Source of the DNA: an uncultured bacterium
Lineage (GTDB): Bacteria > Chlamydiota > Chlamydiia > Chlamydiales > SM23-39
DNA length: 64,000 nucleotides
Assembly: GCA_964424735.1 (NCBI GenBank)
Contig: CAYRJU010000006.1
Coordinates: 2,158 to 66,157 of the forward strand
Direction of reading: 5' to 3'
Numbering within the stretch: position 1 is the first letter of the stretch; each line of letters starts with the position of its first letter. Below are positions 1 to 64,000 of the stretch, piece after piece. Under the pieces are notes generated by a model that saw only the letters and a list, made by a program, of their open reading frames with translations, ran no database searches and was not told where the DNA came from. The position numbers and the translations under genes were made by a program.

Positions 1-154
1 GAATTTCTTGGGCGCAAGATACCTTGCCCGTAAAATCTTTATTTTGCACGGCCCACAGGGTATTGAAGATGAGCTCCTCTTCGACCATGTTCAAGAGGAT
101 TTTACCCTCTCCACACCAAGTACCCGGTGAAAATATGAACGAATGGTTAAACAT
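1..154 (-). CDS. Hypothetical protein, 5' part only (runs off the window edge)
   Basis: ATG at 154-152 (minus) is preceded by a GGGAGGGG Shine-Dalgarno-like run (reverse complement of 160-168). The frame stays open to position 1 (MFNHSFIFSPGTWCGEGK...). It is absent from the ORF track because fewer than 60 aa lie inside the window. Confidence 0.3.
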   Translation of the reverse strand, partial: MFNHSFIFSPGTWCGEGKILLNMVEEELIFNTLWAVQNKDFTGKVSCAQEI

Positions 155-238
155 CCGCACCCCTCCCTTCTAAGGACTATAATTCTAAAATACTCCAAAA
201 TCCAAAAAAGGAACAGTCCGAATTGAAATTGAAAAAAC

Positions 239-1366
239 CTAGAACATAAATCTTCTGCTATAAATACTTTGCAGTAAACCCAAAGCCCCCATCGTGGTCA
301 ATAGAGAGCTCCCTCCATAGGTGATGAAGAGGAGGGGTACGCCCGATATGGGAAGAAGCCCGCACATCATCCCGCTGTTGAAAAGAACATGCATAGCCAA
401 ATAAACGGTAAGCCCTGCTGCGAGTAGACGCCCGAAGCGATCTTTCGCCACAGCCGCTACCTGAAAGCTAAAATAGATGAGCGCATAGTAAAGAAGGAAA
501 AAAATAGCGATCCCGACAAGTCCAAATTCCTCCCCATAAGCCGCAAAGACTGAGTCGGTGTGAGCTGCAGGAAGCCATTTGCGACCCGAAAATTCTCCCT
601 TATGCCAACCGCTACCAGTCACTCCTCCAATTGCAATCGCAATTTGCGAGGCTTTTTGATGATAGGTGTTCGGATTGAGGCGCTGGTACTGATATTCTTT
701 TAAAACGCTCGTGAAGAGAGGGCGCATCCGGTCGTGATCGAGAACTCCGAGAAACAAGAGCATGACGACGAGAAGAGCTCCGATCCCAATAGAGGTCACA
801 ATGCGCAAAATTCCTTTGTGGATATTGCCAAAATATCCCATGGCAAGACCGATGGGGTAGAGGATGAGGGCCGTTCCCAAATCGGGCTGTTTGAGGATCA
901 AGAGAAAGGGAATTCCCACGATGCATCCCATCTGAATGGCCGTAGAAAGAGTGGATACCTCTTTTCCTCTACGCTCTAAAAAATAACTCAAGAAAATGAC
1001 GAGAATGAGTTTGGCCTGCTCGGAAGGTTGAAAGCTCGCGAGCCCCGGGATCTTATACCAGCGGTGAACATTTTGAATCGGACTGACAAAAAAAAGACCG
1101 ATCAGAAGAAGAGCGAAGAGAATGTAGAGAAAAGGGCTCCAGCTTCGAAGAATGCGATAATCAAAGCTGCAAGCGAGAAAAAATACGACCCATCCAAGAC
1201 AAAACCAGCGCAGCTGCGCTTTGACAAGAGGCGTCCAAAAGCCACTCCCCTCCTCGGATAATTCGCCCGTCATGGAAGAAATCACGAGAAGACTGATCAT
1301 CATCAGGCCCAAGATCACGGGAAAAACCCGATAGTCGATGCGAGAAAAGATCCACGATTTCCACAT
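239..1366 (-). CDS. rodA: SEDS-family peptidoglycan glycosyltransferase (RodA/FtsW family, RodA-like length)
   Basis: 375 aa polytopic membrane protein. It carries the SEDS motifs 'PAAHTDSVFAAYGEEFGLVG' and C-terminal 'ITYGGSSLL'. Confidence 0.8.
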   Translation of the reverse strand: MWKSWIFSRIDYRVFPVILGLMMISLLVISSMTGELSEEGSGFWTPLVKAQLRWFCLGWVVFFLACSFDYRILRSWSPFLYILFALLLIGLFFVSPIQNVHRWYKIPGLASFQPSEQAKLILVIFLSYFLERRGKEVSTLSTAIQMGCIVGIPFLLILKQPDLGTALILYPIGLAMGYFGNIHKGILRIVTSIGIGALLVVMLLFLGVLDHDRMRPLFTSVLKEYQYQRLNPNTYHQKASQIAIAIGGVTGSGWHKGEFSGRKWLPAAHTDSVFAAYGEEFGLVGIAIFFLLYYALIYFSFQVAAVAKDRFGRLLAAGLTVYLAMHVLFNSGMMCGLLPISGVPLLFITYGGSSLLTTMGALGLLQSIYSRRFMF

Positions 1367-1410
1367 ATAGAGTCGATTCTATTCTCTCATTTTTATATGA
1401 TCAACTCATC

Positions 1411-2127
1411 ATGCACGAAATTCATTTAAAAACGGTCGACTCAACTCAAAAGTATGCAAAAGAACACTCTGGAAATTTTCCCAAGGGAAGCCTCACTTGT
1501 GTGATTGCAGATGAGCAAACGGCCGGGATCGGTAGATTTAAGCGAAAATGGCTCTCTTTCGAAGGAATGGGGCTCTATGTGACATTCTTTTTCACCCTTT
1601 CTCTGAAAAGTTCCTTCGTTTCACTTGCCCAACTGCTCGCTTTGAGTTTTGCAAAAGTGCTCTTGAAAGAAGGGTTAAAACCCGAAATCAAATGGCCCAA
1701 CGACGTCAGGCTCAATGGGAAAAAAATCTCTGGAGTCTTATGTGAAGTGCAAAAACAGGCCGAGCATGTCGATATTTTCCTCGGCATCGGCATCAATGTC
1801 AATCTGGGTGAAGAAGAGCTCTCTCAGATCGATCAGCCCGCCACCTCTTTATTCATGGAGACCCAGAAAGTGTGGAAAAGGGAAGAAATTTTGAAAAAAC
1901 TCCAAAAACAGTTTAGCCAAGATCTCGAAGAGTATAAAAAAGAGGGATTTTCCCCGTTCCTCAAGGTTTTTGAAGAGCTCCTCGCCTTTAAGGGAGAGAC
2001 CATCCGCTGTTTCGATGGGAAAAAAACCTGGGAAGGCATCTGTCATTCGCTCACGAAAGAGGGAGGGCTCAATCTCCTCTTACCCGATGGACAGCTGCAC
2101 ACCGTCTTATCCGGAGATATCCATTGA
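1411..2127 (+). CDS. birA: Biotin--[acetyl-CoA-carboxylase] ligase (group I, no N-terminal HTH)
   Basis: 238 aa. The biotin-binding loop 'GIGRFKRKW' matches the GRGRxGRxW type, and 'ISGVLCE' and 'GIGINV' blocks are present. Confidence 0.85.
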   Translation: MHEIHLKTVDSTQKYAKEHSGNFPKGSLTCVIADEQTAGIGRFKRKWLSFEGMGLYVTFFFTLSLKSSFVSLAQLLALSFAKVLLKEGLKPEIKWPNDVRLNGKKISGVLCEVQKQAEHVDIFLGIGINVNLGEEELSQIDQPATSLFMETQKVWKREEILKKLQKQFSQDLEEYKKEGFSPFLKVFEELLAFKGETIRCFDGKKTWEGICHSLTKEGGLNLLLPDGQLHTVLSGDIH

Positions 2128-2847
2128 AGGCGTGACAAAGAGAGAGGGGTGAACGCGCGCTCTCAAAATTTTCTGAATGGCCGAGAGTGTAGATCCCGTC
2201 GCCGAATGGCAAGTGGTGCAAGCGCCTTGATACGAGATGAGGATTTCGCCACTTTCCCGAAACTCGATCAATTGGACTCCCCCCGCATCGAGTTCGATGT
2301 AGGGACGGATCTCTTTATCGAGTACCTCTTCGACAATTTGAACTTTTTGATGATGGGGAAATTCTGCCCAACCGGGAATGCCGCCAGGGATTTCGCCAAA
2401 ATCATTTTCGATGGGTGTCGTATCATAAGTCGCATGAAACGGAATATCGAGACACTGCTCAATGGCCTTGTCGATGGCCGATAAGACCTGATTGAGGTAA
2501 GAGCCGCACTCTTTGGGAAAAGCGGGAGTGTCTTTTCGATCTCGGACATGCTGGTCGAGAAGGTCGGTATTGAGACGCGAAACCTGATCGTAGTTTTTCC
2601 GAATCACGAGTTCGGTCGCAACCTCTGCAGCGGCGATGAGACCCAATGGACCAAAGACCTGAAATTTGGCATCGGCAATCACCCCATCCGACTCATCGAC
2701 GAGCCAGTAAAATTTCAACTTCCCCTCTTGTCCAATGACGAGCCGCATTCCCTTTTCTTTAGCAAGCGCTGGAGTAAAAAAACCGACAAAGCGGAGCCGA
2801 TCGATCTTTTCTCTCAGCTTTTTACTCAAAGATTCCCAATCGATCAT
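2107..2847 (-). CDS. NifU-like protein: degenerate IscU-like N-domain plus Nfu-type C-domain
   Basis: The C-terminal 'GACTTCHSATGSTL' CxxC Nfu motif is present. The N-domain aligns to IscU but lacks two of the three ligand Cys ('EGKL' and 'FGPLG' replace 'ACGD' and 'YGCGS'). Confidence 0.7.
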   Translation of the reverse strand: MIDWESLSKKLREKIDRLRFVGFFTPALAKEKGMRLVIGQEGKLKFYWLVDESDGVIADAKFQVFGPLGLIAAAEVATELVIRKNYDQVSRLNTDLLDQHVRDRKDTPAFPKECGSYLNQVLSAIDKAIEQCLDIPFHATYDTTPIENDFGEIPGGIPGWAEFPHHQKVQIVEEVLDKEIRPYIELDAGGVQLIEFRESGEILISYQGACTTCHSATGSTLSAIQKILRARVHPSLFVTPSMDISG

Positions 2848-3890
2848 AAATCCTCCGAAAGAAGTTGGAGTTCTCGTACCGCTTCATTGATGATTTTAGC
2901 AGCTTGGATAATCTCCTCTTCCGTTGTCATCCGGCTCAAAGAGAAACTGATTGCCGTTTCATCGATGGTAGAAAGAGAGGGAGCTTGAGAGCCTCCGATG
3001 GTTGCAAAAACCCCTTTTCGATTGAGGAAATAGAGTAGCGCTTCTTGGTGTATCTTTTCAAAAGCGATGAGAGAGGTATTGGGAAGACGAAAACTTTCTC
3101 GGTAGAGCACTTTGCCATGGACCAAGGATTCCAATAAATTGCGCAGGCGCACTCCTTCTAGAACCATCGTGTCGATATAGAGAAGAGCAAGCCTTGCCGC
3201 AGAGCTCAAAGAGAGAAAAGAGGGAAAATCGAAAGAGCCTCCCAAAATGAGAGGGACGAGAGGCGCATCTGCTTTTGCAAAGAGAGCGCCAGACCCTTTG
3301 ACCGAGTGGATCCGATCTCCCGAGAAGGTGAGATAATCGGACTGAAATTCAAGTGGATATTTGCCAACTGCATAAGTCGCATCAAAATGGACGAGGACTT
3401 TTTTTTCCCTTGCCATCTCGAGAATTTCACTTGCAGGCTGAATGACTCCCGTAAGTCCGTGGGCAAGTGTCGTCGAAATGAGTGCGGTTCGAGGGCTGAT
3501 GAGTTTTTCCAACGCATCCAAATCGATTGCGCCATCTCGAATAGGGGCAATTTTAATCGTACAGCCGAGCTCTTCGAGTCTTTTTGCCGAACGGAGAGTC
3601 GGAGCATCTTCAATACTCGAGACAATGAAATGGGTTTTTCCCGTTTTCCGAGCCACTTCTAGAAAGACAGAGAGAAAAACCTGATTCACCCCTTCAGCAC
3701 CTGAAGAGGTAAAGACAAAGCGATCGGGAATTTTTGCCCCGACGAGATCGTAGATCGGCTGATCGCGCGCTTCGAGCTTTTTATGAGAAAAGGGCCTCCA
3801 ATGCTCTTTCAGGCAAAGAGTCATTTGCTCTAAGGCATCCGAACAGGGAGGAGTTTCCGAATGGTGATCAAGATAGATCATAGCGTCCAC
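2844..3890 (-). CDS. NifS/IscS-like class V aminotransferase-fold protein, probably catalytically inactive
   Basis: 348 aa with full-length resemblance to cysteine desulfurases ('FTSSGAEG', 'HFDATYAVGK', 'FSLSRMTTEEEI'). The 'GHK' PLP-Lys motif reads 'GDR', and there is no Cys in the active-site loop region ('TIGGSQAPS'). Confidence 0.7.
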   Translation of the reverse strand: MDAMIYLDHHSETPPCSDALEQMTLCLKEHWRPFSHKKLEARDQPIYDLVGAKIPDRFVFTSSGAEGVNQVFLSVFLEVARKTGKTHFIVSSIEDAPTLRSAKRLEELGCTIKIAPIRDGAIDLDALEKLISPRTALISTTLAHGLTGVIQPASEILEMAREKKVLVHFDATYAVGKYPLEFQSDYLTFSGDRIHSVKGSGALFAKADAPLVPLILGGSFDFPSFLSLSSAARLALLYIDTMVLEGVRLRNLLESLVHGKVLYRESFRLPNTSLIAFEKIHQEALLYFLNRKGVFATIGGSQAPSLSTIDETAISFSLSRMTTEEEIIQAAKIINEAVRELQLLSEDL

Positions 3891-4548
3891 TCGAATAGGT
3901 ATAGATACGGGGATCCCCCGTGGGAAGCTCGAGAGCGACCACCTCTTCTTTGCTCAAATGCTCAATATGCATGACAATCGAGCGAAGCGAATTCCCATGC
4001 GCCGAAATGAGGACCGTTTTCCCCTGTTCTAGGTGGGGAACGATCTCTTTTTTAAAATAGGGAAGGGTTCTCTCCGCGGTCATCTTTAAACTCTCCCCTT
4101 CTGGCGGCTTGACATCGAAACTACGCCTCCAGAGTTGGACCTGCTCTTTCCCATATTTTTCGGCTGTTTCTGCTTTGTTCAAGCCCTGTAACTCGCCATA
4201 CATCCGTTCATTCAATTCCCAAGAGGAATAGACCGGTATGAGCTGTTTTTGGGCCTCTTCGCTATAGACCTGCCCCCACTCTTCGAGTTTTCCTTCTCCC
4301 GGATGGAGAAAGACCGGAATTTTTTTGCTCTTGTGGTGTAAGAGGGCTAAAGGCACTGTCATTTGGGCTCTAATGAGAGAGGAGGTAAAAATCACGTCGA
4401 TCGGAACCCCTTCGATCTTTTTCCCCGCTTTGAGACATTCTTGGATCCCCTCTTCACTCATGGGGATATCGACCCAGCCAGTAAAGAGATTTTTTTGATT
4501 CCAGATCGATTGGCCATGCCTGAGGAGAATGAGTTTTGTCTGTTTCAT
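3868..4548 (-). CDS. gpmA: 2,3-bisphosphoglycerate-dependent phosphoglycerate mutase
   Basis: The N-terminal catalytic motif 'LILLRHGQSIWNQKNLFTGWVD' (RHG) and 'SAHGNSLR' are present. 226 aa. Confidence 0.92.
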   Translation of the reverse strand: MKQTKLILLRHGQSIWNQKNLFTGWVDIPMSEEGIQECLKAGKKIEGVPIDVIFTSSLIRAQMTVPLALLHHKSKKIPVFLHPGEGKLEEWGQVYSEEAQKQLIPVYSSWELNERMYGELQGLNKAETAEKYGKEQVQLWRRSFDVKPPEGESLKMTAERTLPYFKKEIVPHLEQGKTVLISAHGNSLRSIVMHIEHLSKEEVVALELPTGDPRIYTYSSGRYDLS

Positions 4549-4596
4549 ATTTTAAAAGTTTATCAGAAACGGGGTTTCCCTTATACTCTTAGCACT

Positions 4597-5304
4597 ATGA
4601 AAAAGAGATTGAGCAAAGCGCTGGCCGCTGCAGGGATCGCTTCCCGAAGAGCCTGTGAAGAAATTATTTTTGCCGGAAGGGTGCAAGTCAATGGGGAGAC
4701 GATCAAGCTCCCTCAACATCACGTAGATTGGGAAGAAGACCAGATTTCCGTCGATGGCGAAAAGGTCTCGACCGAGCAAAAAAAAGTCTACTACATGCTC
4801 AACAAGCCGACGGGCTATATCTGCACGAGCACTCGCCCCGGTAAAAAAAAGATTGTGCTCGATCTTTTTCCTGAAGCGGACGAAAGAATCTTTACAGTGG
4901 GGCGTTTAGACAAGGAAACTTCGGGGCTACTGCTCGTGACTAACGACGGAAAGTTTGCCAACGAGGTGATCCACCCCTCTTTCAATATCACTAAAGAATA
5001 CGTGGTCAAAACCCTCCAAGAAATCACTCCCGAGCATTTGGAAACCCTTTCTCAAGGGGCACGGGTCGATGAGAAATGGGTCCGTCCTGTCTTCGTGCAA
5101 AAGGTGCGAAAAGGAACAGTTAGGATCTGCGTCAAAGAGGGCAAAAAACACGAAGTGCGCATCATTGCCGAAAGGGCAGGGCTCAAAATCATCGAATTGA
5201 CCCGCGTCCGGATCGGATCTCTTCTCTTAGGGAGACTCCCCGTTGGAGAGTATCGTCCCCTGACAGAGCGGGATAAAGATCTATTGTTTCGTTCTTCAAA
5301 ATAG
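4597..5304 (+). CDS. RsuA/RluB-family pseudouridine synthase with N-terminal S4 domain
   Basis: The ORF-track ORF starts at 4363 but overlaps gpmA. The internal ATG at 4597 gives 'MKKRLSKALAAAGIASRRACEEII..GRVQVNG' (S4 domain). The catalytic 'GRLDKETSGLLLVTNDG' follows. Confidence 0.85.
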   Translation: MKKRLSKALAAAGIASRRACEEIIFAGRVQVNGETIKLPQHHVDWEEDQISVDGEKVSTEQKKVYYMLNKPTGYICTSTRPGKKKIVLDLFPEADERIFTVGRLDKETSGLLLVTNDGKFANEVIHPSFNITKEYVVKTLQEITPEHLETLSQGARVDEKWVRPVFVQKVRKGTVRICVKEGKKHEVRIIAERAGLKIIELTRVRIGSLLLGRLPVGEYRPLTERDKDLLFRSSK

Positions 5305-5338
5305 TCGTTTCGGCTACACTGGAAAAAAGGAGCCGACA

Positions 5339-5584
5339 ATGTCTCAAGTTTCCCCTACCGATGATTCTGGAAGTTTGCCCTACAAACCTCAGTATAGAGT
5401 TTCTCCTGAATTCAGAAAATTTTGGGAAAAACTCTTCAAAGGAACCGAACTCAGCGATAAAGAAGTTCAACAGATGACCGACCAATTTGTCAAAAAAGTC
5501 TCCGATGATATGAACCACACCCTCAATTGGGCAATTCAACAGCAAAAAAAACGGGACCAAGAAGAGCAGAAAAGCGAAGAATGA
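5339..5584 (+). CDS. Small hypothetical protein (81 aa, Lys/Glu-rich C-terminus)
   Basis: Intergenic-sized ORF that does not overlap its neighbours. I recognised no motif. Confidence 0.4.
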   Translation: MSQVSPTDDSGSLPYKPQYRVSPEFRKFWEKLFKGTELSDKEVQQMTDQFVKKVSDDMNHTLNWAIQQQKKRDQEEQKSEE

Positions 5585-5623
5585 CGATTGTCTTTATGAG
5601 ACAGATCAGATAGAATCCCCCCC

Positions 5624-6862
5624 GTGATTTCAATTCAGATTGTAGCTCTACTCTTAGGCTTTTACATGGCCTGGAATATTGGCGCAAATGATGTCGCCAA
5701 TGCGATGGGAACATCTGTCGGCTCGAAAGCGCTCACCTTGAAAAAAGCGGTCCTTCTCGCAGCCATTCTCGAATTTTCCGGGGCTTATTTCGTAGGAGGA
5801 GGCGTCTCTGAAACCATTCAGAAAGGCATCATCGAACCGAGCCTTTTTCAAGGAGAGCCAATGGTTTTTGTCTTTGGAATGTTGGGCTCTTTATTGGCAA
5901 CGGGGGCCTCTCTCCAAGTAGCCTCCTATTTTGGCCTCCCTGTATCGACAACCCATGCGATTGTGGGCGCTGTACTCGGATTCGGTCTTTGCTTTGGGGG
6001 CATCGGTGCCGTTCATTGGAACGTTTTGGGGTGGATTGCGGCGAGTTGGATCCTCTCTCCTGTTTTGAGCGGAGTTGTCTCCTACTTCATCTTCTCGCTT
6101 ATCCAAAAAAAGATCCTCTTTGCCTCTGATCCAATTGCCGCTTCTCAAAAATTTTCCCCTTTTCTCGTTTTTCTCTGTTTTGGCATCGCCACGCTGAGTC
6201 TCGTCTACCAAGGGATGGATTTAGATCTCTCTTTGCCAACTGTTTCGGCCATTTCCTGTTCGATAGGTCTTTTAGCCGCTCTTCTCAGCCGTCCTTTTGT
6301 CATGAAAAAACCGGTTCTGCAATTCCCTTCTCACTCCATGCATCTCCCCTCTCAGGGTGTTGAGAGCCTTTTCATTGTCCTTCAAATCTTGAGCGCCTGT
6401 CTCGTCGCCTTTGCTCATGGAGCCAACGATGTGGCCAATGCCATTGGACCCGTTGCCGCCGTGATGGATGTTCTCAAAAACCAGACGATCTCTGGCGAGT
6501 CGGCGGTCCCTGCCTGGCTCCTTGCCCTAGGCGGCTTTGGGATCGTGATCGGCCTTGCCACTTGGGGTTGGCGTGTCATAGAGACGATTGGAGAAAAGAT
6601 CACCGAATTGACACCGACGAGAGGTTTTTCTGCAGAATTTGGGGCCGCAACCACAATCCTGCTTGCCTCCAAAATGGGTCTGCCCATTTCGACGACGCAC
6701 GCTCTCATTGGGGCTGTCCTTGGAGTGGGAATGGCGCGAGGCATCAAGGCGCTCAATTTGCAAACAGTCAAAGAAATTGTCATCTCCTGGATCGTCACGA
6801 TCCCTCTATGCGCCCTTCTCAGCATCCTCGCTTTTTATCTTCTCAAGTTCTCCTTTTCCTAA
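5624..6862 (+). CDS. pit: Inorganic phosphate transporter, PiT family
   Basis: The duplicated PiT signature appears as 'GANDVANAMGTSVG' and 'GANDVANAIGP'. 412 aa polytopic protein. Confidence 0.9.
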   Translation: MISIQIVALLLGFYMAWNIGANDVANAMGTSVGSKALTLKKAVLLAAILEFSGAYFVGGGVSETIQKGIIEPSLFQGEPMVFVFGMLGSLLATGASLQVASYFGLPVSTTHAIVGAVLGFGLCFGGIGAVHWNVLGWIAASWILSPVLSGVVSYFIFSLIQKKILFASDPIAASQKFSPFLVFLCFGIATLSLVYQGMDLDLSLPTVSAISCSIGLLAALLSRPFVMKKPVLQFPSHSMHLPSQGVESLFIVLQILSACLVAFAHGANDVANAIGPVAAVMDVLKNQTISGESAVPAWLLALGGFGIVIGLATWGWRVIETIGEKITELTPTRGFSAEFGAATTILLASKMGLPISTTHALIGAVLGVGMARGIKALNLQTVKEIVISWIVTIPLCALLSILAFYLLKFSFS

Positions 6863-7031
6863 GAGACTGTTAACGGAATTTGCAAGTGTTGGATTCTAAG
6901 GTGTTTTTGATGAGATTCGTTTTTTTTCTCGCGGGCGGCATATGCCGGCAGCTTCATAGCTCCCGCGAGAAGAAAACGAATATCGCAAAAAGACCTTAGA
7001 AGGCAACCTTGAAAATTCCGTTAACAGTCTC
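6863..7031. repeat. 169-bp imperfect palindrome (long hairpin / MITE-like element) filling the pit-glgP intergenic region
   Basis: The outermost arms 'gagactgttaacggaattt' (6863-6881) and 'aaattccgttaacagtctc' (7013-7031) pair perfectly over 19 bp. The innermost arms 'ttctcgcggg' / 'cccgcgagaa' pair perfectly over 10 bp. The middle is imperfectly complementary. 'taa' flanks both ends (6860-62 and 7032-34). Confidence 0.85.
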
Positions 7032-7044
7032 TAATATAAGGGAT

Positions 7045-9546
7045 ATGGATATCGGTGCTCAAGCAGACGGCCTCGTACAAAAAATCAAACATCTCGTTCT
7101 GACAACTAGTGGCCATGCCCTAGCGGATGCGACGATCGAAGAATTTTATCAGGCCTTTTGTCTCTCTTTGCGCGAAGAGATCATGATCCACCACAGCGGG
7201 ACTCTTGAGACTTTTCAGCAGAAAAAACCGAGAATGATCAATTACATCTCGATGGAGCACATGCCGGGGCGTCTCCTCGGCAATAACATCACGAACATGG
7301 GAGCGAATCAACTCGTCCAAGCCGTGTTGAAGAAACTAGATCGGGATTTAAAGGATCTCATTTCCTGCGAGGCCGATCCAGGCCTTGGCAATGGGGGATT
7401 GGGCAGGCTTGCCTCCTGTTTTCTCGACTCTTTGGCCACTTTGAACTACCCTGCTCGCGGCTATGGCCTTCGCTATCAATATGGCATTTTCGAGCAGGAG
7501 ATCTGGAACGGTCAGCAAGTAGAAAGACCCGATTGCTGGCTGCTCAATGAAAATCCGTGGGAGCAAAGACGAGATGGTTTTGCTGCCAATATCCATTTTG
7601 GAGGCAATCTCATCCAAAGCCAAAACAAACATGGAGATGAGGTCTATCTCCTCGAAAATTCTGAAGAGGTACGGGCCCTTCCCTATGACACGCCGATTTT
7701 AGGCTACTCTGAAAAGAGCAATTACGCCGTCCTCCTCTTGCGTCTTTGGTCAACTAAGGAATCTCCTCGCAATTTTGCTCTTCAGAGATTCAATGCCGGC
7801 TTTTTGGGGCAAGCTTCGGAAAATACCTCTTTGACAGATGTTCTCTATCCAAATGACAACAATGAGCTGGGGAAGCGAGTCCGTCTCAAGCAGGAGTTCC
7901 TCCTCGTATCTGCTTCTTTTCAAGATATTTTACGCCGCCACTTACACACTTTTGGAGATTTGAGTGCTTTTACCGATAAAGTGCGGATTCAAATCAACGA
8001 CACCCATCCAGCTCTCATCATCGCAGAAATCGTGCGGGTTTTGACCAAAAATTTTGACTTTTCCTGGAATGAGGCCTGGGAAGCTTGCCAAACCATCTGC
8101 AGCTACACCAATCACACCATTTTGAAAGAGGCCCTCGAAGAATGGAATGAAAAGAGAGTCCAAGAGCTTCTTCCGCGCCAATATCGAATCATTCAAAAGC
8201 TCAATCAAAATTTCTGCGATCAGGTACGTGCCCGTTTTCCGAATGATGAGGAGCGGGTACGCCGCCTTTCGATCATCGAAGGGGGGCAAATCCGCATGGC
8301 CCACCTCGCGATTGCGGGCTCGCACAAGGTCAATGGGGTTTCCAGGTTGCATGGCAAACTCTTGAAGGAAAACGTATTTCGCGATTTTGCCGAATTCTAT
8401 CCAGATAAATTCACTTTCATCACGAATGGAGTGACACAGCGCCGCTGGCTTTTGCATGCCAATCCCCTTTTGGCCGAGTTCATCACTAAGAGGATTGGAA
8501 GGGGCTGGACCTGTCACTTTCCAGAGATTGAAAATTTGGCAAAATTTGCCTCCGATCCTAAATCCCAGGAAGAGTTTCTAAAAATCAAGAGGGAAAATAA
8601 AGAGAGGTTGCTCGCTTTTTTGACGAGAGAAAACATGGTGCGAGATGCGAAGGGGAAAATCGTTTCTCATTCCCATAGCCTCAATACAGACGCCCTTTTC
8701 GATGTACAGATCAAGCGCATCCATGAATATAAACGGCAGCTCTTGAACGCGCTCCACCTGATCATGCTCCTGCAGGAAAAAGAAACAAGGCCTATCAAGC
8801 GCTTTTCCATTTTCGCTGGAAAGGCAGCTCCAGGCTATTCGAGAGCCAAACAGATCATCCATCTCATCTCGGCACTCGAGCGCACCATCCATCAAGACGA
8901 GAAATTGAAAGACCGATTCTGCGTTGCTTTCGTCGAAAATTACAATGTGAGTCGGGCCGAGCTCATCATTCCGGCTGCCGATCTTTCCGAACAAATTTCG
9001 ACAGCTGGCTGGGAGGCTTCTGGAACGGGGAATATGAAGCTCGCCATCAACGGAGCTCTCACGATTGGCACAGAAGATGGCGCGAACATCGAAATGCGAG
9101 AAGCCGTGGGAGATTCTTGGTGGCCCTTCCGTTTTGGCGCTACGGCTCTTGAAAATAAAGAGCCCTTCCACCCGCAGGAGATTCTGAACCGAGATCCAGC
9201 TATTCGAAAGGCCGTTGAAACGCTACGTGATCAAACGTTTGCCGAAAATGCAGAAGAGGCGAGCGCCTTTTTAGAGATCTATGAGAGCCTCACTGAGCAA
9301 GACCCGTTCCACGTCCTAAAGGATTTACGCAGTTACTATGAAGCGCAAAAGAAAGTGGAAACTCTCTTTCTTCAAAAGAACAAATGGGCCGAGACAGCGC
9401 TTCACAATATCGCGGCTATGGGCAAATTCTCAACTGACGAATCGATCCGGAATTACGCAAACAACATCTGGGGACTCAAGCCATGTCCTCCCGATCCCGA
9501 AATTCTCAAAAAGCTGCGCAACGACTGCTCCGCCCCCCATTCCTAA
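7045..9546 (+). CDS. glgP: Glycogen (alpha-glucan) phosphorylase
   Basis: About 830 aa. GT35 motifs 'GLGNGGLGRLA' and the PLP region 'EASGTGNMKLAINGALTIGTEDGANIE' are present. I chose the ATG at 7045 because the track start at 7009 lies inside the palindrome. Confidence 0.93.
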   Translation: MDIGAQADGLVQKIKHLVLTTSGHALADATIEEFYQAFCLSLREEIMIHHSGTLETFQQKKPRMINYISMEHMPGRLLGNNITNMGANQLVQAVLKKLDRDLKDLISCEADPGLGNGGLGRLASCFLDSLATLNYPARGYGLRYQYGIFEQEIWNGQQVERPDCWLLNENPWEQRRDGFAANIHFGGNLIQSQNKHGDEVYLLENSEEVRALPYDTPILGYSEKSNYAVLLLRLWSTKESPRNFALQRFNAGFLGQASENTSLTDVLYPNDNNELGKRVRLKQEFLLVSASFQDILRRHLHTFGDLSAFTDKVRIQINDTHPALIIAEIVRVLTKNFDFSWNEAWEACQTICSYTNHTILKEALEEWNEKRVQELLPRQYRIIQKLNQNFCDQVRARFPNDEERVRRLSIIEGGQIRMAHLAIAGSHKVNGVSRLHGKLLKENVFRDFAEFYPDKFTFITNGVTQRRWLLHANPLLAEFITKRIGRGWTCHFPEIENLAKFASDPKSQEEFLKIKRENKERLLAFLTRENMVRDAKGKIVSHSHSLNTDALFDVQIKRIHEYKRQLLNALHLIMLLQEKETRPIKRFSIFAGKAAPGYSRAKQIIHLISALERTIHQDEKLKDRFCVAFVENYNVSRAELIIPAADLSEQISTAGWEASGTGNMKLAINGALTIGTEDGANIEMREAVGDSWWPFRFGATALENKEPFHPQEILNRDPAIRKAVETLRDQTFAENAEEASAFLEIYESLTEQDPFHVLKDLRSYYEAQKKVETLFLQKNKWAETALHNIAAMGKFSTDESIRNYANNIWGLKPCPPDPEILKKLRNDCSAPHS

Positions 9547-9612
9547 TTTTGCCATTTTTCCCTAGAGAGGTTTTGGAGAAATGTATAAGACAACTTGTTT
9601 TAAGAGGTTTCT

Positions 9613-10206
9613 ATGAGAAAGTTCATCTATTTTTTACTGCTAGCAACGTCTACTTTTGCCCAAGAAAGAGTAGTTGAGCCTATTTCTCAGGAAACGGAAA
9701 GTCAAGAGCTACGGGCAAATGGTGAGCAGATCGTAAAGATAGATCCTTCCCATGTTTTGTCTTCTCAGAGAGAAACTCTGATCGATATAGGTTTTTACGG
9801 AGCTGTAAATGCTGGGATATTTCAGAGTATCTTACCGAGCTTGGGAACGAGCATCCGAACTCAAAAGGGAGCGAACGGTATGGAATTGGATTTTAGTATC
9901 CTCCCATACAATTGGAGCGATTTGAATGCAGGTCTCAGCTACAAAATCGATTTTTCCTATCTCTATCATTTTAAGAGTAAGCGTTCCGGTGTTTATTTAG
10001 GAGGAGGCCCTGGCTTCATCACCAATAGTCATATATTTCGCCCTTTGGCCGTTACGTGGGTAGGCTATCAGTTTTCTTCTCCACTCCCTAAAGAACGAAG
10101 AATTCATGCTTTTGTGGATGGAGGAATGACAGCGATTCTCGAAAGAGATAGAGAAGTGATTGTTTTGGTCCCCACAGTGCGCGGTGGAGCCGGTTTCAGC
10201 TTCTAA
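9613..10206 (+). CDS. Small beta-barrel outer-membrane protein (putative)
   Basis: Signal peptide 'MRKFIYFLLLATSTFAQE'. Gly/aromatic-rich alternating segments. The C-terminus '...GGAGFSF' ends in Phe, as in OMP beta-barrels. Confidence 0.55.
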   Translation: MRKFIYFLLLATSTFAQERVVEPISQETESQELRANGEQIVKIDPSHVLSSQRETLIDIGFYGAVNAGIFQSILPSLGTSIRTQKGANGMELDFSILPYNWSDLNAGLSYKIDFSYLYHFKSKRSGVYLGGGPGFITNSHIFRPLAVTWVGYQFSSPLPKERRIHAFVDGGMTAILERDREVIVLVPTVRGGAGFSF

Positions 10207-10308
10207 ATTGAGAGTATTGCATGGAGAGGAGCATTCAGAACTTTTGGTTGGACAAAATTATCCCATCTGCACCATCCTATAACAAAAAATCTATCGTAGA
10301 ACATCACT

Positions 10309-10725
10309 ATGACACGACTCTTAACCCTGTTTCTGATTTTTTGTTCAACCATGCAGCTAATTGCTGAGCTTCTCCCTATTGTCCCTTACGAGCCAGATAT
10401 CGTTCGATTGACCGGCACCTTGCGCGAAAGCGTCTGTCCCGGCCCTCCTGAATACGAAAACATAGAAAACGGCGACTTGCCAGAACATATTTATGTATTG
10501 GTTCTCGATTCCCCCATCCATGTAGAAGATATTCCTCCCAAAGAAAATAGCTGGAATGAACCCGAAGACAATGTTTTAGAAATTCAAGTAGCAGCCCACC
10601 CAAAAGACGCGCAACATCTTATACACGAACACGTTGCAATTTCAGGCACACTATTTCATGCTCATACAGGGCATCATCGCACAGAAGTTGTTATGCTCGA
10701 CAACCGAATAGAGCATTTAAAATAA
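10309..10725 (+). CDS. Secreted hypothetical protein (DUF4431-like pattern)
   Basis: Signal peptide 'MTRLLTLFLIFCSTMQLIA'. The 'LTGTL...' and 'ISGTLFHAHTGHHRTEVVM' blocks recall DUF4431. This is a memory-based family call. Confidence 0.45.
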   Translation: MTRLLTLFLIFCSTMQLIAELLPIVPYEPDIVRLTGTLRESVCPGPPEYENIENGDLPEHIYVLVLDSPIHVEDIPPKENSWNEPEDNVLEIQVAAHPKDAQHLIHEHVAISGTLFHAHTGHHRTEVVMLDNRIEHLK

Positions 10726-10784
10726 TTATATTAGTTTAAAATAATAGCAAAAACCATAAAATCAATATAAAAAAACGAGATTTT

Positions 10785-11546
10785 ATGACTGGCGCACAAT
10801 ATATCTGGATCAAAGCTAACGGGAATCCGGATCGTTCCATAACTTATCACGACAAAGACGGAAATAGCTTGATTCGCTATCTCGACCTAAAAGCGAAAAA
10901 TCCTCCGAGAGGCACTAAATCTTGGCGACATCAAAATCCAGGTAACGTCACCCATGGCGACTTTTCTAAACGTCATGGAGAAATTGGCTTTGCCTGTTAT
11001 CCACATCCCGACGATCCAAAGAAAAAACTTTGCTTCGCTATTTTCCCTGATTATGAAACTGGAAGAAAAGCCTTTGCGGCCCTATTAAAAACAGAAAGAT
11101 ATATTGATATTACTTTAAACCAATTTCCTCGCACTTATACTGGCATTCTCAAAGACGCTCTGCCCGATACCAAAGAAGTCATTGAGTATAGAAAAAATCT
11201 TCGCATTATTTCAAAATTCGACATGGAACGTAAAATCCGCTCTTTCAAAGGAGAGGAATATGAAAAGCTACTCGATGCCATTCAACGTTGCGAAGGCTGG
11301 TTCCCCGGCGACGAATCGTTTGAACCTGCAAAAGATCAGGTAGTTGGCGTAAAATTTCTAAAACACAAAGCAACGGAATTCTTAGTTCAATCAGCAGATG
11401 GTGCGAAAAAGTGGCTTACCCGAGCGCAAGCCATCGCGAGGGCAGAGACTCATAAACTCTTCGCAGTTGTAGTTCACGGACAGCATGGCATCTACCTACG
11501 CCCTTATCCACATCACCCCCGTTTCCATGATATAACTGTTCGCTAG
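10785..11546 (+). CDS. Hypothetical protein: N-terminal 'WRHQNPGN' motif domain plus DUF3892-like C-terminus
   Basis: 253 aa, preceded by a very AT-rich spacer. It contains 'SWRHQNPGNV...FAIFPDYETGRKAFAALLK'. The C-terminal 'WLTRAQAIARAE..LFAVVVHGQHGIYLRPY' resembles the DUF3892 pattern (inference). Confidence 0.4.
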   Translation: MTGAQYIWIKANGNPDRSITYHDKDGNSLIRYLDLKAKNPPRGTKSWRHQNPGNVTHGDFSKRHGEIGFACYPHPDDPKKKLCFAIFPDYETGRKAFAALLKTERYIDITLNQFPRTYTGILKDALPDTKEVIEYRKNLRIISKFDMERKIRSFKGEEYEKLLDAIQRCEGWFPGDESFEPAKDQVVGVKFLKHKATEFLVQSADGAKKWLTRAQAIARAETHKLFAVVVHGQHGIYLRPYPHHPRFHDITVR

Positions 11547-12622
11547 GATTGCGTAGGAGAAAGTTCTCGGGATTCTTTTTCGACTAATATCTTGTGGGTC
11601 TCTAGTGCATGTTTAATGTGTTTATCAAAATCTGACTCGAACAGATGGTCCTGTGCAATTCGATACTTTTCAAATTCACTTTCAGCGAAAGCCTTTGCCA
11701 CTTCCTTGCTCACCTTTCCTGGATTATTGAGAATATCCCTTTCATTAAACTGAAGAAAAGCATTTAGCTTTTCAGCCCAATCTTTCATGGTCATAGGAAT
11801 GTTTCGCAAAGCTCTATCTTCGGCGTAATCGAGATACATGGTTACAAACCGATCGAGCGATTTCAATTCCACTTCGGTCAGATAGTTTTTTGCAATGGTG
11901 ACGTCCGGTTTTAGGATTTTTCCATCTGGGGCATTTTTCCATGTGGTCAACCCCATTCTCTCTTTTTTACTATCTGCCCGCTCAACAATCAATTCAGCAG
12001 CGGTATGGCCGTGAATAGCAAAGTGAAGTTTATTTTGCACTTCTGCAAAAAAACTTTGCGTAACTTCGGCTTTGGGATCGTAATCCATGGCTGTGGCATA
12101 GATGTCTGCGATCTTTTGGTAAAACCTCCGCTCACTTGCCCGAATTTCTCGGATTTCTTCCAGCAGATAATCGAAATACGCTTTGTTGAAGAATGAGCCG
12201 TTTTTCAAACGCTCTTTGTCAAGCACATAACCACGAAGGGCAAAGTCCTTTAAGATACTCACAGCCCATTGTCTAAATTGGATGGCTCGAAGAGAATTAA
12301 CCCGAAAGCCGACAGCAATGATGGCATCGAGGTTATAAAACTCAATGCTTCTAGAAACCTCGCGGGTGCCTTCCTTTTGAACTATCCGGAAATTCCGGAC
12401 AGTTGTATCTTTGAGTATCTCTTTCTGGTCAAACAGGTTGAGTAAATGCTCATTGATGGTTTTAACTGAGACTTCAAATAATGCCCCCATCAACTTCTGT
12501 GTGAGCCAGACCGATTCCTCGGCTACCCGAACTTCAATGCTGTTTTCACCAGACTGTCCAGTAAAGATCAAAAATTCAGCAGTGCTATTGCGAATATTGG
12601 CTTTTTTTTCTTGTTCACCCAT
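11543..12622 (-). CDS. rhuM: RhuM-family virulence/Fic-associated protein
   Basis: 'AEFLIFTGQSGENSIEVRV..ESVWLTQKLMGALFEVSVKTINEHL' and 'FYNLDAIIAVGFRVNS..AIQFRQWA' are typical of the RhuM family. The ATG at 12622 avoids overlap with the upstream gene; the track start is 12655. Confidence 0.8.
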   Translation of the reverse strand: MGEQEKKANIRNSTAEFLIFTGQSGENSIEVRVAEESVWLTQKLMGALFEVSVKTINEHLLNLFDQKEILKDTTVRNFRIVQKEGTREVSRSIEFYNLDAIIAVGFRVNSLRAIQFRQWAVSILKDFALRGYVLDKERLKNGSFFNKAYFDYLLEEIREIRASERRFYQKIADIYATAMDYDPKAEVTQSFFAEVQNKLHFAIHGHTAAELIVERADSKKERMGLTTWKNAPDGKILKPDVTIAKNYLTEVELKSLDRFVTMYLDYAEDRALRNIPMTMKDWAEKLNAFLQFNERDILNNPGKVSKEVAKAFAESEFEKYRIAQDHLFESDFDKHIKHALETHKILVEKESRELSPTQS

Positions 12623-12636
12623 AAGTTCCTGCGATT

Positions 12637-13362
12637 TTAGAAGGCGAGTTCCCACTTCTGCTGCAGTTTTGTTAAGGACTTCTTTTTGCGAAGAGTGGAG
12701 AGGGCCTTATTGAAGGCGTCGAGGCTGCCTTTGGGCCCCACGAGATGGATCCCTCGAGAAGAAAGAGGGGTTGAGGCAATTTTCAATACCCCAGCATAGA
12801 GATCTAAGATGTAATTGACCGCCGGAATCTGATCTAGGAGCGCCGCTTCGATATCCCCCCTTGCCAGCGCGTCCAAAAGTTCTGGGATCGACGGATAGTG
12901 GCGAATGATGATGGATGGGTATTTGGCTAAGATGATCTCAGAAGAATCGTTCGTGAGAATCCCCACCAATTCCGCACCGAGTTGATCCAAAGAGCTCTTA
13001 TTCGAAGAATCAGAGACAATCAAAACCGGACCTAAATCGAGAAAATTTTCCGAAAAATCAAATTTTGCCAAGTGGTATTCATAGGGAGGAAGAGTCGTTA
13101 GAACTGCGTCGTACTTTCCATTTTGCATGCCGTCAAAGAGATTGTCGCTACTTGCCCGAATCAGCTCAAATCGCATCCCAGAGCTGCGAGCCATTTCTAA
13201 GAGAAAATCCTCCGTAAACCCATTGACATACGAAGTTTGGGGTCCAAAATCTTTCGGGTACCAATTGGGATCGACCCCAATGCGAAGCCTCGCGCGATCA
13301 AAGCTTCCAGAAGTACAGCCAAAGAAAATAAAAGCGAAGAGAATGGATCGCAAGAAATGCAT
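12637..13362 (-). CDS. Amino-acid ABC transporter substrate-binding lipoprotein (SBP family 3, ArtJ-like)
   Basis: Lipobox 'FIFFGCTS'. 'LRIGVDPNWYPKDF', 'GKYDAVLTTL' and 'ALARGDIEAALLD' fit the polar amino-acid SBP fold. Confidence 0.8.
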   Translation of the reverse strand: MHFLRSILFAFIFFGCTSGSFDRARLRIGVDPNWYPKDFGPQTSYVNGFTEDFLLEMARSSGMRFELIRASSDNLFDGMQNGKYDAVLTTLPPYEYHLAKFDFSENFLDLGPVLIVSDSSNKSSLDQLGAELVGILTNDSSEIILAKYPSIIIRHYPSIPELLDALARGDIEAALLDQIPAVNYILDLYAGVLKIASTPLSSRGIHLVGPKGSLDAFNKALSTLRKKKSLTKLQQKWELAF

Positions 13363-13401
13363 ATCTTTGCTTAATATATCGAATAGGGTCAGTTTCTTAC
13401 T

Positions 13402-14358
13402 ATGAAAAACTATCTACTCGTCAATTTTGGCGGTCCGAGAGATCTGGACGAAATCCCCTCCTTTTTAACGGAATTACTCTGCGACAAAGATGTCGTTCGC
13501 ACCCCCTTTCCTTCTTTCCTTCACAACTTCCTCTTTCGCCGCGTGGCTAAGAAAAGGGCGCTGAAAGTGCGGGAGGATTATCTCGAAATTGGCGGAAAAT
13601 CTCCCATTTATTTTGACACGGAGGCCATCCGAGAAACTCTTTCTCAAAAATTGCAAGCCCCTGTGGTGAGTTTCCACCGCTATCTAATCGCAACCCATGA
13701 AGCAACCCGTAGAGAGCTCGAGAAGGAAAAGGAGTGGATTGTCCTCCCCCTCTTCCCGCAATTCTGCTATGCCACGACCGGCAGCATCGCCCGCTTTTTT
13801 GGCCCTTCTTCAACCCTCAGGTGGATCAAATCGTACGCTCGCTCGCCAGCCTATATCGCCTCTTTTCAAAGACGCATTCGAGATTACCTTCTCGAACGAA
13901 AAATTGTTGAAGAGGAAGCCATTCTCCTCTTTTCAGCTCATGGCGTCCCCAAACAATTTGTGGAGGAAGGAGATCCTTATGAAGTGGAATGCAATCACTC
14001 ATTTAAGGCCATTTTAGAGGCATTTCCGAAAGCACTTGGGCGCCTTTGTTATCAATCTAAATTCGGCAAAGGGGAATGGCTAAGACCTTACACCGATGAA
14101 GCCTGCAGGGACATTCTCCAGTGGCATGAAGGGAGAAAACACATCGTCTTCATCCCCTTGAGTTTCACTTCAGATCATATTGAAACTCTCTTTGAAATTG
14201 AAAAACTCTACCTACCTCTCATCGAGCAAAACGGGTTGAAAGCCTATCGATGCCCCGCTCTCAATCTCGAACCCTATTGGATCGATGCCCTTGCCGAGAT
14301 CGCGAGGGGCTCAGAGCTCCACACCAATGACACCTTGATCCGCCGAAATTTTTCTTGA
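13402..14358 (+). CDS. hemH: Ferrochelatase
   Basis: 'LLVNFGGPRDLDEIPSFLTELL', 'LPLFPQFCYATTGS' and 'SAHGVP' are present. 318 aa. Confidence 0.9.
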   Translation: MKNYLLVNFGGPRDLDEIPSFLTELLCDKDVVRTPFPSFLHNFLFRRVAKKRALKVREDYLEIGGKSPIYFDTEAIRETLSQKLQAPVVSFHRYLIATHEATRRELEKEKEWIVLPLFPQFCYATTGSIARFFGPSSTLRWIKSYARSPAYIASFQRRIRDYLLERKIVEEEAILLFSAHGVPKQFVEEGDPYEVECNHSFKAILEAFPKALGRLCYQSKFGKGEWLRPYTDEACRDILQWHEGRKHIVFIPLSFTSDHIETLFEIEKLYLPLIEQNGLKAYRCPALNLEPYWIDALAEIARGSELHTNDTLIRRNFS

Positions 14359-14423
14359 TCTCGTTGCCCCTTCAATCTAGAATGTTTAACTTGGTCCAAG
14401 CGTTTTTTTGTGAGGAATTGAAT

Positions 14424-14918
14424 ATGGCGGCAGAACAAGCGCCCATTCACGTTGGGCTTGTCGAACAAGAGGCTCTAGAGATCATCGATCTCATCGAAAG
14501 TTATGTGTTTTTTAAAGACTTTGCCTATTGGATCACGGATGGAAAATGCAAACCCATTCTCCTCAAAGACAAAATAGAGGATGGTGTCTACAAGCGAACC
14601 CTTCAATACCAATTTGAAGAAATGACCTTTCTCAATGGAAAAATAGAAACCTATGTCACCCACTTAGATCCAGAAGGTTATCAAGCCGTTACGGACACTC
14701 TGGGCAAGACGCATACAAATTCGGCAGCTTATCAAAAGTTTGAAAAACGGAGTCTTTCTAAACTCGTTGCAGAACCCTATTATACGAAGATCTGTCAAAT
14801 CTATTATAAGGGAAAAGCTGTTGGAATGAGCTGGGAAATTTTTCATCTCAATTATCTCAAGCAAATTTACGCCAAAAAGTGCGACCCCTTACGTTTTTGG
14901 AGAAATCAAAGAGCATGA
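14424..14918 (+). CDS. Hypothetical protein, tandem paralog A
   Basis: I chose the ATG at 14424 because 'gaggaa' lies 8 nt upstream; the track start at 14355 is TTG. It shares 'E(A)LE(L)IDLI(I)ES(QS)' and the C-terminal 'GK..G..W(E/D)I(F/Y)..(N/H)(Y/L)L..(I/L)YA(K)K' pattern with the next ORF. Confidence 0.5.
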   Translation: MAAEQAPIHVGLVEQEALEIIDLIESYVFFKDFAYWITDGKCKPILLKDKIEDGVYKRTLQYQFEEMTFLNGKIETYVTHLDPEGYQAVTDTLGKTHTNSAAYQKFEKRSLSKLVAEPYYTKICQIYYKGKAVGMSWEIFHLNYLKQIYAKKCDPLRFWRNQRA

Positions 14919-15367
14919 TCGTTGAATTTCAAAGAAAACATTCCTTAGCCGCTGAGCTCATCGACATCATTCAGTCCTTTCCAAATAGCGCACGCTTCTG
15001 CCAGTGGATTGGAGGAGCCGATTTTAAAATCCATATCCTTTCCGAAAAAGTGGTTCTTGGGAATTTCGAAATTATAGCCGAGTGCTATATCAATGATCTG
15101 AAAGTCTGTTTAGGAGGGGCAGAAGTCTCTTTAGCTCACATAGAGCAAACGTTGAGAGACCTACTCGAAAATAAGCGGCAAAATTTCATGGCAGAATTGC
15201 TCAAGCTCAGAAAAGAGAGAGTTTCTACATGCCTCTTAAGCAAGAACTATACAACTCTATCCGATGTCTATTCTTCTCTAGGAAAATGCGGAAGCTGCTG
15301 GGATATTTACGACATGGCGCATCTATCTAATCTCTATAAAGCCAAAGGACTAAAAAGTCCTTGTTGA
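14915..15367 (+). CDS. Hypothetical protein, tandem paralog B
   Basis: The ATG at 14915 overlaps the stop of paralog A (ATGA). The C-terminal 'GKCGSCWDIYDMAHLSNLYKAKG' parallels 'GKAVGMSWEIFHLNYLKQIYAKK'. Confidence 0.5.
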   Translation: MIVEFQRKHSLAAELIDIIQSFPNSARFCQWIGGADFKIHILSEKVVLGNFEIIAECYINDLKVCLGGAEVSLAHIEQTLRDLLENKRQNFMAELLKLRKERVSTCLLSKNYTTLSDVYSSLGKCGSCWDIYDMAHLSNLYKAKGLKSPC

Positions 15368-15377
15368 GCCTATCCAA

Positions 15378-16421
15378 ATGAAAAATATCCTCTTAAAAAA
15401 TCTCGTTCGATTAGCCCGGTATTTCATTCCGAAACACCCGCAAAAAAACCACATTCTCGTCGTCGCTACAACAGCTCTTGGAGATACGCTTTGGGCCACT
15501 CCCGCAATTGAATCGATTCGGACCCATTTTCCCCACTGTTATCTCGCCGTTTTGACCTCTCCGATCGGCATGCAGGTGCTCAAAAATAACCCGCATATCG
15601 ATAAGCTCTTTCTCTTAAAAGAGCCCGTTTCCAAACATTTTTTTTCTCTTTGGAAAGAGCTCTATCAAGAACAATTCGATACGGTGCTCCTCTTTCACGC
15701 CTCGCAAAGACTCACCCTTCCCCTCTCAGCACTTCTCGGTGCGAGTCGTCTCATTGGGACTGCCGGCATCAACAAAGGGCTCGACTGTCTTCTCACACAC
15801 CCTCTTCCCAATCAAGCGCAGCACGAAATTGTCCGTAGACTCAAAATCATCGAAACGATCGGAATCAAACCCACTACCCAAAAACTCTCGATTTTTATCA
15901 ATGAAACATTACCGCCTCGATCGGAAGGGCCCTGGATCGCCCTCCATCCCGGCTCAAAAGACGCCTTTAGGCGTTGGCCCAAGGAAAAATTCATCGAGCT
16001 CGGCAAACGACTTAAAAGGGAACTCGGCTGCGAGATTCTCATTACGGGCACTAAAGAGGAAAAAAGTCTCATGGAAGAAATTGGCTCTCAAATACCAGGA
16101 GCTCATGTCGATCTACCCAATCGAGCTTTTAGAGAATTTGCAGCTCTTCTCAACCAGATGGATCTGCTCATCTCGAATGATACAGGCCCTGTTCATCTAG
16201 CCTGCGCGCTAGATAAACCGGTCGTCGCGATCTATGCCTCTACCGATCCAGCGCTTTGCGGCCCACACACAGCTAAAAAAGCCAAAGTCATTTCCCGAAG
16301 AGCTACCTGTGATCCCTGTCTAAAGCGCAAATGCCACCAACCCTTTTGCTTTTTGCAAATCGGAGTGGACGAAGTCTTTCAGGCCGCCCGCTCTTTGATC
16401 ATCAAAGATGGATCACACTGA
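15378..16421 (+). CDS. Glycosyltransferase family 9 (LPS heptosyltransferase-like)
   Basis: 'ILVVATTALGDTLWATPAIESIR', 'RWPKEKFIELGKRL' and 'ISNDTGPVHLACALDKPVVAIY' are GT9 hallmarks. Confidence 0.85.
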   Translation: MKNILLKNLVRLARYFIPKHPQKNHILVVATTALGDTLWATPAIESIRTHFPHCYLAVLTSPIGMQVLKNNPHIDKLFLLKEPVSKHFFSLWKELYQEQFDTVLLFHASQRLTLPLSALLGASRLIGTAGINKGLDCLLTHPLPNQAQHEIVRRLKIIETIGIKPTTQKLSIFINETLPPRSEGPWIALHPGSKDAFRRWPKEKFIELGKRLKRELGCEILITGTKEEKSLMEEIGSQIPGAHVDLPNRAFREFAALLNQMDLLISNDTGPVHLACALDKPVVAIYASTDPALCGPHTAKKAKVISRRATCDPCLKRKCHQPFCFLQIGVDEVFQAARSLIIKDGSH

Positions 16422-17466
16422 AAATACCCTCGTGATCGGAGAGCGCCTCTTGACGGTATTCGGAGGCCAGATAACCGGTTTCTACGAGAGTGCTCGTGAT
16501 TTTTTGGGCAGTTCCTTGCCAGAGGAGAGTATAGTCCAAATTCAAAGGAGGTGATTCTGGTTTTCCCACGAGATGCGCGCAAAAAGCATCTCCTCCCCAG
16601 CTTTTTCCAGTAAGGGATCCATCCTTGACAAAGCGAGATTGCCATCCCGAACTCTGATACTCTCTCTTCTCGAGATTGAGATCGCCTGTTAGGATGAGGC
16701 ATCGATCTCTCACCTTTTCCATTTTCTCAAGGACGATCTGCATCTGTTGATGCCTTGCTCTTTCCTCTTCTTCTGTCGGAGAGGTGGGAATTTCTGAGTG
16801 CTGCAAATGGGTCGAAAAAACGCGGGCAAAGGATTGGGAGCCCCCACATAGATCAAAACTCAACACTCCTTTTTGGCACCATTTCGTCCTTCCGACGAGC
16901 GTTTCTTGTGGGAAAGGATCAAAGGCAATCTGATCGATCTCGTATTTGCTCGCGACCATCATCCCCGAAGAAACTCCAAAACCCTGAGGTCCGACGTTAT
17001 AGACAAAATGAGTGTAGCCTGCCTGTTTGAGCCTTTCTTTGAGATAAAGGGCAGCTTTTAAATCAAAGAGTTCATAAAGGCAATTGACATCCGCCTTTTT
17101 TTCGATGATTTTTTGGGCAATCTGCTCGATGCGCTCTTTCCAAGGGGTAACGCCACCATCGGTGATTGCGTAACCACCCGCAACACAGCAAACATTCCAG
17201 GAAAAAAGGGTGAACTCTCGAGCCTTTGCAAAACCCTTTCCTATTTTTTCTATCAAAAAGGGATGCGCTTGCATCTGGGATGCCGCCCCCCGCAAAAGTG
17301 CTCCAGGCAGAGTGGTAAAAAGGGCAAGGGAGGCGAAAAAAAATGCCGAGAGCAAAAAAAAGATTTTTCTTGCCACTTGTTCAACGACTTGAGATTGAAT
17401 ATAGGACGCGTGGGCATGGCAAATGGGATCGGTGAGATCAGAGGCGAGATCAAAGAGAATTTCCAT
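16402..17466 (-). CDS. Membrane-anchored endonuclease/exonuclease/phosphatase (EEP) family protein, neutral-sphingomyelinase-like
   Basis: N-terminal hydrophobic segment 'IFFLLSAFFFASLALFTTLPGALL'. EEP blocks present: 'FTLFSWNV', 'ADVNCLYELFD', 'LILTGDLNLE', 'LDYTLL' and 'LSDHEGIFSVI'. Confidence 0.7.
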   Translation of the reverse strand: MEILFDLASDLTDPICHAHASYIQSQVVEQVARKIFFLLSAFFFASLALFTTLPGALLRGAASQMQAHPFLIEKIGKGFAKAREFTLFSWNVCCVAGGYAITDGGVTPWKERIEQIAQKIIEKKADVNCLYELFDLKAALYLKERLKQAGYTHFVYNVGPQGFGVSSGMMVASKYEIDQIAFDPFPQETLVGRTKWCQKGVLSFDLCGGSQSFARVFSTHLQHSEIPTSPTEEEERARHQQMQIVLEKMEKVRDRCLILTGDLNLEKREYQSSGWQSRFVKDGSLTGKSWGGDAFCAHLVGKPESPPLNLDYTLLWQGTAQKITSTLVETGYLASEYRQEALSDHEGIFSVIHL

Positions 17467-17507
17467 AGGGAAAGAGTATATGAACTCTTTCCCCAGGAAA
17501 CAATGGA

Positions 17508-18554
17508 TTAGATTTTTTGAGCGACGATATAGTGACTGGTCGAAACGAGCCTCAACCGATCGGCTTCAATAAAGGCTTCTCCTCCACGACAGAGCCTTTC
17601 GAAAAGAGTATTGAAGTGTTTGGGCAAAAGCTTTGCTCTTACGAGGAGATTGATCAATTTGCCGAGTCTCGTATAGAACTTATCGGCATTCTCGATCAGG
17701 GGCGCTTGCAGGCCATCTATGCTTGCATTTTCATTGATCAGCACTTTAAACCCTGCTTTTTCAAGCGCTTTTACATATTTATCCACCGTGGGATTGCCAA
17801 TGGCGCCAAGGAGCGGTTTGATCTGCTTCATCAAATGGCCGTGATAGGGATTTTTCGAATTGAACGCATCCAAGAGAACCCATTCCAAGCAGGCAAATCT
17901 CCCACCCCGTTTTAAGAGGCGATAGAGCTCTTTAAAAGTCTTATTCAAATCCTTGGAAAGGCTAAATACTTGCACTTCATAGATCGCATCGAATGACTCA
18001 TCGGGGAAAGGATAGGGGGCCTGATTGAGATCCCATTTTTGGAAATGGGTTGTTTGGGAAAGTCCATTTCCCTTCGCAAATTTTTCGGCTGATTCGAGTT
18101 GACCCGTATCGATATTCACCCCGGTGACATGGGCGCTCGTATGAGAGGCAGCGTGACTGGCAATTCGACCTCTCCCACAGCCCACATCCAAAACCCTAGA
18201 TTTTTGGCTCAAAGCTAAATCTTTCCACATTCTCCTCTCAAAAAGGGTCTGATTGCCAATGAGGCTCTTGGAAAGATCGATCGCCGGAGGGATGTACATC
18301 TTTTCCACTTGGCCAATGGCACACAGATGATTGAGGACACTGTAGTAATCGACAAGTTTTTGTTTGACCACTTGAGCATAGTCAAGCCCCATCGCCTGAA
18401 TCATGGCCGCCTCATCGGCCCAATCGTGGTCATAGATGATGTATGAATTTAAAAACGCATCCAATTTCTCTTTGGGTAAAGAATAGAGTTCGCGAAAAGA
18501 CCTCGCGATCGTCTTCAACCGATATCCCCAGAATTGGATCTTTGATGCTAACAT
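17508..18554 (-). CDS. Class I SAM-dependent methyltransferase, sterol C-24 methyltransferase (ERG6/SMT)-like including the C-terminal extension
   Basis: Motif I is 'VLDVGCGRGR'. 'GGRFACLEWVLLDAFNSKNPYHGHL...ALEKAGFKVL' runs parallel to ERG6 '[25 protein letters not shown]...ALKNCGFEVL'. The tail '...LVSTSHYIVAQK' resembles '...LFTPMMLFVARK'. The SMT region I (YEYGWG) is not conserved. Confidence 0.6.
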   Translation of the reverse strand: MLASKIQFWGYRLKTIARSFRELYSLPKEKLDAFLNSYIIYDHDWADEAAMIQAMGLDYAQVVKQKLVDYYSVLNHLCAIGQVEKMYIPPAIDLSKSLIGNQTLFERRMWKDLALSQKSRVLDVGCGRGRIASHAASHTSAHVTGVNIDTGQLESAEKFAKGNGLSQTTHFQKWDLNQAPYPFPDESFDAIYEVQVFSLSKDLNKTFKELYRLLKRGGRFACLEWVLLDAFNSKNPYHGHLMKQIKPLLGAIGNPTVDKYVKALEKAGFKVLINENASIDGLQAPLIENADKFYTRLGKLINLLVRAKLLPKHFNTLFERLCRGGEAFIEADRLRLVSTSHYIVAQKI

Positions 18555-18716
18555 TTCCGACTCCTTTGTTAGGGGACAATTCTATCCCCCCTTTGGTCGA
18601 ATATGTCGAGAGGTCGATTTTTTTTCAAAAAAATATTTGCATGTCGAAAGGATTTTTTAAAAAAACTAATCTTTACTAATTTCTCTATATTCATAATTAA
18701 TGTATAATTAACGGAA

Positions 18717-19964
18717 ATGTTTAATTTAACAAACAAAATAAATCTAACACCTTCTTGTGAAAAACTAGTTGCGACGACCTGCGCGCTTGGCGGTGCTGCA
18801 GCGCTCACCACCTCTATTTTAGCGGCAAAATCGGTCATTACCATAGGCGTAGCCTCTCAAATATTTCCTATCATTGGGCTCATCATGGGGATCGCTCTGA
18901 TGGCTTTGGGATGCTATCTACTCTATGAGGCCTGGCAAAATAGCCCAGTAACCCTACCGACGACAAATGAGCCGACAAATGAGAAAAAAACGATCGAGCT
19001 TCTCTCACCGCCCGCTCGCCTCCCCCCATTACAAAAGGAAGAATTACCCGAACAAACCACCCTAGAACCCGATCCGTTAGCACTTACGGGAACAGACGCA
19101 ATCGTAACCGCTACCAATCTATGTCGAGGAGTCGCTGCATACGCAGCGCCAAAACTTCTTCTCCCGATCGGAGTTGGCGCAGAAGTGGCCCATTATTTGA
19201 GCCTTCCCAAAGATGCCCATTGGCTTCGCAAAACCCTCTCTCTTCCAGGCCTCCCCTTCCTCTTGAGCTATTGCCATCCAGGAATCCCTCTCCTCTTCCA
19301 ACTAGGTTCTCTCTATCATCTTGCATCACACACGGCGCCAAAAGTGTGGACTGCATGGAAAAAATGTACAGAAACGCCTGGAAAAGCGGCTCTCGCAGGC
19401 GCTGTCCACGCGTTCAATTTGATATCGAGTGGAGCTCTTACGGCAAAAAGCGCATGGGATCAATGGTCTCAACTGACTCCAGAACCTCCAGAACTTCCAG
19501 AACCTCCAGAACCCTGTGTTAATCCTGAAGAAATGATGTCATTAAAAGAATTGGCTACAAAATACCCTCAATGTCACCGGACCGTAGTAGCCAGAGCTTC
19601 TTCACCACTTGGACCGGACATGCGCGCACATTTCTTCTTTTGCAATCAAGAAAATGTATTCCCTCCTACGCCGGGAATAAAGGTCATTAGAGGAATCTCT
19701 CTCAATACCCAAGGCCCTGACACACTCTGTGGGCCCAATACACAGCTCTGTTTTCAGTGTAAGGGGGGAGAAGAATTGTCTTTGAAAACGCTGAATAGGA
19801 TCCATATGGATCAGGCATTAGAGGATGCCTCCCTTCCCAAAGAGACTAAAGAGCAAATTTTTAATGCGCTTCAATCTAAGGCAGATCAGCTCTCGGAGTA
19901 TCGATTTGCAACGAAGGTGTATGAGTACATCGATCAAGCCACAAGAGCTGCCACAACTTCCTGA
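18717..19964 (+). CDS. Inc-like membrane protein / putative T3SS substrate with PEPPEL repeat
   Basis: Long bilobed hydrophobic stretch 'TSILAAKSVITIGVASQIFPIIGLIMGIALMALGCYLLY' near the N-terminus. Pro-rich linker, 'TPEPPELPEPPEPC' repeat and a Cys-containing C-domain. AT-rich upstream region. Confidence 0.5.
   Translation: MFNLTNKINLTPSCEKLVATTCALGGAAALTTSILAAKSVITIGVASQIFPIIGLIMGIALMALGCYLLYEAWQNSPVTLPTTNEPTNEKKTIELLSPPARLPPLQKEELPEQTTLEPDPLALTGTDAIVTATNLCRGVAAYAAPKLLLPIGVGAEVAHYLSLPKDAHWLRKTLSLPGLPFLLSYCHPGIPLLFQLGSLYHLASHTAPKVWTAWKKCTETPGKAALAGAVHAFNLISSGALTAKSAWDQWSQLTPEPPELPEPPEPCVNPEEMMSLKELATKYPQCHRTVVARASSPLGPDMRAHFFFCNQENVFPPTPGIKVIRGISLNTQGPDTLCGPNTQLCFQCKGGEELSLKTLNRIHMDQALEDASLPKETKEQIFNALQSKADQLSEYRFATKVYEYIDQATRAATTS
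19479..19514 (+). repeat. 4 x 9-bp in-frame tandem repeat (ccagaacyt) encoding PEP/PEL units
   Basis: The sequence reads 'ccagaacct ccagaactt ccagaacct ccagaaccc', directly visible inside the 18717-19964 CDS. Confidence 0.9.
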
Positions 19965-19982
19965 AAATTAAAAATTTAACAA

Positions 19983-20046
19983 CGACTAAAATACGATATA
20001 TCGTAAAATAGTCGCGACTAAAATACGAACTATCGTAAAATGGTCG
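19983..20046. promoter_or_regulatory. Two tandem 32-bp quasi-palindromic repeats abutting the start codon of the DUF4143 ATPase gene (candidate operator)
   Basis: Unit 1 (19983-20014) is 'cgactaaaatacgatatatcgtaaaatagtcg'. Unit 2 (20015-20046) is 'cgactaaaatacgaactatcgtaaaatggtcg'. They match at 29 of 32 positions. Each unit has 'cgacta...tagtcg' outer arms and a 'tacgatatatcgta' core palindrome. The ATG lies at 20048. Confidence 0.6.
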
Positions 20047-20047
20047 T

Positions 20048-21253
20048 ATGAAGCGGATTTATCAGGAGTTATTGGCGCGTCACCTTTCCCAGCTCCGCCA
20101 AATGATTTTTTTGATGGGGCCAAGACAAGTGGGAAAAACCACTTTGAGCCGAGAAGTTGCAGAACAGAGCTCAAATCACTTCTATTTCAACTGGGATAAT
20201 CCAACTGAAAGGCTCTTATTCATTGAAGGGCCCCATGCGATTGCAAAACAGGTAGGTTTGGATACATTAAGCGAAGAGACGCCCATCTTAATCTTCGATG
20301 AAATCCACAAATTTGGAAAATGGAAAAACTTTCTCAAAGGTTTTTTTGACGCCTACGAAAAAAAAGCCAAAATCATCGTTACAGGAAGCGCTCGTCTCAA
20401 CATTTACAAAAAAGGAGGCGATAGCCTCATGGGGCGCTATTTCTATTACCGCATTCATCCTCTTTCGGTAGCTGAGATCGTCTCCCCTGTTCTGATCGAT
20501 CGGGAAATCCGAAATCCCACTCCTATTTCAGATGAAGATTGGAAGGCCCTTTTAGAACATGGCGGCTTTCCAGAGCCTTTTCTCCAGCGCTCCAAAGAAT
20601 TTTCCCGCCGCCTACGCGCGATTCGAAAAGATCAGCTTTTTCGAGAAGATATCCGGGACGGAACGAGAATCCAGGAACTTGCCCAGCTCGAACTCTTAGC
20701 CGATCTACTGAAGGCCCAAGCGGCTCAATCGATGGACTATCTCTCTTTATCCAAGAAAGTGGGAGTTGCGATCGACACCATTCGGCGCTGGATCGAAACT
20801 CTCAAATCTTTTTACTATTGCTTTGCCATTCAGCCCTGGTCCAAAAATATCAGTCGTTCGCTCCTTAAAGAACCTAAAATGTATCTTTGGGACTGGTCTT
20901 TGATCGAGGAGGAAGGGCACAGAAACGAAAATATCGTTGCCAGTCACCTGCTCAAAGCTGTTCACTTCTGGAATGATCGAGGCATGGGCGAATATGGCCT
21001 TTATTACCTCCGAACAAAAGACAAACTCGAAGTCGATTTTGTCGTGACGAAAGAGAAAAAACCCTGGTTTCTCGTCGAAGTCAAAACGAAGGCCAAAGGG
21101 CTCTCTTCTGCTCTCTTTCATTTTCAAGAAGAAACAAAAGCTCCTCATGCCTTTCAAGTCGCTTTCGATCTTCCTTTTGTGAAAAGAGACTGTTTTGAAG
21201 AAAAAGGTCCTCTCCTCGTTCCTGCACGAACGTTTCTCTCTCAATTAGTTTAA
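20048..21253 (+). CDS. AAA-family ATPase with C-terminal DUF4143 (PD-(D/E)xK-like) domain
   Basis: Walker A 'GPRQVGKTTL' and Walker B 'ILIFDEIHK' are present. The C-terminal 'LEVDFVV....WFLVEVK' is nuclease-fold-like. Confidence 0.8.
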   Translation: MKRIYQELLARHLSQLRQMIFLMGPRQVGKTTLSREVAEQSSNHFYFNWDNPTERLLFIEGPHAIAKQVGLDTLSEETPILIFDEIHKFGKWKNFLKGFFDAYEKKAKIIVTGSARLNIYKKGGDSLMGRYFYYRIHPLSVAEIVSPVLIDREIRNPTPISDEDWKALLEHGGFPEPFLQRSKEFSRRLRAIRKDQLFREDIRDGTRIQELAQLELLADLLKAQAAQSMDYLSLSKKVGVAIDTIRRWIETLKSFYYCFAIQPWSKNISRSLLKEPKMYLWDWSLIEEEGHRNENIVASHLLKAVHFWNDRGMGEYGLYYLRTKDKLEVDFVVTKEKKPWFLVEVKTKAKGLSSALFHFQEETKAPHAFQVAFDLPFVKRDCFEEKGPLLVPARTFLSQLV

Positions 21254-22216
21254 ACTTAGGGTGAGGAGATCTCTGCTGGTATCTTCAGTAAATGTAGTCC
21301 GAACAGCCCCAAATTCTTCTGCGAGAGTCTGAGCCATGGCATTGGCTCCAGGATTTTGCCGGCTAACCGTCGCCCTCAGTTCCGTGAAAGGCACGTAGGC
21401 CCAATCAATCTCGCTCTTGTTATTTAGATGCACAGTGGTCCCAGATATAGCTGCCCTTTGCTTTTCTTCGACATCTACAGGGACGAGATAGTTTCGCTCT
21501 TTCAATGCTCTCGCATAGATCACGGTCGCCCGAACGACTTCTGTACCAATGCCCGTTCTACCCTGACTGCCCTGAACCCCTCCTTGAGTGGCAAAAGAGG
21601 CATTCCAATAACCTGGATCCATGATAACGGCCATCTCAGACCATCCTTGAGTAGGCCCTCCGTAATCTCCATGACCCACAGCCGTGTGCCCGATGACTTG
21701 GTTAGTTTCCCGGTCCACCACTGCCAGAGCTGAGAAGGGATGGAACTTCCAACGTTCCAACCAACCATTGAAACGACCGGATATATTGGCGACGGGCCCT
21801 CCTCGATAATGCTGCATGGTAATAGCGCTAGCGAAGAGCTTTTGATAGGCCGGCAGATCTGCAGACTGGATGGGACGGATGAGGAGCCTTTTGGTCTGAA
21901 TTTCAGGACGGTGGCCATGCCAAGTGATGGAAATTTGAGAACCCTCGATTTGGTTAAACGCCTTTTGATGCGTGACTGAGTAATTGAGAAGGAGCGCACC
22001 GAGAGCAGCAGCAACCAAAGTAATGGGAAGTAGCAAAATGGCAAATGCCGCAACAAGGGTTCGTTTGAGAAGAGAGTCTGCGGGGAGTTCATGCACTCCT
22101 TTTTCGATGCGATACGCCCTTCCAAAAAGGGTCGAAAGTGGAAGGAGAAGCGCCTGGCCGATCCGATGTGTACAATCTGGGGATTGCATTTCAATATGGG
22201 ACAAAAATCGACTCAT
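21245..22216 (-). CDS. Membrane-anchored GNAT (RimJ/RimL-like) N-acetyltransferase-domain protein
   Basis: Hydrophobic segment 'LVAAFAILLLPITLVAAALGALLL'. It is followed by 'RLLIRPIQSADLPAYQKLF' and '..NQVIGHTAVGH..', typical of the Acetyltransf_3 domain. Confidence 0.6.
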   Translation of the reverse strand: MSRFLSHIEMQSPDCTHRIGQALLLPLSTLFGRAYRIEKGVHELPADSLLKRTLVAAFAILLLPITLVAAALGALLLNYSVTHQKAFNQIEGSQISITWHGHRPEIQTKRLLIRPIQSADLPAYQKLFASAITMQHYRGGPVANISGRFNGWLERWKFHPFSALAVVDRETNQVIGHTAVGHGDYGGPTQGWSEMAVIMDPGYWNASFATQGGVQGSQGRTGIGTEVVRATVIYARALKERNYLVPVDVEEKQRAAISGTTVHLNNKSEIDWAYVPFTELRATVSRQNPGANAMAQTLAEEFGAVRTTFTEDTSRDLLTLSLN

Positions 22217-22311
22217 GGCCTACCTCTTTCTTAAGTTTGAGAACAAAAAATTTTAACGGATTCGTAAAAAAAAACAAAGTTTTTTCGGGTGTGTGTTATA
22301 CTCCGATCCGT

Positions 22312-22492
22312 TATTAACCCGCTGGTCAAAAAAGAGACAATATGCGCCAGCGAGGCACTGCCAAATCGAAGGGGGCGGAGCCCCCCGGTCTGACCGAGGA
22401 GCACCATTGTCAAAAGACAAGGGCGACAATGAAGATCGATTTGGCATTGCCGCAGCCAGCAGATTGTCTCTTTTTTGACCAGCGGGTTAATA
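22312..22492. repeat. 181-bp palindromic MITE-like element with 30-bp perfect terminal inverted repeats
   Basis: The 22312-22341 arm 'tattaacccgctggtcaaaaaagagacaat' is the exact reverse complement of the 22463-22492 arm. A second-tier perfect pair 'tgccaaatcga'/'tcgatttggca' and small internal hairpins ('gggggcggagcccccc', 'cattgtc...gacaatg') lie inside. If the IR is taken as 28 bp, 'ta' dinucleotides flank it. Confidence 0.9.
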
Positions 22493-23454
22493 TGTCAAAG
22501 TCTCTTCCTAAAATCATCGTTCTTCTCCTCAACTGGAATGGAAAAAAAGACACGCTTGAATGCCTCTCTTCAATGGAAAAAGTGACGTATAGAAATTTTC
22601 AAACGATCATCGTCGATAATGGATCTAAAGACGATTCGGTGGTGAGCCTCAGGAAAGCTTACCCTCATATTCCCATTCTCGAAACGGGCGCCAATTTGGG
22701 GTTCGCAGGGGGCAATAACGTCGGCATCGAATGGGCACTACGCCATCATGCAGAATGGATCTTGCTCCTCAATAACGATACCGTGGTAGCTCCCGATTTT
22801 CTCGATGCTTTCATGAAGGCAGCCAAAGAAAAACCTGCCGCCAAGATTTTAGGAGCTAAAATCTTGCGCTATGACAAACCGCTAGTGATCGATCATTTGG
22901 GTGGATTTTGGAGGCCAGATCTCGGCGAATTTTATTCTCCCAACGCAGGGGAAGAAGATCATCCCTATCTCGAGATGCAAGAGGCAGATTATGTCTGCGG
23001 AGCGGCTCTTCTCATGCACCGATCGGTTCCCGAAGCCATCGGCCTTTTAGAGCCCAAATTTTTTCTCTATTGGGAAGAGAGCGATTTTTGCTACCGCGCA
23101 AAGAAAAAAGGCTTTGAAGTGTGGACGGCGCCAGAGACCAAAATTTGGCACAAAGTCTCTTCTTCCTTTATTGGAGGTAAGCCTCATATGCACTACTTTT
23201 GGTGGAGAAGTCGGCTTCTCTGGATCGAGCGCAACTGCACGCCCCAAGAGAAAAAAAATCTCTACCGAACGCTCATCCTCCCAGAGATTGCCAAACTCAT
23301 GCGACACTATCTTCTGAAATCATTTTTGCAACTCTTTTCTCCCAATAAAAAGAGAAAAGAGCAGATCCGCAAATTCAGAGCTGGTTTTGCGGGCATCTAC
23401 CATTTTTACAGAGGAAAATTTGGAAACTGTCCCGAATGGCTTCTCATCAAATAG
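22492..23454 (+). CDS. Glycosyltransferase family 2 (rhamnosyltransferase-like)
   Basis: The ATG at 22492 gives 'MSKSLPKIIVLLLNWNGKKDTLECL..IIVDNGSKDDS' (GT2 N-terminal fold), followed by 'LLNNDTVV'. The track start at 22342 reads through the palindromic element. Confidence 0.85.
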   Translation: MSKSLPKIIVLLLNWNGKKDTLECLSSMEKVTYRNFQTIIVDNGSKDDSVVSLRKAYPHIPILETGANLGFAGGNNVGIEWALRHHAEWILLLNNDTVVAPDFLDAFMKAAKEKPAAKILGAKILRYDKPLVIDHLGGFWRPDLGEFYSPNAGEEDHPYLEMQEADYVCGAALLMHRSVPEAIGLLEPKFFLYWEESDFCYRAKKKGFEVWTAPETKIWHKVSSSFIGGKPHMHYFWWRSRLLWIERNCTPQEKKNLYRTLILPEIAKLMRHYLLKSFLQLFSPNKKRKEQIRKFRAGFAGIYHFYRGKFGNCPEWLLIK

Positions 23455-23490
23455 TTTTCCGTGTATAACTATCTTAGGGTGTCAAAAGTT

Positions 23491-24354
23491 ATGAAAAAAT
23501 CGTTCTTTCTATTAACTCTACTCTTTTTCGCAAGTTGTACTTCAGATCAATCCATCGTCAGCAATGTCGATGAAAGAGATGCCAATGAGATTGTCGTCTT
23601 TCTCGCATCCAAAGGAATTTCGGCTCAAAAAGTGGAAGCCCCAAACTCAGGCGCCGCAGGAGCAGGAGCTCAGGTCATTCTCTTCAATATCTCTGTTTCA
23701 ACTGACCAATCCACCCAAGCCATGGCACTTCTCAATCGCTCTGGCCTGCCACGCAGACAAGGCACCAATCTCTTGACCCTTTTTGCAGGGGGGGGACTCG
23801 TCTCCTCAGATCGGGAAGAGACGATCCGCTACCAGGCAGGACTTGCCGAGGAACTCAGCAACACAATCCGAAAAATGGATGGGGTTCTCGATGCCAATGT
23901 GCAAATTTCTTTCCCTCCGACCGAAACCAATCCAGTACCCAATTCGCCCGTCCCTAAAACTACTGCAGCCGTCTATGTAAAACACCAGGGAATCATGGAA
24001 GATCCAAACAGCCATATGGAAGTGAAGATCAAAAGACTGCTTTCGGGAAGTGTTAATGGACTTGAGTTTGAAGATGTTGCAGTCATTTCCGATCGGGCAA
24101 GACTGGCAGATATCACCTTGCAGAGTGAGGGAGAGCCCATCGGACCTAAAATGATGAACCAGGCCTATGCGAAGATCTGGGGCATGGTGATGACCAAAGG
24201 TTCTCTTCAGCGCTTTCGCTTCATTTTCTTTCTCCTGATTTTTGTGATGATTCTCCTCACCGCAGCAGTGGGATGGCTCCTCTACAAATTCTATCCACTC
24301 ATGCGCAAGAAAGAGGAGACATCTTCTCCAGAAATCCCGCCACCAGGATTGTAA
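23491..24354 (+). CDS. sctJ: Type III secretion inner-membrane ring lipoprotein SctJ (CdsJ/YscJ)
   Basis: The ATG at 23491 gives the lipobox 'LLFFASCTS'. 'ERDANEIVVFLASKGISAQK' is the YscJ/PrgK family N-terminal motif. A C-terminal TM segment is present. Confidence 0.88.
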   Translation: MKKSFFLLTLLFFASCTSDQSIVSNVDERDANEIVVFLASKGISAQKVEAPNSGAAGAGAQVILFNISVSTDQSTQAMALLNRSGLPRRQGTNLLTLFAGGGLVSSDREETIRYQAGLAEELSNTIRKMDGVLDANVQISFPPTETNPVPNSPVPKTTAAVYVKHQGIMEDPNSHMEVKIKRLLSGSVNGLEFEDVAVISDRARLADITLQSEGEPIGPKMMNQAYAKIWGMVMTKGSLQRFRFIFFLLIFVMILLTAAVGWLLYKFYPLMRKKEETSSPEIPPPGL

Positions 24355-24357
24355 GCC

Positions 24358-25215
24358 TTGAAAAGAGCGACGCCTCCCTCTAGAGCTGCCCTCGTACTCA
24401 AGGCTTTTTTGAGCCGCTATGAACCAGAATCAAAAAAAGCCCTCGAGCGGTTTTTGCAAGCTGGAGAAAAAGAGGAACTCGAGACCCTTCCCCTCCTCGA
24501 AGAGGATCTCGATCTAGAGCGCTTTTCCAATGGAAATATTTTAGAAAGAGTCCACTGGTCTTGGTTTTTACCGACTCTCAAGCTCTATCCCGAGCCGGAA
24601 CAAAAATTATTTCTCTCGGCCCTCAGTTCCTACGCGGAAAAGAATTTGGCGAGAGCTCTCACTCTTTCTGCAGGCGGCAATGGAGTGAGCAGCGTGGGAA
24701 AGGCTTTTTTGAGGAAAGTGCTCCTCGACAGTCTCATCGGCCCCAAAGATCAAATGCTTCCCCTCTCCTATCTTCCAAAAACGCCTCTTCAAAAACTGCT
24801 CAATCTCACCAAAAAAGAGTTGACCCATCTGATTGACCGTCTCTCTTTATACGATCTCGCCATTGAACTCAGGCAAATTGTGGAGACAAAAATCCTGAAA
24901 AAAATCTACAGTCTCTTATCAGGTGAGGAGAGAAATATTTTGCAGACGATCAGCTCCCACAAAGAACCTTTCCAGTTGGGAAGGCTCAACTTAGAAAAGT
25001 GGGATGGCTCAGAGGAGTCTTTGAGAACACTCCTCCACAAAAAAGGGCTTGCCCGTTTTGGAGCGGGGCTCTCGGGGCAGGATCCAGACTTTATTTGGTA
25101 TATCTGCCATCAGCTCGATATTGGCCGAGGAAGCGCTCTTCATAAACTAGGCTTGAAAGAACCGATTCCCGGTGTAACTGAGGTCATTATTCACCAAATC
25201 GCAGAAAACTTATGA
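24358..25215 (+). CDS. T3SS-associated protein at the SctK position (CT560-like)
   Basis: 285 aa with a TTG start. It sits between sctJ and sctL exactly as CT560 does in C. trachomatis. The call is positional only. Confidence 0.5.
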   Translation: MKRATPPSRAALVLKAFLSRYEPESKKALERFLQAGEKEELETLPLLEEDLDLERFSNGNILERVHWSWFLPTLKLYPEPEQKLFLSALSSYAEKNLARALTLSAGGNGVSSVGKAFLRKVLLDSLIGPKDQMLPLSYLPKTPLQKLLNLTKKELTHLIDRLSLYDLAIELRQIVETKILKKIYSLLSGEERNILQTISSHKEPFQLGRLNLEKWDGSEESLRTLLHKKGLARFGAGLSGQDPDFIWYICHQLDIGRGSALHKLGLKEPIPGVTEVIIHQIAENL

Positions 25216-25838
25216 AAAAATTTTTCTCCTTGATTTCTGGCAAAGAGGTAAGGCTAGCGCCCGGCGAAAAAATCGTTCCCGCTAAAGAATTTGCCACCTT
25301 AGAAAGTGCCAGCGAAATTTTAAAGACGGTTAAAGCCGAAAGTTTTGCTTATCGCCAAGAGGTGGCTGTTGAGGCTGAAACGATCAAAGAAGGGGCTTTT
25401 CAAGAGGGCTTTCAAGAAGGGCTCATCTCGCTAAATAAACACCTCTTAGCTCTAGATGAAGAACTCAAAATTTTACGCGAAGAGGTGCAGAAAAAAATCT
25501 TGCCTTTAGCGCTGAAAGCTGCCCGAAAGATCATTGGAGAAGAGCTTCGTCTACATCCTGACCGAATTGTCGACATCGTGCTCACCTCTTTAAAACCGGT
25601 GACCCAACACCGAAAAATCATCATCTATGTCAATAAGGCAGATCTCGATCATTTAGAAGCGAGCAAGAGCAAAATCAAAAATCTCTTCGAGCATTTAGAA
25701 AACCTTTCCATTCAAGAAAGGAGCGAGATTGAACCGGGGGGTTGCATGATTGAGACCGAAGCAGGTATCATCAATGCACAGTTGGAAAATCAGTGGCGTG
25801 CTCTGGAAGCCGCTTTTGAATCGTTCATGAAAAGATAA
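25212..25838 (+). CDS. sctL: T3SS stator/ATPase regulator SctL (CdsL; FliH/YscL family)
   Basis: 208 aa. 'MKKFFSLI...' is followed by a coiled-coil N-half and a FliH-like C-half. The start overlaps the upstream stop (ATGA). Confidence 0.75.
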   Translation: MKKFFSLISGKEVRLAPGEKIVPAKEFATLESASEILKTVKAESFAYRQEVAVEAETIKEGAFQEGFQEGLISLNKHLLALDEELKILREEVQKKILPLALKAARKIIGEELRLHPDRIVDIVLTSLKPVTQHRKIIIYVNKADLDHLEASKSKIKNLFEHLENLSIQERSEIEPGGCMIETEAGIINAQLENQWRALEAAFESFMKR

Positions 25839-25840
25839 AT

Positions 25841-26623
25841 ATGTTGAAATACCTCTTCGTTTTGTTTTTTTGCCTCTCCCCCCTAATGGCACAAAATGCT
25901 CCTCAGCCCACAGCCGTTAAAACAGCTGCCGTTCCCACGGAAGTCCCTTCTGCAGCCAATCCTTCCATGGTCACAAAACTCGCTATTCTAGCGGGCCTAT
26001 CTCTCTTGCCGTTTGCAGTGATGCTCCTCACCTCCTACATGAAGATCATCGTCGTCCTATCTTTACTGCGTAATGCTCTTGGAGTGCAGCAGACGCCCCC
26101 GAACCAGGTGCTGAATGGCATTGCACTGCTCATCACCATTTACGTGATGTTTCCGACAGGGCTTCTCATGTACAAAGCCGCTGAAGGGACGATGAATGCC
26201 AATCCTCCGAAAGATGTGCTCTCTAATGAATCGGCCGCCTTTGTCGTCCGTGTGATCGATGAGGCCAAAGAGCCACTTCGCGAATTTCTTCTCCGCAACG
26301 TCTCGCCCAAACACACGCAGAGTTTTTACAATTTGGCGACCCGCATCTTTCCAGAGCCCTATAAATCCCAGCTCACCCAGAAAGATTTCATCGTCGTGAT
26401 CCCCTCTTTCATCACGAGCCAATTGAAAACGGCTTTTGAGATCGGCGTACTCATCTATCTGCCCTTTTTCGTGATCGATCTCGTCGTCTCAAACATCTTG
26501 CTCGCCATGGGGATGATGATGCTCTCTCCGCTCACCATCGCCTTGCCGATCAAACTCCTTCTCCTCGTCATGATCGATGGATGGACGGTACTCATTCAGG
26601 GACTTGCACTCTCATTTAGGTAA
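25841..26623 (+). CDS. sctR: T3SS export apparatus protein SctR (CdsR; FliP/YscR family)
   Basis: 'SYMKIIVVLSLLRNALGVQQTPPNQVLNGIALLIT' and 'FEIGVLIYLPFFVIDLVVSNILLAMGMMMLSP' are FliP-family signatures. Confidence 0.92.
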   Translation: MLKYLFVLFFCLSPLMAQNAPQPTAVKTAAVPTEVPSAANPSMVTKLAILAGLSLLPFAVMLLTSYMKIIVVLSLLRNALGVQQTPPNQVLNGIALLITIYVMFPTGLLMYKAAEGTMNANPPKDVLSNESAAFVVRVIDEAKEPLREFLLRNVSPKHTQSFYNLATRIFPEPYKSQLTQKDFIVVIPSFITSQLKTAFEIGVLIYLPFFVIDLVVSNILLAMGMMMLSPLTIALPIKLLLLVMIDGWTVLIQGLALSFR

Positions 26624-26626
26624 GAT

Positions 26627-26899
26627 ATGATCACAAACGAGATTTACAGTCTCAGCTATCAGGCGCTCATCCTCATCTTGATCCTCTCTGGTCCTCCGAT
26701 CATCATCAGCACTATTTTGGGACTCATCGTGGCGATCTTTCAGGCGGCGACCCAAATTCAGGAGCAGACGCTCTCTTTCACTGTCAAACTCTTTGCCGTA
26801 ATCTTTACGATCCTCTTTCTCGGGGGCTGGCTCGGAGCAACCGTCCTGCAATACGCGAATACCATTTTCACGACGATCGCAAGGGCGGGAGCTGGATGA
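26627..26899 (+). CDS. sctS: T3SS export apparatus protein SctS (CdsS; FliQ/YscS family)
   Basis: 90 aa with two TM segments. 'GLIVAIFQAATQIQEQTLSF' is FliQ-like. Confidence 0.9.
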   Translation: MITNEIYSLSYQALILILILSGPPIIISTILGLIVAIFQAATQIQEQTLSFTVKLFAVIFTILFLGGWLGATVLQYANTIFTTIARAGAG

Positions 26900-27756
26900 A
26901 TTCTCTTTCAGCCACCGACAACTATGCATCTCTTCTCCTCTCCCTTCCAAACCTCCAGCCCTACACTGTTCTTTCCCTCTTTTTTCTCACCTTGGGAAGA
27001 ATTCTGCCCATCATTGCCCTCGCTCCTTTTCTAGGCTCGAAAAATGTTCCCACGGCGATCCGGATGATGTTTGGAATCACTCTCGTTGCGATTTTCCTCC
27101 CCCAAAATCTCCTCTTGGCAAGAGCCGAGCTTCCGTTCAATCTCACCTTCATCTTCCTCTTGACCAAAGAGCTCATTGTGGGGTTTGTGATCGGTTTTTT
27201 TGCAGCGATTCCCTTTTATATCGCCCAGATGGCAGGAAGCCTCATTGACCACCAGAGGGGTTCTGCGGCCCTTCAGGTGACCGATCCGACGACCCAAACG
27301 CAGACAGGCCCTATCGGCCTTCTCTACAACTACGTGCTGATCGCTCTCTTTTTCAGCCTGGGAGGGCCTTTCATCTTCCTCGATGGCGTGGCAACTTCTT
27401 ACCAGCTCATTCCGGTCGATGGGCTCATGAGCCCAACCCTTTTTACTTGGCAAACGCCTCTTGCCAAAACCATCATCAACCTCTTTTCCACCGTCATGAA
27501 CCTCTCGATCCAGCTTTCGGCGCCTGCGCTCATCGGCATTCTGCTCACTGATATGTTCCTCGGCATCGCAAACCGCCTAGCGCCTCAAGTGCAAATCGTC
27601 TTTCTCGGCATCTCGCTCAAATCTTGGGTGGGGATCGCTCTTCTGACGGCTGCCTGGGTCCTCATCGTCCGCGTCATGAGCGAAGAGGCGATTTCTTGGA
27701 CGAAATCGCTCAAAGCGCTTATCCAACAAGTCGGCCACTTCTACATGGAAAAATAA
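26896..27756 (+). CDS. sctT: T3SS export apparatus protein SctT (CdsT; FliR/YscT family)
   Basis: 286 aa polytopic protein. It overlaps the sctS stop by 4 nt. 'FFLTLGRILPIIALAPFLGSKNVP' is a FliR-like N-terminus. Confidence 0.88.
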   Translation: MNSLSATDNYASLLLSLPNLQPYTVLSLFFLTLGRILPIIALAPFLGSKNVPTAIRMMFGITLVAIFLPQNLLLARAELPFNLTFIFLLTKELIVGFVIGFFAAIPFYIAQMAGSLIDHQRGSAALQVTDPTTQTQTGPIGLLYNYVLIALFFSLGGPFIFLDGVATSYQLIPVDGLMSPTLFTWQTPLAKTIINLFSTVMNLSIQLSAPALIGILLTDMFLGIANRLAPQVQIVFLGISLKSWVGIALLTAAWVLIVRVMSEEAISWTKSLKALIQQVGHFYMEK

Positions 27757-27777
27757 TAGGTAAAAGAGAAAATCACC

Positions 27778-28413
27778 ATGATGGCACAGCAATACTGGAA
27801 TGAAATAGGGTCGCAAAAAGTATTTGAAGATCCTCTTTATGTAGATAAACTCTCTCTTTTTCTATCACCAACGGATCAAATCCTTGAATACGGGTGTGGC
27901 TATGGCCGAATGATGCGCATCTTAAAATCAGAAGGATATCAAAACCTGATTGGCTTTGACTTTGCTCCAAATATGATCACAAGAGGGCACAGAGAAAATC
28001 CAGATCTTGATTTAAGGTTGTTGGAAAAGCCAGGTATCATCCCTTGTAAAGACGAATTTGCCGATGCCGTTGTGATGTCGACCGTGCTGTGCTGCATCAC
28101 CGATGATCAAAAACTGGAAAAATTAATCGCTGAAATTGAAAGAGTCCTCAAAAAGAGAGGAGTATTGTACATTACCGATTTTCTCATCTGTGAGCATCCC
28201 CGATATCAAGCAAGATACGCGGCTGGCTTACAAGACTTTGGGATCTGGGGAATCTATACGACGAATGAAGCATTAACTGTCCGACATTTCACAACTAAAG
28301 CAATCATGGAAATGTTAAAACGTTTTGACATTCAGTGGTTTGAGCAGTTTGACTTTAAAACAATGAATCAAAATCCAGCTCGCACTTTTCACTGTATAGC
28401 TAAGAAAGCCTGA
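27778..28413 (+). CDS. Class I SAM-dependent methyltransferase
   Basis: Motif I 'ILEYGCGYGRM' and post-I 'GFDFAPNMI' are present, along with 'VLKKRGVLYITDF'. Confidence 0.75.
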   Translation: MMAQQYWNEIGSQKVFEDPLYVDKLSLFLSPTDQILEYGCGYGRMMRILKSEGYQNLIGFDFAPNMITRGHRENPDLDLRLLEKPGIIPCKDEFADAVVMSTVLCCITDDQKLEKLIAEIERVLKKRGVLYITDFLICEHPRYQARYAAGLQDFGIWGIYTTNEALTVRHFTTKAIMEMLKRFDIQWFEQFDFKTMNQNPARTFHCIAKKA

Positions 28414-28502
28414 CAAGACGCACATTTGGATAAAAAACTTGAAAAATTTGGGAAAGCTGCTATATTTTTTGCTTTTCATTTTCTTATAAGGAGAAGAAGA
28501 GT

Positions 28503-29045
28503 ATGGCTGCTAGAATATCGCTTGCATGCGAAAACTATTTTGCAGGATTTCGCGATTTATCAAATTTCAATAACAATGATTGCTGCACGAATATTTTAGG
28601 GGTTTTAAAAGTAGTTTCTTATTTCACACTCGTAGTGCCTTTGTTTTTTGGACTGGTTTACTGCATTTCTTCGCTAGCTGGAAGAGTCACTATACCAACA
28701 ACTTTATCCTCTCAGGATGAGAGGGTATCTTCTGCTAGCCAAAGAACTTTTGGTCAAAGTGTTGAGGAACAGTTAGAAACTATGTTCTCTTCTTCGGTTA
28801 AAACCCAACACCTATTTACCATTGATGGAAGCAAAATTGGAATTATTTTTAATCCAACAGGTGAAGCTTTGCGTGTTGGATTTATGACTGTAACGGATCC
28901 GGTAGTTTTGGTATCTGATAGAGCAATTCCCGATCCAATAGCTCAACGAATTACTGCAAAAATTCCTGCAAATCGCACCCATTCTACTCTAAGCATTGGC
29001 AGGATCAATGGCCGGACTCCTTTCCAAGCCCTGGGATTTGAATAA
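28503..29045 (+). CDS. Hypothetical membrane protein
   Basis: 180 aa with one strong TM segment ('VVSYFTLVVPLFFGLVYCISSLAG'). AT-richer codon usage than the neighbouring core genes (judged by eye). Confidence 0.45.
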   Translation: MAARISLACENYFAGFRDLSNFNNNDCCTNILGVLKVVSYFTLVVPLFFGLVYCISSLAGRVTIPTTLSSQDERVSSASQRTFGQSVEEQLETMFSSSVKTQHLFTIDGSKIGIIFNPTGEALRVGFMTVTDPVVLVSDRAIPDPIAQRITAKIPANRTHSTLSIGRINGRTPFQALGFE

Positions 29046-29049
29046 TCAT

Positions 29050-30021
29050 ATGAATAAAGAAATGGATATTCCTGAAGAAGTGAGGCGTTGGAATTGGGGG
29101 GCATTTTTACTTTGTCCCATTTGGTGTATCCGGCATGGGATTTGGCAAGGCTTATTACTTTTGATTCCTATTTTTGGCTTGTTTGTTCCCTTTTGGCTTG
29201 GAGCTACGGGCAATCGAAAGGCTTGGGCTAAGAAGGGGCATGAATCTAAGGAAAGTTTTCTAAAGCGCCAAAAATTTTGGGGTTTTGCAGGACTAGGTAT
29301 TTGGATAGGCGCTCTACTTACTTCCTTAGGAACGCTTTCTTATTCCCTTAACTACTCAGATGGAATGAAGATGGGTTTAGCAACCGCTAATACTAATAAA
29401 CGTCTGACTGAGTACTTCGGCAAAAACATCCGCAAACGTTCTTTTTTTAATGGTTCTTACAATTATGTGATCAGCCCTGAGCCCTCAACCCTCACGGTAG
29501 CCTTTGATGCGGTTGGATCCAGAAACGAGGGAAACATTCATTTTCAGTGGGAGAAAAGAGGGAAAGATTGGGTTACAACCGAAATTACTTTTGTAGATGC
29601 AGAAGGATCCGCTCATCAACTGGTAGATATGGCAACACTTGCAAGCTCTTTTTTACCAAGAGCGCCCTATAACAAAAATAGATTAGAGACTGCTTTAAGT
29701 CATATGATCCAAGAAAAAGATGGTTTCTTAATTTTATCTCGATCAAAAGAGAAAAATGATTTCATACAAACTGCTGCCGAACTTTTGGACAATGGAGAAG
29801 TTGTTTTTTCTGTAGTTTATAGTGATGGCTACACAAAATGGAATAAAAGCCTTTATCAATCCAAAATCCCACAAAGTAAAGACGAAGTCATCAAGCTCTT
29901 TACTCTCTACGCCAGAGGAGATGATTCACACATTCACTTGATTGAATGGAATAAATTAACATCCATTCAACCTACGGAAGGATCTTCGGCCTTTTTTATT
30001 TTTGGAGAGCCCGCAATATAA
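29050..30021 (+). CDS. Hypothetical membrane protein (RWNWGAF motif N-domain)
   Basis: The ATG at 29050 is preferred over the track start at 28996, which overlaps the previous gene. 'RRWNWGAFLLCPIWCIRHGIWQG' is a small-membrane-domain motif (DUF2628-like, from memory). A soluble C-terminal region follows. Confidence 0.45.
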   Translation: MNKEMDIPEEVRRWNWGAFLLCPIWCIRHGIWQGLLLLIPIFGLFVPFWLGATGNRKAWAKKGHESKESFLKRQKFWGFAGLGIWIGALLTSLGTLSYSLNYSDGMKMGLATANTNKRLTEYFGKNIRKRSFFNGSYNYVISPEPSTLTVAFDAVGSRNEGNIHFQWEKRGKDWVTTEITFVDAEGSAHQLVDMATLASSFLPRAPYNKNRLETALSHMIQEKDGFLILSRSKEKNDFIQTAAELLDNGEVVFSVVYSDGYTKWNKSLYQSKIPQSKDEVIKLFTLYARGDDSHIHLIEWNKLTSIQPTEGSSAFFIFGEPAI

Positions 30022-30148
30022 GAGAACTACAGTCTCTAAGCGCGGCCTGCAAGATCCGCTTCTCCTCAAATTTTTCCTTCTCTTTAAATTGCAAAGGTAA
30101 GTAAAATTTTTAACGCAATCTGGGATTGTTTTAAAAAGGAGGCTTTTT

Positions 30149-31513
30149 ATGGCAGCAGTATCTGTAGTCGTTTCCCTACCTACGATCCAATCCATGACAA
30201 AATGGGCGCGAGAAGCTCACGAAGCCATCACGGGTCAAGAAGGACTCATAAGAGACAAAGCGCAGCGAGCTTTAGAAACTCTTTATTCACAAGGGATGCG
30301 AGTAGTGAGAGCAGAAGTAGAAGGGACTCCTTTACCGGAATTTGTAAAAGACACGACCGTCTATGCAGTTTTGCAAGACCTGGATACACTCGTATCCTTT
30401 GAGGGAATTCAACATGAAACGTCTTTGCAACGGACCTTGAGCAAGGTGTATCGGCTCTTTACCGATTTGACCTGGGCGCAATGTTGGAGACAGGTGCAAA
30501 GACCTGTCTGGACAGAGACTCGCGATCGAATCATTGCAAATGCGGATCGGATGTTAAAGGTAGCTACAAGCGAAGAAATGAGGTTCGAGTATCGGTGTGC
30601 AGAGCAGGGAGCAAAATGCTTGACACCCGCAGATAGTGAATGGCTGCCCTTTGCAGAAAGCGCTTTCAAAATGCTGAAAGGAGCCGCCGAGAAGAGTCCA
30701 GGCGATGTATATGAGGGTTTGAAAGGGGTCATGAAGTGGTTTGTCAAAAATCTGGTCCACGATTGGTATATGAAAACTTGGGATGTTCGCTGGTTAGTAG
30801 CGCAGGCCAATACAGTAGAAGAATTTCAGACAAAAACAATCCAAAAGGTGTTTACTCAATACATTGAAGAAGGAATGGATCGAGGGAACGAATATGCGCA
30901 AGGGATTGTCATGATTTTCATGGATGCTCTGAGAAGACAAGAAGCGACAACCGAACTCAAGGATCGCCTGTTTTTTGGAAATGGCGCCTTTCCCGGGATG
31001 CTCTCCCTTCTTGAAACAGAAAAAGTGGGGACTTTAAATGAATTTTTACACCACCCCATTGGGGTTTGGGTAGATCGCTTTAAAAAGGCACGCCGCTTAA
31101 GCATGGAATTTCTCACAGAACTCGCTGCTACACAGCCAAGATATCGTCAGAAAAGCATAGCGGCGCTAAAATCCCGACTGGATTATTTAACCCCTCAAAC
31201 AAGACCCAGGTATCGACAAGAAAAACTCCAAAATCAACAAGCACTTTTCCAATTGCAAGATCAAATACAAGACCTCGCAAGAAGAGAAGAAGAGCTTTTG
31301 AATGAGTCTATCGACTTAAACGCACGGCAAGGAGCCACAGACGTAACGGCCGATCTTGAAAGAGTGAACAAAGAATTGCAAAAAGTTGGAACTCAAAAAG
31401 ATCAAATGCAAAAGATGGCTCAAATGGCTCAAGACTTTGAAACTGGGGATGAAGAAGAGGTCAAACTCCTAAAAGCAGCTTTACAAAAGTGTGGGAATCA
31501 AGCCAAGCTATAA
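30149..31513 (+). CDS. Hypothetical helical / coiled-coil protein (candidate effector)
   Basis: 454 aa with no TM segment. The C-terminal 130 aa are heptad-like and rich in Q/E/K ('LQNQQALFQLQDQIQDLARREEELLNE'). Confidence 0.45.
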   Translation: MAAVSVVVSLPTIQSMTKWAREAHEAITGQEGLIRDKAQRALETLYSQGMRVVRAEVEGTPLPEFVKDTTVYAVLQDLDTLVSFEGIQHETSLQRTLSKVYRLFTDLTWAQCWRQVQRPVWTETRDRIIANADRMLKVATSEEMRFEYRCAEQGAKCLTPADSEWLPFAESAFKMLKGAAEKSPGDVYEGLKGVMKWFVKNLVHDWYMKTWDVRWLVAQANTVEEFQTKTIQKVFTQYIEEGMDRGNEYAQGIVMIFMDALRRQEATTELKDRLFFGNGAFPGMLSLLETEKVGTLNEFLHHPIGVWVDRFKKARRLSMEFLTELAATQPRYRQKSIAALKSRLDYLTPQTRPRYRQEKLQNQQALFQLQDQIQDLARREEELLNESIDLNARQGATDVTADLERVNKELQKVGTQKDQMQKMAQMAQDFETGDEEEVKLLKAALQKCGNQAKL

Positions 31514-31534
31514 GAATTTAATCAATAGAGAGCT

Positions 31535-32296
31535 ATGGCCGATTTGAGAGAACTCATCAAAATGCATAGTTGTCGGAACCATCGACAACTCAAAAAAATC
31601 ACGAAGCCCCTTCTTGACATTTTAAAAACCCCCCATTTTTGCTATTTTAGAATTGAACAAAACGGAAAGTTTATTTCAATCACAAATGACCCAGAACCCC
31701 TTCATTATTATTATTCAGAGAAGAAATATCTAATCAACCCTTATCTCTCTCATCCACGCTTCTTTCGCTCTGGCTGTGTTATATCTCCAACTGCTTTTGA
31801 TTCAGAGACATTGGAAGTATTTCATAGACAATTCAACCTCTATTTTTTCTTTATTGTCTTGCAACAAAAAGGAAACAGCATAGAAGCCTTTATATTTGGG
31901 AATCGCGATTCAGACCCTACAAAAACTTTTCACTATATTTCTCAACTTGATCTGCTCCAAAAATTTTCTTCTTACTTCAAAAGAGAAGCTAAATCAATTA
32001 TTGATGAAGCCTTAGAAGAGAATTATAATTTAAAAGAAGCAAAGAAAGAGAGCTTTTTGAGTTCTGATCCCAATCTTTCTCTTTCAAGTCAGAACCCTTC
32101 TACTTTAGAATTTCTCCGGGAGATCTCTCCTCTTTCTAAGCAAGAATGGAGATGTTTGGAACTCTTTAAACAAGGAAACTCAGCTCAATCGACAGCTTCT
32201 ATTATGGGGCTCTCTCCTCGCACGGTCGAATTTTATTTTCAAAACATCAAAACTAAACTCGGCTGCTCTACAAAATGGGAACTATTACACTGGTGA
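31535..32296 (+). CDS. LuxR/GerE-family transcriptional regulator (solo)
   Basis: The C-terminal HTH is 'LSKQEWRCLELFKQGNSAQSTASIMGLSPRTVEFYFQNIKTKLG'. The 190-aa N-terminal domain is of unknown ligand or function. The gene is visibly AT-rich. Confidence 0.75.
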   Translation: MADLRELIKMHSCRNHRQLKKITKPLLDILKTPHFCYFRIEQNGKFISITNDPEPLHYYYSEKKYLINPYLSHPRFFRSGCVISPTAFDSETLEVFHRQFNLYFFFIVLQQKGNSIEAFIFGNRDSDPTKTFHYISQLDLLQKFSSYFKREAKSIIDEALEENYNLKEAKKESFLSSDPNLSLSSQNPSTLEFLREISPLSKQEWRCLELFKQGNSAQSTASIMGLSPRTVEFYFQNIKTKLGCSTKWELLHW

Positions 32297-32383
32297 AATA
32301 CCGTAAAAAATACGGTAGTTTGCATGTTCCTTTTTGCATATCCTTTTGCTGCTTTTGAACTCTTAACCGATTTGGAGGAAAAA

Positions 32384-32896
32384 ATGAGTGCAACAACCCT
32401 ACAACCAGTGAATGTTTCTTATGCAGCCCTTCCCTCTCATCCTGAATTTGATGCCCTAGAGAGGCAGGCTTGCCTATGCAAAACAGCAACAAAAGCAGCT
32501 GGGTGCGTTTGTCTCCCACTTAGCTGGATTTGCTTAATTTGTAATGAAGTCTCTGAAGGAAAAGATCCTACTTACGATTATAATCCAGACACAGGAGTTC
32601 GCTACGCCTCTTTCACTGCTTGTGATTGTGGAGAAGGTTGGGCTTCAAGACTCCCTCCCAAAGATAAATGTGATCTCTTCTTGCAGATCTTTGATCCTCT
32701 TGTATGCTGCCTCCCTTGCGCAAAAGAGACTTCAGTCCACTATTTGCCCCCCCATAAGCAGCAACGGTGGAAAGCATTAGCACCTCAAGCTCAAGGAATG
32801 GCTTACACTGAGCCTCGTGTTGAAAGGCATCAGGGACGAAGAGAGCCAGCTCCCCTTGTGAACTTCAGGGATCTAGGGAGGGGAGGTCCTCACTAA
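32384..32896 (+). CDS. Cys-rich hypothetical protein
   Basis: I chose the ATG at 32384 because 'ggagga' lies 7 nt upstream. Clustered Cys appear in 'CLCKTATKAAGCVCLPLSWICLICNE', 'ACDCGEGW' and 'LVCCLPCAKE'. Confidence 0.45.
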   Translation: MSATTLQPVNVSYAALPSHPEFDALERQACLCKTATKAAGCVCLPLSWICLICNEVSEGKDPTYDYNPDTGVRYASFTACDCGEGWASRLPPKDKCDLFLQIFDPLVCCLPCAKETSVHYLPPHKQQRWKALAPQAQGMAYTEPRVERHQGRREPAPLVNFRDLGRGGPH

Positions 32897-32912
32897 AAAG
32901 CGCTTACCTTCC

Positions 32913-34304
32913 CTATTGTGCCTTGGCTTTCCTGTTCTTGTAGGCGATGAGGAAGAAGATCGGCAAGATCAGGACAAGATTGCCGATCGCGATCATTAGC
33001 GTGTATTGCAGAGCCGAGCCGATATTGACGTTATCGGGCGGAACAAAGCCAAAAATGATCGTGAGGATCGATCCGATGAGCCCGAGGGCGCTGATCAGGC
33101 CAAGCCCCAGTTTTCCACCGGGAATTTTGAAGGCGCTCTCGAGTTTTTTAGCGCGTAGTCTATAGACGGCGAGAAACATGAGGATGTACATCGCCATGTA
33201 GAGGCAGTTGCTGAGCGAGGTCAAAAACCAATAGAAGGCATTGACGGAAGGGAGAAGGAGCAGCACTGAGCAAAAGAGAGTCACGAGGAGTGCTTGGGCA
33301 ATGAGAATCCGGCCTGCGACACCATGCCGGTTGGCCTTGGTGAAGTAGCGGGGCAAAAATCCGTAGTGAGAGGCATGGAGAAGTCCTTTCGCAGGAGAAA
33401 TGAGCCAATTGATCATCCCTCCCACGCTGCCCACTACGATGAGAAAACTCATGAGGGGAACTAAAGAGCCCAAATGAAAGACTTGGAAAAAGTTATCGAA
33501 GACCTGCATGAGACCGCCCGCGAGATTGATCTGAGAAGCGGGCAGCACCACGGCAATCGTCAGCGAACCGAAGAGCATCGTCGCTAAAATATAGACAGAG
33601 GAGAGAAGAAGGGCTCTTGGGAAGGTTTTTTGCGGGTGCGGCACGTTATTGACATGCACGCCCGAAAGCTCCATTCCGACAAAGGCCGCCATCACAGCTT
33701 CAAGCGCTGTCCAAGTGTCGAATTTACCAAGAGAGGGAAAGATGGAATCGAAGGTGATGGGAATTTGAAATGAGTGGCCGGTAAAGGCCCAAATGCAACC
33801 GAGCACAATGAGAAAGAGCATCGGGAAAACGGTTCCCGTTGCAGCAAACAAGGTATTGATGCGGGCCGATATTTTTAAGCCAAAGAGATTGACGATCGTA
33901 AGAGCCCAAAAAATCCCCGCAATCACTGTAATCATGTAGGCCTTGTTATTCATGAGCTCGGGATCAAAGAGATAGGTGAGCGTTCCCGCAATGAAAGAGA
34001 GAATGGTCGGATACCAGACCACTGTGTTGATCCACTGCAGCCAAACGGCGAGCATGCCCAAATTTTCTCCCATCGCCGAGCGCACCCAATGATAAATCCC
34101 CCCCTCTTCCGGAAAAGCCGCCGAGAGTTCTGCTGCGACAAGCGAGCTTGGGAAAAGGAAGAAAACAGCAGAGAAAAGAAAGAAGAAAATGAGCGGCGCC
34201 CCAAAGATGGCAGTTGAGGGAAGCCCCCGGTTGCTATCGACTGCCGAGATGATGAGAAGCACCAGCGCTAAAAACGAAATTTTTCCTCGACCGGAAAGAT
34301 TCAT
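32913..34304 (-). CDS. APC-superfamily amino-acid permease/antiporter
   Basis: 463 aa with about 12 TM segments. 'AAELSAAFPEEGGIYHWV' is the APC signature region. Confidence 0.85.
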   Translation of the reverse strand: MNLSGRGKISFLALVLLIISAVDSNRGLPSTAIFGAPLIFFFLFSAVFFLFPSSLVAAELSAAFPEEGGIYHWVRSAMGENLGMLAVWLQWINTVVWYPTILSFIAGTLTYLFDPELMNNKAYMITVIAGIFWALTIVNLFGLKISARINTLFAATGTVFPMLFLIVLGCIWAFTGHSFQIPITFDSIFPSLGKFDTWTALEAVMAAFVGMELSGVHVNNVPHPQKTFPRALLLSSVYILATMLFGSLTIAVVLPASQINLAGGLMQVFDNFFQVFHLGSLVPLMSFLIVVGSVGGMINWLISPAKGLLHASHYGFLPRYFTKANRHGVAGRILIAQALLVTLFCSVLLLLPSVNAFYWFLTSLSNCLYMAMYILMFLAVYRLRAKKLESAFKIPGGKLGLGLISALGLIGSILTIIFGFVPPDNVNIGSALQYTLMIAIGNLVLILPIFFLIAYKNRKAKAQ

Positions 34305-35308
34305 AAAATGACTCCGAATAGATTTTTAGGATCAGCGATTTCTGGGATCATATCTAGTTGATGCCCTAAATGATCTTTTTCTGAAAGGGTATGAACAAGC
34401 CTCAAGATGCTGTAATCTTCTAGGGCAAAACCCACAGAATCAAAGAGAGTGATTTCTCGAGGAGATTCACGGCCCCTCTTCAGCCCTGCAGAGAGCTCCC
34501 AGAGACTGGCGTAGATCTCCGCATCGACTTGTTGGATTTCCCCTTCGTGCTCTGTCTGCTCTAAAAGCTCTACGACAATTTTACACTGTTTGACAAGAGC
34601 GGGATCTAGTTCTGTCTTTCCCGGAGAATCGCCTCCGATTTTATTGATGTGAAGCCCCTCTTTAACCCAAGAGCTTTCCAAAACCTTTTGATGCCCTTTT
34701 TGCGCCGTTGCCGTCGTGATGATGTCACTTTTTTCAAGAACCGATTTGCCACTTTCACAAGGATGGAGTTTGAGTTTAAAAGGGTTTAAATTCTTCTTAA
34801 ATTTTTCCATCGCTTTTGGGTCGATGTCGAAATAGTAAATTTCCTCTATCCCGAGAGCAAAATGGTGGGCAAGCGTTTGAAATTCACTCTGAGCACCCGT
34901 GCCGATGATGCCAAATGTCTTGGCTCCCTTTTTCGCCAAAAACTGCGAGGCGAGAGCCGAAGTCGCAGCGGTTCGCAGCGCTGTCAAAACGGTCATTTCT
35001 GAGAGCAGGAGCGGATAGCCGGTCTCCATGGAAGAGAGCTGGCCGATAGCCACTACGGTGAGTTTTTTGTGCTTGGCATTCGTCGGATGGCCGTTGACAT
35101 ACTTGAATGCATAAAATTCTCGATCGGCGATCGGCATGAGTTCGATGATCCCATCGGGCGCCTGGATAGCAGGCCTTGGCATTTTCTGGAATTCATCCCA
35201 CCTGGCATAGTCCTTTTTCAACTGTTCGATCAGTTTTAAGAAAAAGGTTTTGAGGGTGACTTTTTTGAGAAGCTGTTTGATATCGTCGATCGTCAATATC
35301 CGGATCAT
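34301..35308 (-). CDS. Ornithine cyclodeaminase (mu-crystallin family)
   Basis: 'GIIELMPIADREFYAFKYVNGHPTNA' and 'LLLSEMTVLTALRTAATSALAS...GIIGTGAQSEF' closely parallel Pseudomonas-type OCD. Confidence 0.85.
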   Translation of the reverse strand: MIRILTIDDIKQLLKKVTLKTFFLKLIEQLKKDYARWDEFQKMPRPAIQAPDGIIELMPIADREFYAFKYVNGHPTNAKHKKLTVVAIGQLSSMETGYPLLLSEMTVLTALRTAATSALASQFLAKKGAKTFGIIGTGAQSEFQTLAHHFALGIEEIYYFDIDPKAMEKFKKNLNPFKLKLHPCESGKSVLEKSDIITTATAQKGHQKVLESSWVKEGLHINKIGGDSPGKTELDPALVKQCKIVVELLEQTEHEGEIQQVDAEIYASLWELSAGLKRGRESPREITLFDSVGFALEDYSILRLVHTLSEKDHLGHQLDMIPEIADPKNLFGVIL

Positions 35309-36183
35309 TCTCTCATGACCTCGTACAGCACTTCAAAGGCAAGCTCTTGGGTCTTGGAGTTTTGATCCCGTTCCGGATTGTATTCCACGAGCTCAAATCC
35401 CATGAATCTTGGATCTTTTCCAAATAAATGAAGGAGCGGAAGGAATTCTTTTTTCCCAATGCCTCCCTCTTCAGGACTCCCTACTCCCGGAGCCTCACTC
35501 ACATCAAACGCATCTAGATCCAAACTCACTCCATAGCGAGAAACATGGCGCGTCACATGGGCAATCGCTTCGGGAAGGATCTTTTTGAGTCCCCGCTCCT
35601 TAACCTCCTCCATGAAATAGATCTTGACGCCGAGCTCTTTCAAAAGAGCCGCCTCTCCTTCTTCAAACGAGCGAACGCCGATATAGACGAGATTTTCAGG
35701 TTTGAGAACCGGCTCTTTTTTGATGAGCTCTGCCATTTCGGGAAGACCTCTTCCCAAAAGGGCCGCGACGGGCATCCCGTGATAGGCTCCTGAGGGAGAA
35801 GTTGTCTCTGTATGCGCATCCATATGGGCATCGATCCAGATGAGTCCGAAGGGAGGTTTAAAGGCGTTCCAGGTTCCAATTGCAATGGAATGATCGCCTC
35901 CCAGCACAATGGGAAAAGCTTGATTGTCTAGAGCTTTTTTCACTGCCTGGTAGAGCTGGAGATTGAAATCTCGAACGAGAGGCAAAGATTCGGATAGAGG
36001 GATCTCTTCTTCTCTTGCCTGTTTATCTGGGTAGAGCATTTCCACTTCATCGATCGCGATTCCCTTTTTATTGAGTCTTTCAAACACTCTTCCCTGAACG
36101 AGCTCTTCGGGCCCTTTTTCGCAGGCGCGAACCTGCGCCCCCCAGCAAGAGCAGGCTCCAATGATATGAAACGTTCTCTTCAT
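35305..36183 (-). CDS. Arginase-family ureohydrolase (arginase/agmatinase)
   Basis: The Mn-binding motifs 'GGDHSIAIGT', 'LIWIDAHMDAHT' and 'VSLDLDAFD' are present. Confidence 0.85.
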   Translation of the reverse strand: MKRTFHIIGACSCWGAQVRACEKGPEELVQGRVFERLNKKGIAIDEVEMLYPDKQAREEEIPLSESLPLVRDFNLQLYQAVKKALDNQAFPIVLGGDHSIAIGTWNAFKPPFGLIWIDAHMDAHTETTSPSGAYHGMPVAALLGRGLPEMAELIKKEPVLKPENLVYIGVRSFEEGEAALLKELGVKIYFMEEVKERGLKKILPEAIAHVTRHVSRYGVSLDLDAFDVSEAPGVGSPEEGGIGKKEFLPLLHLFGKDPRFMGFELVEYNPERDQNSKTQELAFEVLYEVMRE

Positions 36184-36238
36184 ATTCTGGTAAATAGTTC
36201 AGGGGCTATTAAAAAGCTACGTGTTATAGTGCTTTTGT

Positions 36239-37264
36239 ATGGAAAGATTCCTCCTCCAACCTCAGATCACTCCCCCAAAAACTGAGATCTATTTTGGACT
36301 CGATCAACTGGTCCCTGTCTGCCAAGAAAAAAAAGGACTCATTGTCAGTGACTTAAAAGTAGCAGGAACTCATGGAGCGGTTCTTCAAAAGGCCCTTGGG
36401 TTTGATCTTTTACCTATCTCCCCTCAAAAAACGAAAGAAGCGAAAGAGGCGCTCGAAGAAGAGTTTTTAAAACGGGGTCTTCAAAAAGATTCCCTTCTGA
36501 TTGCAGTGGGAGGTGGGAGTCTCACCGACCTCACCGCCTTCACAGCCTCTACTTACTTGCGGGGGATCCCGCTCATTCTGATTCCCACCACTCTTCTCGG
36601 GATGGTCGATGCCGCCATCGGAGGGAAGACCGGCATCGACACTCCGTTCGGGAAAAATCTCTTTGGCACTTTTTACTTACCTCAAGCTGTTTTTATCGAA
36701 GTGGACTTTCTCAAAACTTTGCCCGATAGAGAATGGAAAAATGGACTGAGCGAAATCTTAAAATATGGCCTCATCGCCGAAGAATCCATTTGGGAAAGAG
36801 CGCAAAATTGGGAAAAAAATATCCCTTTTCTCATTCGAGCTTCGGTCCAGTGTAAATGCCAGATTGTCGAGGCCGATTTTGAAGAAAAGAGGGGCTTAAG
36901 ACGCATTCTCAATTTTGGCCATACGGTGGGCCACGCGCTCGAACTGCTATCGAACTACGAAATGCCTCATGGAGAAGCTGTTGCGCTGGGCTGTATGGCA
37001 GAGAGTTTTTTGAGTTTTGCATTGGGATATCTCCCAGAAAAAACTCTTTCGGAGATTTTAACTCTCTACCGAAAATTGGGGTATCGATTTAAAGAGATCG
37101 ATCGGGATGCCTTTATCCAAGCTCTCGCACGAGATAAAAAGGGAATGTTTCGATTCGTCCTCATCGACGAAATCGGCCGCGTCCTTCCCTTCGAAGGAGA
37201 ATATTGCCAAAATGTCCAGCCCCAAGCGATCTCTCAAATGATCGAATGGATGTGTCATGGTTAA
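36239..37264 (+). CDS. aroB: 3-dehydroquinate synthase
   Basis: 'AVGGGSLTDLTAFTASTYLRGIPLILIPTTLLGMVDAAIGGKTG' and 'LNFGHTVGHALE' are present. Confidence 0.9.
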   Translation: MERFLLQPQITPPKTEIYFGLDQLVPVCQEKKGLIVSDLKVAGTHGAVLQKALGFDLLPISPQKTKEAKEALEEEFLKRGLQKDSLLIAVGGGSLTDLTAFTASTYLRGIPLILIPTTLLGMVDAAIGGKTGIDTPFGKNLFGTFYLPQAVFIEVDFLKTLPDREWKNGLSEILKYGLIAEESIWERAQNWEKNIPFLIRASVQCKCQIVEADFEEKRGLRRILNFGHTVGHALELLSNYEMPHGEAVALGCMAESFLSFALGYLPEKTLSEILTLYRKLGYRFKEIDRDAFIQALARDKKGMFRFVLIDEIGRVLPFEGEYCQNVQPQAISQMIEWMCHG

Positions 37265-38531
37265 AGTGAAGATTACGCCAGGTAAGCTCGCAGGCAAGAT
37301 CGCTATTCCCCCTTCTAAATCCCACACAATTCGCTCCCTTCTCTTTGCTCTTATGGCTAAGGGAAAAAGCGCCATCCGGCATCCCCTCCCATCCCCTGAT
37401 ACAGTCGCCATGATCGATGCGATCCGCAGTTTAGGCGCTACGATCGACATGGAACAAGATACGTTACTGATTGACGGCACTTCCGGGAAACTGCAGCCAG
37501 CAGAAGATGTGATCCAGTGTGGCAATTCTGGACAAGTCCTTCGCTTCATTGGAGCCATTGCCGCTCTTAGCGAAAGCTACACCATTCTAACTGGAGATTT
37601 TTCCATTCGACATAGTCGCCCTGTTGTCCCCCTCTTGAGCGCTCTGACACAGCTTGGAGCTTTGGCAACCTCTTCAAGACTCGATGGATTTGCCCCCATC
37701 CTCATCAAGGGTCCCATCCGAGAGAAAACGGCGAGACTCGACGGAAGAGATTCGCAGCCCGTATCGGGTCTTTTGATGCTGGGCGCTTTCACGCCTCTCG
37801 AGCTCCATGTGACCCATCCCGGAGAAACTCCCTGGGTGGCGCTGACTCTCAGTTGGTTCGATCGACTAGGTATCGCCTATGAGAGGCGAAATTTTGAGTA
37901 TTTTAAGACGAAAGGGCACACCTCTCTCAAGGCTTTTGAATACACCGTACCAGGAGATTTCAGTTCGGCTGCCTTTCCCATTGTAGCAGCTCTCATCACG
38001 GGATCAGAAATCGCGATCGACCATCTCGACATGCGTGATTCTCAAGGAGATAAAGCTGTGATTGCCGCCCTTGAATCGATGGGAGCCTCTTTTGAATGGG
38101 ATAAAAACCAATTGATCATTAAAAGAGGGTCGACTCTCAAAGGAGCAAGACTCGACATCAACGATTTCATCGACGCCCTTCCGATCTTAGCGGTTGCCGC
38201 CTGTTTTGCAAATACAGAGACAGAAATCGTCAACGCTGCGATTGCAAGACAAAAAGAATCGGATCGAATCCACTGCATCATTCAAGAACTCAAGAAAATG
38301 GGAGGAGATTTGGAAGAAAGACCCGACGGGCTCATCATTCGCCCCTCTTCTCTTCACGGCGCGTCCAATTTACAGGCCCACCACGACCATCGCCTCGCCA
38401 TGGCGCTATCGGTAGCGGCCTTAAGTGCAGAGGGTCCTAGTACTCTTCACGGAGTGGAATGCACAGCCAAGAGTTATCCCAATTTCTTTGAACACTTCGC
38501 TCATTTAGGAGCCAAACTGGAATTTTTATGA
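37257..38531 (+). CDS. aroA: 3-phosphoshikimate 1-carboxyvinyltransferase (EPSP synthase)
   Basis: 'IPPSKSHTIRSLLFALMAKG', 'CGNSGQVLRF' and 'HDHRLAMALSVAAL' are present. Confidence 0.92.
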   Translation: MVKVKITPGKLAGKIAIPPSKSHTIRSLLFALMAKGKSAIRHPLPSPDTVAMIDAIRSLGATIDMEQDTLLIDGTSGKLQPAEDVIQCGNSGQVLRFIGAIAALSESYTILTGDFSIRHSRPVVPLLSALTQLGALATSSRLDGFAPILIKGPIREKTARLDGRDSQPVSGLLMLGAFTPLELHVTHPGETPWVALTLSWFDRLGIAYERRNFEYFKTKGHTSLKAFEYTVPGDFSSAAFPIVAALITGSEIAIDHLDMRDSQGDKAVIAALESMGASFEWDKNQLIIKRGSTLKGARLDINDFIDALPILAVAACFANTETEIVNAAIARQKESDRIHCIIQELKKMGGDLEERPDGLIIRPSSLHGASNLQAHHDHRLAMALSVAALSAEGPSTLHGVECTAKSYPNFFEHFAHLGAKLEFL

Positions 38532-39070
38532 ACCTCATTCTCTTCGGCTTTAAAGCTTCGGGCAAAACACACTTTGGCAAACGGCTCTCTCATCTCTTGC
38601 ACCGCCCCTTCATCGATACCGACGATCTTCTCCTCGAGCTCTACAAACAAGAAACAGATAAGAAACGGTCTTTGCGCCAAATCTATCAAGACTTAGGCGA
38701 CAACTCTTTTCGCCTCCTCGAAAAAAGATCTCTTCAGCTTCTCAAACGGGTCCAAAATGCGATCATCGCTCTTGGAGGAGGAGCGGTTTTAGATCCTGAA
38801 AATGTGGCCTTTTTGCAAACCGTTGGCGCGCTCGTATTTCTCAAAGCATCCCCTGAAAAACTTAAAACCCGCATGTTTAGAGAAGAGCTTCCTCCTTTTC
38901 TCGATCCCAAAGATCCAGAAAAGTCTTTTTATCAAATGGTCCATGAACGTGAGCCCCTCTACCGCTCGATCCCAGCGCGCACTGTAGATACAGACCTTCT
39001 CGATGAAGCTGGCGTAATAGCCGCCCTTCAATCTATACTGCTTCTCGAGGAACCTCCCAATGGCTTCTAA
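38528..39070 (+). CDS. aroK: Shikimate kinase
   Basis: P-loop 'GFKASGKTHFGKRLS', 'DTDDLL' and 'ALGGGAV' are present. It sits between aroA and aroC. Confidence 0.85.
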   Translation: MNLILFGFKASGKTHFGKRLSHLLHRPFIDTDDLLLELYKQETDKKRSLRQIYQDLGDNSFRLLEKRSLQLLKRVQNAIIALGGGAVLDPENVAFLQTVGALVFLKASPEKLKTRMFREELPPFLDPKDPEKSFYQMVHEREPLYRSIPARTVDTDLLDEAGVIAALQSILLLEEPPNGF

Positions 39071-40151
39071 CTCTTTTGGCGAACTCTTTCGGATCACGAC
39101 ATTTGGAGAATCGCACGGAAAAGCGATTGGCGTTGTCATCGATGGTTGCCCGGCCAATCTTCCCCTTTCCAAAGAGGAGATCGATCGAGAACTCAAGCTC
39201 AGACAGCCCGGCAAAAGTCCCTACACATCTCCTCGCAAAGAATCAGACGAAGCAGAAATCCTATCGGGGCTTTTCGAAGGAAAAACCACGGGAGCGCCGA
39301 TCGCCATTCTCATTTGGAATCAAGACGCTGCCCCTTCCAAATATAAACCGATCCAAGATCTCTTAAGGCCCGGCCACGCCAACTTCACCTATCTAGAAAA
39401 ATATGGGATCTTTGATTACCGAGGCGGCGGTAGATCTTCTGCAAGGGAAACAGCAGCCCGCGTTGCAGCGGGGGCGGTTGCGAAAAAACTCCTCGCCCAT
39501 TTCGGCATCGACATCTGCGCTTTTGTAGCAGAAATTGGTGGAATCGGCATCACTTTGCCCGATCTCTCCTCTCCCGCTAAACTGCGTCAAAAAGTGCTGA
39601 AAAACCCCCTTTTTTGCCCCGACAGCACCGCTTCAAAGAAAATGATGCAGGCACTCCTAGAGGCCAAGCGAGAGGGCGATTCTCTCGGGGGCATTTTGCA
39701 GTGCATTGCTAAATTGCCCACGGGACTCGGCGATCCTGTCTATGGAAAACTCGAAGCCAAACTCGCAGCTGCCATGCTTTCTCTCCCTGCGACAAAGGGG
39801 TTTGAAATTGGCTCTGGATTTGCATCGGCCCGCATGAAAGGCTCCGAACACAACGACCTCTTCGAAATGCGAAAGGGAAAAATCACTACTCGAACCAATT
39901 TTGCGGGCGGCACGCTCGGCGGTATTTCTACAGGGCTTCCCCTCAGCTTTCGCGTGGCCTTCAAACCCACCTCGAGCATTCAAAAGCCGCAAGAAACGCT
40001 CGATCTCAAAGGGAACAAAAAACTCTTCAAACTGCCAGAGGGCTCTCGACACGATCCATGCGTTGCGATCCGGGCAGCGCCCATCGTCGAAGCGATGTGC
40101 GCGCTCGTCTTAAGCGATGCCCTTCTCCTAACCCGCATCGCTAGATTATAA
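39060..40151 (+). CDS. aroC: Chorismate synthase
   Basis: 'FRITTFGESHGKAIGVVIDGCP', 'RPGHANFTY..KYG' and 'GGRSSARETAARVAAGAVA' are present. Confidence 0.93.
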   Translation: MASNSFGELFRITTFGESHGKAIGVVIDGCPANLPLSKEEIDRELKLRQPGKSPYTSPRKESDEAEILSGLFEGKTTGAPIAILIWNQDAAPSKYKPIQDLLRPGHANFTYLEKYGIFDYRGGGRSSARETAARVAAGAVAKKLLAHFGIDICAFVAEIGGIGITLPDLSSPAKLRQKVLKNPLFCPDSTASKKMMQALLEAKREGDSLGGILQCIAKLPTGLGDPVYGKLEAKLAAAMLSLPATKGFEIGSGFASARMKGSEHNDLFEMRKGKITTRTNFAGGTLGGISTGLPLSFRVAFKPTSSIQKPQETLDLKGNKKLFKLPEGSRHDPCVAIRAAPIVEAMCALVLSDALLLTRIARL

Positions 40152-40215
40152 AATTTTTGTTGATACAAAGAGTCCCCAACCCGTATATTCGATGTTCTTT
40201 TAAGGAGATAAAAAG

Positions 40216-41274
40216 TTGAAATCGATTTGGGTTTTCTTGTTCTTACTTCCTCTTTGCCTGATGGCAGATACAGCGAAAAATTCTCCCGCACCCTGGCGCG
40301 GCAACCAAAATTATCCGGGAAGAAATGAAAAAATCTCCGTATTTACCGGAGCTCCTTATCCTCATAACGGCCCCACGCATCTCGACCTATTTGGCGAGTT
40401 TCTCTATTGGACGAGCGGTTATGATTTGAGCTATGCGATTGTAGGGCAAGACCTTTCTTATATACAGCGCACGCTCTTGACTTTTGATGCAAATTATCAG
40501 CCAGGCTTACGAATCGGGATTGGCTATCAACTCCCAAAACAAAGATGGGATCTGATGGCCGATTGGGTCTATTTCCACAATACCCAAAATTCCACTCTAC
40601 ATGCTGGGACAGACACCATCTTTTTGACGTGGATCAGCAAAGACAACGATTCGAATCCCGCACAATCACCTGGAGGTGTACAGACCTCTTCCTGGAAACT
40701 TTTCTATAATGAAATAGGAGTAGAGATTGGTAATCCCCTCTACTTCAGTCGATTTTATGGACTCCGGCCCAACGCAGCTCTGCGCTATTTAAAGATTCAA
40801 GATGGCTTTGAGATTGCCTACACCAATACGGGCAACTCTGAATACAACCGTATCCAGATGAACAACCGTCTGCACGGTTTTGGCTTTTCCTTTGGCCTTG
40901 ATAATGAATTTTGTTTTGGATATGGCCTTTCTCTTCTCACGAACTTTAAAGGGGCTTTGATCTACTCCTCTTCCCATCTCTTATACCATACCAATCCCAG
41001 TCAGGCTTCCTTTGGTTTTTTGGGTGCTAGCATCAAAAAGACTTCCCACGATCTTTTACCCTTACTCGAAGGAAGAATGGATCTAGGATGGAAACGCTCT
41101 TTTTACTGCGACAAAATCGCCCTTGCTTTAACGGGAGGGTATGAATATCGGGTCCTGATCAATGGGTTTACCGCTATAGCCGCTGCCGATATAGGCGGAG
41201 CAACCGCCTATCCCTATCAAAAAGCCAACATCTTTGTGCATGGAATGAACATTGGCGCTAAGATCAGCTACTAA
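40216..41274 (+). CDS. Outer-membrane beta-barrel porin (Legionella/Chlamydia-like MOMP family)
   Basis: TTG start with 'aaggag' 8 nt upstream. Signal peptide 'MKSIWVFLFLLPLCLMA'. The 'LFGEFLYWTSGYDLSYA' motif and the C-terminal '...GAKISY' aromatic end are present. Confidence 0.65.
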   Translation: MKSIWVFLFLLPLCLMADTAKNSPAPWRGNQNYPGRNEKISVFTGAPYPHNGPTHLDLFGEFLYWTSGYDLSYAIVGQDLSYIQRTLLTFDANYQPGLRIGIGYQLPKQRWDLMADWVYFHNTQNSTLHAGTDTIFLTWISKDNDSNPAQSPGGVQTSSWKLFYNEIGVEIGNPLYFSRFYGLRPNAALRYLKIQDGFEIAYTNTGNSEYNRIQMNNRLHGFGFSFGLDNEFCFGYGLSLLTNFKGALIYSSSHLLYHTNPSQASFGFLGASIKKTSHDLLPLLEGRMDLGWKRSFYCDKIALALTGGYEYRVLINGFTAIAAADIGGATAYPYQKANIFVHGMNIGAKISY

Positions 41275-42056
41275 AGAGGAGCATCCCACTCGTTGAAGAG
41301 CTCGAGGATCTGCTGGTAAGCTGCCGGTTGGATGCTATGCGGCCCCTGGAACACATGGTCTAGCGAATAGACGAGAAAGAGCATGAGAGAGATATAGCCC
41401 GCAACGAGCGCTGTCATGATGATCTGCGCCCGAATCCGTTCCAGCCCAAAAAAATACATAAAGCAAATCGTGATGAGAGCGCCAATGAGAAGGATGGCCC
41501 ACATCAAATCGCTGAGGCGCTCTCCCGATTGGAACTGTCTTGCGATCCGAGCGTTCAAAAAAGTGTCCAATCTCGAAATGGATTGCTGATACCACGTCTT
41601 CATCTTTTCATCGGTAAGCTCAACTTGGTAGTAGCTATCCCAAATTTGATCGAGGATCTTTTGTGTTTCTCTATGAATGGTTTTGCTTTTTGATCCTCCC
41701 CACTCATTTTGAATGACATATTCTACATAATTTCTCAAAGAGGAGCGGACAGCATCTTTTCCAGCGGGCGAAAAAAATGAGGCTTCCCGATACAGATCTG
41801 TCAAGGCGATGGCTTCTGTATAGATGGTCTCTTCCACTTCATTGAAACGGTTTTGCACATTGACTACCGTAAAACCCAGAATGACGCTGTAGAGAACACC
41901 GACGATGCCGAAGGTAAATCCAGCCACATCGTGATTGGCCTTGAGCTCATGGACAGAGATCCATTTTCGCACCAAGATCAAGCCCACAATGCAGACTAAG
42001 ATCGAAGGAACGATGACTAAAATCGCAGAAAAGATCCAGGATGACAGAAAGTCCAT
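41271..42056 (-). CDS. DUF4239-like membrane protein
   Basis: N-terminal TM segment, then 'HDVAGFTFGIVGVLYSVILGFTVVNVQNRFNEVEETIYTEA', plus two C-terminal TM segments. The family call is memory-based. Confidence 0.55.
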   Translation of the reverse strand: MDFLSSWIFSAILVIVPSILVCIVGLILVRKWISVHELKANHDVAGFTFGIVGVLYSVILGFTVVNVQNRFNEVEETIYTEAIALTDLYREASFFSPAGKDAVRSSLRNYVEYVIQNEWGGSKSKTIHRETQKILDQIWDSYYQVELTDEKMKTWYQQSISRLDTFLNARIARQFQSGERLSDLMWAILLIGALITICFMYFFGLERIRAQIIMTALVAGYISLMLFLVYSLDHVFQGPHSIQPAAYQQILELFNEWDAPL

Positions 42057-42118
42057 AAAATGGGCAGTATAGAAAGCAAAGTAAAAATCGACAATAAAAA
42101 AAACGTGTGGGGCTGCAC

Positions 42119-42700
42119 ATGGGAAAATGGTTTTTTGTCTTTCTCCTCTCTCTTCCTCTATTTGCCGAGCTGCAAATCCTCGCCTTTGCGGGAAGTACGA
42201 GAGAAGGCTCCTACAATAAAACGCTCATCGAACAGGCCGCTCAGATCGCTCGTAAAATGGGGGCAAAAGTAACGCTCATCGATCTCGTGGACTTTTCCAT
42301 GCCCTTCTATGATGCCGATTTGGAGAAAAAAGAGGGCCTTCCCAAAAATGCAAAGCGGCTTCAAGATCTCATGATCCAAAGCGATGCTGTCATGATCGCA
42401 ACTCCCGAATACAACAGCTCCCTCCCGGCCCTTCTCAAAAATGTGATCGATTGGACGAGTCGAAATGGAACTAGCGTTTCGAAAAGCGCCTATCAGGGCA
42501 AAAAATTTGCCATCATGAGCGCCTCTCCTGGAAAGCTCGGCGGCACGCGGGCCCTTGCCCATTTGCGCGCCATTCTCGAAGAGTGTGGAGGAGCGGTTGT
42601 GCCGAAGCAGGTCAGCGTTCCCCAAGCCTATGAGCCCAAATCTTTCGAAAAAGCCCAAAGAGATCTGAAAGCAGAAATCGGTGAACTCTTTACACCTTGA
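42119..42700 (+). CDS. NAD(P)H-dependent FMN reductase-family protein with hydrophobic N-terminal extension
   Basis: 'ILAFAGSTREGSYNKTL' and 'ATPEYNSSLPALLKNVIDWTSR' are present. An unusual signal-like leader 'MGKWFFVFLLSLPLFA' precedes the flavodoxin fold. Confidence 0.8.
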   Translation: MGKWFFVFLLSLPLFAELQILAFAGSTREGSYNKTLIEQAAQIARKMGAKVTLIDLVDFSMPFYDADLEKKEGLPKNAKRLQDLMIQSDAVMIATPEYNSSLPALLKNVIDWTSRNGTSVSKSAYQGKKFAIMSASPGKLGGTRALAHLRAILEECGGAVVPKQVSVPQAYEPKSFEKAQRDLKAEIGELFTP

Positions 42701-43100
42701 TTGAAAATGCCTCTAGCAAAGTCTTTGCCACTTCGTGGATGGGGCAAGAAAGACGCTGGATCTCGGGGACATGATAAAAGGCGCAAGCTTTTGGGCCTAT
42801 TTCAAAAAAACTTGGATCTTCGCTGTGAATGAACACCCTCTTTTGACTTGCAATCGAAAGACCGAGTTCAACATGAGTCCCTTTGCCTCCCGGGAGTAAA
42901 ACCAAGACAAAATCGGCTCTCAAAATCCCCTGCATTTCCAAAAGGGCCACTTCTTGCAGCCTCGAAAGGCTCGTGTGCCTCACACTGCCATGAGTGGTCC
43001 AATCATAAGTGAGGATATAGCCCATCTTTCTGAGATCATCTCTCACCCGATTGTGGCTAGGTATATTTTCCGTAGAGGTCGCGATATAGTATTTAAACAT
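42690..43100 (-). CDS. Nucleoside 2-deoxyribosyltransferase-like small protein
   Basis: 'MFKYYIATS...', 'YDWTTHG' and 'ADFVLVLLPGGKGTHVELGLSIA' recall the NDT-like 'group-specific protein' family (from memory). Confidence 0.45.
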   Translation of the reverse strand: MFKYYIATSTENIPSHNRVRDDLRKMGYILTYDWTTHGSVRHTSLSRLQEVALLEMQGILRADFVLVLLPGGKGTHVELGLSIASQKRVFIHSEDPSFFEIGPKACAFYHVPEIQRLSCPIHEVAKTLLEAFSIKV

Positions 43101-43145
43101 CCGTGAGGCCAGTATAGCCCCACGGAGTATTTAAACACTATTTTC

Positions 43146-44327
43146 TCAAGGCCCCAGTTGCACTGCAGCAGAAGGAACAGGAAGCAGCCGGTCCCCTTTT
43201 CCTCTCCACTGCACCTTCACGGTTGACCATGCTTGTCCTATGCAATTGGCCACCCCTTCTGGATACTGAAGCCTTTTGGATACGTCTATCGTCCGGCGCG
43301 AAAATTCTGCAAAACTTTCGTTTTGATTCGCCGTACGTATCGCCTCAAACCAGATCTGCCCGATGGCTTCCCAGGTAGGATTCCCGATTGAGGTTGCAGC
43401 CAGATAAAAAGCCCGGTTGGGAATCCCAGAATTAGCGTGGACTCCTCCATGATCTGTCTCCGTCTGCACATAGCCGTCCATATCGGCTGCCTGCGGATCT
43501 TTGATGTGTAAAAGCGGATGATCTTCATAAGCCGTTCCTGGAGCTTTTAAAGAGCGAATAGCCGTTCCTCCACTAGGATTGACGAGAATCCCCTCTCCAA
43601 GCAACCAACTCGCTCTTTCATCCGTTGCAGATAGGTTAGCATCGTAGTGCTTGAGGGTCGTTGCAAAAATATCGGACCAAGACTCGTTAATGGCTCCCGT
43701 TTGCCCCTCATATAAGAGACTAGAGCTGTATTGAGTCAGTGCATGACCTACTTCATGCGCTACAATCCCAAAATCACGGGAAAAATGGTTAAAAAAGAGG
43801 GAATCAGAATCTCCAAAGTAAAAGCGCTCCTCTTTGGGATCCCACCCAGCATTATTCTTCGTAGTGGAAGAATGGACAATCCCTATTAAAGTGCCTGTCA
43901 ATGTTTGTACAGGAGCTGTTTTGAAGATTTCTCTACAAAACCTATCCACTTTTGAAAGATTGTGGTAACACACGATCGCATCTTCGTCTTGAGCTGCAGC
44001 TAGGGGAAGATTTTGACCCTGGATACTGGAAATCAAGCATTTTTTGGGATTGGCATTCCAGATCTCAACCTGAGAACCTTCAAGTTTGGATTGAGGAAGA
44101 GATGATAAAATCCCTTGAAAATCTGGAAGAGATCCGCTCTCTTTAAGAAGAGATTGTACTCTTCTTCCAGCGAGAATCCCTTGTTCTGCTCTTTGATGGT
44201 AGCTCAATACAGACTCGTGGGAATAGGGGGGTACAAAGTAACGAAAACGCGATCCTGCAGAGCTTTCTAAACTATTGCTAATTGCATCAAATCCTGTTTG
44301 GGGCATAATATCCTCCGATTTATTCAT
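43146..44327 (-). CDS. M4 (thermolysin-family) zinc metalloprotease, protealysin-like (no signal peptide, short propeptide)
   Basis: HExxH appears in 'VAHEVGHALTQY'. The third Zn ligand lies in 'GAINESWSDIFA'. The M4 C-domain motif 'GGVHANSGIPNRAFY' is present. The N-terminal 'FVPPYSHESVL' is a propeptide-like motif. Confidence 0.88.
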   Translation of the reverse strand: MNKSEDIMPQTGFDAISNSLESSAGSRFRYFVPPYSHESVLSYHQRAEQGILAGRRVQSLLKESGSLPDFQGILSSLPQSKLEGSQVEIWNANPKKCLISSIQGQNLPLAAAQDEDAIVCYHNLSKVDRFCREIFKTAPVQTLTGTLIGIVHSSTTKNNAGWDPKEERFYFGDSDSLFFNHFSRDFGIVAHEVGHALTQYSSSLLYEGQTGAINESWSDIFATTLKHYDANLSATDERASWLLGEGILVNPSGGTAIRSLKAPGTAYEDHPLLHIKDPQAADMDGYVQTETDHGGVHANSGIPNRAFYLAATSIGNPTWEAIGQIWFEAIRTANQNESFAEFSRRTIDVSKRLQYPEGVANCIGQAWSTVKVQWRGKGDRLLPVPSAAVQLGP

Positions 44328-44365
44328 ACAAATAAAAGAATATCATGCGCCTGAGTAGTTAAATC

Positions 44366-44391
44366 TAGGGTAGTTCCTACCCTATTTTTTT
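44366..44391 (+). terminator. GC-rich hairpin plus T-run between the two M4 genes (T-run on the + strand, opposite to the flanking genes)
   Basis: 'tagggtag-ttc-ctacccta' is followed by 'ttttttt'. The orientation is odd because both neighbours are on the minus strand. Confidence 0.35.
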
Positions 44392-44394
44392 CAT

Positions 44395-45723
44395 TTAAAC
44401 TTTAAGACGTGTAACCCCTTTCTCATGCGTATACCACCAGGCGCCTCCTGCTAAAAGGGCTCCTGCCGCACCAAGCAGAAAAATCTTTCGCGAAGTCCAA
44501 AAGGGAGATTTGGGTGGAATAGGAAGATTCGCTCCTTGAGGCTCCCCTCCTCCTCCAGTGGGACGCACAGCGGGCTGATCTCCGCTTCCTCTCCATTTCA
44601 CCCCAACTCCCGACCATGCTTGCCCTATGCAATTGGTGACTCCATCTGAATACCCAAGGCTTTTGGATACGTCTATAGTTCGGCGCGAAAATTCTGCAAA
44701 ACTTTCATCCGAATTTGCTGTCCGCATCGCCTCGAACCAAATTTGCCCGACGGTTTCCCAGGTAGGACCTCCGATGGTGGTTGCAGCTACATAAAAAGCT
44801 TTATTTGGAATCCCAGAATTATAATGGACACCTCCATGATCGTTGTCCCTTTCCATTTCAACATAGTGGTCCATGTGGGAGGGTTGCGGATCACTGATGT
44901 GTAAAAGAGGATGATTGGTATAAGCCGTTCCTGGAGCTTTCAGAGAGCGAAGAGCTGTCCCTGGAGAGGTATTGGCAAGGAGTCCCTCTCCAATTAACCA
45001 GCTGGCACTGTCACTCGTTGCAGATGCTTCAGCCTCATATTGCATCAGGATCGCTGCAAACACATCGGAACAAGATTCATTGAGAGCTCCCGTTTGTCCC
45101 TCATATAAAAGACTCGAAGCATACTGAGTCACCGCGTGCCCTACTTCATGGGCCGCAACGCTAAAATTTTGGGAAAAAGAGTTGTAAAAACGGGGGTCAG
45201 AATCGCCAAAAAGAAAGCGTTCTTCCTTGGGATGCCAGGCTGCATCATTCATTGTAGTGGGAGAATGAACACATCCCAATAGAGTACCTGTCTGTGTGAG
45301 TACAGAAGCTACTTTGAAGATTTCTCTACAGAGTTTATCGGCCTTTACAAGATTCTCGTAACAGGCAATTGCATCCCGATCTGTGGCTTGAGACAAAGGA
45401 AACGCTTGATTGAAACTGGAAATCAAGCAGCTTTGTGGATTCGCGTGCCAGATTTCGACAGGAGAAAATTGAGATGAAGCTTGGGGAAGAATGGGTAAAA
45501 TTCCGTGAAGATCGGAACGGTCGATCTCTTTAGGAACCCTTTGTACATCTCTTTCAGAACAAATCGTGTCTTTACATTCTAAAGAGAGCTCTTGCGCTTG
45601 AATCAAAGCATCTAATCCAGGATCAGAAACTGTCGCACCTTGCCTCTCTCGAAGCTCTTTGTAGTACGCCAATACAGGTTTTGCAATATAGGGTGGACTG
45701 AAATGACAACAATGTAATCCCAT
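44395..45723 (-). CDS. M4 zinc metalloprotease paralog with Gly/Pro linker and C-terminal transmembrane anchor
   Basis: 'AAHEVGHAVTQY', 'GALNESCSDVFA' and 'GGVHYNSGIPNKAFY' are present. The tail reads '...GGGGEPQGANLPIPPKSPFW..IFLLGAAGALLAGGAWWY'. Confidence 0.88.
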   Translation of the reverse strand: MGLHCCHFSPPYIAKPVLAYYKELRERQGATVSDPGLDALIQAQELSLECKDTICSERDVQRVPKEIDRSDLHGILPILPQASSQFSPVEIWHANPQSCLISSFNQAFPLSQATDRDAIACYENLVKADKLCREIFKVASVLTQTGTLLGCVHSPTTMNDAAWHPKEERFLFGDSDPRFYNSFSQNFSVAAHEVGHAVTQYASSLLYEGQTGALNESCSDVFAAILMQYEAEASATSDSASWLIGEGLLANTSPGTALRSLKAPGTAYTNHPLLHISDPQPSHMDHYVEMERDNDHGGVHYNSGIPNKAFYVAATTIGGPTWETVGQIWFEAMRTANSDESFAEFSRRTIDVSKSLGYSDGVTNCIGQAWSGVGVKWRGSGDQPAVRPTGGGGEPQGANLPIPPKSPFWTSRKIFLLGAAGALLAGGAWWYTHEKGVTRLKV

Positions 45724-45750
45724 AATAAAATCTCCTCATCTAAATGTTTC

Positions 45751-48681
45751 TCATGTAAAGAGGAAAGGGTGCGTGTCTTGTAGATAGAACCCTTTCGTTT
45801 TTCCTTTGTAAGGGACAAATAAAACCCCATCTTTATCGAGCTCATAAGCTGCTGGAGCATGGAAATGCGTCCATCTCCGTTTTAAGCGAAAGTAATAGTG
45901 CACAGCATGACCCGCCAATCCTTCTCGGAAGAGTTTATTGGAAAGAACCGGAGAAGTGACATAATAGCCCACCTTGGCTCTCAGCCCATCTGGAAGGAAA
46001 AACCAATTGGCTTTAAGAGCCGCAAGCTCTTGAGCAGACAGATCATCCTTTGCGTAATCTGTCCCTTCTACTGCTTGATGAAAACGGCGACCATGCGTGG
46101 GAGAAGTAGTAATGGCAAGATCTGTAGCAGTCGAAAGAGGACGATAAATATGACCTGAGACATCGAGCCAAGAAGCATCACTGTCTATGTTGTAACCTGA
46201 AGCACCTAAAAAGCTCGCTCCTCCTTGAGGAACAATGTCTTTATATTCCAATTGATAGTGGATTTCCCATTTTTGATTGATACTCCCTAAAAGAGTTTGA
46301 TGAAGCCGTCCAAACTCTAGAAAAGCTTGGGCCTCTTTTTGGGCAATTCCCGGAGTATCGTAGGCATAGCATTTATATTTGCATCCGAAAAGAGGGACTC
46401 GTGCGTTTTGAGCTCCAAAAAGAGCAAGAGCGCTTTGCGTTAAGGCTCCGCCTAAACTATGACCCATAAAAATTACGTCTTGAGCCAGTTTAGGACTTTC
46501 CCACTCCAATCCTTCGACAGTTCTATTCAAATAGTGACTAAAGGCACCTTTCTCAAGACGCTCTTCTAAGTCTTTGATTAAACGCTCAGCCCTCTGTTCT
46601 GCTGTTAGCTCGGATATGCCCGTATACTGATGTTTTGCCAAAATTTGTCGAGACAGAACACGGTTTAAAAGCTGCCGTTTTTCTCTTTCTGTGGTTTGCG
46701 TGACCATGTCCTTTGTACGAGGAGTCTGAGGAGACTTGCCAAAGTATTGAACAGCCTGATCCACATCCTCGATCACGAGATAGGCGGCCCATACGGGCAT
46801 CGTAGAACGTCCAAAATAGGTGGTTTCATAGTCTTTCCCAACTGAAAAATTCAAAGAGCCAACTGTTCTTGGATTGGTGTCTGCAAGGACCGAGTCGATC
46901 CCCCGTTCTGCTTCTGGGTCGCTTGCCGTACTGCGATATAGTTTGATGATGGAAGCTCTCTTGCTATCTCGGACAGGTCTTCCGGGGGTTTGTAAATATG
47001 CTTTGGCAACAGGAATCAAAACGTAATTCACATCTCCATTTCCATCATTCAGTAGACCGTCTACATAACACCACCTTTTTTCGTCACCTACAGAAGGAAG
47101 AGGAAGAAGGCGTCCTACTCTTCTCACCCGATCTTTATGCCCATTTGTGGGATCGAGCTGCTCCATCGGTCTAAGTGGGTAGTGGCTCCAGAGACTCTTC
47201 TTGGCTACGATAAAGGTCAAAAGCTCTCGGTACCTATCCTCATTTGAACCATGCATTTGAGGGAAAAGGTGAAAAAGTTCGAGGAGGTTACGACAGGGAT
47301 CATAGATGTTTTTATCCCCCATTGTTTTGTATCCAGAGATGGCTAAATGCGTAATTTTGCGACCGGTAAAGAAATCTTCTTGGGTAGATTCGGGATTTGC
47401 TAAATTTGTATCGACATATAAAATTTCCATCAGACGATGGAAAGATTCTGGAGTTAAATCGCGAATCTTTTCTCCCATCCCTTTCACATTGGCGTATCCA
47501 TTTGCGTATTTAAAAGACTCTAGATAGGTTTTAAAAGAAGCAGAGTCCAGATTATTGGGATACATACTTTGAAATGAGCAATAGATCCCTCGTATTTCTC
47601 TAAGAGAAAACAACCTCGGAACATGTCGCTCAAGGAATTGATCAAACTGAAGAGCAGTTGCAAGAGGAACCGTATCCCCAAATCCTTGTTGCCTCTCAAA
47701 CTCTTTTAAATGACGGAGTCGTAAAAAGAGACTCTCCACCATCGGCATTTCGATGTTATTTGCCGCAATATTGCATTTGAATACATGATCTGGCCGAAGA
47801 GGGCTTCCCTGTTCCAGCATTTCGGCAAAATCAATCCCGAGTGTGCATTTCAAATAACCCAAGAATTGTTCTTCTGGATCTGAAGCTTCGGAGAAAATAC
47901 GGGGATATTCTGTGAGTTCTTGTGCAAAAGTCGCAATATTATCCAAAATGCGCCATCCAAAAGTAGCTCTTAAAAAGGAAAGGTGTGCCTGAACAGCTCC
48001 CTTAATTTCTTCTGGAGTGCAAGCAGCGTTGAGAGGTTGAAGATGAATCTGATTGTCTCTAAGAATAAATCGATAAGAGCCTTGAGCGGCATACTCTGCA
48101 ACAAAGGGGGTTTCATCGGCTCGCAAAGCCTCGGCTGCTAATTGCGTGAAAGAGTCTTGGTAAAGCCCATGTTGAAGAAGGTGGGATCTTTCTTCATTGA
48201 GAGGGCGCGTATAATTTCCTTGAGCTACAGGAGAAGCCTTCCATCCAAACCAACTGCCAACGGAACGGAATTTATCACCCATATAAGAACTAAGGCGGGT
48301 CCACTTAGAGGCGGGTTTAATTTCCACATGGCGCACCCTTACCGAAGGAAAAGGGGTATAAAAAACGTGATAAGTCCAGTAATAAAGAGAGCTGCTTCGT
48401 TGGAGCTCTTCGTGCCAACCAGCCGTCACATCCTTCACTTGCCACTGTGTTCTTAGAGCAGGATCTATGTCTGTTACCGCGGAGAAATCGACCCCATTTG
48501 CGATCAAATTGTCGAGGGAACTTTCTCCTACAGCTCGTGCGACTCGGCTTGCGAGTTCGTAATCTTGGGTGCGGTTGCCAAAACCAGGGGTTGCAATTCT
48601 AATTTCTCGGATAGGATCTGAAGGGGGAGTCGATAGAGACCACAAGGTTTCATCAAGACGGCGTAAAGTGGGTGAAGTCAT
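45751..48681 (-). CDS. Large hypothetical protein with alpha/beta-hydrolase (class-3 lipase-like) GHSLG motif; candidate secreted effector
   Basis: The ATG at 48681 has 'ggaga' upstream; the track start is the TTG at 48711. The nucleophile elbow 'VIFMGHSLGGALTQSA' lies in the C-terminal third. No signal peptide and no TM segment. Confidence 0.55.
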   Translation of the reverse strand: MTSPTLRRLDETLWSLSTPPSDPIREIRIATPGFGNRTQDYELASRVARAVGESSLDNLIANGVDFSAVTDIDPALRTQWQVKDVTAGWHEELQRSSSLYYWTYHVFYTPFPSVRVRHVEIKPASKWTRLSSYMGDKFRSVGSWFGWKASPVAQGNYTRPLNEERSHLLQHGLYQDSFTQLAAEALRADETPFVAEYAAQGSYRFILRDNQIHLQPLNAACTPEEIKGAVQAHLSFLRATFGWRILDNIATFAQELTEYPRIFSEASDPEEQFLGYLKCTLGIDFAEMLEQGSPLRPDHVFKCNIAANNIEMPMVESLFLRLRHLKEFERQQGFGDTVPLATALQFDQFLERHVPRLFSLREIRGIYCSFQSMYPNNLDSASFKTYLESFKYANGYANVKGMGEKIRDLTPESFHRLMEILYVDTNLANPESTQEDFFTGRKITHLAISGYKTMGDKNIYDPCRNLLELFHLFPQMHGSNEDRYRELLTFIVAKKSLWSHYPLRPMEQLDPTNGHKDRVRRVGRLLPLPSVGDEKRWCYVDGLLNDGNGDVNYVLIPVAKAYLQTPGRPVRDSKRASIIKLYRSTASDPEAERGIDSVLADTNPRTVGSLNFSVGKDYETTYFGRSTMPVWAAYLVIEDVDQAVQYFGKSPQTPRTKDMVTQTTEREKRQLLNRVLSRQILAKHQYTGISELTAEQRAERLIKDLEERLEKGAFSHYLNRTVEGLEWESPKLAQDVIFMGHSLGGALTQSALALFGAQNARVPLFGCKYKCYAYDTPGIAQKEAQAFLEFGRLHQTLLGSINQKWEIHYQLEYKDIVPQGGASFLGASGYNIDSDASWLDVSGHIYRPLSTATDLAITTSPTHGRRFHQAVEGTDYAKDDLSAQELAALKANWFFLPDGLRAKVGYYVTSPVLSNKLFREGLAGHAVHYYFRLKRRWTHFHAPAAYELDKDGVLFVPYKGKTKGFYLQDTHPFLFT

Positions 48682-48770
48682 AGCCTTTTCTCCGTTTTTG
48701 AGGAATATCAAAAATTTTAAGGAAAAGTATGAACCTATAAAAATTTTAATTCTAGAAATTTTTTTAAAAC

Positions 48771-49370
48771 CTAATAATCAGCAGGAGGTAAAGGAGGCTC
48801 ATGTCGATACACAGGGATTCCTCCTTCTTTAGCAGAAGGAGAAGAAGAGGGAGACAGAACGCCTCCACTCTGACTGCGAGGAAGAGATTGCATCGATGAA
48901 GACTTCCGGACATAAGGAGGAGATCTCAAGTCGGGCGAAAGCACTGCGGAAGGAGTAGAGTCCGGTGAAACGGAACTACTTGAAAGAGTGCGCTGGTGGT
49001 TTTGTGTGTCTGGAGCTAGTAGCTCGCTACCAATGGGATGGCGTGGAGGAAGACCTAAAGTTTGAGAGGCGGTTGTTCGTATAGCCTGGCTCCTTTCCGA
49101 ATTGGGCAATTCTGAGGTAAAACGTAATCCTGCGCTGCTACCAGAAGAGGAAGAAGAGGGAGAGGAGGCTACAGATTGTTGTGGACTAAGTCCAGAACCA
49201 CCGACTTGAGTCGCGCGGATTTGCCAAGAGAGTCCTAGGATTGGATTATTTCTGTAATTATCCCGTTTTGTCGCTTCTTGGATCGATATATGTTGAGCTG
49301 CTGCTTTTTCCTCTTCACCATTTCTTCTATAATACTCTTCTATTGCCCGTTGTATATTAGGCATGGACAT
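48771..49370 (-). CDS. Ser/Pro-rich, probably disordered hypothetical protein
   Basis: The ATG at 49370 is preceded by a 'gggggg' run. Low-complexity stretches 'SSPSSSSSGSSAG' and 'SSSSVSPDSTPSAVLSPDLRSPP' are present, ending in 'PPLPPADY'. Confidence 0.4.
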   Translation of the reverse strand: MSMPNIQRAIEEYYRRNGEEEKAAAQHISIQEATKRDNYRNNPILGLSWQIRATQVGGSGLSPQQSVASSPSSSSSGSSAGLRFTSELPNSERSQAIRTTASQTLGLPPRHPIGSELLAPDTQNHQRTLSSSSVSPDSTPSAVLSPDLRSPPYVRKSSSMQSLPRSQSGGVLSPSSSPSAKEGGIPVYRHEPPLPPADY

Positions 49371-49416
49371 AAAACCCCCCTTTTTTGACAGACAGCATGA
49401 AACGATAATCAAATTT

Positions 49417-50583
49417 TTACAAGAAAGAAGTATTCAAAACCATTTCTGTCATGGCGTCCACGCACTGATCTACCTCTTTCTCAGTATTATAGACACCAAA
49501 AGAAATCCTCGCTGCAGCCTCTAGTCCAAACTTTCGAAGCAGCGGCTGCGCGCAGAGATGCCCTGAGCGAATGGCGATATTTTTCATATCTAAAAAGCTC
49601 GCCAAATCTAAGGGATGGACTCCATCGATATGGAAGGTGAGGATCGGTCCTTTTTTCGGCGCAGTGCCGATGATTTTTAGATTGGGAATTTGCGAGAGCC
49701 TTTCCGTTGCATATTCTAGAAGCGAAGAAGCTCCAAAATGCTCCTCTACAAATTCGAGAGCGCTTTTGAGGGCAACGACTTCGGCGATGATCGGCGTTCC
49801 CGCCTCAAAGCGAAGAGGGGGCGCTTGGTAGGTTGTTTCTTCTTTGTCAACCCGAACGATCATATCGCCTCCCCCTTGAATGGGAGGCATTTTTTCGAGC
49901 CATTCTCTTTTTCCAAAGAGAACTCCGACTCCTGTCGGTCCATAGCATTTATGCCCAGAAAAGGCGTAAAAATCGCAGTGGAGCGCCTGCACGTCGATTT
50001 TCATGTGGGGCGCCGCTTGAGCTCCATCGACGAGCAGTTTGGCGCCGACTCTATGGGCAGCTTTTCCGATTTCTGCGATGGGATGGATCGTTCCCGTGAC
50101 GTTGGACATATGAGCCAAGGCCACGATTTTTGTCCGCGGCGTGATTTGCCCTTCCCACTCTAAAACGCCCCTTTCATCGAAGGGAATGAAACGCAAGAGG
50201 GCGCCCGTTTCTTTGGCGAGCATTTGCCAAGGGACAAAGTTGGAATGGTGCTCCATTTCTGAGATGAGGATCTCATCTTGAGGTTTTAGGAACGTTTTAC
50301 CAAAACTCTTTGCGACTAGATTGATGCCATCGGTGGTCCCGCGCGTAAAAATGATCTCATCGGGATCGGCGTTGAGAAAACGGGCAGCTTTCAGACGCGT
50401 CTCGTGGTATTTTTCGCTCGCACGAGCCGATTGCTGGTAGATTGCGCGGTGCACCGTCGCGTATTCTTCCTCATAAAATTGACGGAGTGCCTCGATCACA
50501 GATTTTGGTTTTTGAGCCGTTGCCGCCGTATCGAGATAGATGAGTTTGGGATGTTTTGTAAAAATGGGAAATTCATGGCGCAT
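49417..50583 (-). CDS. sufS: Cysteine desulfurase SufS (group II)
   Basis: The ATG at 50583 gives 'MRHEFPIF...IYLDTAATAQKP'. The PLP-Lys lies in 'FSGHKCYGPTGVGVL' and the catalytic Cys in 'RSGHLCAQP'. Confidence 0.92.
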   Translation of the reverse strand: MRHEFPIFTKHPKLIYLDTAATAQKPKSVIEALRQFYEEEYATVHRAIYQQSARASEKYHETRLKAARFLNADPDEIIFTRGTTDGINLVAKSFGKTFLKPQDEILISEMEHHSNFVPWQMLAKETGALLRFIPFDERGVLEWEGQITPRTKIVALAHMSNVTGTIHPIAEIGKAAHRVGAKLLVDGAQAAPHMKIDVQALHCDFYAFSGHKCYGPTGVGVLFGKREWLEKMPPIQGGGDMIVRVDKEETTYQAPPLRFEAGTPIIAEVVALKSALEFVEEHFGASSLLEYATERLSQIPNLKIIGTAPKKGPILTFHIDGVHPLDLASFLDMKNIAIRSGHLCAQPLLRKFGLEAAARISFGVYNTEKEVDQCVDAMTEMVLNTSFL

Positions 50584-51688
50584 GATCGGTGATCTCCCTA
50601 CAAAATCCTTCGAGAAGACACTCTCTTGCCTCTTCGAGACCAAGGCCTCTAGAGCGCAGATAAAAAAGCGCCTCTTCATCGAGCGAGCCCGTCGTCGATC
50701 CGTGAGACGCTTTCACATCGTCGGCAAAAATCTCGAGGTTGGGTTTTGCATTGGCAACCGCTTCTGAGCCCAAAATGAGATTATTGTTCAGCTGATAGCT
50801 CTCCGTTTTTTGTGCAGCAGGGCGAACGAGGATTTTCCCCTCGAAAGAAAAGCGGCTGCTTTCTTTTAAAACGCTTTTGAAATGCTGTCTTGAGCGGGCG
50901 TGAGGTGCGATGTGCTCCACTTCGGCATGAATATGCGCCTCCTCGGTACCTCCCAATCTGGCAAGACCCAAGAGCTCTGCCTGAGCATTTTCCTCTACGA
51001 GCTCGACCCGAAGAGAATTTCTTAAAGGGCTACCCAAAAAGATCGCTTTCAGTTTGCTATCCCTTTTCAAAATCGCCCGAACAGCTTGGAAATCGCCCCC
51101 TGCTCGATCGATGAATGTTGCCTGAGCGCCCGCCTCTAGCACCCAATCGAGAACCACGTTGGAAAAACCAGAAACCCCTTCCCTTGTTTGCTCTAGAGTC
51201 AGTTCCGCCTCTTTCCCCAAATAGATATGAAGACGAGGCGATGCCATTTCATCTTGAGAATAGAGTTGCCGTAAAGAGAGTTTCGCCTTGCATTTGGGAG
51301 GTAGATAGAGAAAAGCCCCCTTACCAAAAGCCGCTCCATTGAGAGCCGCAAACGGATCTTTTTCCTGTCCGATACTCAAACCCCATCGATTTTGCAGAAA
51401 AAGACCAAAGGTTCGCATGGCCTCTTCGAGACTCAAACAGATGATCGGCTGAGGTACTTTAGAGCTTTCTTCTTCAAAAAACCCATCGACAAAAAGCAGC
51501 CCGTCAACCGGAGCATGTGTCTGAAGTTTACGCTCAGCCCATTTTGGAAAATCCGCGAATTTCCTCGTCAGATACTGAAACGCCTCTTGCTTGGGTTTAG
51601 GAAGTCCGATTCTCTGAAATCGATCCCACCCCTTTTTTCGGTAATTGAGAAGGGGATCTTTTGGATCTAAAAGATGCGCTTCAAGCAT
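50573..51688 (-). CDS. sufD: Fe-S cluster assembly protein SufD
   Basis: 371 aa in the sufC-sufD-sufS order. The C-terminal '[30 protein letters not shown]' is the SufB/D family motif. Confidence 0.88.
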
Positions 51689-52373
51689 AACCCTTCTCTT
51701 CGAGTTCTAGGGCAAGCTCTGGCCCTCCAGTTCGAACGATTTTTCCTCCCGCGAGCACATGCACGAAATCGGGCCGGATGTAATCGAGAAGTCTTTGATA
51801 GTGCGTGATGATGAGGAGCGCATTTTCAGTCCCACGCATCGCATTGACCCCATCTGCTACAATCCGCATGGCGTCGATATCGAGTCCCGAATCGGTCTCA
51901 TCGAGAACTGCGAGATCGGGCCTCAAAAGGCTCATCTGCAAAATCTCATTTCTCTTTTTCTCTCCCCCTGAAAATCCTTCGTTGAGACTGCGATCTAAAA
52001 ACTCTTGGGGAATTTTTAACTGCTCCGCCTTCTCTTCGATATTCCCCTCTTTGCCTTGCGCTTTCATTGCAGATTCGAGGAATTGGCGATTGGTCACTCC
52101 AGTAATTTCTAGAGGATACTGAAAACTCATGAAGAGTCCCAAACGGGCCCTCTCTTCGGGCTCGAGCTCTAAGAGATCTTGTCCTTTAAACCAGATCTTG
52201 CCACTCGTCACCTCATAAGCAGGATGGCCAGCCAAAATTTTGGCAAGAGTCGACTTCCCCGCACCATTGGGTCCCATGATGGCATGAACTTGCCCTTTCT
52301 CAAGGCGCAAATTCAACCCCTTCAAAATGGGTTTTCCATCGACTTCTGCAAATACATTCTCAATTTCTAACAT
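51681..52373 (-). CDS. sufC: Fe-S cluster assembly ATPase SufC
   Basis: Walker A 'GPNGAGKST', the ABC signature '[12 protein letters not shown]' and Walker B '[12 protein letters not shown]' are present. Confidence 0.95.
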
Positions 52374-52379
52374 GAACCC

Positions 52380-53792
52380 CTATCCCACCGAGTTTTCTAA
52401 TTTTAAAGCTAATAACTTTTGGGCTTCTTGAGCAAATTCAAGAGGCAATTCTTTAATGACATCCTTGCAAAATCCATTGACGATCAAATTGATGGCATCC
52501 TCTCTGGCAATCCCGCGACTCTGTAAATAGAAAAGTTGCTCCTCATTCATCTTGGATGTGGAGGCTTCGTGCTCTATGTGCGCTTCGCTGCCCGCAGCTT
52601 CAATGTAGGGAAACGTGTTGGCAGAGCAGCGGTTTCCGACGAGCATCGAGTCGCACTGCGTGTAGTTTCTCGCACCTTTTGCCTTCGGAATCATTTTTAC
52701 AAGTCCTCGGTAGCTATTGTGGGACTCATCCGCAGAAATCCCCTTCGAGATAATCGTCGAGCGCGTGTTTTTGCCAATATGGATCATCTTAGTCCCCGTA
52801 TCGGCCTGCATTTTTCCATTTGTCAAAGCCACAGAATAAAACTCCCCGACCGATCGATCTCCTCGCAAAATACAGCTCGGATACTTCCACGTAATAGCGG
52901 CTCCCACCTCCACCTGCGTCCAAGAGATTTTTGCCTCTTCGAGACAAAGCCCCCGCTTGGTGACGAAGTTGTAAATCCCCCCTTTTCCGGTCTCAGGATC
53001 GCCCGCATACCAGTTTTGGACCGTCGAATACTTGATCTCAGATCTCTCCTTGGCAATCAGCTCGACAACCGCCGCATGCAGCTGGTTGGTATCATAGGCG
53101 GGCGCCGTACATCCCTCGAGATAGCTCACATAGGACCCCTCTTCGGCAATGATGAGGGTTCTTTCAAACTGTCCCGTCTCCTTCTCGTTGATCCTGAAAT
53201 AGGTCGAGAGCTCCACGGGACATCTCACACCCTTAGGGACATAGACAAAAGAGCCATCGGAAAAAACAGCTGAATTGAGGGCAGCAAAAAAGTTGTCCCC
53301 GATCGGCACGACGGTTCCGAGATACTCCTCGATGATCTCTGGGTATTTCTTCAATCCCTCAGAGATCGAGCAGAGAACAACCCCCGCCTCTGCCAGCTGC
53401 TTGTGGAACGTCGTTCCAAGCGACACAGAGTCAAAGACGACGTCGATGGCCACGTTGGTGAGCCGCTTTTGCTCATCGAGGGGGATCCCCAATTTCTCAA
53501 ACGTTCTCAAAATCTCTGGGTCCACCTGATCCAAACTCTCCAGCCTCGGCTTGGATTTGGGCTCGGCATAGTAAGAAATGTCTTGGTAATTGATGGGGGG
53601 GTACTTGACGTTCGGCCAAGAGGGCTCTTCCATCTCCTGCCATTTCTGAAACGCCTTCAGCCGGAACTTCAACATGAACTCCGGCTCTTCCTTACGGGCC
53701 GAAATAGCACGGATCGTCTCTTCGCTTAAGCCTTTAGGAAAAACCTCAGACTCTACCTCGGTAACAAAACCATATTTATACTCTGTCGTCAT
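52380..53792 (-). CDS. sufB: Fe-S cluster assembly scaffold SufB
   Basis: The ATG at 53792 is preferred; the track start is the TTG at 53837. '[14 protein letters not shown]', 'QNWYAGD' and '[22 protein letters not shown]' are present. Confidence 0.95.
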
Positions 53793-53891
53793 AAGAAGAA
53801 TGGATTTTACCCCACCTATCCTTTCAGCGTCAACCAATTAACATCAACTAATTGTTTAATACAAAGATAAATCGTATAATTAGAATTAATT

Positions 53892-54191
53892 ATGATTAAG
53901 CACCCGGCCTTCATATTACCGATTCGGTCCAAATTGGACATGTTGAATGACATTGTTCAAATTGTTTGTTACCTTCATGAGGGCAATCGGAAGGAGGCAG
54001 AAAAGGCCATTCAAGATCTCAAAGTACGAGCGCTTTTCTTAAATCCCGAGATTCAGAACCGGGTTCTCATCTTTACGGATCAGGTGCATTTCCAATACAA
54101 TTTTGATCCTTGGCACAAAGTGACGCCCGACGTGCAAAAAGCGGCCGACAAGCTCATCGAAGAGTTAGGGTTCCAGCCACCCTCTGGATAG
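53892..54191 (+). CDS. Small hypothetical protein (99 aa)
   Basis: Non-overlapping ORF, divergent from sufB. I recognised no motif. Confidence 0.4.
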   Translation: MIKHPAFILPIRSKLDMLNDIVQIVCYLHEGNRKEAEKAIQDLKVRALFLNPEIQNRVLIFTDQVHFQYNFDPWHKVTPDVQKAADKLIEELGFQPPSG

Positions 54192-54238
54192 AAAATCTGT
54201 TTGCTGGTATTTTCTTTTTCCAATTTAGGAGATTTTAT

Positions 54239-54544
54239 ATGGCAGCCCCTTCCCTACCAAACATCGGCAGTTTCGGACAGCAAATGCTTGACGAAATCCA
54301 AAAATCATTACAACCCCATGACATGAAGCTCTCTTATGATTCATCCAAAAGGGTATTCACTATTCTCAACAGCGCCCGTTACAATCGAGAGGAGATTCAA
54401 CGTTTTCTTCGAGAAGGGATTTCTCACGTAGCTTATGTACCAATCTTGCTAGGCCTCGATGCCTCTAGTCGGGACCATGTGTTTAATTTGCGGCCTAGCT
54501 CACTGGATAGCGCTTCTCTTGCTGACGCTTTAGCCCCAGTCTAA
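54239..54544 (+). CDS. Small hypothetical protein (101 aa)
   Basis: The ATG at 54239 has 'aggag' 8 nt upstream. The longer track ORF (54110) overlaps the previous gene. Confidence 0.4.
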   Translation: MAAPSLPNIGSFGQQMLDEIQKSLQPHDMKLSYDSSKRVFTILNSARYNREEIQRFLREGISHVAYVPILLGLDASSRDHVFNLRPSSLDSASLADALAPV

Positions 54545-55372
54545 ATTGGCCCCTCTCCCTAAAACGCCTTTGAAGAGATCTCCCTTTTTGGCGAGCCGAT
54601 CGGGAACAGTGCAGATCGTAAACTCTTTTGGATTAAGACCCGGTTTCACTTCGCTCCAATCGAGTGGAGTGGAAACGGGCGCCCCGGGAAAAGCGCGCAC
54701 AGAATAGGGAGCTGCGACGAGCTGGCCTTTCGAGTTTTGGAGCGTATCGATGTAGACTTTGCGCTTTCTCTTTGCTGGATTCCTCTCAAGCGAGATGATT
54801 TTGGGAAGAGTTTTGGAGGTGAGTTTGGCAATTTCCATTGCATAGAAGCGCGTTTCTTCGTAGCTGTATTTTGCTTTTAGAGGGATGAAAATGTGAAGGC
54901 CCGTTCCCCCTGACGTTTTGCAAAAATTGGGAAACTTTAACTTTTCCAAAAGATCGTGGATGACGAGCGCCGTATCGATGACCGCTTCAAACGAAATCGA
55001 TTCGGGATCGAGATCGAGCACTAAATAATCGGGCTTATCGAGATGTTTTATGGTCGAATTGAAAAGGTGCATCTCAATCGATCCCAAATTGGCGATATAG
55101 AGAAGGGTGTTGACGTTTTGGGCCAAAATATAGTGCACCTTTCGATTGGCGTGGGTAATGGAGACCGTTTTGACAAATTCGGGAACCTCTCTCACATCTT
55201 TTTGATAAAAACCTTCGGCTCCAATGCCATTTGGAAAGCGGTGCATCACCAAAGGACGATCTTTCGTATAGCGCAAAAGGGTTTTTGCCACCGCTTCATA
55301 ATACTGCAGCATTTCGCCCTTCTTGATCTTTTCTTTGGGCCAGTAAATCTTATCTGGATGGGTGAATTTCAT
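54530..55372 (-). CDS. LigD-type primase-polymerase (AEP) domain protein, stand-alone
   Basis: 'MKFTHPDKIYWPKEKIKKGEMLQYYEAVAKTLLRYTKDRPLVMHRFPNGI..FYQKD' and 'LDLDP' are typical of the LigD polymerase domain. Confidence 0.85.
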   Translation of the reverse strand: MKFTHPDKIYWPKEKIKKGEMLQYYEAVAKTLLRYTKDRPLVMHRFPNGIGAEGFYQKDVREVPEFVKTVSITHANRKVHYILAQNVNTLLYIANLGSIEMHLFNSTIKHLDKPDYLVLDLDPESISFEAVIDTALVIHDLLEKLKFPNFCKTSGGTGLHIFIPLKAKYSYEETRFYAMEIAKLTSKTLPKIISLERNPAKRKRKVYIDTLQNSKGQLVAAPYSVRAFPGAPVSTPLDWSEVKPGLNPKEFTICTVPDRLAKKGDLFKGVLGRGANLDWG

Positions 55373-56274
55373 TCGCGCACCACTTTTTTAGCAGGTTTAT
55401 CATAGCGCATCCCTTTAAAAATGGGATGGCGCAATTTTCCCTCATCGGTCCACTCGGTAAATTCTACTTCGCAGACGAGTTTTGGCTTGACCCAAGTGAT
55501 CGAAGGATCGGATTTAGGGGGAACCTCGAAAGGACACTTTGGGCTCACCACTTTCTCGAGATCGGCATACGTCTCTTCCAAAAGCGCTCGCGTAAATCCT
55601 CCGCCCACTAAACCTGCATAGAGAAGTTTTCCTTTCTGATATACACCGATGAGAAGAGCGCCAAATCTCTTTCGACTGCCTTTGGGCTCGGTAAAACCGC
55701 CAATCACTACCTCTTGCCGATTTTTGGTCTTGATTTTGAGCCAATTGCGCGTGCGCCGAAACTGGTAGACGCTGTCTGCTTTTTTGGCAATGATCCCCTC
55801 GAGTCCTTTTTGTTCTGCCTTTTTAAAAAAGGCTTTTCCATGAGTCAAAATATGAGAGCTGTAACGGACAGATTTAAGTCCTTTGAGAAGATCCTTTAAA
55901 ATCTTTTTTCTCTTTAGTAAAGGAAGCGCCCTCAGATCTTTTCCATTTCGCTCGAGGAGATCGAAGACATAAAAGTAGGGAGTGCCCACTTTTTTCTTAT
56001 AGTAGTTTTGCAGCATTTGGAAATTGGACTTTCCCGATTTTTCAAAAATCACAATTTCCCCATCGAGGATAAAAGAGCCCGAGATTTTTTCCAATTCATG
56101 GACGAGAGTGGGAAAACGCTTATTGAAGGATTGCTTGCCCCGCGAAATGAGTTTGAGGGCGCCATTTTTTTTCGCAAACGCACGATAGCCATCCCATTTG
56201 ATCTCGAAGATCCAACCCTTTTCATCAAAGGGCTCATCCACTAACGTGCAGAGCATCGGCGAAAGATTTTTCAT
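55369..56274 (-). CDS. ATP-dependent DNA ligase (LigD ligase domain), stand-alone
   Basis: The ATG at 56274 avoids overlap with the antitoxin gene. The adenylation motif 'FEIKWDGYRAF', 'LDGEIV' and 'EGIIAKK' are present. Its stop overlaps the polymerase gene start (ATGA). Confidence 0.88.
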   Translation of the reverse strand: MKNLSPMLCTLVDEPFDEKGWIFEIKWDGYRAFAKKNGALKLISRGKQSFNKRFPTLVHELEKISGSFILDGEIVIFEKSGKSNFQMLQNYYKKKVGTPYFYVFDLLERNGKDLRALPLLKRKKILKDLLKGLKSVRYSSHILTHGKAFFKKAEQKGLEGIIAKKADSVYQFRRTRNWLKIKTKNRQEVVIGGFTEPKGSRKRFGALLIGVYQKGKLLYAGLVGGGFTRALLEETYADLEKVVSPKCPFEVPPKSDPSITWVKPKLVCEVEFTEWTDEGKLRHPIFKGMRYDKPAKKVVRE

Positions 56275-56282
56275 ATTTAGGA

Positions 56283-56573
56283 TTAGGCTAGGCGAACTTC
56301 GAGTTGTCTTCCAAGGGCTAGTGCAGCCAAAATGAGAGATTTCAGACTGCAAGTCTTTCTGGGATCAAGTAGGCGATTGACCGCGGCTCTACTGGTCTTC
56401 ATTTTTTTAGCCAGTTGCGTCTTTGTCATTTTTTGTTTTTTAAGCTCTTGTTCCAATTGAAAAGCAATCACCCTCTTAACGGCCTCCTCATGACATTCTT
56501 CAAAGATACCCTCCTCTTTCAAGAAGTCTTCAAAATTGGATCCACGATGTTTGTTTTTCATGTCTTTATCCAT
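56283..56573 (-). CDS. XRE-family HTH antitoxin (HigA-like)
   Basis: The ATG at 56573 gives 'MDKDMKNK...'. The HTH is 'MTKTQLAKKMKTSRAAVNRLL'. The start overlaps the stop of the reconstructed toxin frame. Confidence 0.75.
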   Translation of the reverse strand: MDKDMKNKHRGSNFEDFLKEEGIFEECHEEAVKRVIAFQLEQELKKQKMTKTQLAKKMKTSRAAVNRLLDPRKTCSLKSLILAALALGRQLEVRLA

Positions 56574-56908
56574 ATTTTTTGGCTCTTTTCCTTGCAAGCT
56601 CCAAATCTTGAGTTGGTGTCTTAGAGGTCTTTTTTAGCATTGCATGCAGGAGCACCATCTCCCCATCTGACATAATGAAGAAGACCCGCGCTATTCCATT
56701 TGGGAGAGTAGAACGTATTTCCCATAAGCCACGGACCCATACTTCTCACAAGGGGCATTCCTAAAGGCCAACCAATCTGTACAGTCCTTAAATCCTTTCC
56801 TATAATCCTTCTCTCTTCTTTGTTCAAGGATTGGAACCATTCTTTTACTGGTTCGTTCCCGCTACCATCCTCTTTGAAAAAGACTACCGGGATCGGGAGA
56901 TGGATCAT
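56566..56908 (-). pseudogene. HigB/Gp49-like (RelE/ParE superfamily) toxin gene interrupted by a 1-nt insertion
   Basis: Frame 1 (56908-56732) gives 'MIHLPIPVVFFKEDGSGNEPVKEWFQSL..GWPLGMPLVRSMGP'. After an extra base at about 56731, the +1 frame (56730-56566) gives 'GLWEIRSTLPNGIARVFFIMSDGEMVLLHAMLKKTSKTPTQDLELARKRAKKYG*'. Joined, they make a canonical 113-aa toxin. Confidence 0.75.
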
Positions 56909-56936
56909 TGGCTCCTTATCGCTTTATAGAAAAAGA

Positions 56937-56954
56937 GTGTATCAAAATTGATAC
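56937..56954. promoter_or_regulatory. Palindrome upstream of the toxin-antitoxin operon (candidate autoregulatory operator)
   Basis: 'tgtatcaa-aa-ttgataca' has 8-bp perfect arms and lies 29-46 bp upstream of the toxin start at 56908. Confidence 0.45.
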
Positions 56955-57037
56955 ATTTGCACAAGCGAGATTTTGGTGCGCTCGCTTACAAAAAAGAGCA
57001 GCAGCAGTATAGACCCGTCGTTTGCAAATGGCCTCTA

Positions 57038-57703
57038 CTAAGCAGCAGTGGCGGCCATTCTTTGGGCTTTCAACTCTTTGAGGAGTTCGGTCACGCTTTC
57101 GAGAAGTCGTTCCTGCGATTCATTTTTGACCGTGATGACTTCTCCATTTTTCTCAATGGTTGCCCCAGTAGGTACTTCGAGGCGTATTGTATTGGTGTTA
57201 TTGTTGTGGATCGTGATCCCTGAAGGACTTTGCCAGTATTTGCGGAGGAAGTAAAGAGCTGTGAGCGCGACTCCGATTCCGGCAACAGAAGGAGCGTAGC
57301 TCCACACATGCCCCCAGGCAGTTCTAGCTGCAGAAAAAGCTCCGCTCGCTGCAGCACTACCCGCAGCATCTTCTGCCGCCATGCCGATCGCATCCACTGC
57401 TGCATTCCCAGCACCAGCTGCCACAAACGGCAGGCCGAAAGAGTGCCAAAGACTTGGGTGTGTTGAGGCTTTTGGATGACTTACGAAAGAGTTGGCAAGA
57501 GGCGCTATTTCTCGGGGAGTCGGAAGTTGTGGAAGAGTCTCGCGAGCGATGTTGGATACGGGAACGCTTGAAGTTCCGGTCGTTTCAACAGGAACGACTG
57601 GAACCTTTTTTCCACTCTGCGTCATGAGGTGATAAACTGCTTGTCCTACAGAAAATAACCCCCACAGTAGAGAATATTTTGGGGTTTTTACTGGATTTAC
57701 CAT
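57038..57703 (-). CDS. Hypothetical membrane protein (Ala/Gly-rich)
   Basis: The ATG at 57703 has 'ggagg' 7 nt upstream. The longer track ORF overlaps rfbB. 'FVAAGAGNAAVDAIGMAAEDAAGSAAASGAF' is followed by the TM segment 'SVAGIGVALTALYFL'. Confidence 0.45.
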   Translation of the reverse strand: MVNPVKTPKYSLLWGLFSVGQAVYHLMTQSGKKVPVVPVETTGTSSVPVSNIARETLPQLPTPREIAPLANSFVSHPKASTHPSLWHSFGLPFVAAGAGNAAVDAIGMAAEDAAGSAAASGAFSAARTAWGHVWSYAPSVAGIGVALTALYFLRKYWQSPSGITIHNNNTNTIRLEVPTGATIEKNGEVITVKNESQERLLESVTELLKELKAQRMAATAA

Positions 57704-57735
57704 CTGAAACCTCCGTTTGATTTTGGGAGCTATGA

Positions 57736-58743
57736 TTATGCCAGTAAGGAAGAGGGAGCGCAAGAGGTAGAAAATTGTTGAAAATACCACCGAATGGTTT
57801 TGGTTAACCCCTCTTTTAGAGCCACTTTCGGCTTCCACTTTAGCTCTCGTTCTATCTTAGTCGTATCGAGAGCGTAGCGAAAATCGTGACCCGGGCGATC
57901 TTGTACAAAGCGGATGAGAGAACGGTAATTTCCCGGCTGTTTTTGTTCGAGAAGATCGATGAGTAAATGGAGAAGCTCGAGATTGGAGAGTTCTGTTTTC
58001 CCCCCAATGTCATAGGTTTGCCCTTTTTTGCCCTCTTTCAAAATCAGCCAAATGGCCTCTGCATGATCATCTACATAGAGCCAATCGCGGATGTTGGCTC
58101 CCCTTCCATAGACAGGAAGCGGTTTTCCCTTTAGACAGTTGTGAATCATGAGAGGAATGAATTTTTCCACATTTTGACAAGGTCCATAATTGTTGCCGCA
58201 ATGAGAAAGGGTTGTCGATACCTGATAGGTTTGAGCAAAGGCTCTAATGAGATGATCGGAAGCTGCTTTGGAAGCTGCGTAGGGAGAATTGGGACGATAA
58301 GAAGAGTGCTCATTGAAAGTGCCACTTTCCCCTAAAGAACCATATACTTCATCTGTCGAAATATGATGAAAATGCAGGTGCGGAATCTTGCGAGCAGCTT
58401 CTAAAAGAGACAGCGTGCCTTTGACGTTTGTTTCAATGAAAGGATAGGCTGAAGCAATGCTCCGATCCACATGGGTTTCCGCTGCAAAATGGACGATCGT
58501 ATCGATCTCGTATTCTAAGAAGAGTTTTTCTACGAGCTGTTGATTGAGAATATTTCCCTGGATGAAGCGGTAGCGAGGATGGTCGTGGAACCCTTTTAAA
58601 AAAGATAGGTTTCCCGCATAGGTCAAAGCGTCAAAGTTGAGGATTTTTCCCTTAAAGTCGGGGTTTTTAAGCAAATAGCGGATGAAGGCAGAGCCGATGA
58701 ATCCCGCTCCTCCGGTTACAAATAGGCTGGCATTTGTTCGCAT
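57736..58743 (-). CDS. rfbB: dTDP-glucose 4,6-dehydratase
   Basis: 'LFVTGGAGFIGS', 'HFAAETHVDRS' and 'YAASKAASDHL' (YxxxK) are present. Confidence 0.92.
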   Translation of the reverse strand: MRTNASLFVTGGAGFIGSAFIRYLLKNPDFKGKILNFDALTYAGNLSFLKGFHDHPRYRFIQGNILNQQLVEKLFLEYEIDTIVHFAAETHVDRSIASAYPFIETNVKGTLSLLEAARKIPHLHFHHISTDEVYGSLGESGTFNEHSSYRPNSPYAASKAASDHLIRAFAQTYQVSTTLSHCGNNYGPCQNVEKFIPLMIHNCLKGKPLPVYGRGANIRDWLYVDDHAEAIWLILKEGKKGQTYDIGGKTELSNLELLHLLIDLLEQKQPGNYRSLIRFVQDRPGHDFRYALDTTKIERELKWKPKVALKEGLTKTIRWYFQQFSTSCAPSSLLA

Positions 58744-59552
58744 AGAAAGTCCTTGAGTGCTTCTCTCCAATGTCTTAACTGTAAAAAACGCTCTATTTTC
58801 GTCGTATCCAAAGCAGAATAGGTAGGTCTTAGAACGGGAAAGGCCGCACTCGGTGTAGGAATGAGAGTATGAGTCTTGATGGAGTAGCCCATAGAAGAGG
58901 CCTCTTCTCGCATGGCAAGTCCAAATTCATGTCTCGTCGTCACCCCAATGTTCGCAAACTGATAGAGTCCTTCTTGAAAAAGCATTTGCAAAATGGCCTC
59001 CGCCAGATCAGGCGCATAGGTAAATCTGCCCCACTGATCGCTCACGAGCCGCACCTCTTCTTCTGTCTGCAACATTTTCAAGAGGTTGGACACAAAGTTT
59101 TTGCCTCTGCTCCCAAAAAGCCAAGAAGTGCGGATCACGAGAGCTCCTCTTTGAAGCGCCCTTTCTTCTCCTTCTAACTTCGTCTTTCCATAGTGATTCA
59201 AAGGATGAGTCGGATCTTCTTCGGTGAGTAGCTTATTCCTTTTCCCATCAAATACGTAATCGGTCGAGATATGGATGAGTTTGGCCCCCATTTCCTTGGC
59301 CACAATGGCTAAATTCTCAGGTCCTACAGCATTGGCGAGATAGGCCTCTTCCCGAAAGTTTTCTGCCGCATCGACCCCTGAAAAAGCAGCGCAGTTGATG
59401 ATGTGTGAAATCAAGGGATGTTTTCGAGCAAAATGTCTCAATGCATTCAAGTCAGAAATATCCACTTCGCGGCCCGTTTGGACGCTTTTCTCTCGACACT
59501 TTGCGAGAAGCGCCGAGCCCAATAGACCTTTATTACCTGTGACCCAAAGCAC
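58716..59552 (-). CDS. rfbD: dTDP-4-dehydrorhamnose reductase
   Basis: 'MLWVTGNKGLLGSAL', 'IINCAAFSGVDAAE', 'HISTDYVFDG' and 'YGKTKLEGE' are present. Confidence 0.9.
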   Translation of the reverse strand: MLWVTGNKGLLGSALLAKCREKSVQTGREVDISDLNALRHFARKHPLISHIINCAAFSGVDAAENFREEAYLANAVGPENLAIVAKEMGAKLIHISTDYVFDGKRNKLLTEEDPTHPLNHYGKTKLEGEERALQRGALVIRTSWLFGSRGKNFVSNLLKMLQTEEEVRLVSDQWGRFTYAPDLAEAILQMLFQEGLYQFANIGVTTRHEFGLAMREEASSMGYSIKTHTLIPTPSAAFPVLRPTYSALDTTKIERFLQLRHWREALKDFLCEQMPAYL

Positions 59553-60078
59553 ACATCACCTCTTTAAAGAAAGGGCTTTCTCGATCCCTTGGCGATAGGA
59601 TCGGGTTCTGGATGGGCCAGGCCACTTTCAAGTCTGGATCGTTCCAGCGAATTGTTTTTTCTGTTTTTGGATCGTAAGGAGAGCTCACTTTATAAGTGAC
59701 AAGAGCTGTTTGACTGAGTACGCAAAGTCCATGGGCAAATCCAACGGGAATATAAAACTGCTGGAGAGTCTGGCCGTTCAAAATCACCGCCTCCCACTGC
59801 ATAAAAGTTGGAGAATCGGGGCGAAGATCCACTGCTACATCCCAAATTTCCCCTGCAAGACAGCTCACGAGTTTCGCTTGGCCGACCTCCGATTGAAAAT
59901 GGAGAGCTCGAATGGTGTTTTGATGGGAAAAAGAGATATTGTCTTGAACAAAAGGTCCTATCTCTTCTCTGAGATATTCTTCTTTTCGGTAACTCTCAAA
60001 AAAATACCCTCTCTCATCCGTAAATACTTTGGGGCAGATCAGTTTGAGCCCTGCAATTTTAAGCGGTTTTATTTGCAT
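59533..60078 (-). CDS. rfbC: dTDP-4-dehydrorhamnose 3,5-epimerase
   Basis: 'FTDERGYFFESY', 'IRALHFQ' and 'FYIPVGFAHG' are present. Confidence 0.92.
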   Translation of the reverse strand: MQIKPLKIAGLKLICPKVFTDERGYFFESYRKEEYLREEIGPFVQDNISFSHQNTIRALHFQSEVGQAKLVSCLAGEIWDVAVDLRPDSPTFMQWEAVILNGQTLQQFYIPVGFAHGLCVLSQTALVTYKVSSPYDPKTEKTIRWNDPDLKVAWPIQNPILSPRDRESPFFKEVMCALGHR

Positions 60079-60100
60079 GCAGGGACTATTGTTCAGGATT

Positions 60101-60892
60101 TTAGCCTTTCAATGCAACGATTGTTCCATGTCTACCCGTATCTTTTTCTCTCCGATAAGAAAAATAGTCTTTCTCATGACAAAAGGTACAGATCTCTGAA
60201 ATTTCGATATTCTTATCCAAAATTCCGAGAGCATTGAGCTGTTTTCTTGCAATATTCCACAAATTGAAATAGTTGGGTTTGACCTGGAAAGACCAAAATT
60301 CCTGTGGAAATTCCTGTTTATAGTTTTTAAATTCAGAATGATCGGGTCCTAGAGAAGGAGCGATGCAAACGATGAGATTTTGGGGCTGCGTCCCGATCTC
60401 CCGTTGCATGGCTTCCAATGTCCGCGCGTAGATGTTTTGGGTCAGCCCTCTCCAACCGGCATGGACGACTCCAATTGCCTCATGCACGGGATCATAATAG
60501 ATAGCTGCTTGGCAATCGGCGTGAGCCACACCAATCGCAATATTTTTTTCTGTCGTATACAGCGCATCAGCTTGGGCTGTTTTGTCTATATTTTTGGAGG
60601 TGATTCTCGCAACGGCTGCTCCATGAGTCTGATGGGGAAAGATGAGTTTGGGTACATTGATGGCTTTGCGCACTAATTCTCGATTGGCTTGATAGCATTC
60701 GGGGCGATCGCTCGTTCCATTTCCCAAATTGAGAGTGGCATAGGGCCCCTTACTCACACCACCAGGTCTCAAAAAGACTCCATGAGCAATATGTGGATAA
60801 GACTCCAAGAGATCGAATTCGAGCCATTCCATTTTTGCTTGATCAAACTCCATGTTTCCTCTAGTGAACAGTCCTTCCATACTATCTACCAA
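60101..60892 (-). CDS. pgeF: YfiH/PgeF (DUF152, laccase-domain) peptidoglycan editing factor family
   Basis: 'PHQTHGAAV', 'ADALYT', 'GVAHADCQAAIYYDP' and 'GVVHAGWRG' are present. Confidence 0.88.
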   Translation of the reverse strand: MVDSMEGLFTRGNMEFDQAKMEWLEFDLLESYPHIAHGVFLRPGGVSKGPYATLNLGNGTSDRPECYQANRELVRKAINVPKLIFPHQTHGAAVARITSKNIDKTAQADALYTTEKNIAIGVAHADCQAAIYYDPVHEAIGVVHAGWRGLTQNIYARTLEAMQREIGTQPQNLIVCIAPSLGPDHSEFKNYKQEFPQEFWSFQVKPNYFNLWNIARKQLNALGILDKNIEISEICTFCHEKDYFSYRREKDTGRHGTIVALKG

Positions 60893-60920
60893 AATCCGAA
60901 TTCAGATAATATAAAAATCG

Positions 60921-61847
60921 ATGGGACACGAAGAAAGACCTCCTCGCCTCACTCTTGGAATTTCTATTTCACTCATTGCCTACATCTTTTTCGTCACGGC
61001 AAGCTCTATCGTCTGGAGCTTTAAACAGGTTTTTCCCACCATTCAGATCATCTTTTTTCAAAATTTCATCAGCCTGATCTGCATTCTTCCCCTCGCCTTG
61101 AGACAGGGTTTAGGAAGATTGAAGACCGATATCCTTTCGATCCATCTCCTGCGCGATGTAACTGGCGTCTTGAGTTACTATCTCTATTTTGTCGCGATCC
61201 GCTACCTCAATCTCGTCGACGCCACCACCTTGAATTATACAGCTCCCTTCTTTGTGCCCATCATTTGGTGGATCTGGATGAGGGAAAAAATTGATCTTCA
61301 CGTCTGGTGGTCGATCATCGTCGGCTTTATTGGAGTGGCTGTCATTTTGAATCCGACCCGGCAAATCTTCCAGGAAGGTTTTGTGTTTGGGCTCTCTGCA
61401 GGGATTCTCTCGGCCATCGCCTTTGCTTCACTGCGCATTCTCAATCTGAATAAAGAGCCGATGAGCCGCACTCTCTTTTATTACTTTCTCTTTGGAACCC
61501 TTTTCAGCGCCCCTTTTGCCTATATCTATTGGGTGCATCCATCAGGTCTTCAGTGGGCCAAGGTCATCGGGGTCGGCCTAGCAACCGTGACGGCGCAAAT
61601 GCTCCTCACAATCGCCTACCGCTATGGCACGGCTTCTTTCCTCTCTCCGCTTGGCTATTCTACCGTGATCTATGCAGGAATCAGTAGTTGGCTCTTGTTC
61701 AATATCCCTCCCGGAATTCGCTCCATCATTGGCACAATTCTGATCATTTTGGGAGGAACAATGACCTATCTCCTAAAGAAAAAGCCAGAAAAACTCGCAG
61801 AAACTTTTCAAGTCCCCGATCCGAAAGAAAAACCACCACCGTTATAG
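60921..61847 (+). CDS. DMT-superfamily (EamA-like) transporter
   Basis: 308 aa with about 10 TM segments and a duplicated EamA-type architecture. Confidence 0.75.
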   Translation: MGHEERPPRLTLGISISLIAYIFFVTASSIVWSFKQVFPTIQIIFFQNFISLICILPLALRQGLGRLKTDILSIHLLRDVTGVLSYYLYFVAIRYLNLVDATTLNYTAPFFVPIIWWIWMREKIDLHVWWSIIVGFIGVAVILNPTRQIFQEGFVFGLSAGILSAIAFASLRILNLNKEPMSRTLFYYFLFGTLFSAPFAYIYWVHPSGLQWAKVIGVGLATVTAQMLLTIAYRYGTASFLSPLGYSTVIYAGISSWLLFNIPPGIRSIIGTILIILGGTMTYLLKKKPEKLAETFQVPDPKEKPPPL

Positions 61848-61887
61848 AGAGAAATTTACAGCAGAACTGTTTCGATAGAAAAAACAA

Positions 61888-61984
61888 AACAGGATATGCA
61901 GGATCGCTTTGCGGCAGGATATACAGGATAGAAAATTTTAGTATCTTGCATATCCTGCCGCAAAGCGATCCTGCATATCCTGTT
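61888..61984. repeat. 97-bp hairpin with 35-bp perfect stem between convergent genes (terminator-like but unusually long)
   Basis: The 61888-61922 arm 'aacaggatatgcaggatcgctttgcggcaggatat' is the exact reverse complement of the 61950-61984 arm. The loop is 27 nt. Confidence 0.9.
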
Positions 61985-62004
61985 ATTCTATCTCGACTTG
62001 GGTT

Positions 62005-62259
62005 TTAATCGACAGTTTGCATGGATCTTTTGGCTGCGCTCACTCGATTGAGGGTAGTCTCTGCACCCTTTTCCATCGATCTTTTGGCTGCGCTCTTTCG
62101 CTTTTCTTGTTTGGGGGCTTGATTCTGCTGAGCTTCGGCATTCTCTGCTGTGACCTGTGTCGAGGGAACCTCCCGAACCTCTTTTCTCGGGAATTGCCCC
62201 GCCATACAGAGGAGGGCTGCCAGACTCAATAAACTGAATTTAGAAAGTGTTTGATTCAT
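62005..62259 (-). CDS. Small secreted protein with internal 'SAAKRSM' repeat
   Basis: Signal peptide 'MNQTLSKFSLLSLAALLCMAG'. The 18-nt direct repeat 'gatcttttggctgcgctc' occurs at 62024 and 62078. Confidence 0.45.
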   Translation of the reverse strand: MNQTLSKFSLLSLAALLCMAGQFPRKEVREVPSTQVTAENAEAQQNQAPKQEKRKSAAKRSMEKGAETTLNRVSAAKRSMQTVD

Positions 62260-62284
62260 GGGGTCTTTATCCTTTTAAGTATCT

Positions 62285-62458
62285 GAACCTATCCAAGTAA
62301 AATTTGGGGGGAATTTTTAGCGTGAAAGCTCCGTAGAATCGGAGGTAGCAAGTTAACCCGTATTGAATTAATACGAATTAACTTGCGAGCTTTCGCGTAT
62401 CGTCGATTCTACGGGCTTTGACGCAAAAATCACCCCCAACTTTTACTTGGATAGGTTC
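62285..62458. repeat. 174-bp imperfect palindrome (long hairpin / MITE-like element)
   Basis: The outer arms 'gaacctatccaagtaaaa' (62285-62302) and 'ttttacttggataggttc' (62441-62458) pair perfectly over 18 bp. Inner complementary blocks are 'ccgtagaatcg'/'cgattctacgg' and 'gcaagttaa'/'ttaacttgc'. One arm carries an asymmetric bulge. Confidence 0.85.
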
Positions 62459-62535
62459 CTATTCCGCACACTACAAAAGACTCCCCACAAATTTCAATAT
62501 GTTTTTAAACTGCGCTTTTTGTAGTATATAAGGAC

Positions 62536-62967
62536 ATGTATCGATTTCTTTTGTTTACGCTCTTCTTTGTCAATACTCTTATCGGAGGAGAAGAGTACTC
62601 CTTTCGAGGAAACCATTTCTTGGCCAGTTATTTAAATTGCGACCGTCTAGCTCTAAGCAATTTGGAAAAACTGATCGAAACCATGGATCAAGCAGTCGCT
62701 GCCTCACGAGCTACCGTTCTCGATAAAGTCACCTATGTATTTCCCCCCAATGGCCTCGCTCTTGTCTATCTTCTATCAGAAGGCCACGCCAGCCTCCATA
62801 CGTATCCAGAATATGGCCACTGCTTCATCGATCTATTCACCTGTGGAGATCTTTGCACATCGAAAAAATTCCACGAGGTTTTAATCGAATATCTGAAGCC
62901 CAATGAGGTCAGCGAAAAAACCTTCTTGCGCGACCGTACCGTCGAAGAAATCCCCTTTCCCCGATGA
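62536..62967 (+). CDS. S-adenosylmethionine decarboxylase (SpeH/class 1 AdoMetDC)-fold protein with signal-anchor and Ser->Gly at the self-processing site
   Basis: 'LVYLLSEGHASLHTYPEYGHCFIDLFTCG' aligns to the SpeH/SpeD '[28 protein letters not shown]'. The pyruvoyl-forming Ser of 'ES' is Gly here. The N-terminal 'MYRFLLFTLFFVNTLIG' is hydrophobic. Confidence 0.7.
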   Translation: MYRFLLFTLFFVNTLIGGEEYSFRGNHFLASYLNCDRLALSNLEKLIETMDQAVAASRATVLDKVTYVFPPNGLALVYLLSEGHASLHTYPEYGHCFIDLFTCGDLCTSKKFHEVLIEYLKPNEVSEKTFLRDRTVEEIPFPR

Positions 62968-63809
62968 AAAAGCTGGTTATTTTACCCCTCTTGTTGCTCT
63001 TCTGCGTAAGCGTTGGCCAAGTCCTCTATTTTGTAAAAGATGGATTCAGTCCGCGTAGAATTCAGAGTTTAGCCCATTTTGCCAATGAAGAGTGGAACGA
63101 GGAAGTGAAAGCTGCTCTCAAACAAACGTTTCGCTATCTCGGTAGAGGAAGACAATGCTTTGCCTTTGCGAGCGCTGATGGGAAGTATGTGCTCAAATTC
63201 CCGCGGACAGATATTTATAAAACCCCTCTTTGGGTCAAGAGTTTGCCCGTTTCTACTTATCGAAAAAACCTAGAAGCAGACCATAAGGAAAGAGAAGAAT
63301 TCATTCTGGATAGCTTGCGCATCTCCTTTCAGGAACTCAAAGAGCAAACAGGACTGCTCGCCATCCATCTAGGGCAAAGCGAGAGCCGCCAATTCCTCAA
63401 GGTGATTGACGCCTCTGGCTATCTTCATTCTCTACCTTTAGGAAAAACCTCTTTTGTTCTCCAAACCAAACACCCCATCTTGATGCGAACCTTTTCAGAA
63501 GCTCTCAATCGAAAAGATCTACGAGAAGCAAAAAAAATCCTAGACGCGCTTCTTCACGCAATCCTCGAGAGGGCCCGTAAGGGAATCCTCAATCGAGACC
63601 GCTCTTTTTTGAGAAATTACGGTTTCGATGGAACGAGCGCTTACCAAATCGATGTCGGCAGCTTCTTCAAAAGAGCCGACTTATCCCAAAAAGCCGCCTT
63701 CGAAAAATCGGCACGTGACTCCCTAGACCCTATCCAAGAATGGCTCGCCCAAAATGCCCCTGAATTACTGGATTATTTTAATAATCAGATAAAAGAAAAT
63801 TTATTATAA
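62964..63809 (+). CDS. Signal-anchored hypothetical protein with protein-kinase-like motif pattern
   Basis: The start overlaps the upstream stop (ATGA). N-terminal TM segment 'LVILPLLLLFCVSVG'. Kinase-like elements: Gly-rich 'YLGRGRQCFAF', 'KYVLKFPR', 'GILNRDRSFLRNYGF' and 'YQIDVGSF' (DFG-like). The kinase-fold call is inference. Confidence 0.4.
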   Translation: MKKLVILPLLLLFCVSVGQVLYFVKDGFSPRRIQSLAHFANEEWNEEVKAALKQTFRYLGRGRQCFAFASADGKYVLKFPRTDIYKTPLWVKSLPVSTYRKNLEADHKEREEFILDSLRISFQELKEQTGLLAIHLGQSESRQFLKVIDASGYLHSLPLGKTSFVLQTKHPILMRTFSEALNRKDLREAKKILDALLHAILERARKGILNRDRSFLRNYGFDGTSAYQIDVGSFFKRADLSQKAAFEKSARDSLDPIQEWLAQNAPELLDYFNNQIKENLL

Positions 63810-63866
63810 CGTATTAATTCATTTTAGTATTATAATAGAAGTTTATTACAACTAAAGACGTTTTAT

Positions 63867-64000
63867 ATGAGCGCTCTTAAATCTATTAGTTATTCAGAAC
63901 CAGACCCTTGCATATCCTCCCCTGTGGTCAAAGCCACTGAGGCAGAAACTAGGGTGGCTCGCCTCATGCAAACGGTCATCGAGCAAAAAGAGGAGAAGGT
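63867..64000 (+). CDS. Hypothetical protein, 5' part only (runs off the window edge)
   Basis: The frame is open from the ATG at 63867 to the window end (MSALKSISYSEPDPCISSPVVKATEAETRVARLMQ...). Confidence 0.3.
   Translation, partial: MSALKSISYSEPDPCISSPVVKATEAETRVARLMQTVIEQKEEK

Follow-up and report, generated by a model that had tools for sequence, protein, structure and literature searches.

The closest described relatives of the methyltransferase examined here (hereafter MT) are the sterol C-24 methyltransferases (SMTs; ERG6/SMT1, EC 2.1.1.41), which share with it the class-I SAM fold and the general architecture. All functional SMTs tested so far have the Region I motif GWGxxFHF (G84 aside), E195, and W286 as invariant residues (Brown and Welander, 2025). 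One true chlamydial SMT, which alkylates sterols of host type, has been published (Brown et al., 2023) and sets a precedent for sterol modification by chlamydiae; this enzyme is collinear with ERG6 at a constant offset of 38 and carries both Pfam domains, and it therefore belongs to a protein family other than that of MT. The terpenoid C-methyltransferases TleD and GPP C-methyltransferase fall into the same class-I branch, and these enzymes as well as the squalene/botryococcene methyltransferases of Botryococcus add a methyl group to a prenyl-chain C=C bond, as SMTs do. Terpenoid and triterpene C-methyltransferases are only 15-24% identical to MT, and this over the SAM core only.

For the second protein of the locus, the nearest described enzymes are the neutral sphingomyelinases and SMase C (B. 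cereus SMase, Listeria SmcL, S. aureus beta-toxin, and human SMPD2 and SMPD3), with which it shares the EEP fold and the catalytic N, E, H, D/N, and D/H residues at only 18-20% identity. Bacterial SMases attach to membranes by a hydrophobic beta-hairpin and SMPD2 by C-terminal TM segments, whereas the protein studied here has an N-terminal TM helix and an LTDPxC motif.

The two genes are co-oriented on the minus strand of the 64-kb window (the whole stretch of DNA that was analyzed): MT at 17508..18554 (348 aa) and the EEP protein at 16402..17466 (354 aa), separated by a gap of 41 bp (17467-17507). Each has hundreds of full-length homologs at E < 1e-100, and both ORFs are thus real genes. A preliminary description had given the same arrangement and had read the pair as a candidate for an unusual, probably horizontally acquired module acting on host lipids; the arrangement holds, and the reading as a module is examined below.

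Methyltransferase and the EKMYIPP family

That MT resembles SMTs beyond the SAM fold is borne out by profile comparison. An hhalign run against the SMT profile gave a probability of 100 and E = 4.8e-52 over MT residues 95-348, including the whole C-terminal region, and the homology runs from just past Region I to the C-terminus. Collinearity between ERG6 and MT extends from Y74 of ERG6 as far as the 'VAxK' strand at the C-terminus. Both proteins have D125/G127/G129, G147, Q154, D189, G217, G268, and L341, as well as the 'EW..D....NP.H' segment and the helices of the C-terminal part. The 'YEW'-type region and the C-terminal end reported earlier are also present, as 'CLEWVLLDAFNSKNPYHGHL' starting at residue 222 and '...HYIVAQKI', respectively. 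In the alignment, ERG6 Y74-F91 corresponds to MT Y71-I88, and the distance to the SAM motif is consistent with this placement. The MT segment 'YDHDW' (residues 41-45) was considered as a displaced Region I 'YEYGW' and rejected; it lies 30 residues upstream of the aligned Region I.

We compared MT with the SMT motif list of Brown and Welander (2025). Eleven of the 25 SMT-defining residues, which are conserved in all functional SMTs, are kept in MT and 14 are replaced. At Region I (84-GWGxxFHF-91) MT reads GQVEKMYI from G81, with only G84 kept and five of the six motif residues lost, and ERG6 Y81 is replaced by C78, i.e., YEYGWGxxFHF in ERG6 corresponds to C..GQVEKMYI in MT. The absence of Region I had been noted before together with the suggestion that the substrate may differ, and both points stand. 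Region II (125-DxGxGxxGP-133) retains D123, G125, and G127, while G132 is changed to R130 and P133 to I131 (GP132-133 versus R[IV]); SAM binding is likely retained despite loss of the SMT-specific GP. Region III E195 of SMTs is replaced by Q195 and W286 by L286, approximately 23 residues are deleted after the W286 position, and Region IV G217 is kept. In the C-terminal set (G333, L341, G352, F357, and P359) MT keeps only L341, F357 and P359 of ERG6/SMT1 being absent. The replacements are themselves conserved: M86 and Y87 are found in 40 of 40 family members, C78 in 35/40, Q195 in 34/40, and L286 in 36/40.

Pfam found generic methyltransferase domains in MT and no match to Sterol_MT_C (PF08498) even at E ≤ 10; among distant full-length relatives, 11/60 carry this domain. 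In BLASTP against S. cerevisiae ERG6 (a sequence validated at 28 published positions), the alignment with MT spanned only 198 aa, at 31.8% identity and E = 8.5e-26 in a small database. True SMTs gave 36-55% identity at E ≤ 1e-69 in this comparison, versus 25-33% and E of 1e-17 to 1e-32 for the family to which MT is assigned below. Bacterial SMTs have been defined operationally by BLASTP to ERG6 at E ≤ 1e-50 and at least 30% identity (Brown et al., 2023), and MT and its family fall short of these thresholds. On these three counts, the 14 of 25 defining residues, the Sterol_MT_C domain, and the ERG6 comparison, a placement of MT among the SMTs proper is not supported.

On sequence criteria MT is a member of a separate, tightly conserved 'EKMYIPP' (Smt1-like) family that is sister to the sterol C-24 methyltransferases. 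It carries the family blocks YDHDW, DYYxVLNHLCxxGxVEKMYIPP, GCGRGR, Q195, GLQAPLI, and the C-terminal ...VAQK, and it is at least 44% identical over its full length to members from Chlamydiota and Legionellales. Its members come from numerous environmental MAGs of Chlamydiota, from some Legionellales, and, among eukaryotes, from Pezizomycotina fungi, one amoebozoan, and marine protists; the eukaryotic members have N-terminal TM segments or extensions. SMTs are the nearest recognizable outgroup: in the ranked matches they follow immediately on ~120 EKMYIPP clusters, with E ~1e-32. A bootstrapped NJ tree split SMTs from the EKMYIPP family with 100% support. In the same tree MT lies within a shallow and coherent chlamydial cluster and groups with its nearest relatives at 100% bootstrap. 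This strongly conserved sister family of SMTs, in which the substrate-binding region is exchanged, is common to fungi, protists, and two groups of amoeba-associated intracellular bacteria that are not related to each other.

Dozens of Aspergillus species carry a family member, A. nidulans (AN1614) among them, and A. fumigatus Smt1 (AFUB_066290), a putative erg6 paralog, is probably one of its fungal members. This link is based on species distribution and identity levels (identifiers such as AN1614 are absent from PMC10441335): fungal EKMYIPP members are ~28% identical to ERG6, versus 31% reported for Smt1 (PMC10441335). Unlike MT, the fungal proteins are extended at the N-terminus by 40-80 aa. 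Deletion of A. fumigatus Smt1 gave no phenotype, and its overexpression failed to rescue erg6 repression (PMC10441335). JGI labels the family sterol 24-C-methyltransferase by automatic annotation. The same automatic label is attached to hundreds of proteins from chlamydiae, Legionella, and fungi that lack the residues common to functional SMTs. Tallies of 'bacterial SMTs', now relevant to the reading of sterane biomarkers, can be inflated in this way.

The AF2 model of MT has a pLDDT of 81. A fold search against PDB, which holds no SMT structure, returned TleD, GPP C-methyltransferase, RebM, and PMT-type enzymes; the top matches among solved structures include sugar and natural-product O-methyltransferases (AtmM, RebM, and MitM). 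One fungal family member carries the automatic name 'Squalene methyltransferase 1', and the family may resemble the Botryococcus methyltransferases.

The EEP-type phosphodiesterase

The partner protein matches Pfam Exo_endo_phos (PF03372) at E = 6e-12. When the family profile was searched against PDB, the top seven matches were all SMases (E = 2e-7 to 2e-5), with CCR4 (1e-3) and TDP2 (8e-3) behind them. Its AF2 model (pLDDT 88.7) gave SMase C (E = 1.5e-15) and TDP2 as top Foldseek matches. Sphingomyelinases are thus the best matches by sequence profile and by fold; the proposed relationship to nSMase families holds for the profile, but in the fold search TDP2 is interleaved with the SMases. 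The NCBIfam sphingomyelinase model TIGR03395 scored 22 bits against a cut-off of 248.

All EEP/nSMase-type blocks had been reported in this protein, and the catalytic and metal-binding residues bear this out: N91, E132, H220, D262, N264, D344, and H345 are all invariant in 26 family members, and the motifs align one to one with those of SmcL and beta-toxin. In B. cereus SMase we take the equivalents to be an Asn, Glu53, His151, Asp195, Asn197, Asp295, and His296. An N-terminal hydrophobic anchor, likened earlier to that of chlamydial secreted membrane proteins, is present at residues 31-58, and the N-terminal part also has the conserved motif LTDPxC. Inc proteins have a bilobed hydrophobic domain of ~40-60 aa with two TM helices and a short loop. 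The EEP anchor consists of one TM segment and is not of this bilobed type, so that the hydrophobic segment stands and the likeness to Inc proteins does not. Among the matches listed, the family occurs in Chlamydiota MAGs only. This TM-anchored, nSMase-like family is a chlamydia-wide candidate for a phospholipid or sphingolipid phosphodiesterase that could be easily assayed.

Locus organization and linkage across genomes

We also examined the signals around the two genes. The 41-bp gap contains a perfect 9-bp inverted repeat, GGAAAGAGT-N6-ACTCTTTCC (17469..17492, minus strand), which stops 2 nt short of the EEP start codon and is not followed by a T-run; a scan found no terminator in the gap. 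A sigma-70-like promoter match (9/12 consensus positions) lies directly upstream of the MT start at 18600..18628 (-). It is the only minus-strand match, one observed against 3.2 expected by chance, and is weak evidence. The two genes are probably co-transcribed.

On the 3' side, a GT9 heptosyltransferase-like gene (15378..16421, +; Pfam Glyco_transf_9, 1e-28) is convergent with the EEP gene and overlaps its 3' end by 20 bp. This gene is a conserved flank, with an identical relative position in the sister loci L002, L003, and L077. On the other side, a TM-anchored GNAT acetyltransferase (21245..22216, -; Pfam Acetyltransf_3, TM at residues 48-81) is directly upstream of and adjacent to MT in the three sister genomes. 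In the window it is separated from MT by a lineage-specific insertion (18717..21253, +) that is absent between the GNAT gene and MT in L002, L003, and L077 and consists of a 415-aa Inc-like ORF (18717-19964), divergent from MT, and an ATPase with Pfam AAA_14 and DUF4143 matches (20048-21253). The Inc-like gene reported upstream is indeed Inc-like, with a bilobed hydrophobic stretch at approximately residues 17-73 and no Pfam match, but it belongs to the insertion and lies outside the conserved block. T3SS apparatus genes are present in the window, and a search for further sterol or sphingolipid genes across its 64 kb found none.

The EEP gene adjoins MT in three of 67 genome loci (L002, L003, and L034) and additionally in L077. 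The L034 copy is a distant paralog (38%) located 1.7 kb from MT, and L002, L003, and L077 form one clade with MT identity of at least 76%. No EEP gene was found within 6 kb of MT in about 60 other loci, nor beside MT in a relative at 72% MT identity, and no MT was found near the EEP gene in four EEP loci from other genomes. MT has no conserved neighbor (the best was found in 8/67 loci), and the EEP gene has none in its four other loci. The claim of a dedicated lipid-remodeling module is not supported, since the two genes are neighbors in one small lineage only. The adjacency is a local accident of that lineage, and the locus itself is not unusual. Within this clade a functional link between MT and the EEP protein may exist, because relatives with as little as 76% MT identity still have the GNAT-MT-EEP block and the two genes are loosely associated in L034.

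GC content is flat, with no compositional anomaly. Given this flat profile and the shallow chlamydial MT cluster, recent horizontal transfer into this genome was rejected, in disagreement with the acquisition thought probable in the preliminary description; MT looks vertically inherited within the chlamydial cluster. For the interdomain relations, most deep nodes of the NJ tree have <40% support and give no direction of transfer.

Proposed activities and alternative explanations

We consider it probable that the locus encodes two independently conserved chlamydial enzymes, an SMT-sister lipid methyltransferase and a phosphodiesterase of the nSMase branch, that are neighbors in one Parachlamydiales-type lineage. 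MT keeps the core for SAM binding together with a C-terminal lid of the SMT type, with Region I and several SMT-invariant residues swapped for the equally conserved motif NHLCxxGxVEKMYIPP, Q195, and L286. The lipid to which it would transfer the SAM methyl group would be hydrophobic and probably olefinic or of the prenyl type; it would be bound unlike sterols in SMTs and is most likely no Δ24-sterol. The EEP protein would be a Mg2+-dependent phosphodiesterase, held in the membrane by one N-terminal TM helix, that cuts the phosphodiester headgroup off a sphingo- or lyso-phospholipid at its membrane. Coupling of the two activities would not be obligatory. We infer these substrate classes from relatives at 18-30% sequence identity, and MT may also bind a sterol in a different pose, since the replaced pocket is still hydrophobic. 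The EKMYIPP substrate, once found, would reveal a methylated lipid or metabolite that nobody seeks.

This explanation was weighed against a true sterol side-chain methyltransferase with a re-modeled site, acting (e.g., on amoebal, fungal, or host sterols) independently of the EEP protein. We regard this as unlikely. SMTs are the nearest characterized relatives of MT, the family occurs both in intracellular bacteria that depend on sterols and in eukaryotes that make them, and the pocket replacements stay hydrophobic, but GWGxxFHF (all but G84), E195, and W286 are replaced despite their invariance in functional SMTs, the family is under the bacterial-SMT thresholds, the probable member Smt1 does not substitute for erg6 when overexpressed, and the favorable JGI label is automatic. 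A horizontally acquired two-enzyme module, in which MT methylates a host sterol and a secreted, membrane-anchored nSMase cleaves host sphingomyelin at the inclusion membrane, is very doubtful. Separation of the genes in about 60 genomes, normal composition, and apparently vertical inheritance of MT speak against it, as do the 14/25 missing SMT residues (including five of six in GWGxxFHF, plus Y81 and E195), an EEP family that is chlamydia-specific among the matches listed and only 18-20% identical to SMases, its single TM without an Inc-type bilobed anchor, and the fact that the window has no further genes for sterols or sphingolipids. On its side are the SMT-superfamily homology through the C-terminus, the nSMase-like catalytic set, a gap without terminator behind one promoter-like site, the T3SS genes, the published sterol-acting chlamydial SMT (Brown et al., 2023), and persistence of the block down to 76% MT identity.

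It is also quite unlikely that neither protein acts on lipids, with MT using a soluble small-molecule or natural-product-like substrate and the EEP protein being a nuclease, a TDP2-like phosphodiesterase, or a phosphatase. The O-methyltransferases among the MT structure matches, the interleaving of TDP2, and the 22-bit TIGR03395 score would fit such activities, but the EEP profile favors SMases (2e-7) over CCR4 (1e-3) and TDP2 (8e-3), the EEP protein and the eukaryotic MT homologs are TM-anchored, and the family closest to MT by profile is the lipid-acting SMTs, not the O-methyltransferases. To a broader version of the lipid reading, we give little credence: EKMYIPP proteins would be lipid C-methyltransferases (e.g., of a host-derived sterol precursor, triterpenoid, polyprenyl, or sphingoid olefin) transferred between domains among amoebae, fungi, Chlamydiota, and Legionellales, and in this lineage MT, the TM-anchored GNAT, and the nSMase-like enzyme would jointly modify lipids where host and pathogen membranes meet.

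Relationship of the methyltransferase to sterol C-24 methyltransferases

The 348-aa methyltransferase (MT; 17508..18554, minus strand) was compared with domain models, structures and sequence profiles. In Pfam and NCBIfam it matched generic class-I SAM methyltransferase models only, and PF08498, the C-terminal model specific for sterol C-24 methyltransferases (SMTs; ERG6), gave no match to MT even at E<=10; PF08498 was found in 11 of 60 distant full-length relatives. Matches to solved structures were confined to the SAM core. The AF2 model (pLDDT 81) resembled AtmM/RebM, TleD, SpnF, MitM, GPP C-methyltransferase, SDMT, and PfPMT in the PDB, which holds no SMT structure. When 1.8 billion representative proteins were searched with a profile, ∼120 clusters with an 'EKMYIPP' block (E 1e-155 to 1e-33), hereafter the EKMYIPP family, were recovered, followed from E ∼1e-32 by genuine SMTs (YEYGWGxSFH, DVGCGVGGP). 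Profile-profile comparison of this family with SMTs gave a probability of 100% (E = 4.8e-52); the aligned MT residues 95-348 comprise the SAM core and the entire C-terminal region, beginning directly past Region I, the sterol-binding motif of SMTs (GWGxxFHF). The preliminary description was therefore correct in calling MT SMT-like beyond the SAM fold with Region I missing, and the motifs it quoted are present (CLEWVLLDAFNSKNPYHGHL from residue 222; C-terminal end ...HYIVAQKI).

Twenty-five residues are conserved in every functional SMT (Brown & Welander, bioRxiv 10.64898/2025.12.19.695621). We aligned ERG6, nine genuine SMTs recovered in the search, and 40 EKMYIPP family members at these positions. 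The ERG6 sequence used for numbering agrees at 28 published positions. MT retains 11 of the 25 residues (Y74, G84, D125, G127, G129, G147, Q154, D189, G217, G268, and L341) and substitutes the other 14 (T78N, W85Q, G86V, F89M, H90Y, F91I, G132R, P133I, E195Q, W286L, G333H, G352D, F357V, and P359T); besides these, ERG6 Y81 is replaced by C. Substituted residues are near-invariant in the family (M86 and Y87, 40/40 each; L286, 36/40; C78, 35/40; Q195, 34/40), so that the predicted active site is differently conserved rather than decayed. In BLASTP with ERG6, true SMTs showed 36-55% identity (E<=1e-69) and the EKMYIPP family 25-33% (E 1e-17 to 1e-32), with the window MT at 31.8% over 198 aa (E = 8.5e-26). 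A bootstrapped NJ tree separated SMTs from the EKMYIPP family with 100% support. By sequence, the MT family can be described as a separate variant of the SMT type.

Distribution of the methyltransferase family

A pattern-based scan of GTDB species-representative genomes, a type of scan that does not imply absence elsewhere, yielded 67 MT loci. Most are in MAGs labelled Chlamydiae, Parachlamydiales, Rhabdochlamydiaceae, or Simkaniaceae, or loosely 'Verrucomicrobia', 'uncultured bacterium' and the like; no named cultured chlamydial species is among the 67. Four are from Legionellales (L. nautarum, L. maceachernii, a Tatlockia MAG, and a Legionellales MAG), at 44-50% identity. More distant members lie on gene-dense Gram-negative contigs. 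The family also has eukaryotic members. It is found broadly across Pezizomycotina, with examples in Ophiostoma (46% identity to the window MT), Sporothrix, Colletotrichum, Penicillium, and dozens of Aspergillus species (e.g., A. nidulans AN1614), and occurs in Mastigamoeba balamuthi and MMETSP protist transcriptomes. The eukaryotic members bear N-terminal extensions or TM helices. Smt1, the sole ERG6-like paralogue of A. fumigatus, is dispensable, and its overexpression does not rescue erg6 repression (PMC10441335); judged by species distribution and identity levels, Smt1 is very probably the A. fumigatus member of the EKMYIPP family.

The deep nodes of the NJ tree are without resolution, and the tree does not settle the direction of interdomain transfer. 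The window MT nests within a shallow chlamydial cluster, and therefore the horizontal acquisition proposed earlier does not hold as a recent gain by this genome. Both the MT and EEP families are large, already in databases, and uncharacterised, and the MT family is systematically mis-annotated as 'sterol 24-C-methyltransferase'. Of greatest interest is the patchy occurrence of the MT family across fungi, protists, and bacteria associated with amoebae; as a locus, the region is unexceptional.

In several chlamydial MAGs, two EKMYIPP-type copies lie on separate contigs (L019/L040, L029/L036, L050/L057, L014/L034, and L021/L044). An 'archaeon' MAG is the stated source of one family protein, P0539 (MDP2434421.1), and the labels Verrucomicrobia or Acidobacteria are attached to several loci of chlamydial type; misbinning or wrong taxonomy in public MAGs probably explains these cases.

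The EEP protein and its linkage to the methyltransferase

The 354-aa partner (EEP protein; 16402..17466, minus strand) matches Pfam Exo_endo_phos at 6e-12. The seven best PDB sequence matches of its family profile are sphingomyelinases, with SmcL best (1.9e-7), nSMase2 at 1.6e-5, and beta-toxin and B. cereus SMase also among them; CCR4-type nucleases (1e-3) and TDP2 (8e-3) rank behind. The confident AF2 model (pLDDT 88.7) matches B. cereus SMase (1.5e-15), SmcL, Streptomyces SMase C, beta-toxin, and human nSMase1 in fold, with TDP2 interleaved at similar E-values. The NCBIfam curated sphingomyelinase model scores 22 bits vs. a threshold of 248. Because of this mixed evidence, we describe the protein, from its sequence matches and model, as SMase-like rather than as a demonstrated SMase. 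The nSMase-type catalytic blocks ascribed to it are confirmed: N91, E132, H220, D262, N264, D344, and H345 are invariant across 26 diverse members, as is an N-terminal LTDPxC motif. The N-terminal hydrophobic anchor is also present as a single helix (residues 31-58; net charge -3 before and +3 after), but it is a signal-anchor and not an Inc-type bilobed domain. The protein is predicted to be a metal-dependent phosphodiesterase of the EEP type, anchored by its TM helix and with its catalytic residues intact. In one Chlamydiia genome, an nSMase-like EEP gene occurs in tandem (L073 3787-6125, adjoining Exo_endo_phos genes of 376 and 374 aa).

The two ORFs are co-oriented and 41 bp apart, as described. 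Databases hold 1326 MT homologues (60-84% full-length identity among the best 120) and 444 EEP homologues (47-64% among the best 120), and we regard both ORFs as real genes. Co-transcription is plausible, since a sequence scan found no terminator-like site in the 41-bp gap and the only sigma-70-like match on the minus strand (18628-18600; weak promoter evidence) lies just 5' of the MT ORF. A perfect 9-bp inverted repeat, GGAAAGAGT-tcatat-ACTCTTTCC (17469-17492, minus strand), ends 2 nt 5' of the EEP start codon and spans the expected ribosome-binding region with no T-run after it; it may act as a translational hairpin or an operator.

Among the 67 MT loci, an EEP gene adjoins MT only in L002 and L003 (84-85% MT identity). 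The same GNAT-MT-EEP-GT9 block, flanked by TM-anchored acetyltransferase (GNAT) and heptosyltransferase-like (GT9) genes, is found in an additional relative, L077 (76%). In L078 (72%), MT lies among mraW/ftsI/murE genes without an EEP gene, and in L034 a 38% EEP paralogue is 1.7 kb from MT. Other chlamydiae contributed four EEP loci, with neither a nearby MT nor neighbours in common, and no MT neighbour is conserved anywhere among the MT loci. The proposed pairing of the two genes as a module is therefore not supported; it is a lineage-specific juxtaposition. The window has the gene content of an ordinary chlamydial chromosome (FtsW, glycogen phosphorylase, SctJ/SctR/SctT of the T3SS, shikimate genes, and permeases), its 64 kb contain no additional sterol or sphingolipid genes, and the GC content of the locus does not stand out.

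We consider it probable that the locus encodes a lipid methyltransferase sister to the SMTs and an anchored lipid phosphodiesterase that are not obligatorily coupled. MT, by sequence a member of the SMT superfamily that uses SAM and has a remodelled substrate pocket, would methylate a hydrophobic lipid, probably of olefinic or prenyl type, and not a Δ24 sterol bound canonically; such a substrate is proposed because SMT, TleD, and GPP-MT methylate C=C bonds and because the homologues in eukaryotes have membrane anchors. The EEP enzyme may take the phosphorylated headgroup off a sphingo- or lyso-phospholipid at its anchoring membrane, and the two enzymes would not necessarily act in the same pathway. 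That MT is a genuine but divergent sterol methyltransferase would fit the C-terminal alignment, but is unlikely given the replaced residues. Brown et al. (2023; PMC10070321) showed that a chlamydial SMT, chosen by both Pfam domains and E<=1e-50 to ERG6, alkylates desmosterol, with products up to 24-isopropyl sterols. That enzyme aligns collinearly with ERG6, its numbering shifted by a constant 38, and belongs to a different protein family from the window MT. In the description of the SMT-carrying MAG of that study, the SMTs are designated '1 of 2' and '2 of 2'; they are not of the EKMYIPP family. Non-lipid functions for both enzymes, compatible with the generic SAM-core and TDP2 matches and set against the leading sphingomyelinase matches, are quite improbable. 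Least probable in our view is the coupled host-lipid module first proposed: the lack of a terminator-like site in the gap agrees with it, and the separation of the two genes in most MT loci argues against it.

Insertions and other features of the region

In all relatives with the block (L002, L003, and L077), the TM-anchored GNAT gene immediately precedes MT. Comparison with these loci places a ∼2.7-kb insertion (18717-21253) between MT and GNAT in the window, carrying a 415-aa Inc-like ORF and an AAA_14/DUF4143 ATPase gene. The Inc-like gene noted upstream is thus present but, within an insertion that displaces GNAT and is absent between GNAT and MT in the sister genomes, is no part of the pair. 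In two MAGs of Rhabdochlamydia type that are unrelated to each other, copies of the ATPase (20048-21253) with 81-83% identity lie 1-3.5 kb from the MT gene, at L039 3603-4109 and L048 10466-11668. Since the MTs there are just 59-60% identical, the ATPase looks mobile among chlamydiae and appears to have landed by this MT three times.

Just past the T3SS SctR/SctT genes, GC content falls from 0.50 to 0.39 and GC skew shifts from -0.18 to +0.06 (26000-30000); the next two large ORFs (28996-30021 and 30149-31513) are without Pfam matches. A RhuM-family 'virulence protein' gene (11543-12655, minus strand; Pfam E = 9e-113) is flanked by a solute-binding protein gene and a Pfam-less ORF. The RhuM and AAA_14 genes suggest cargo of a mobile or defence type in this region.
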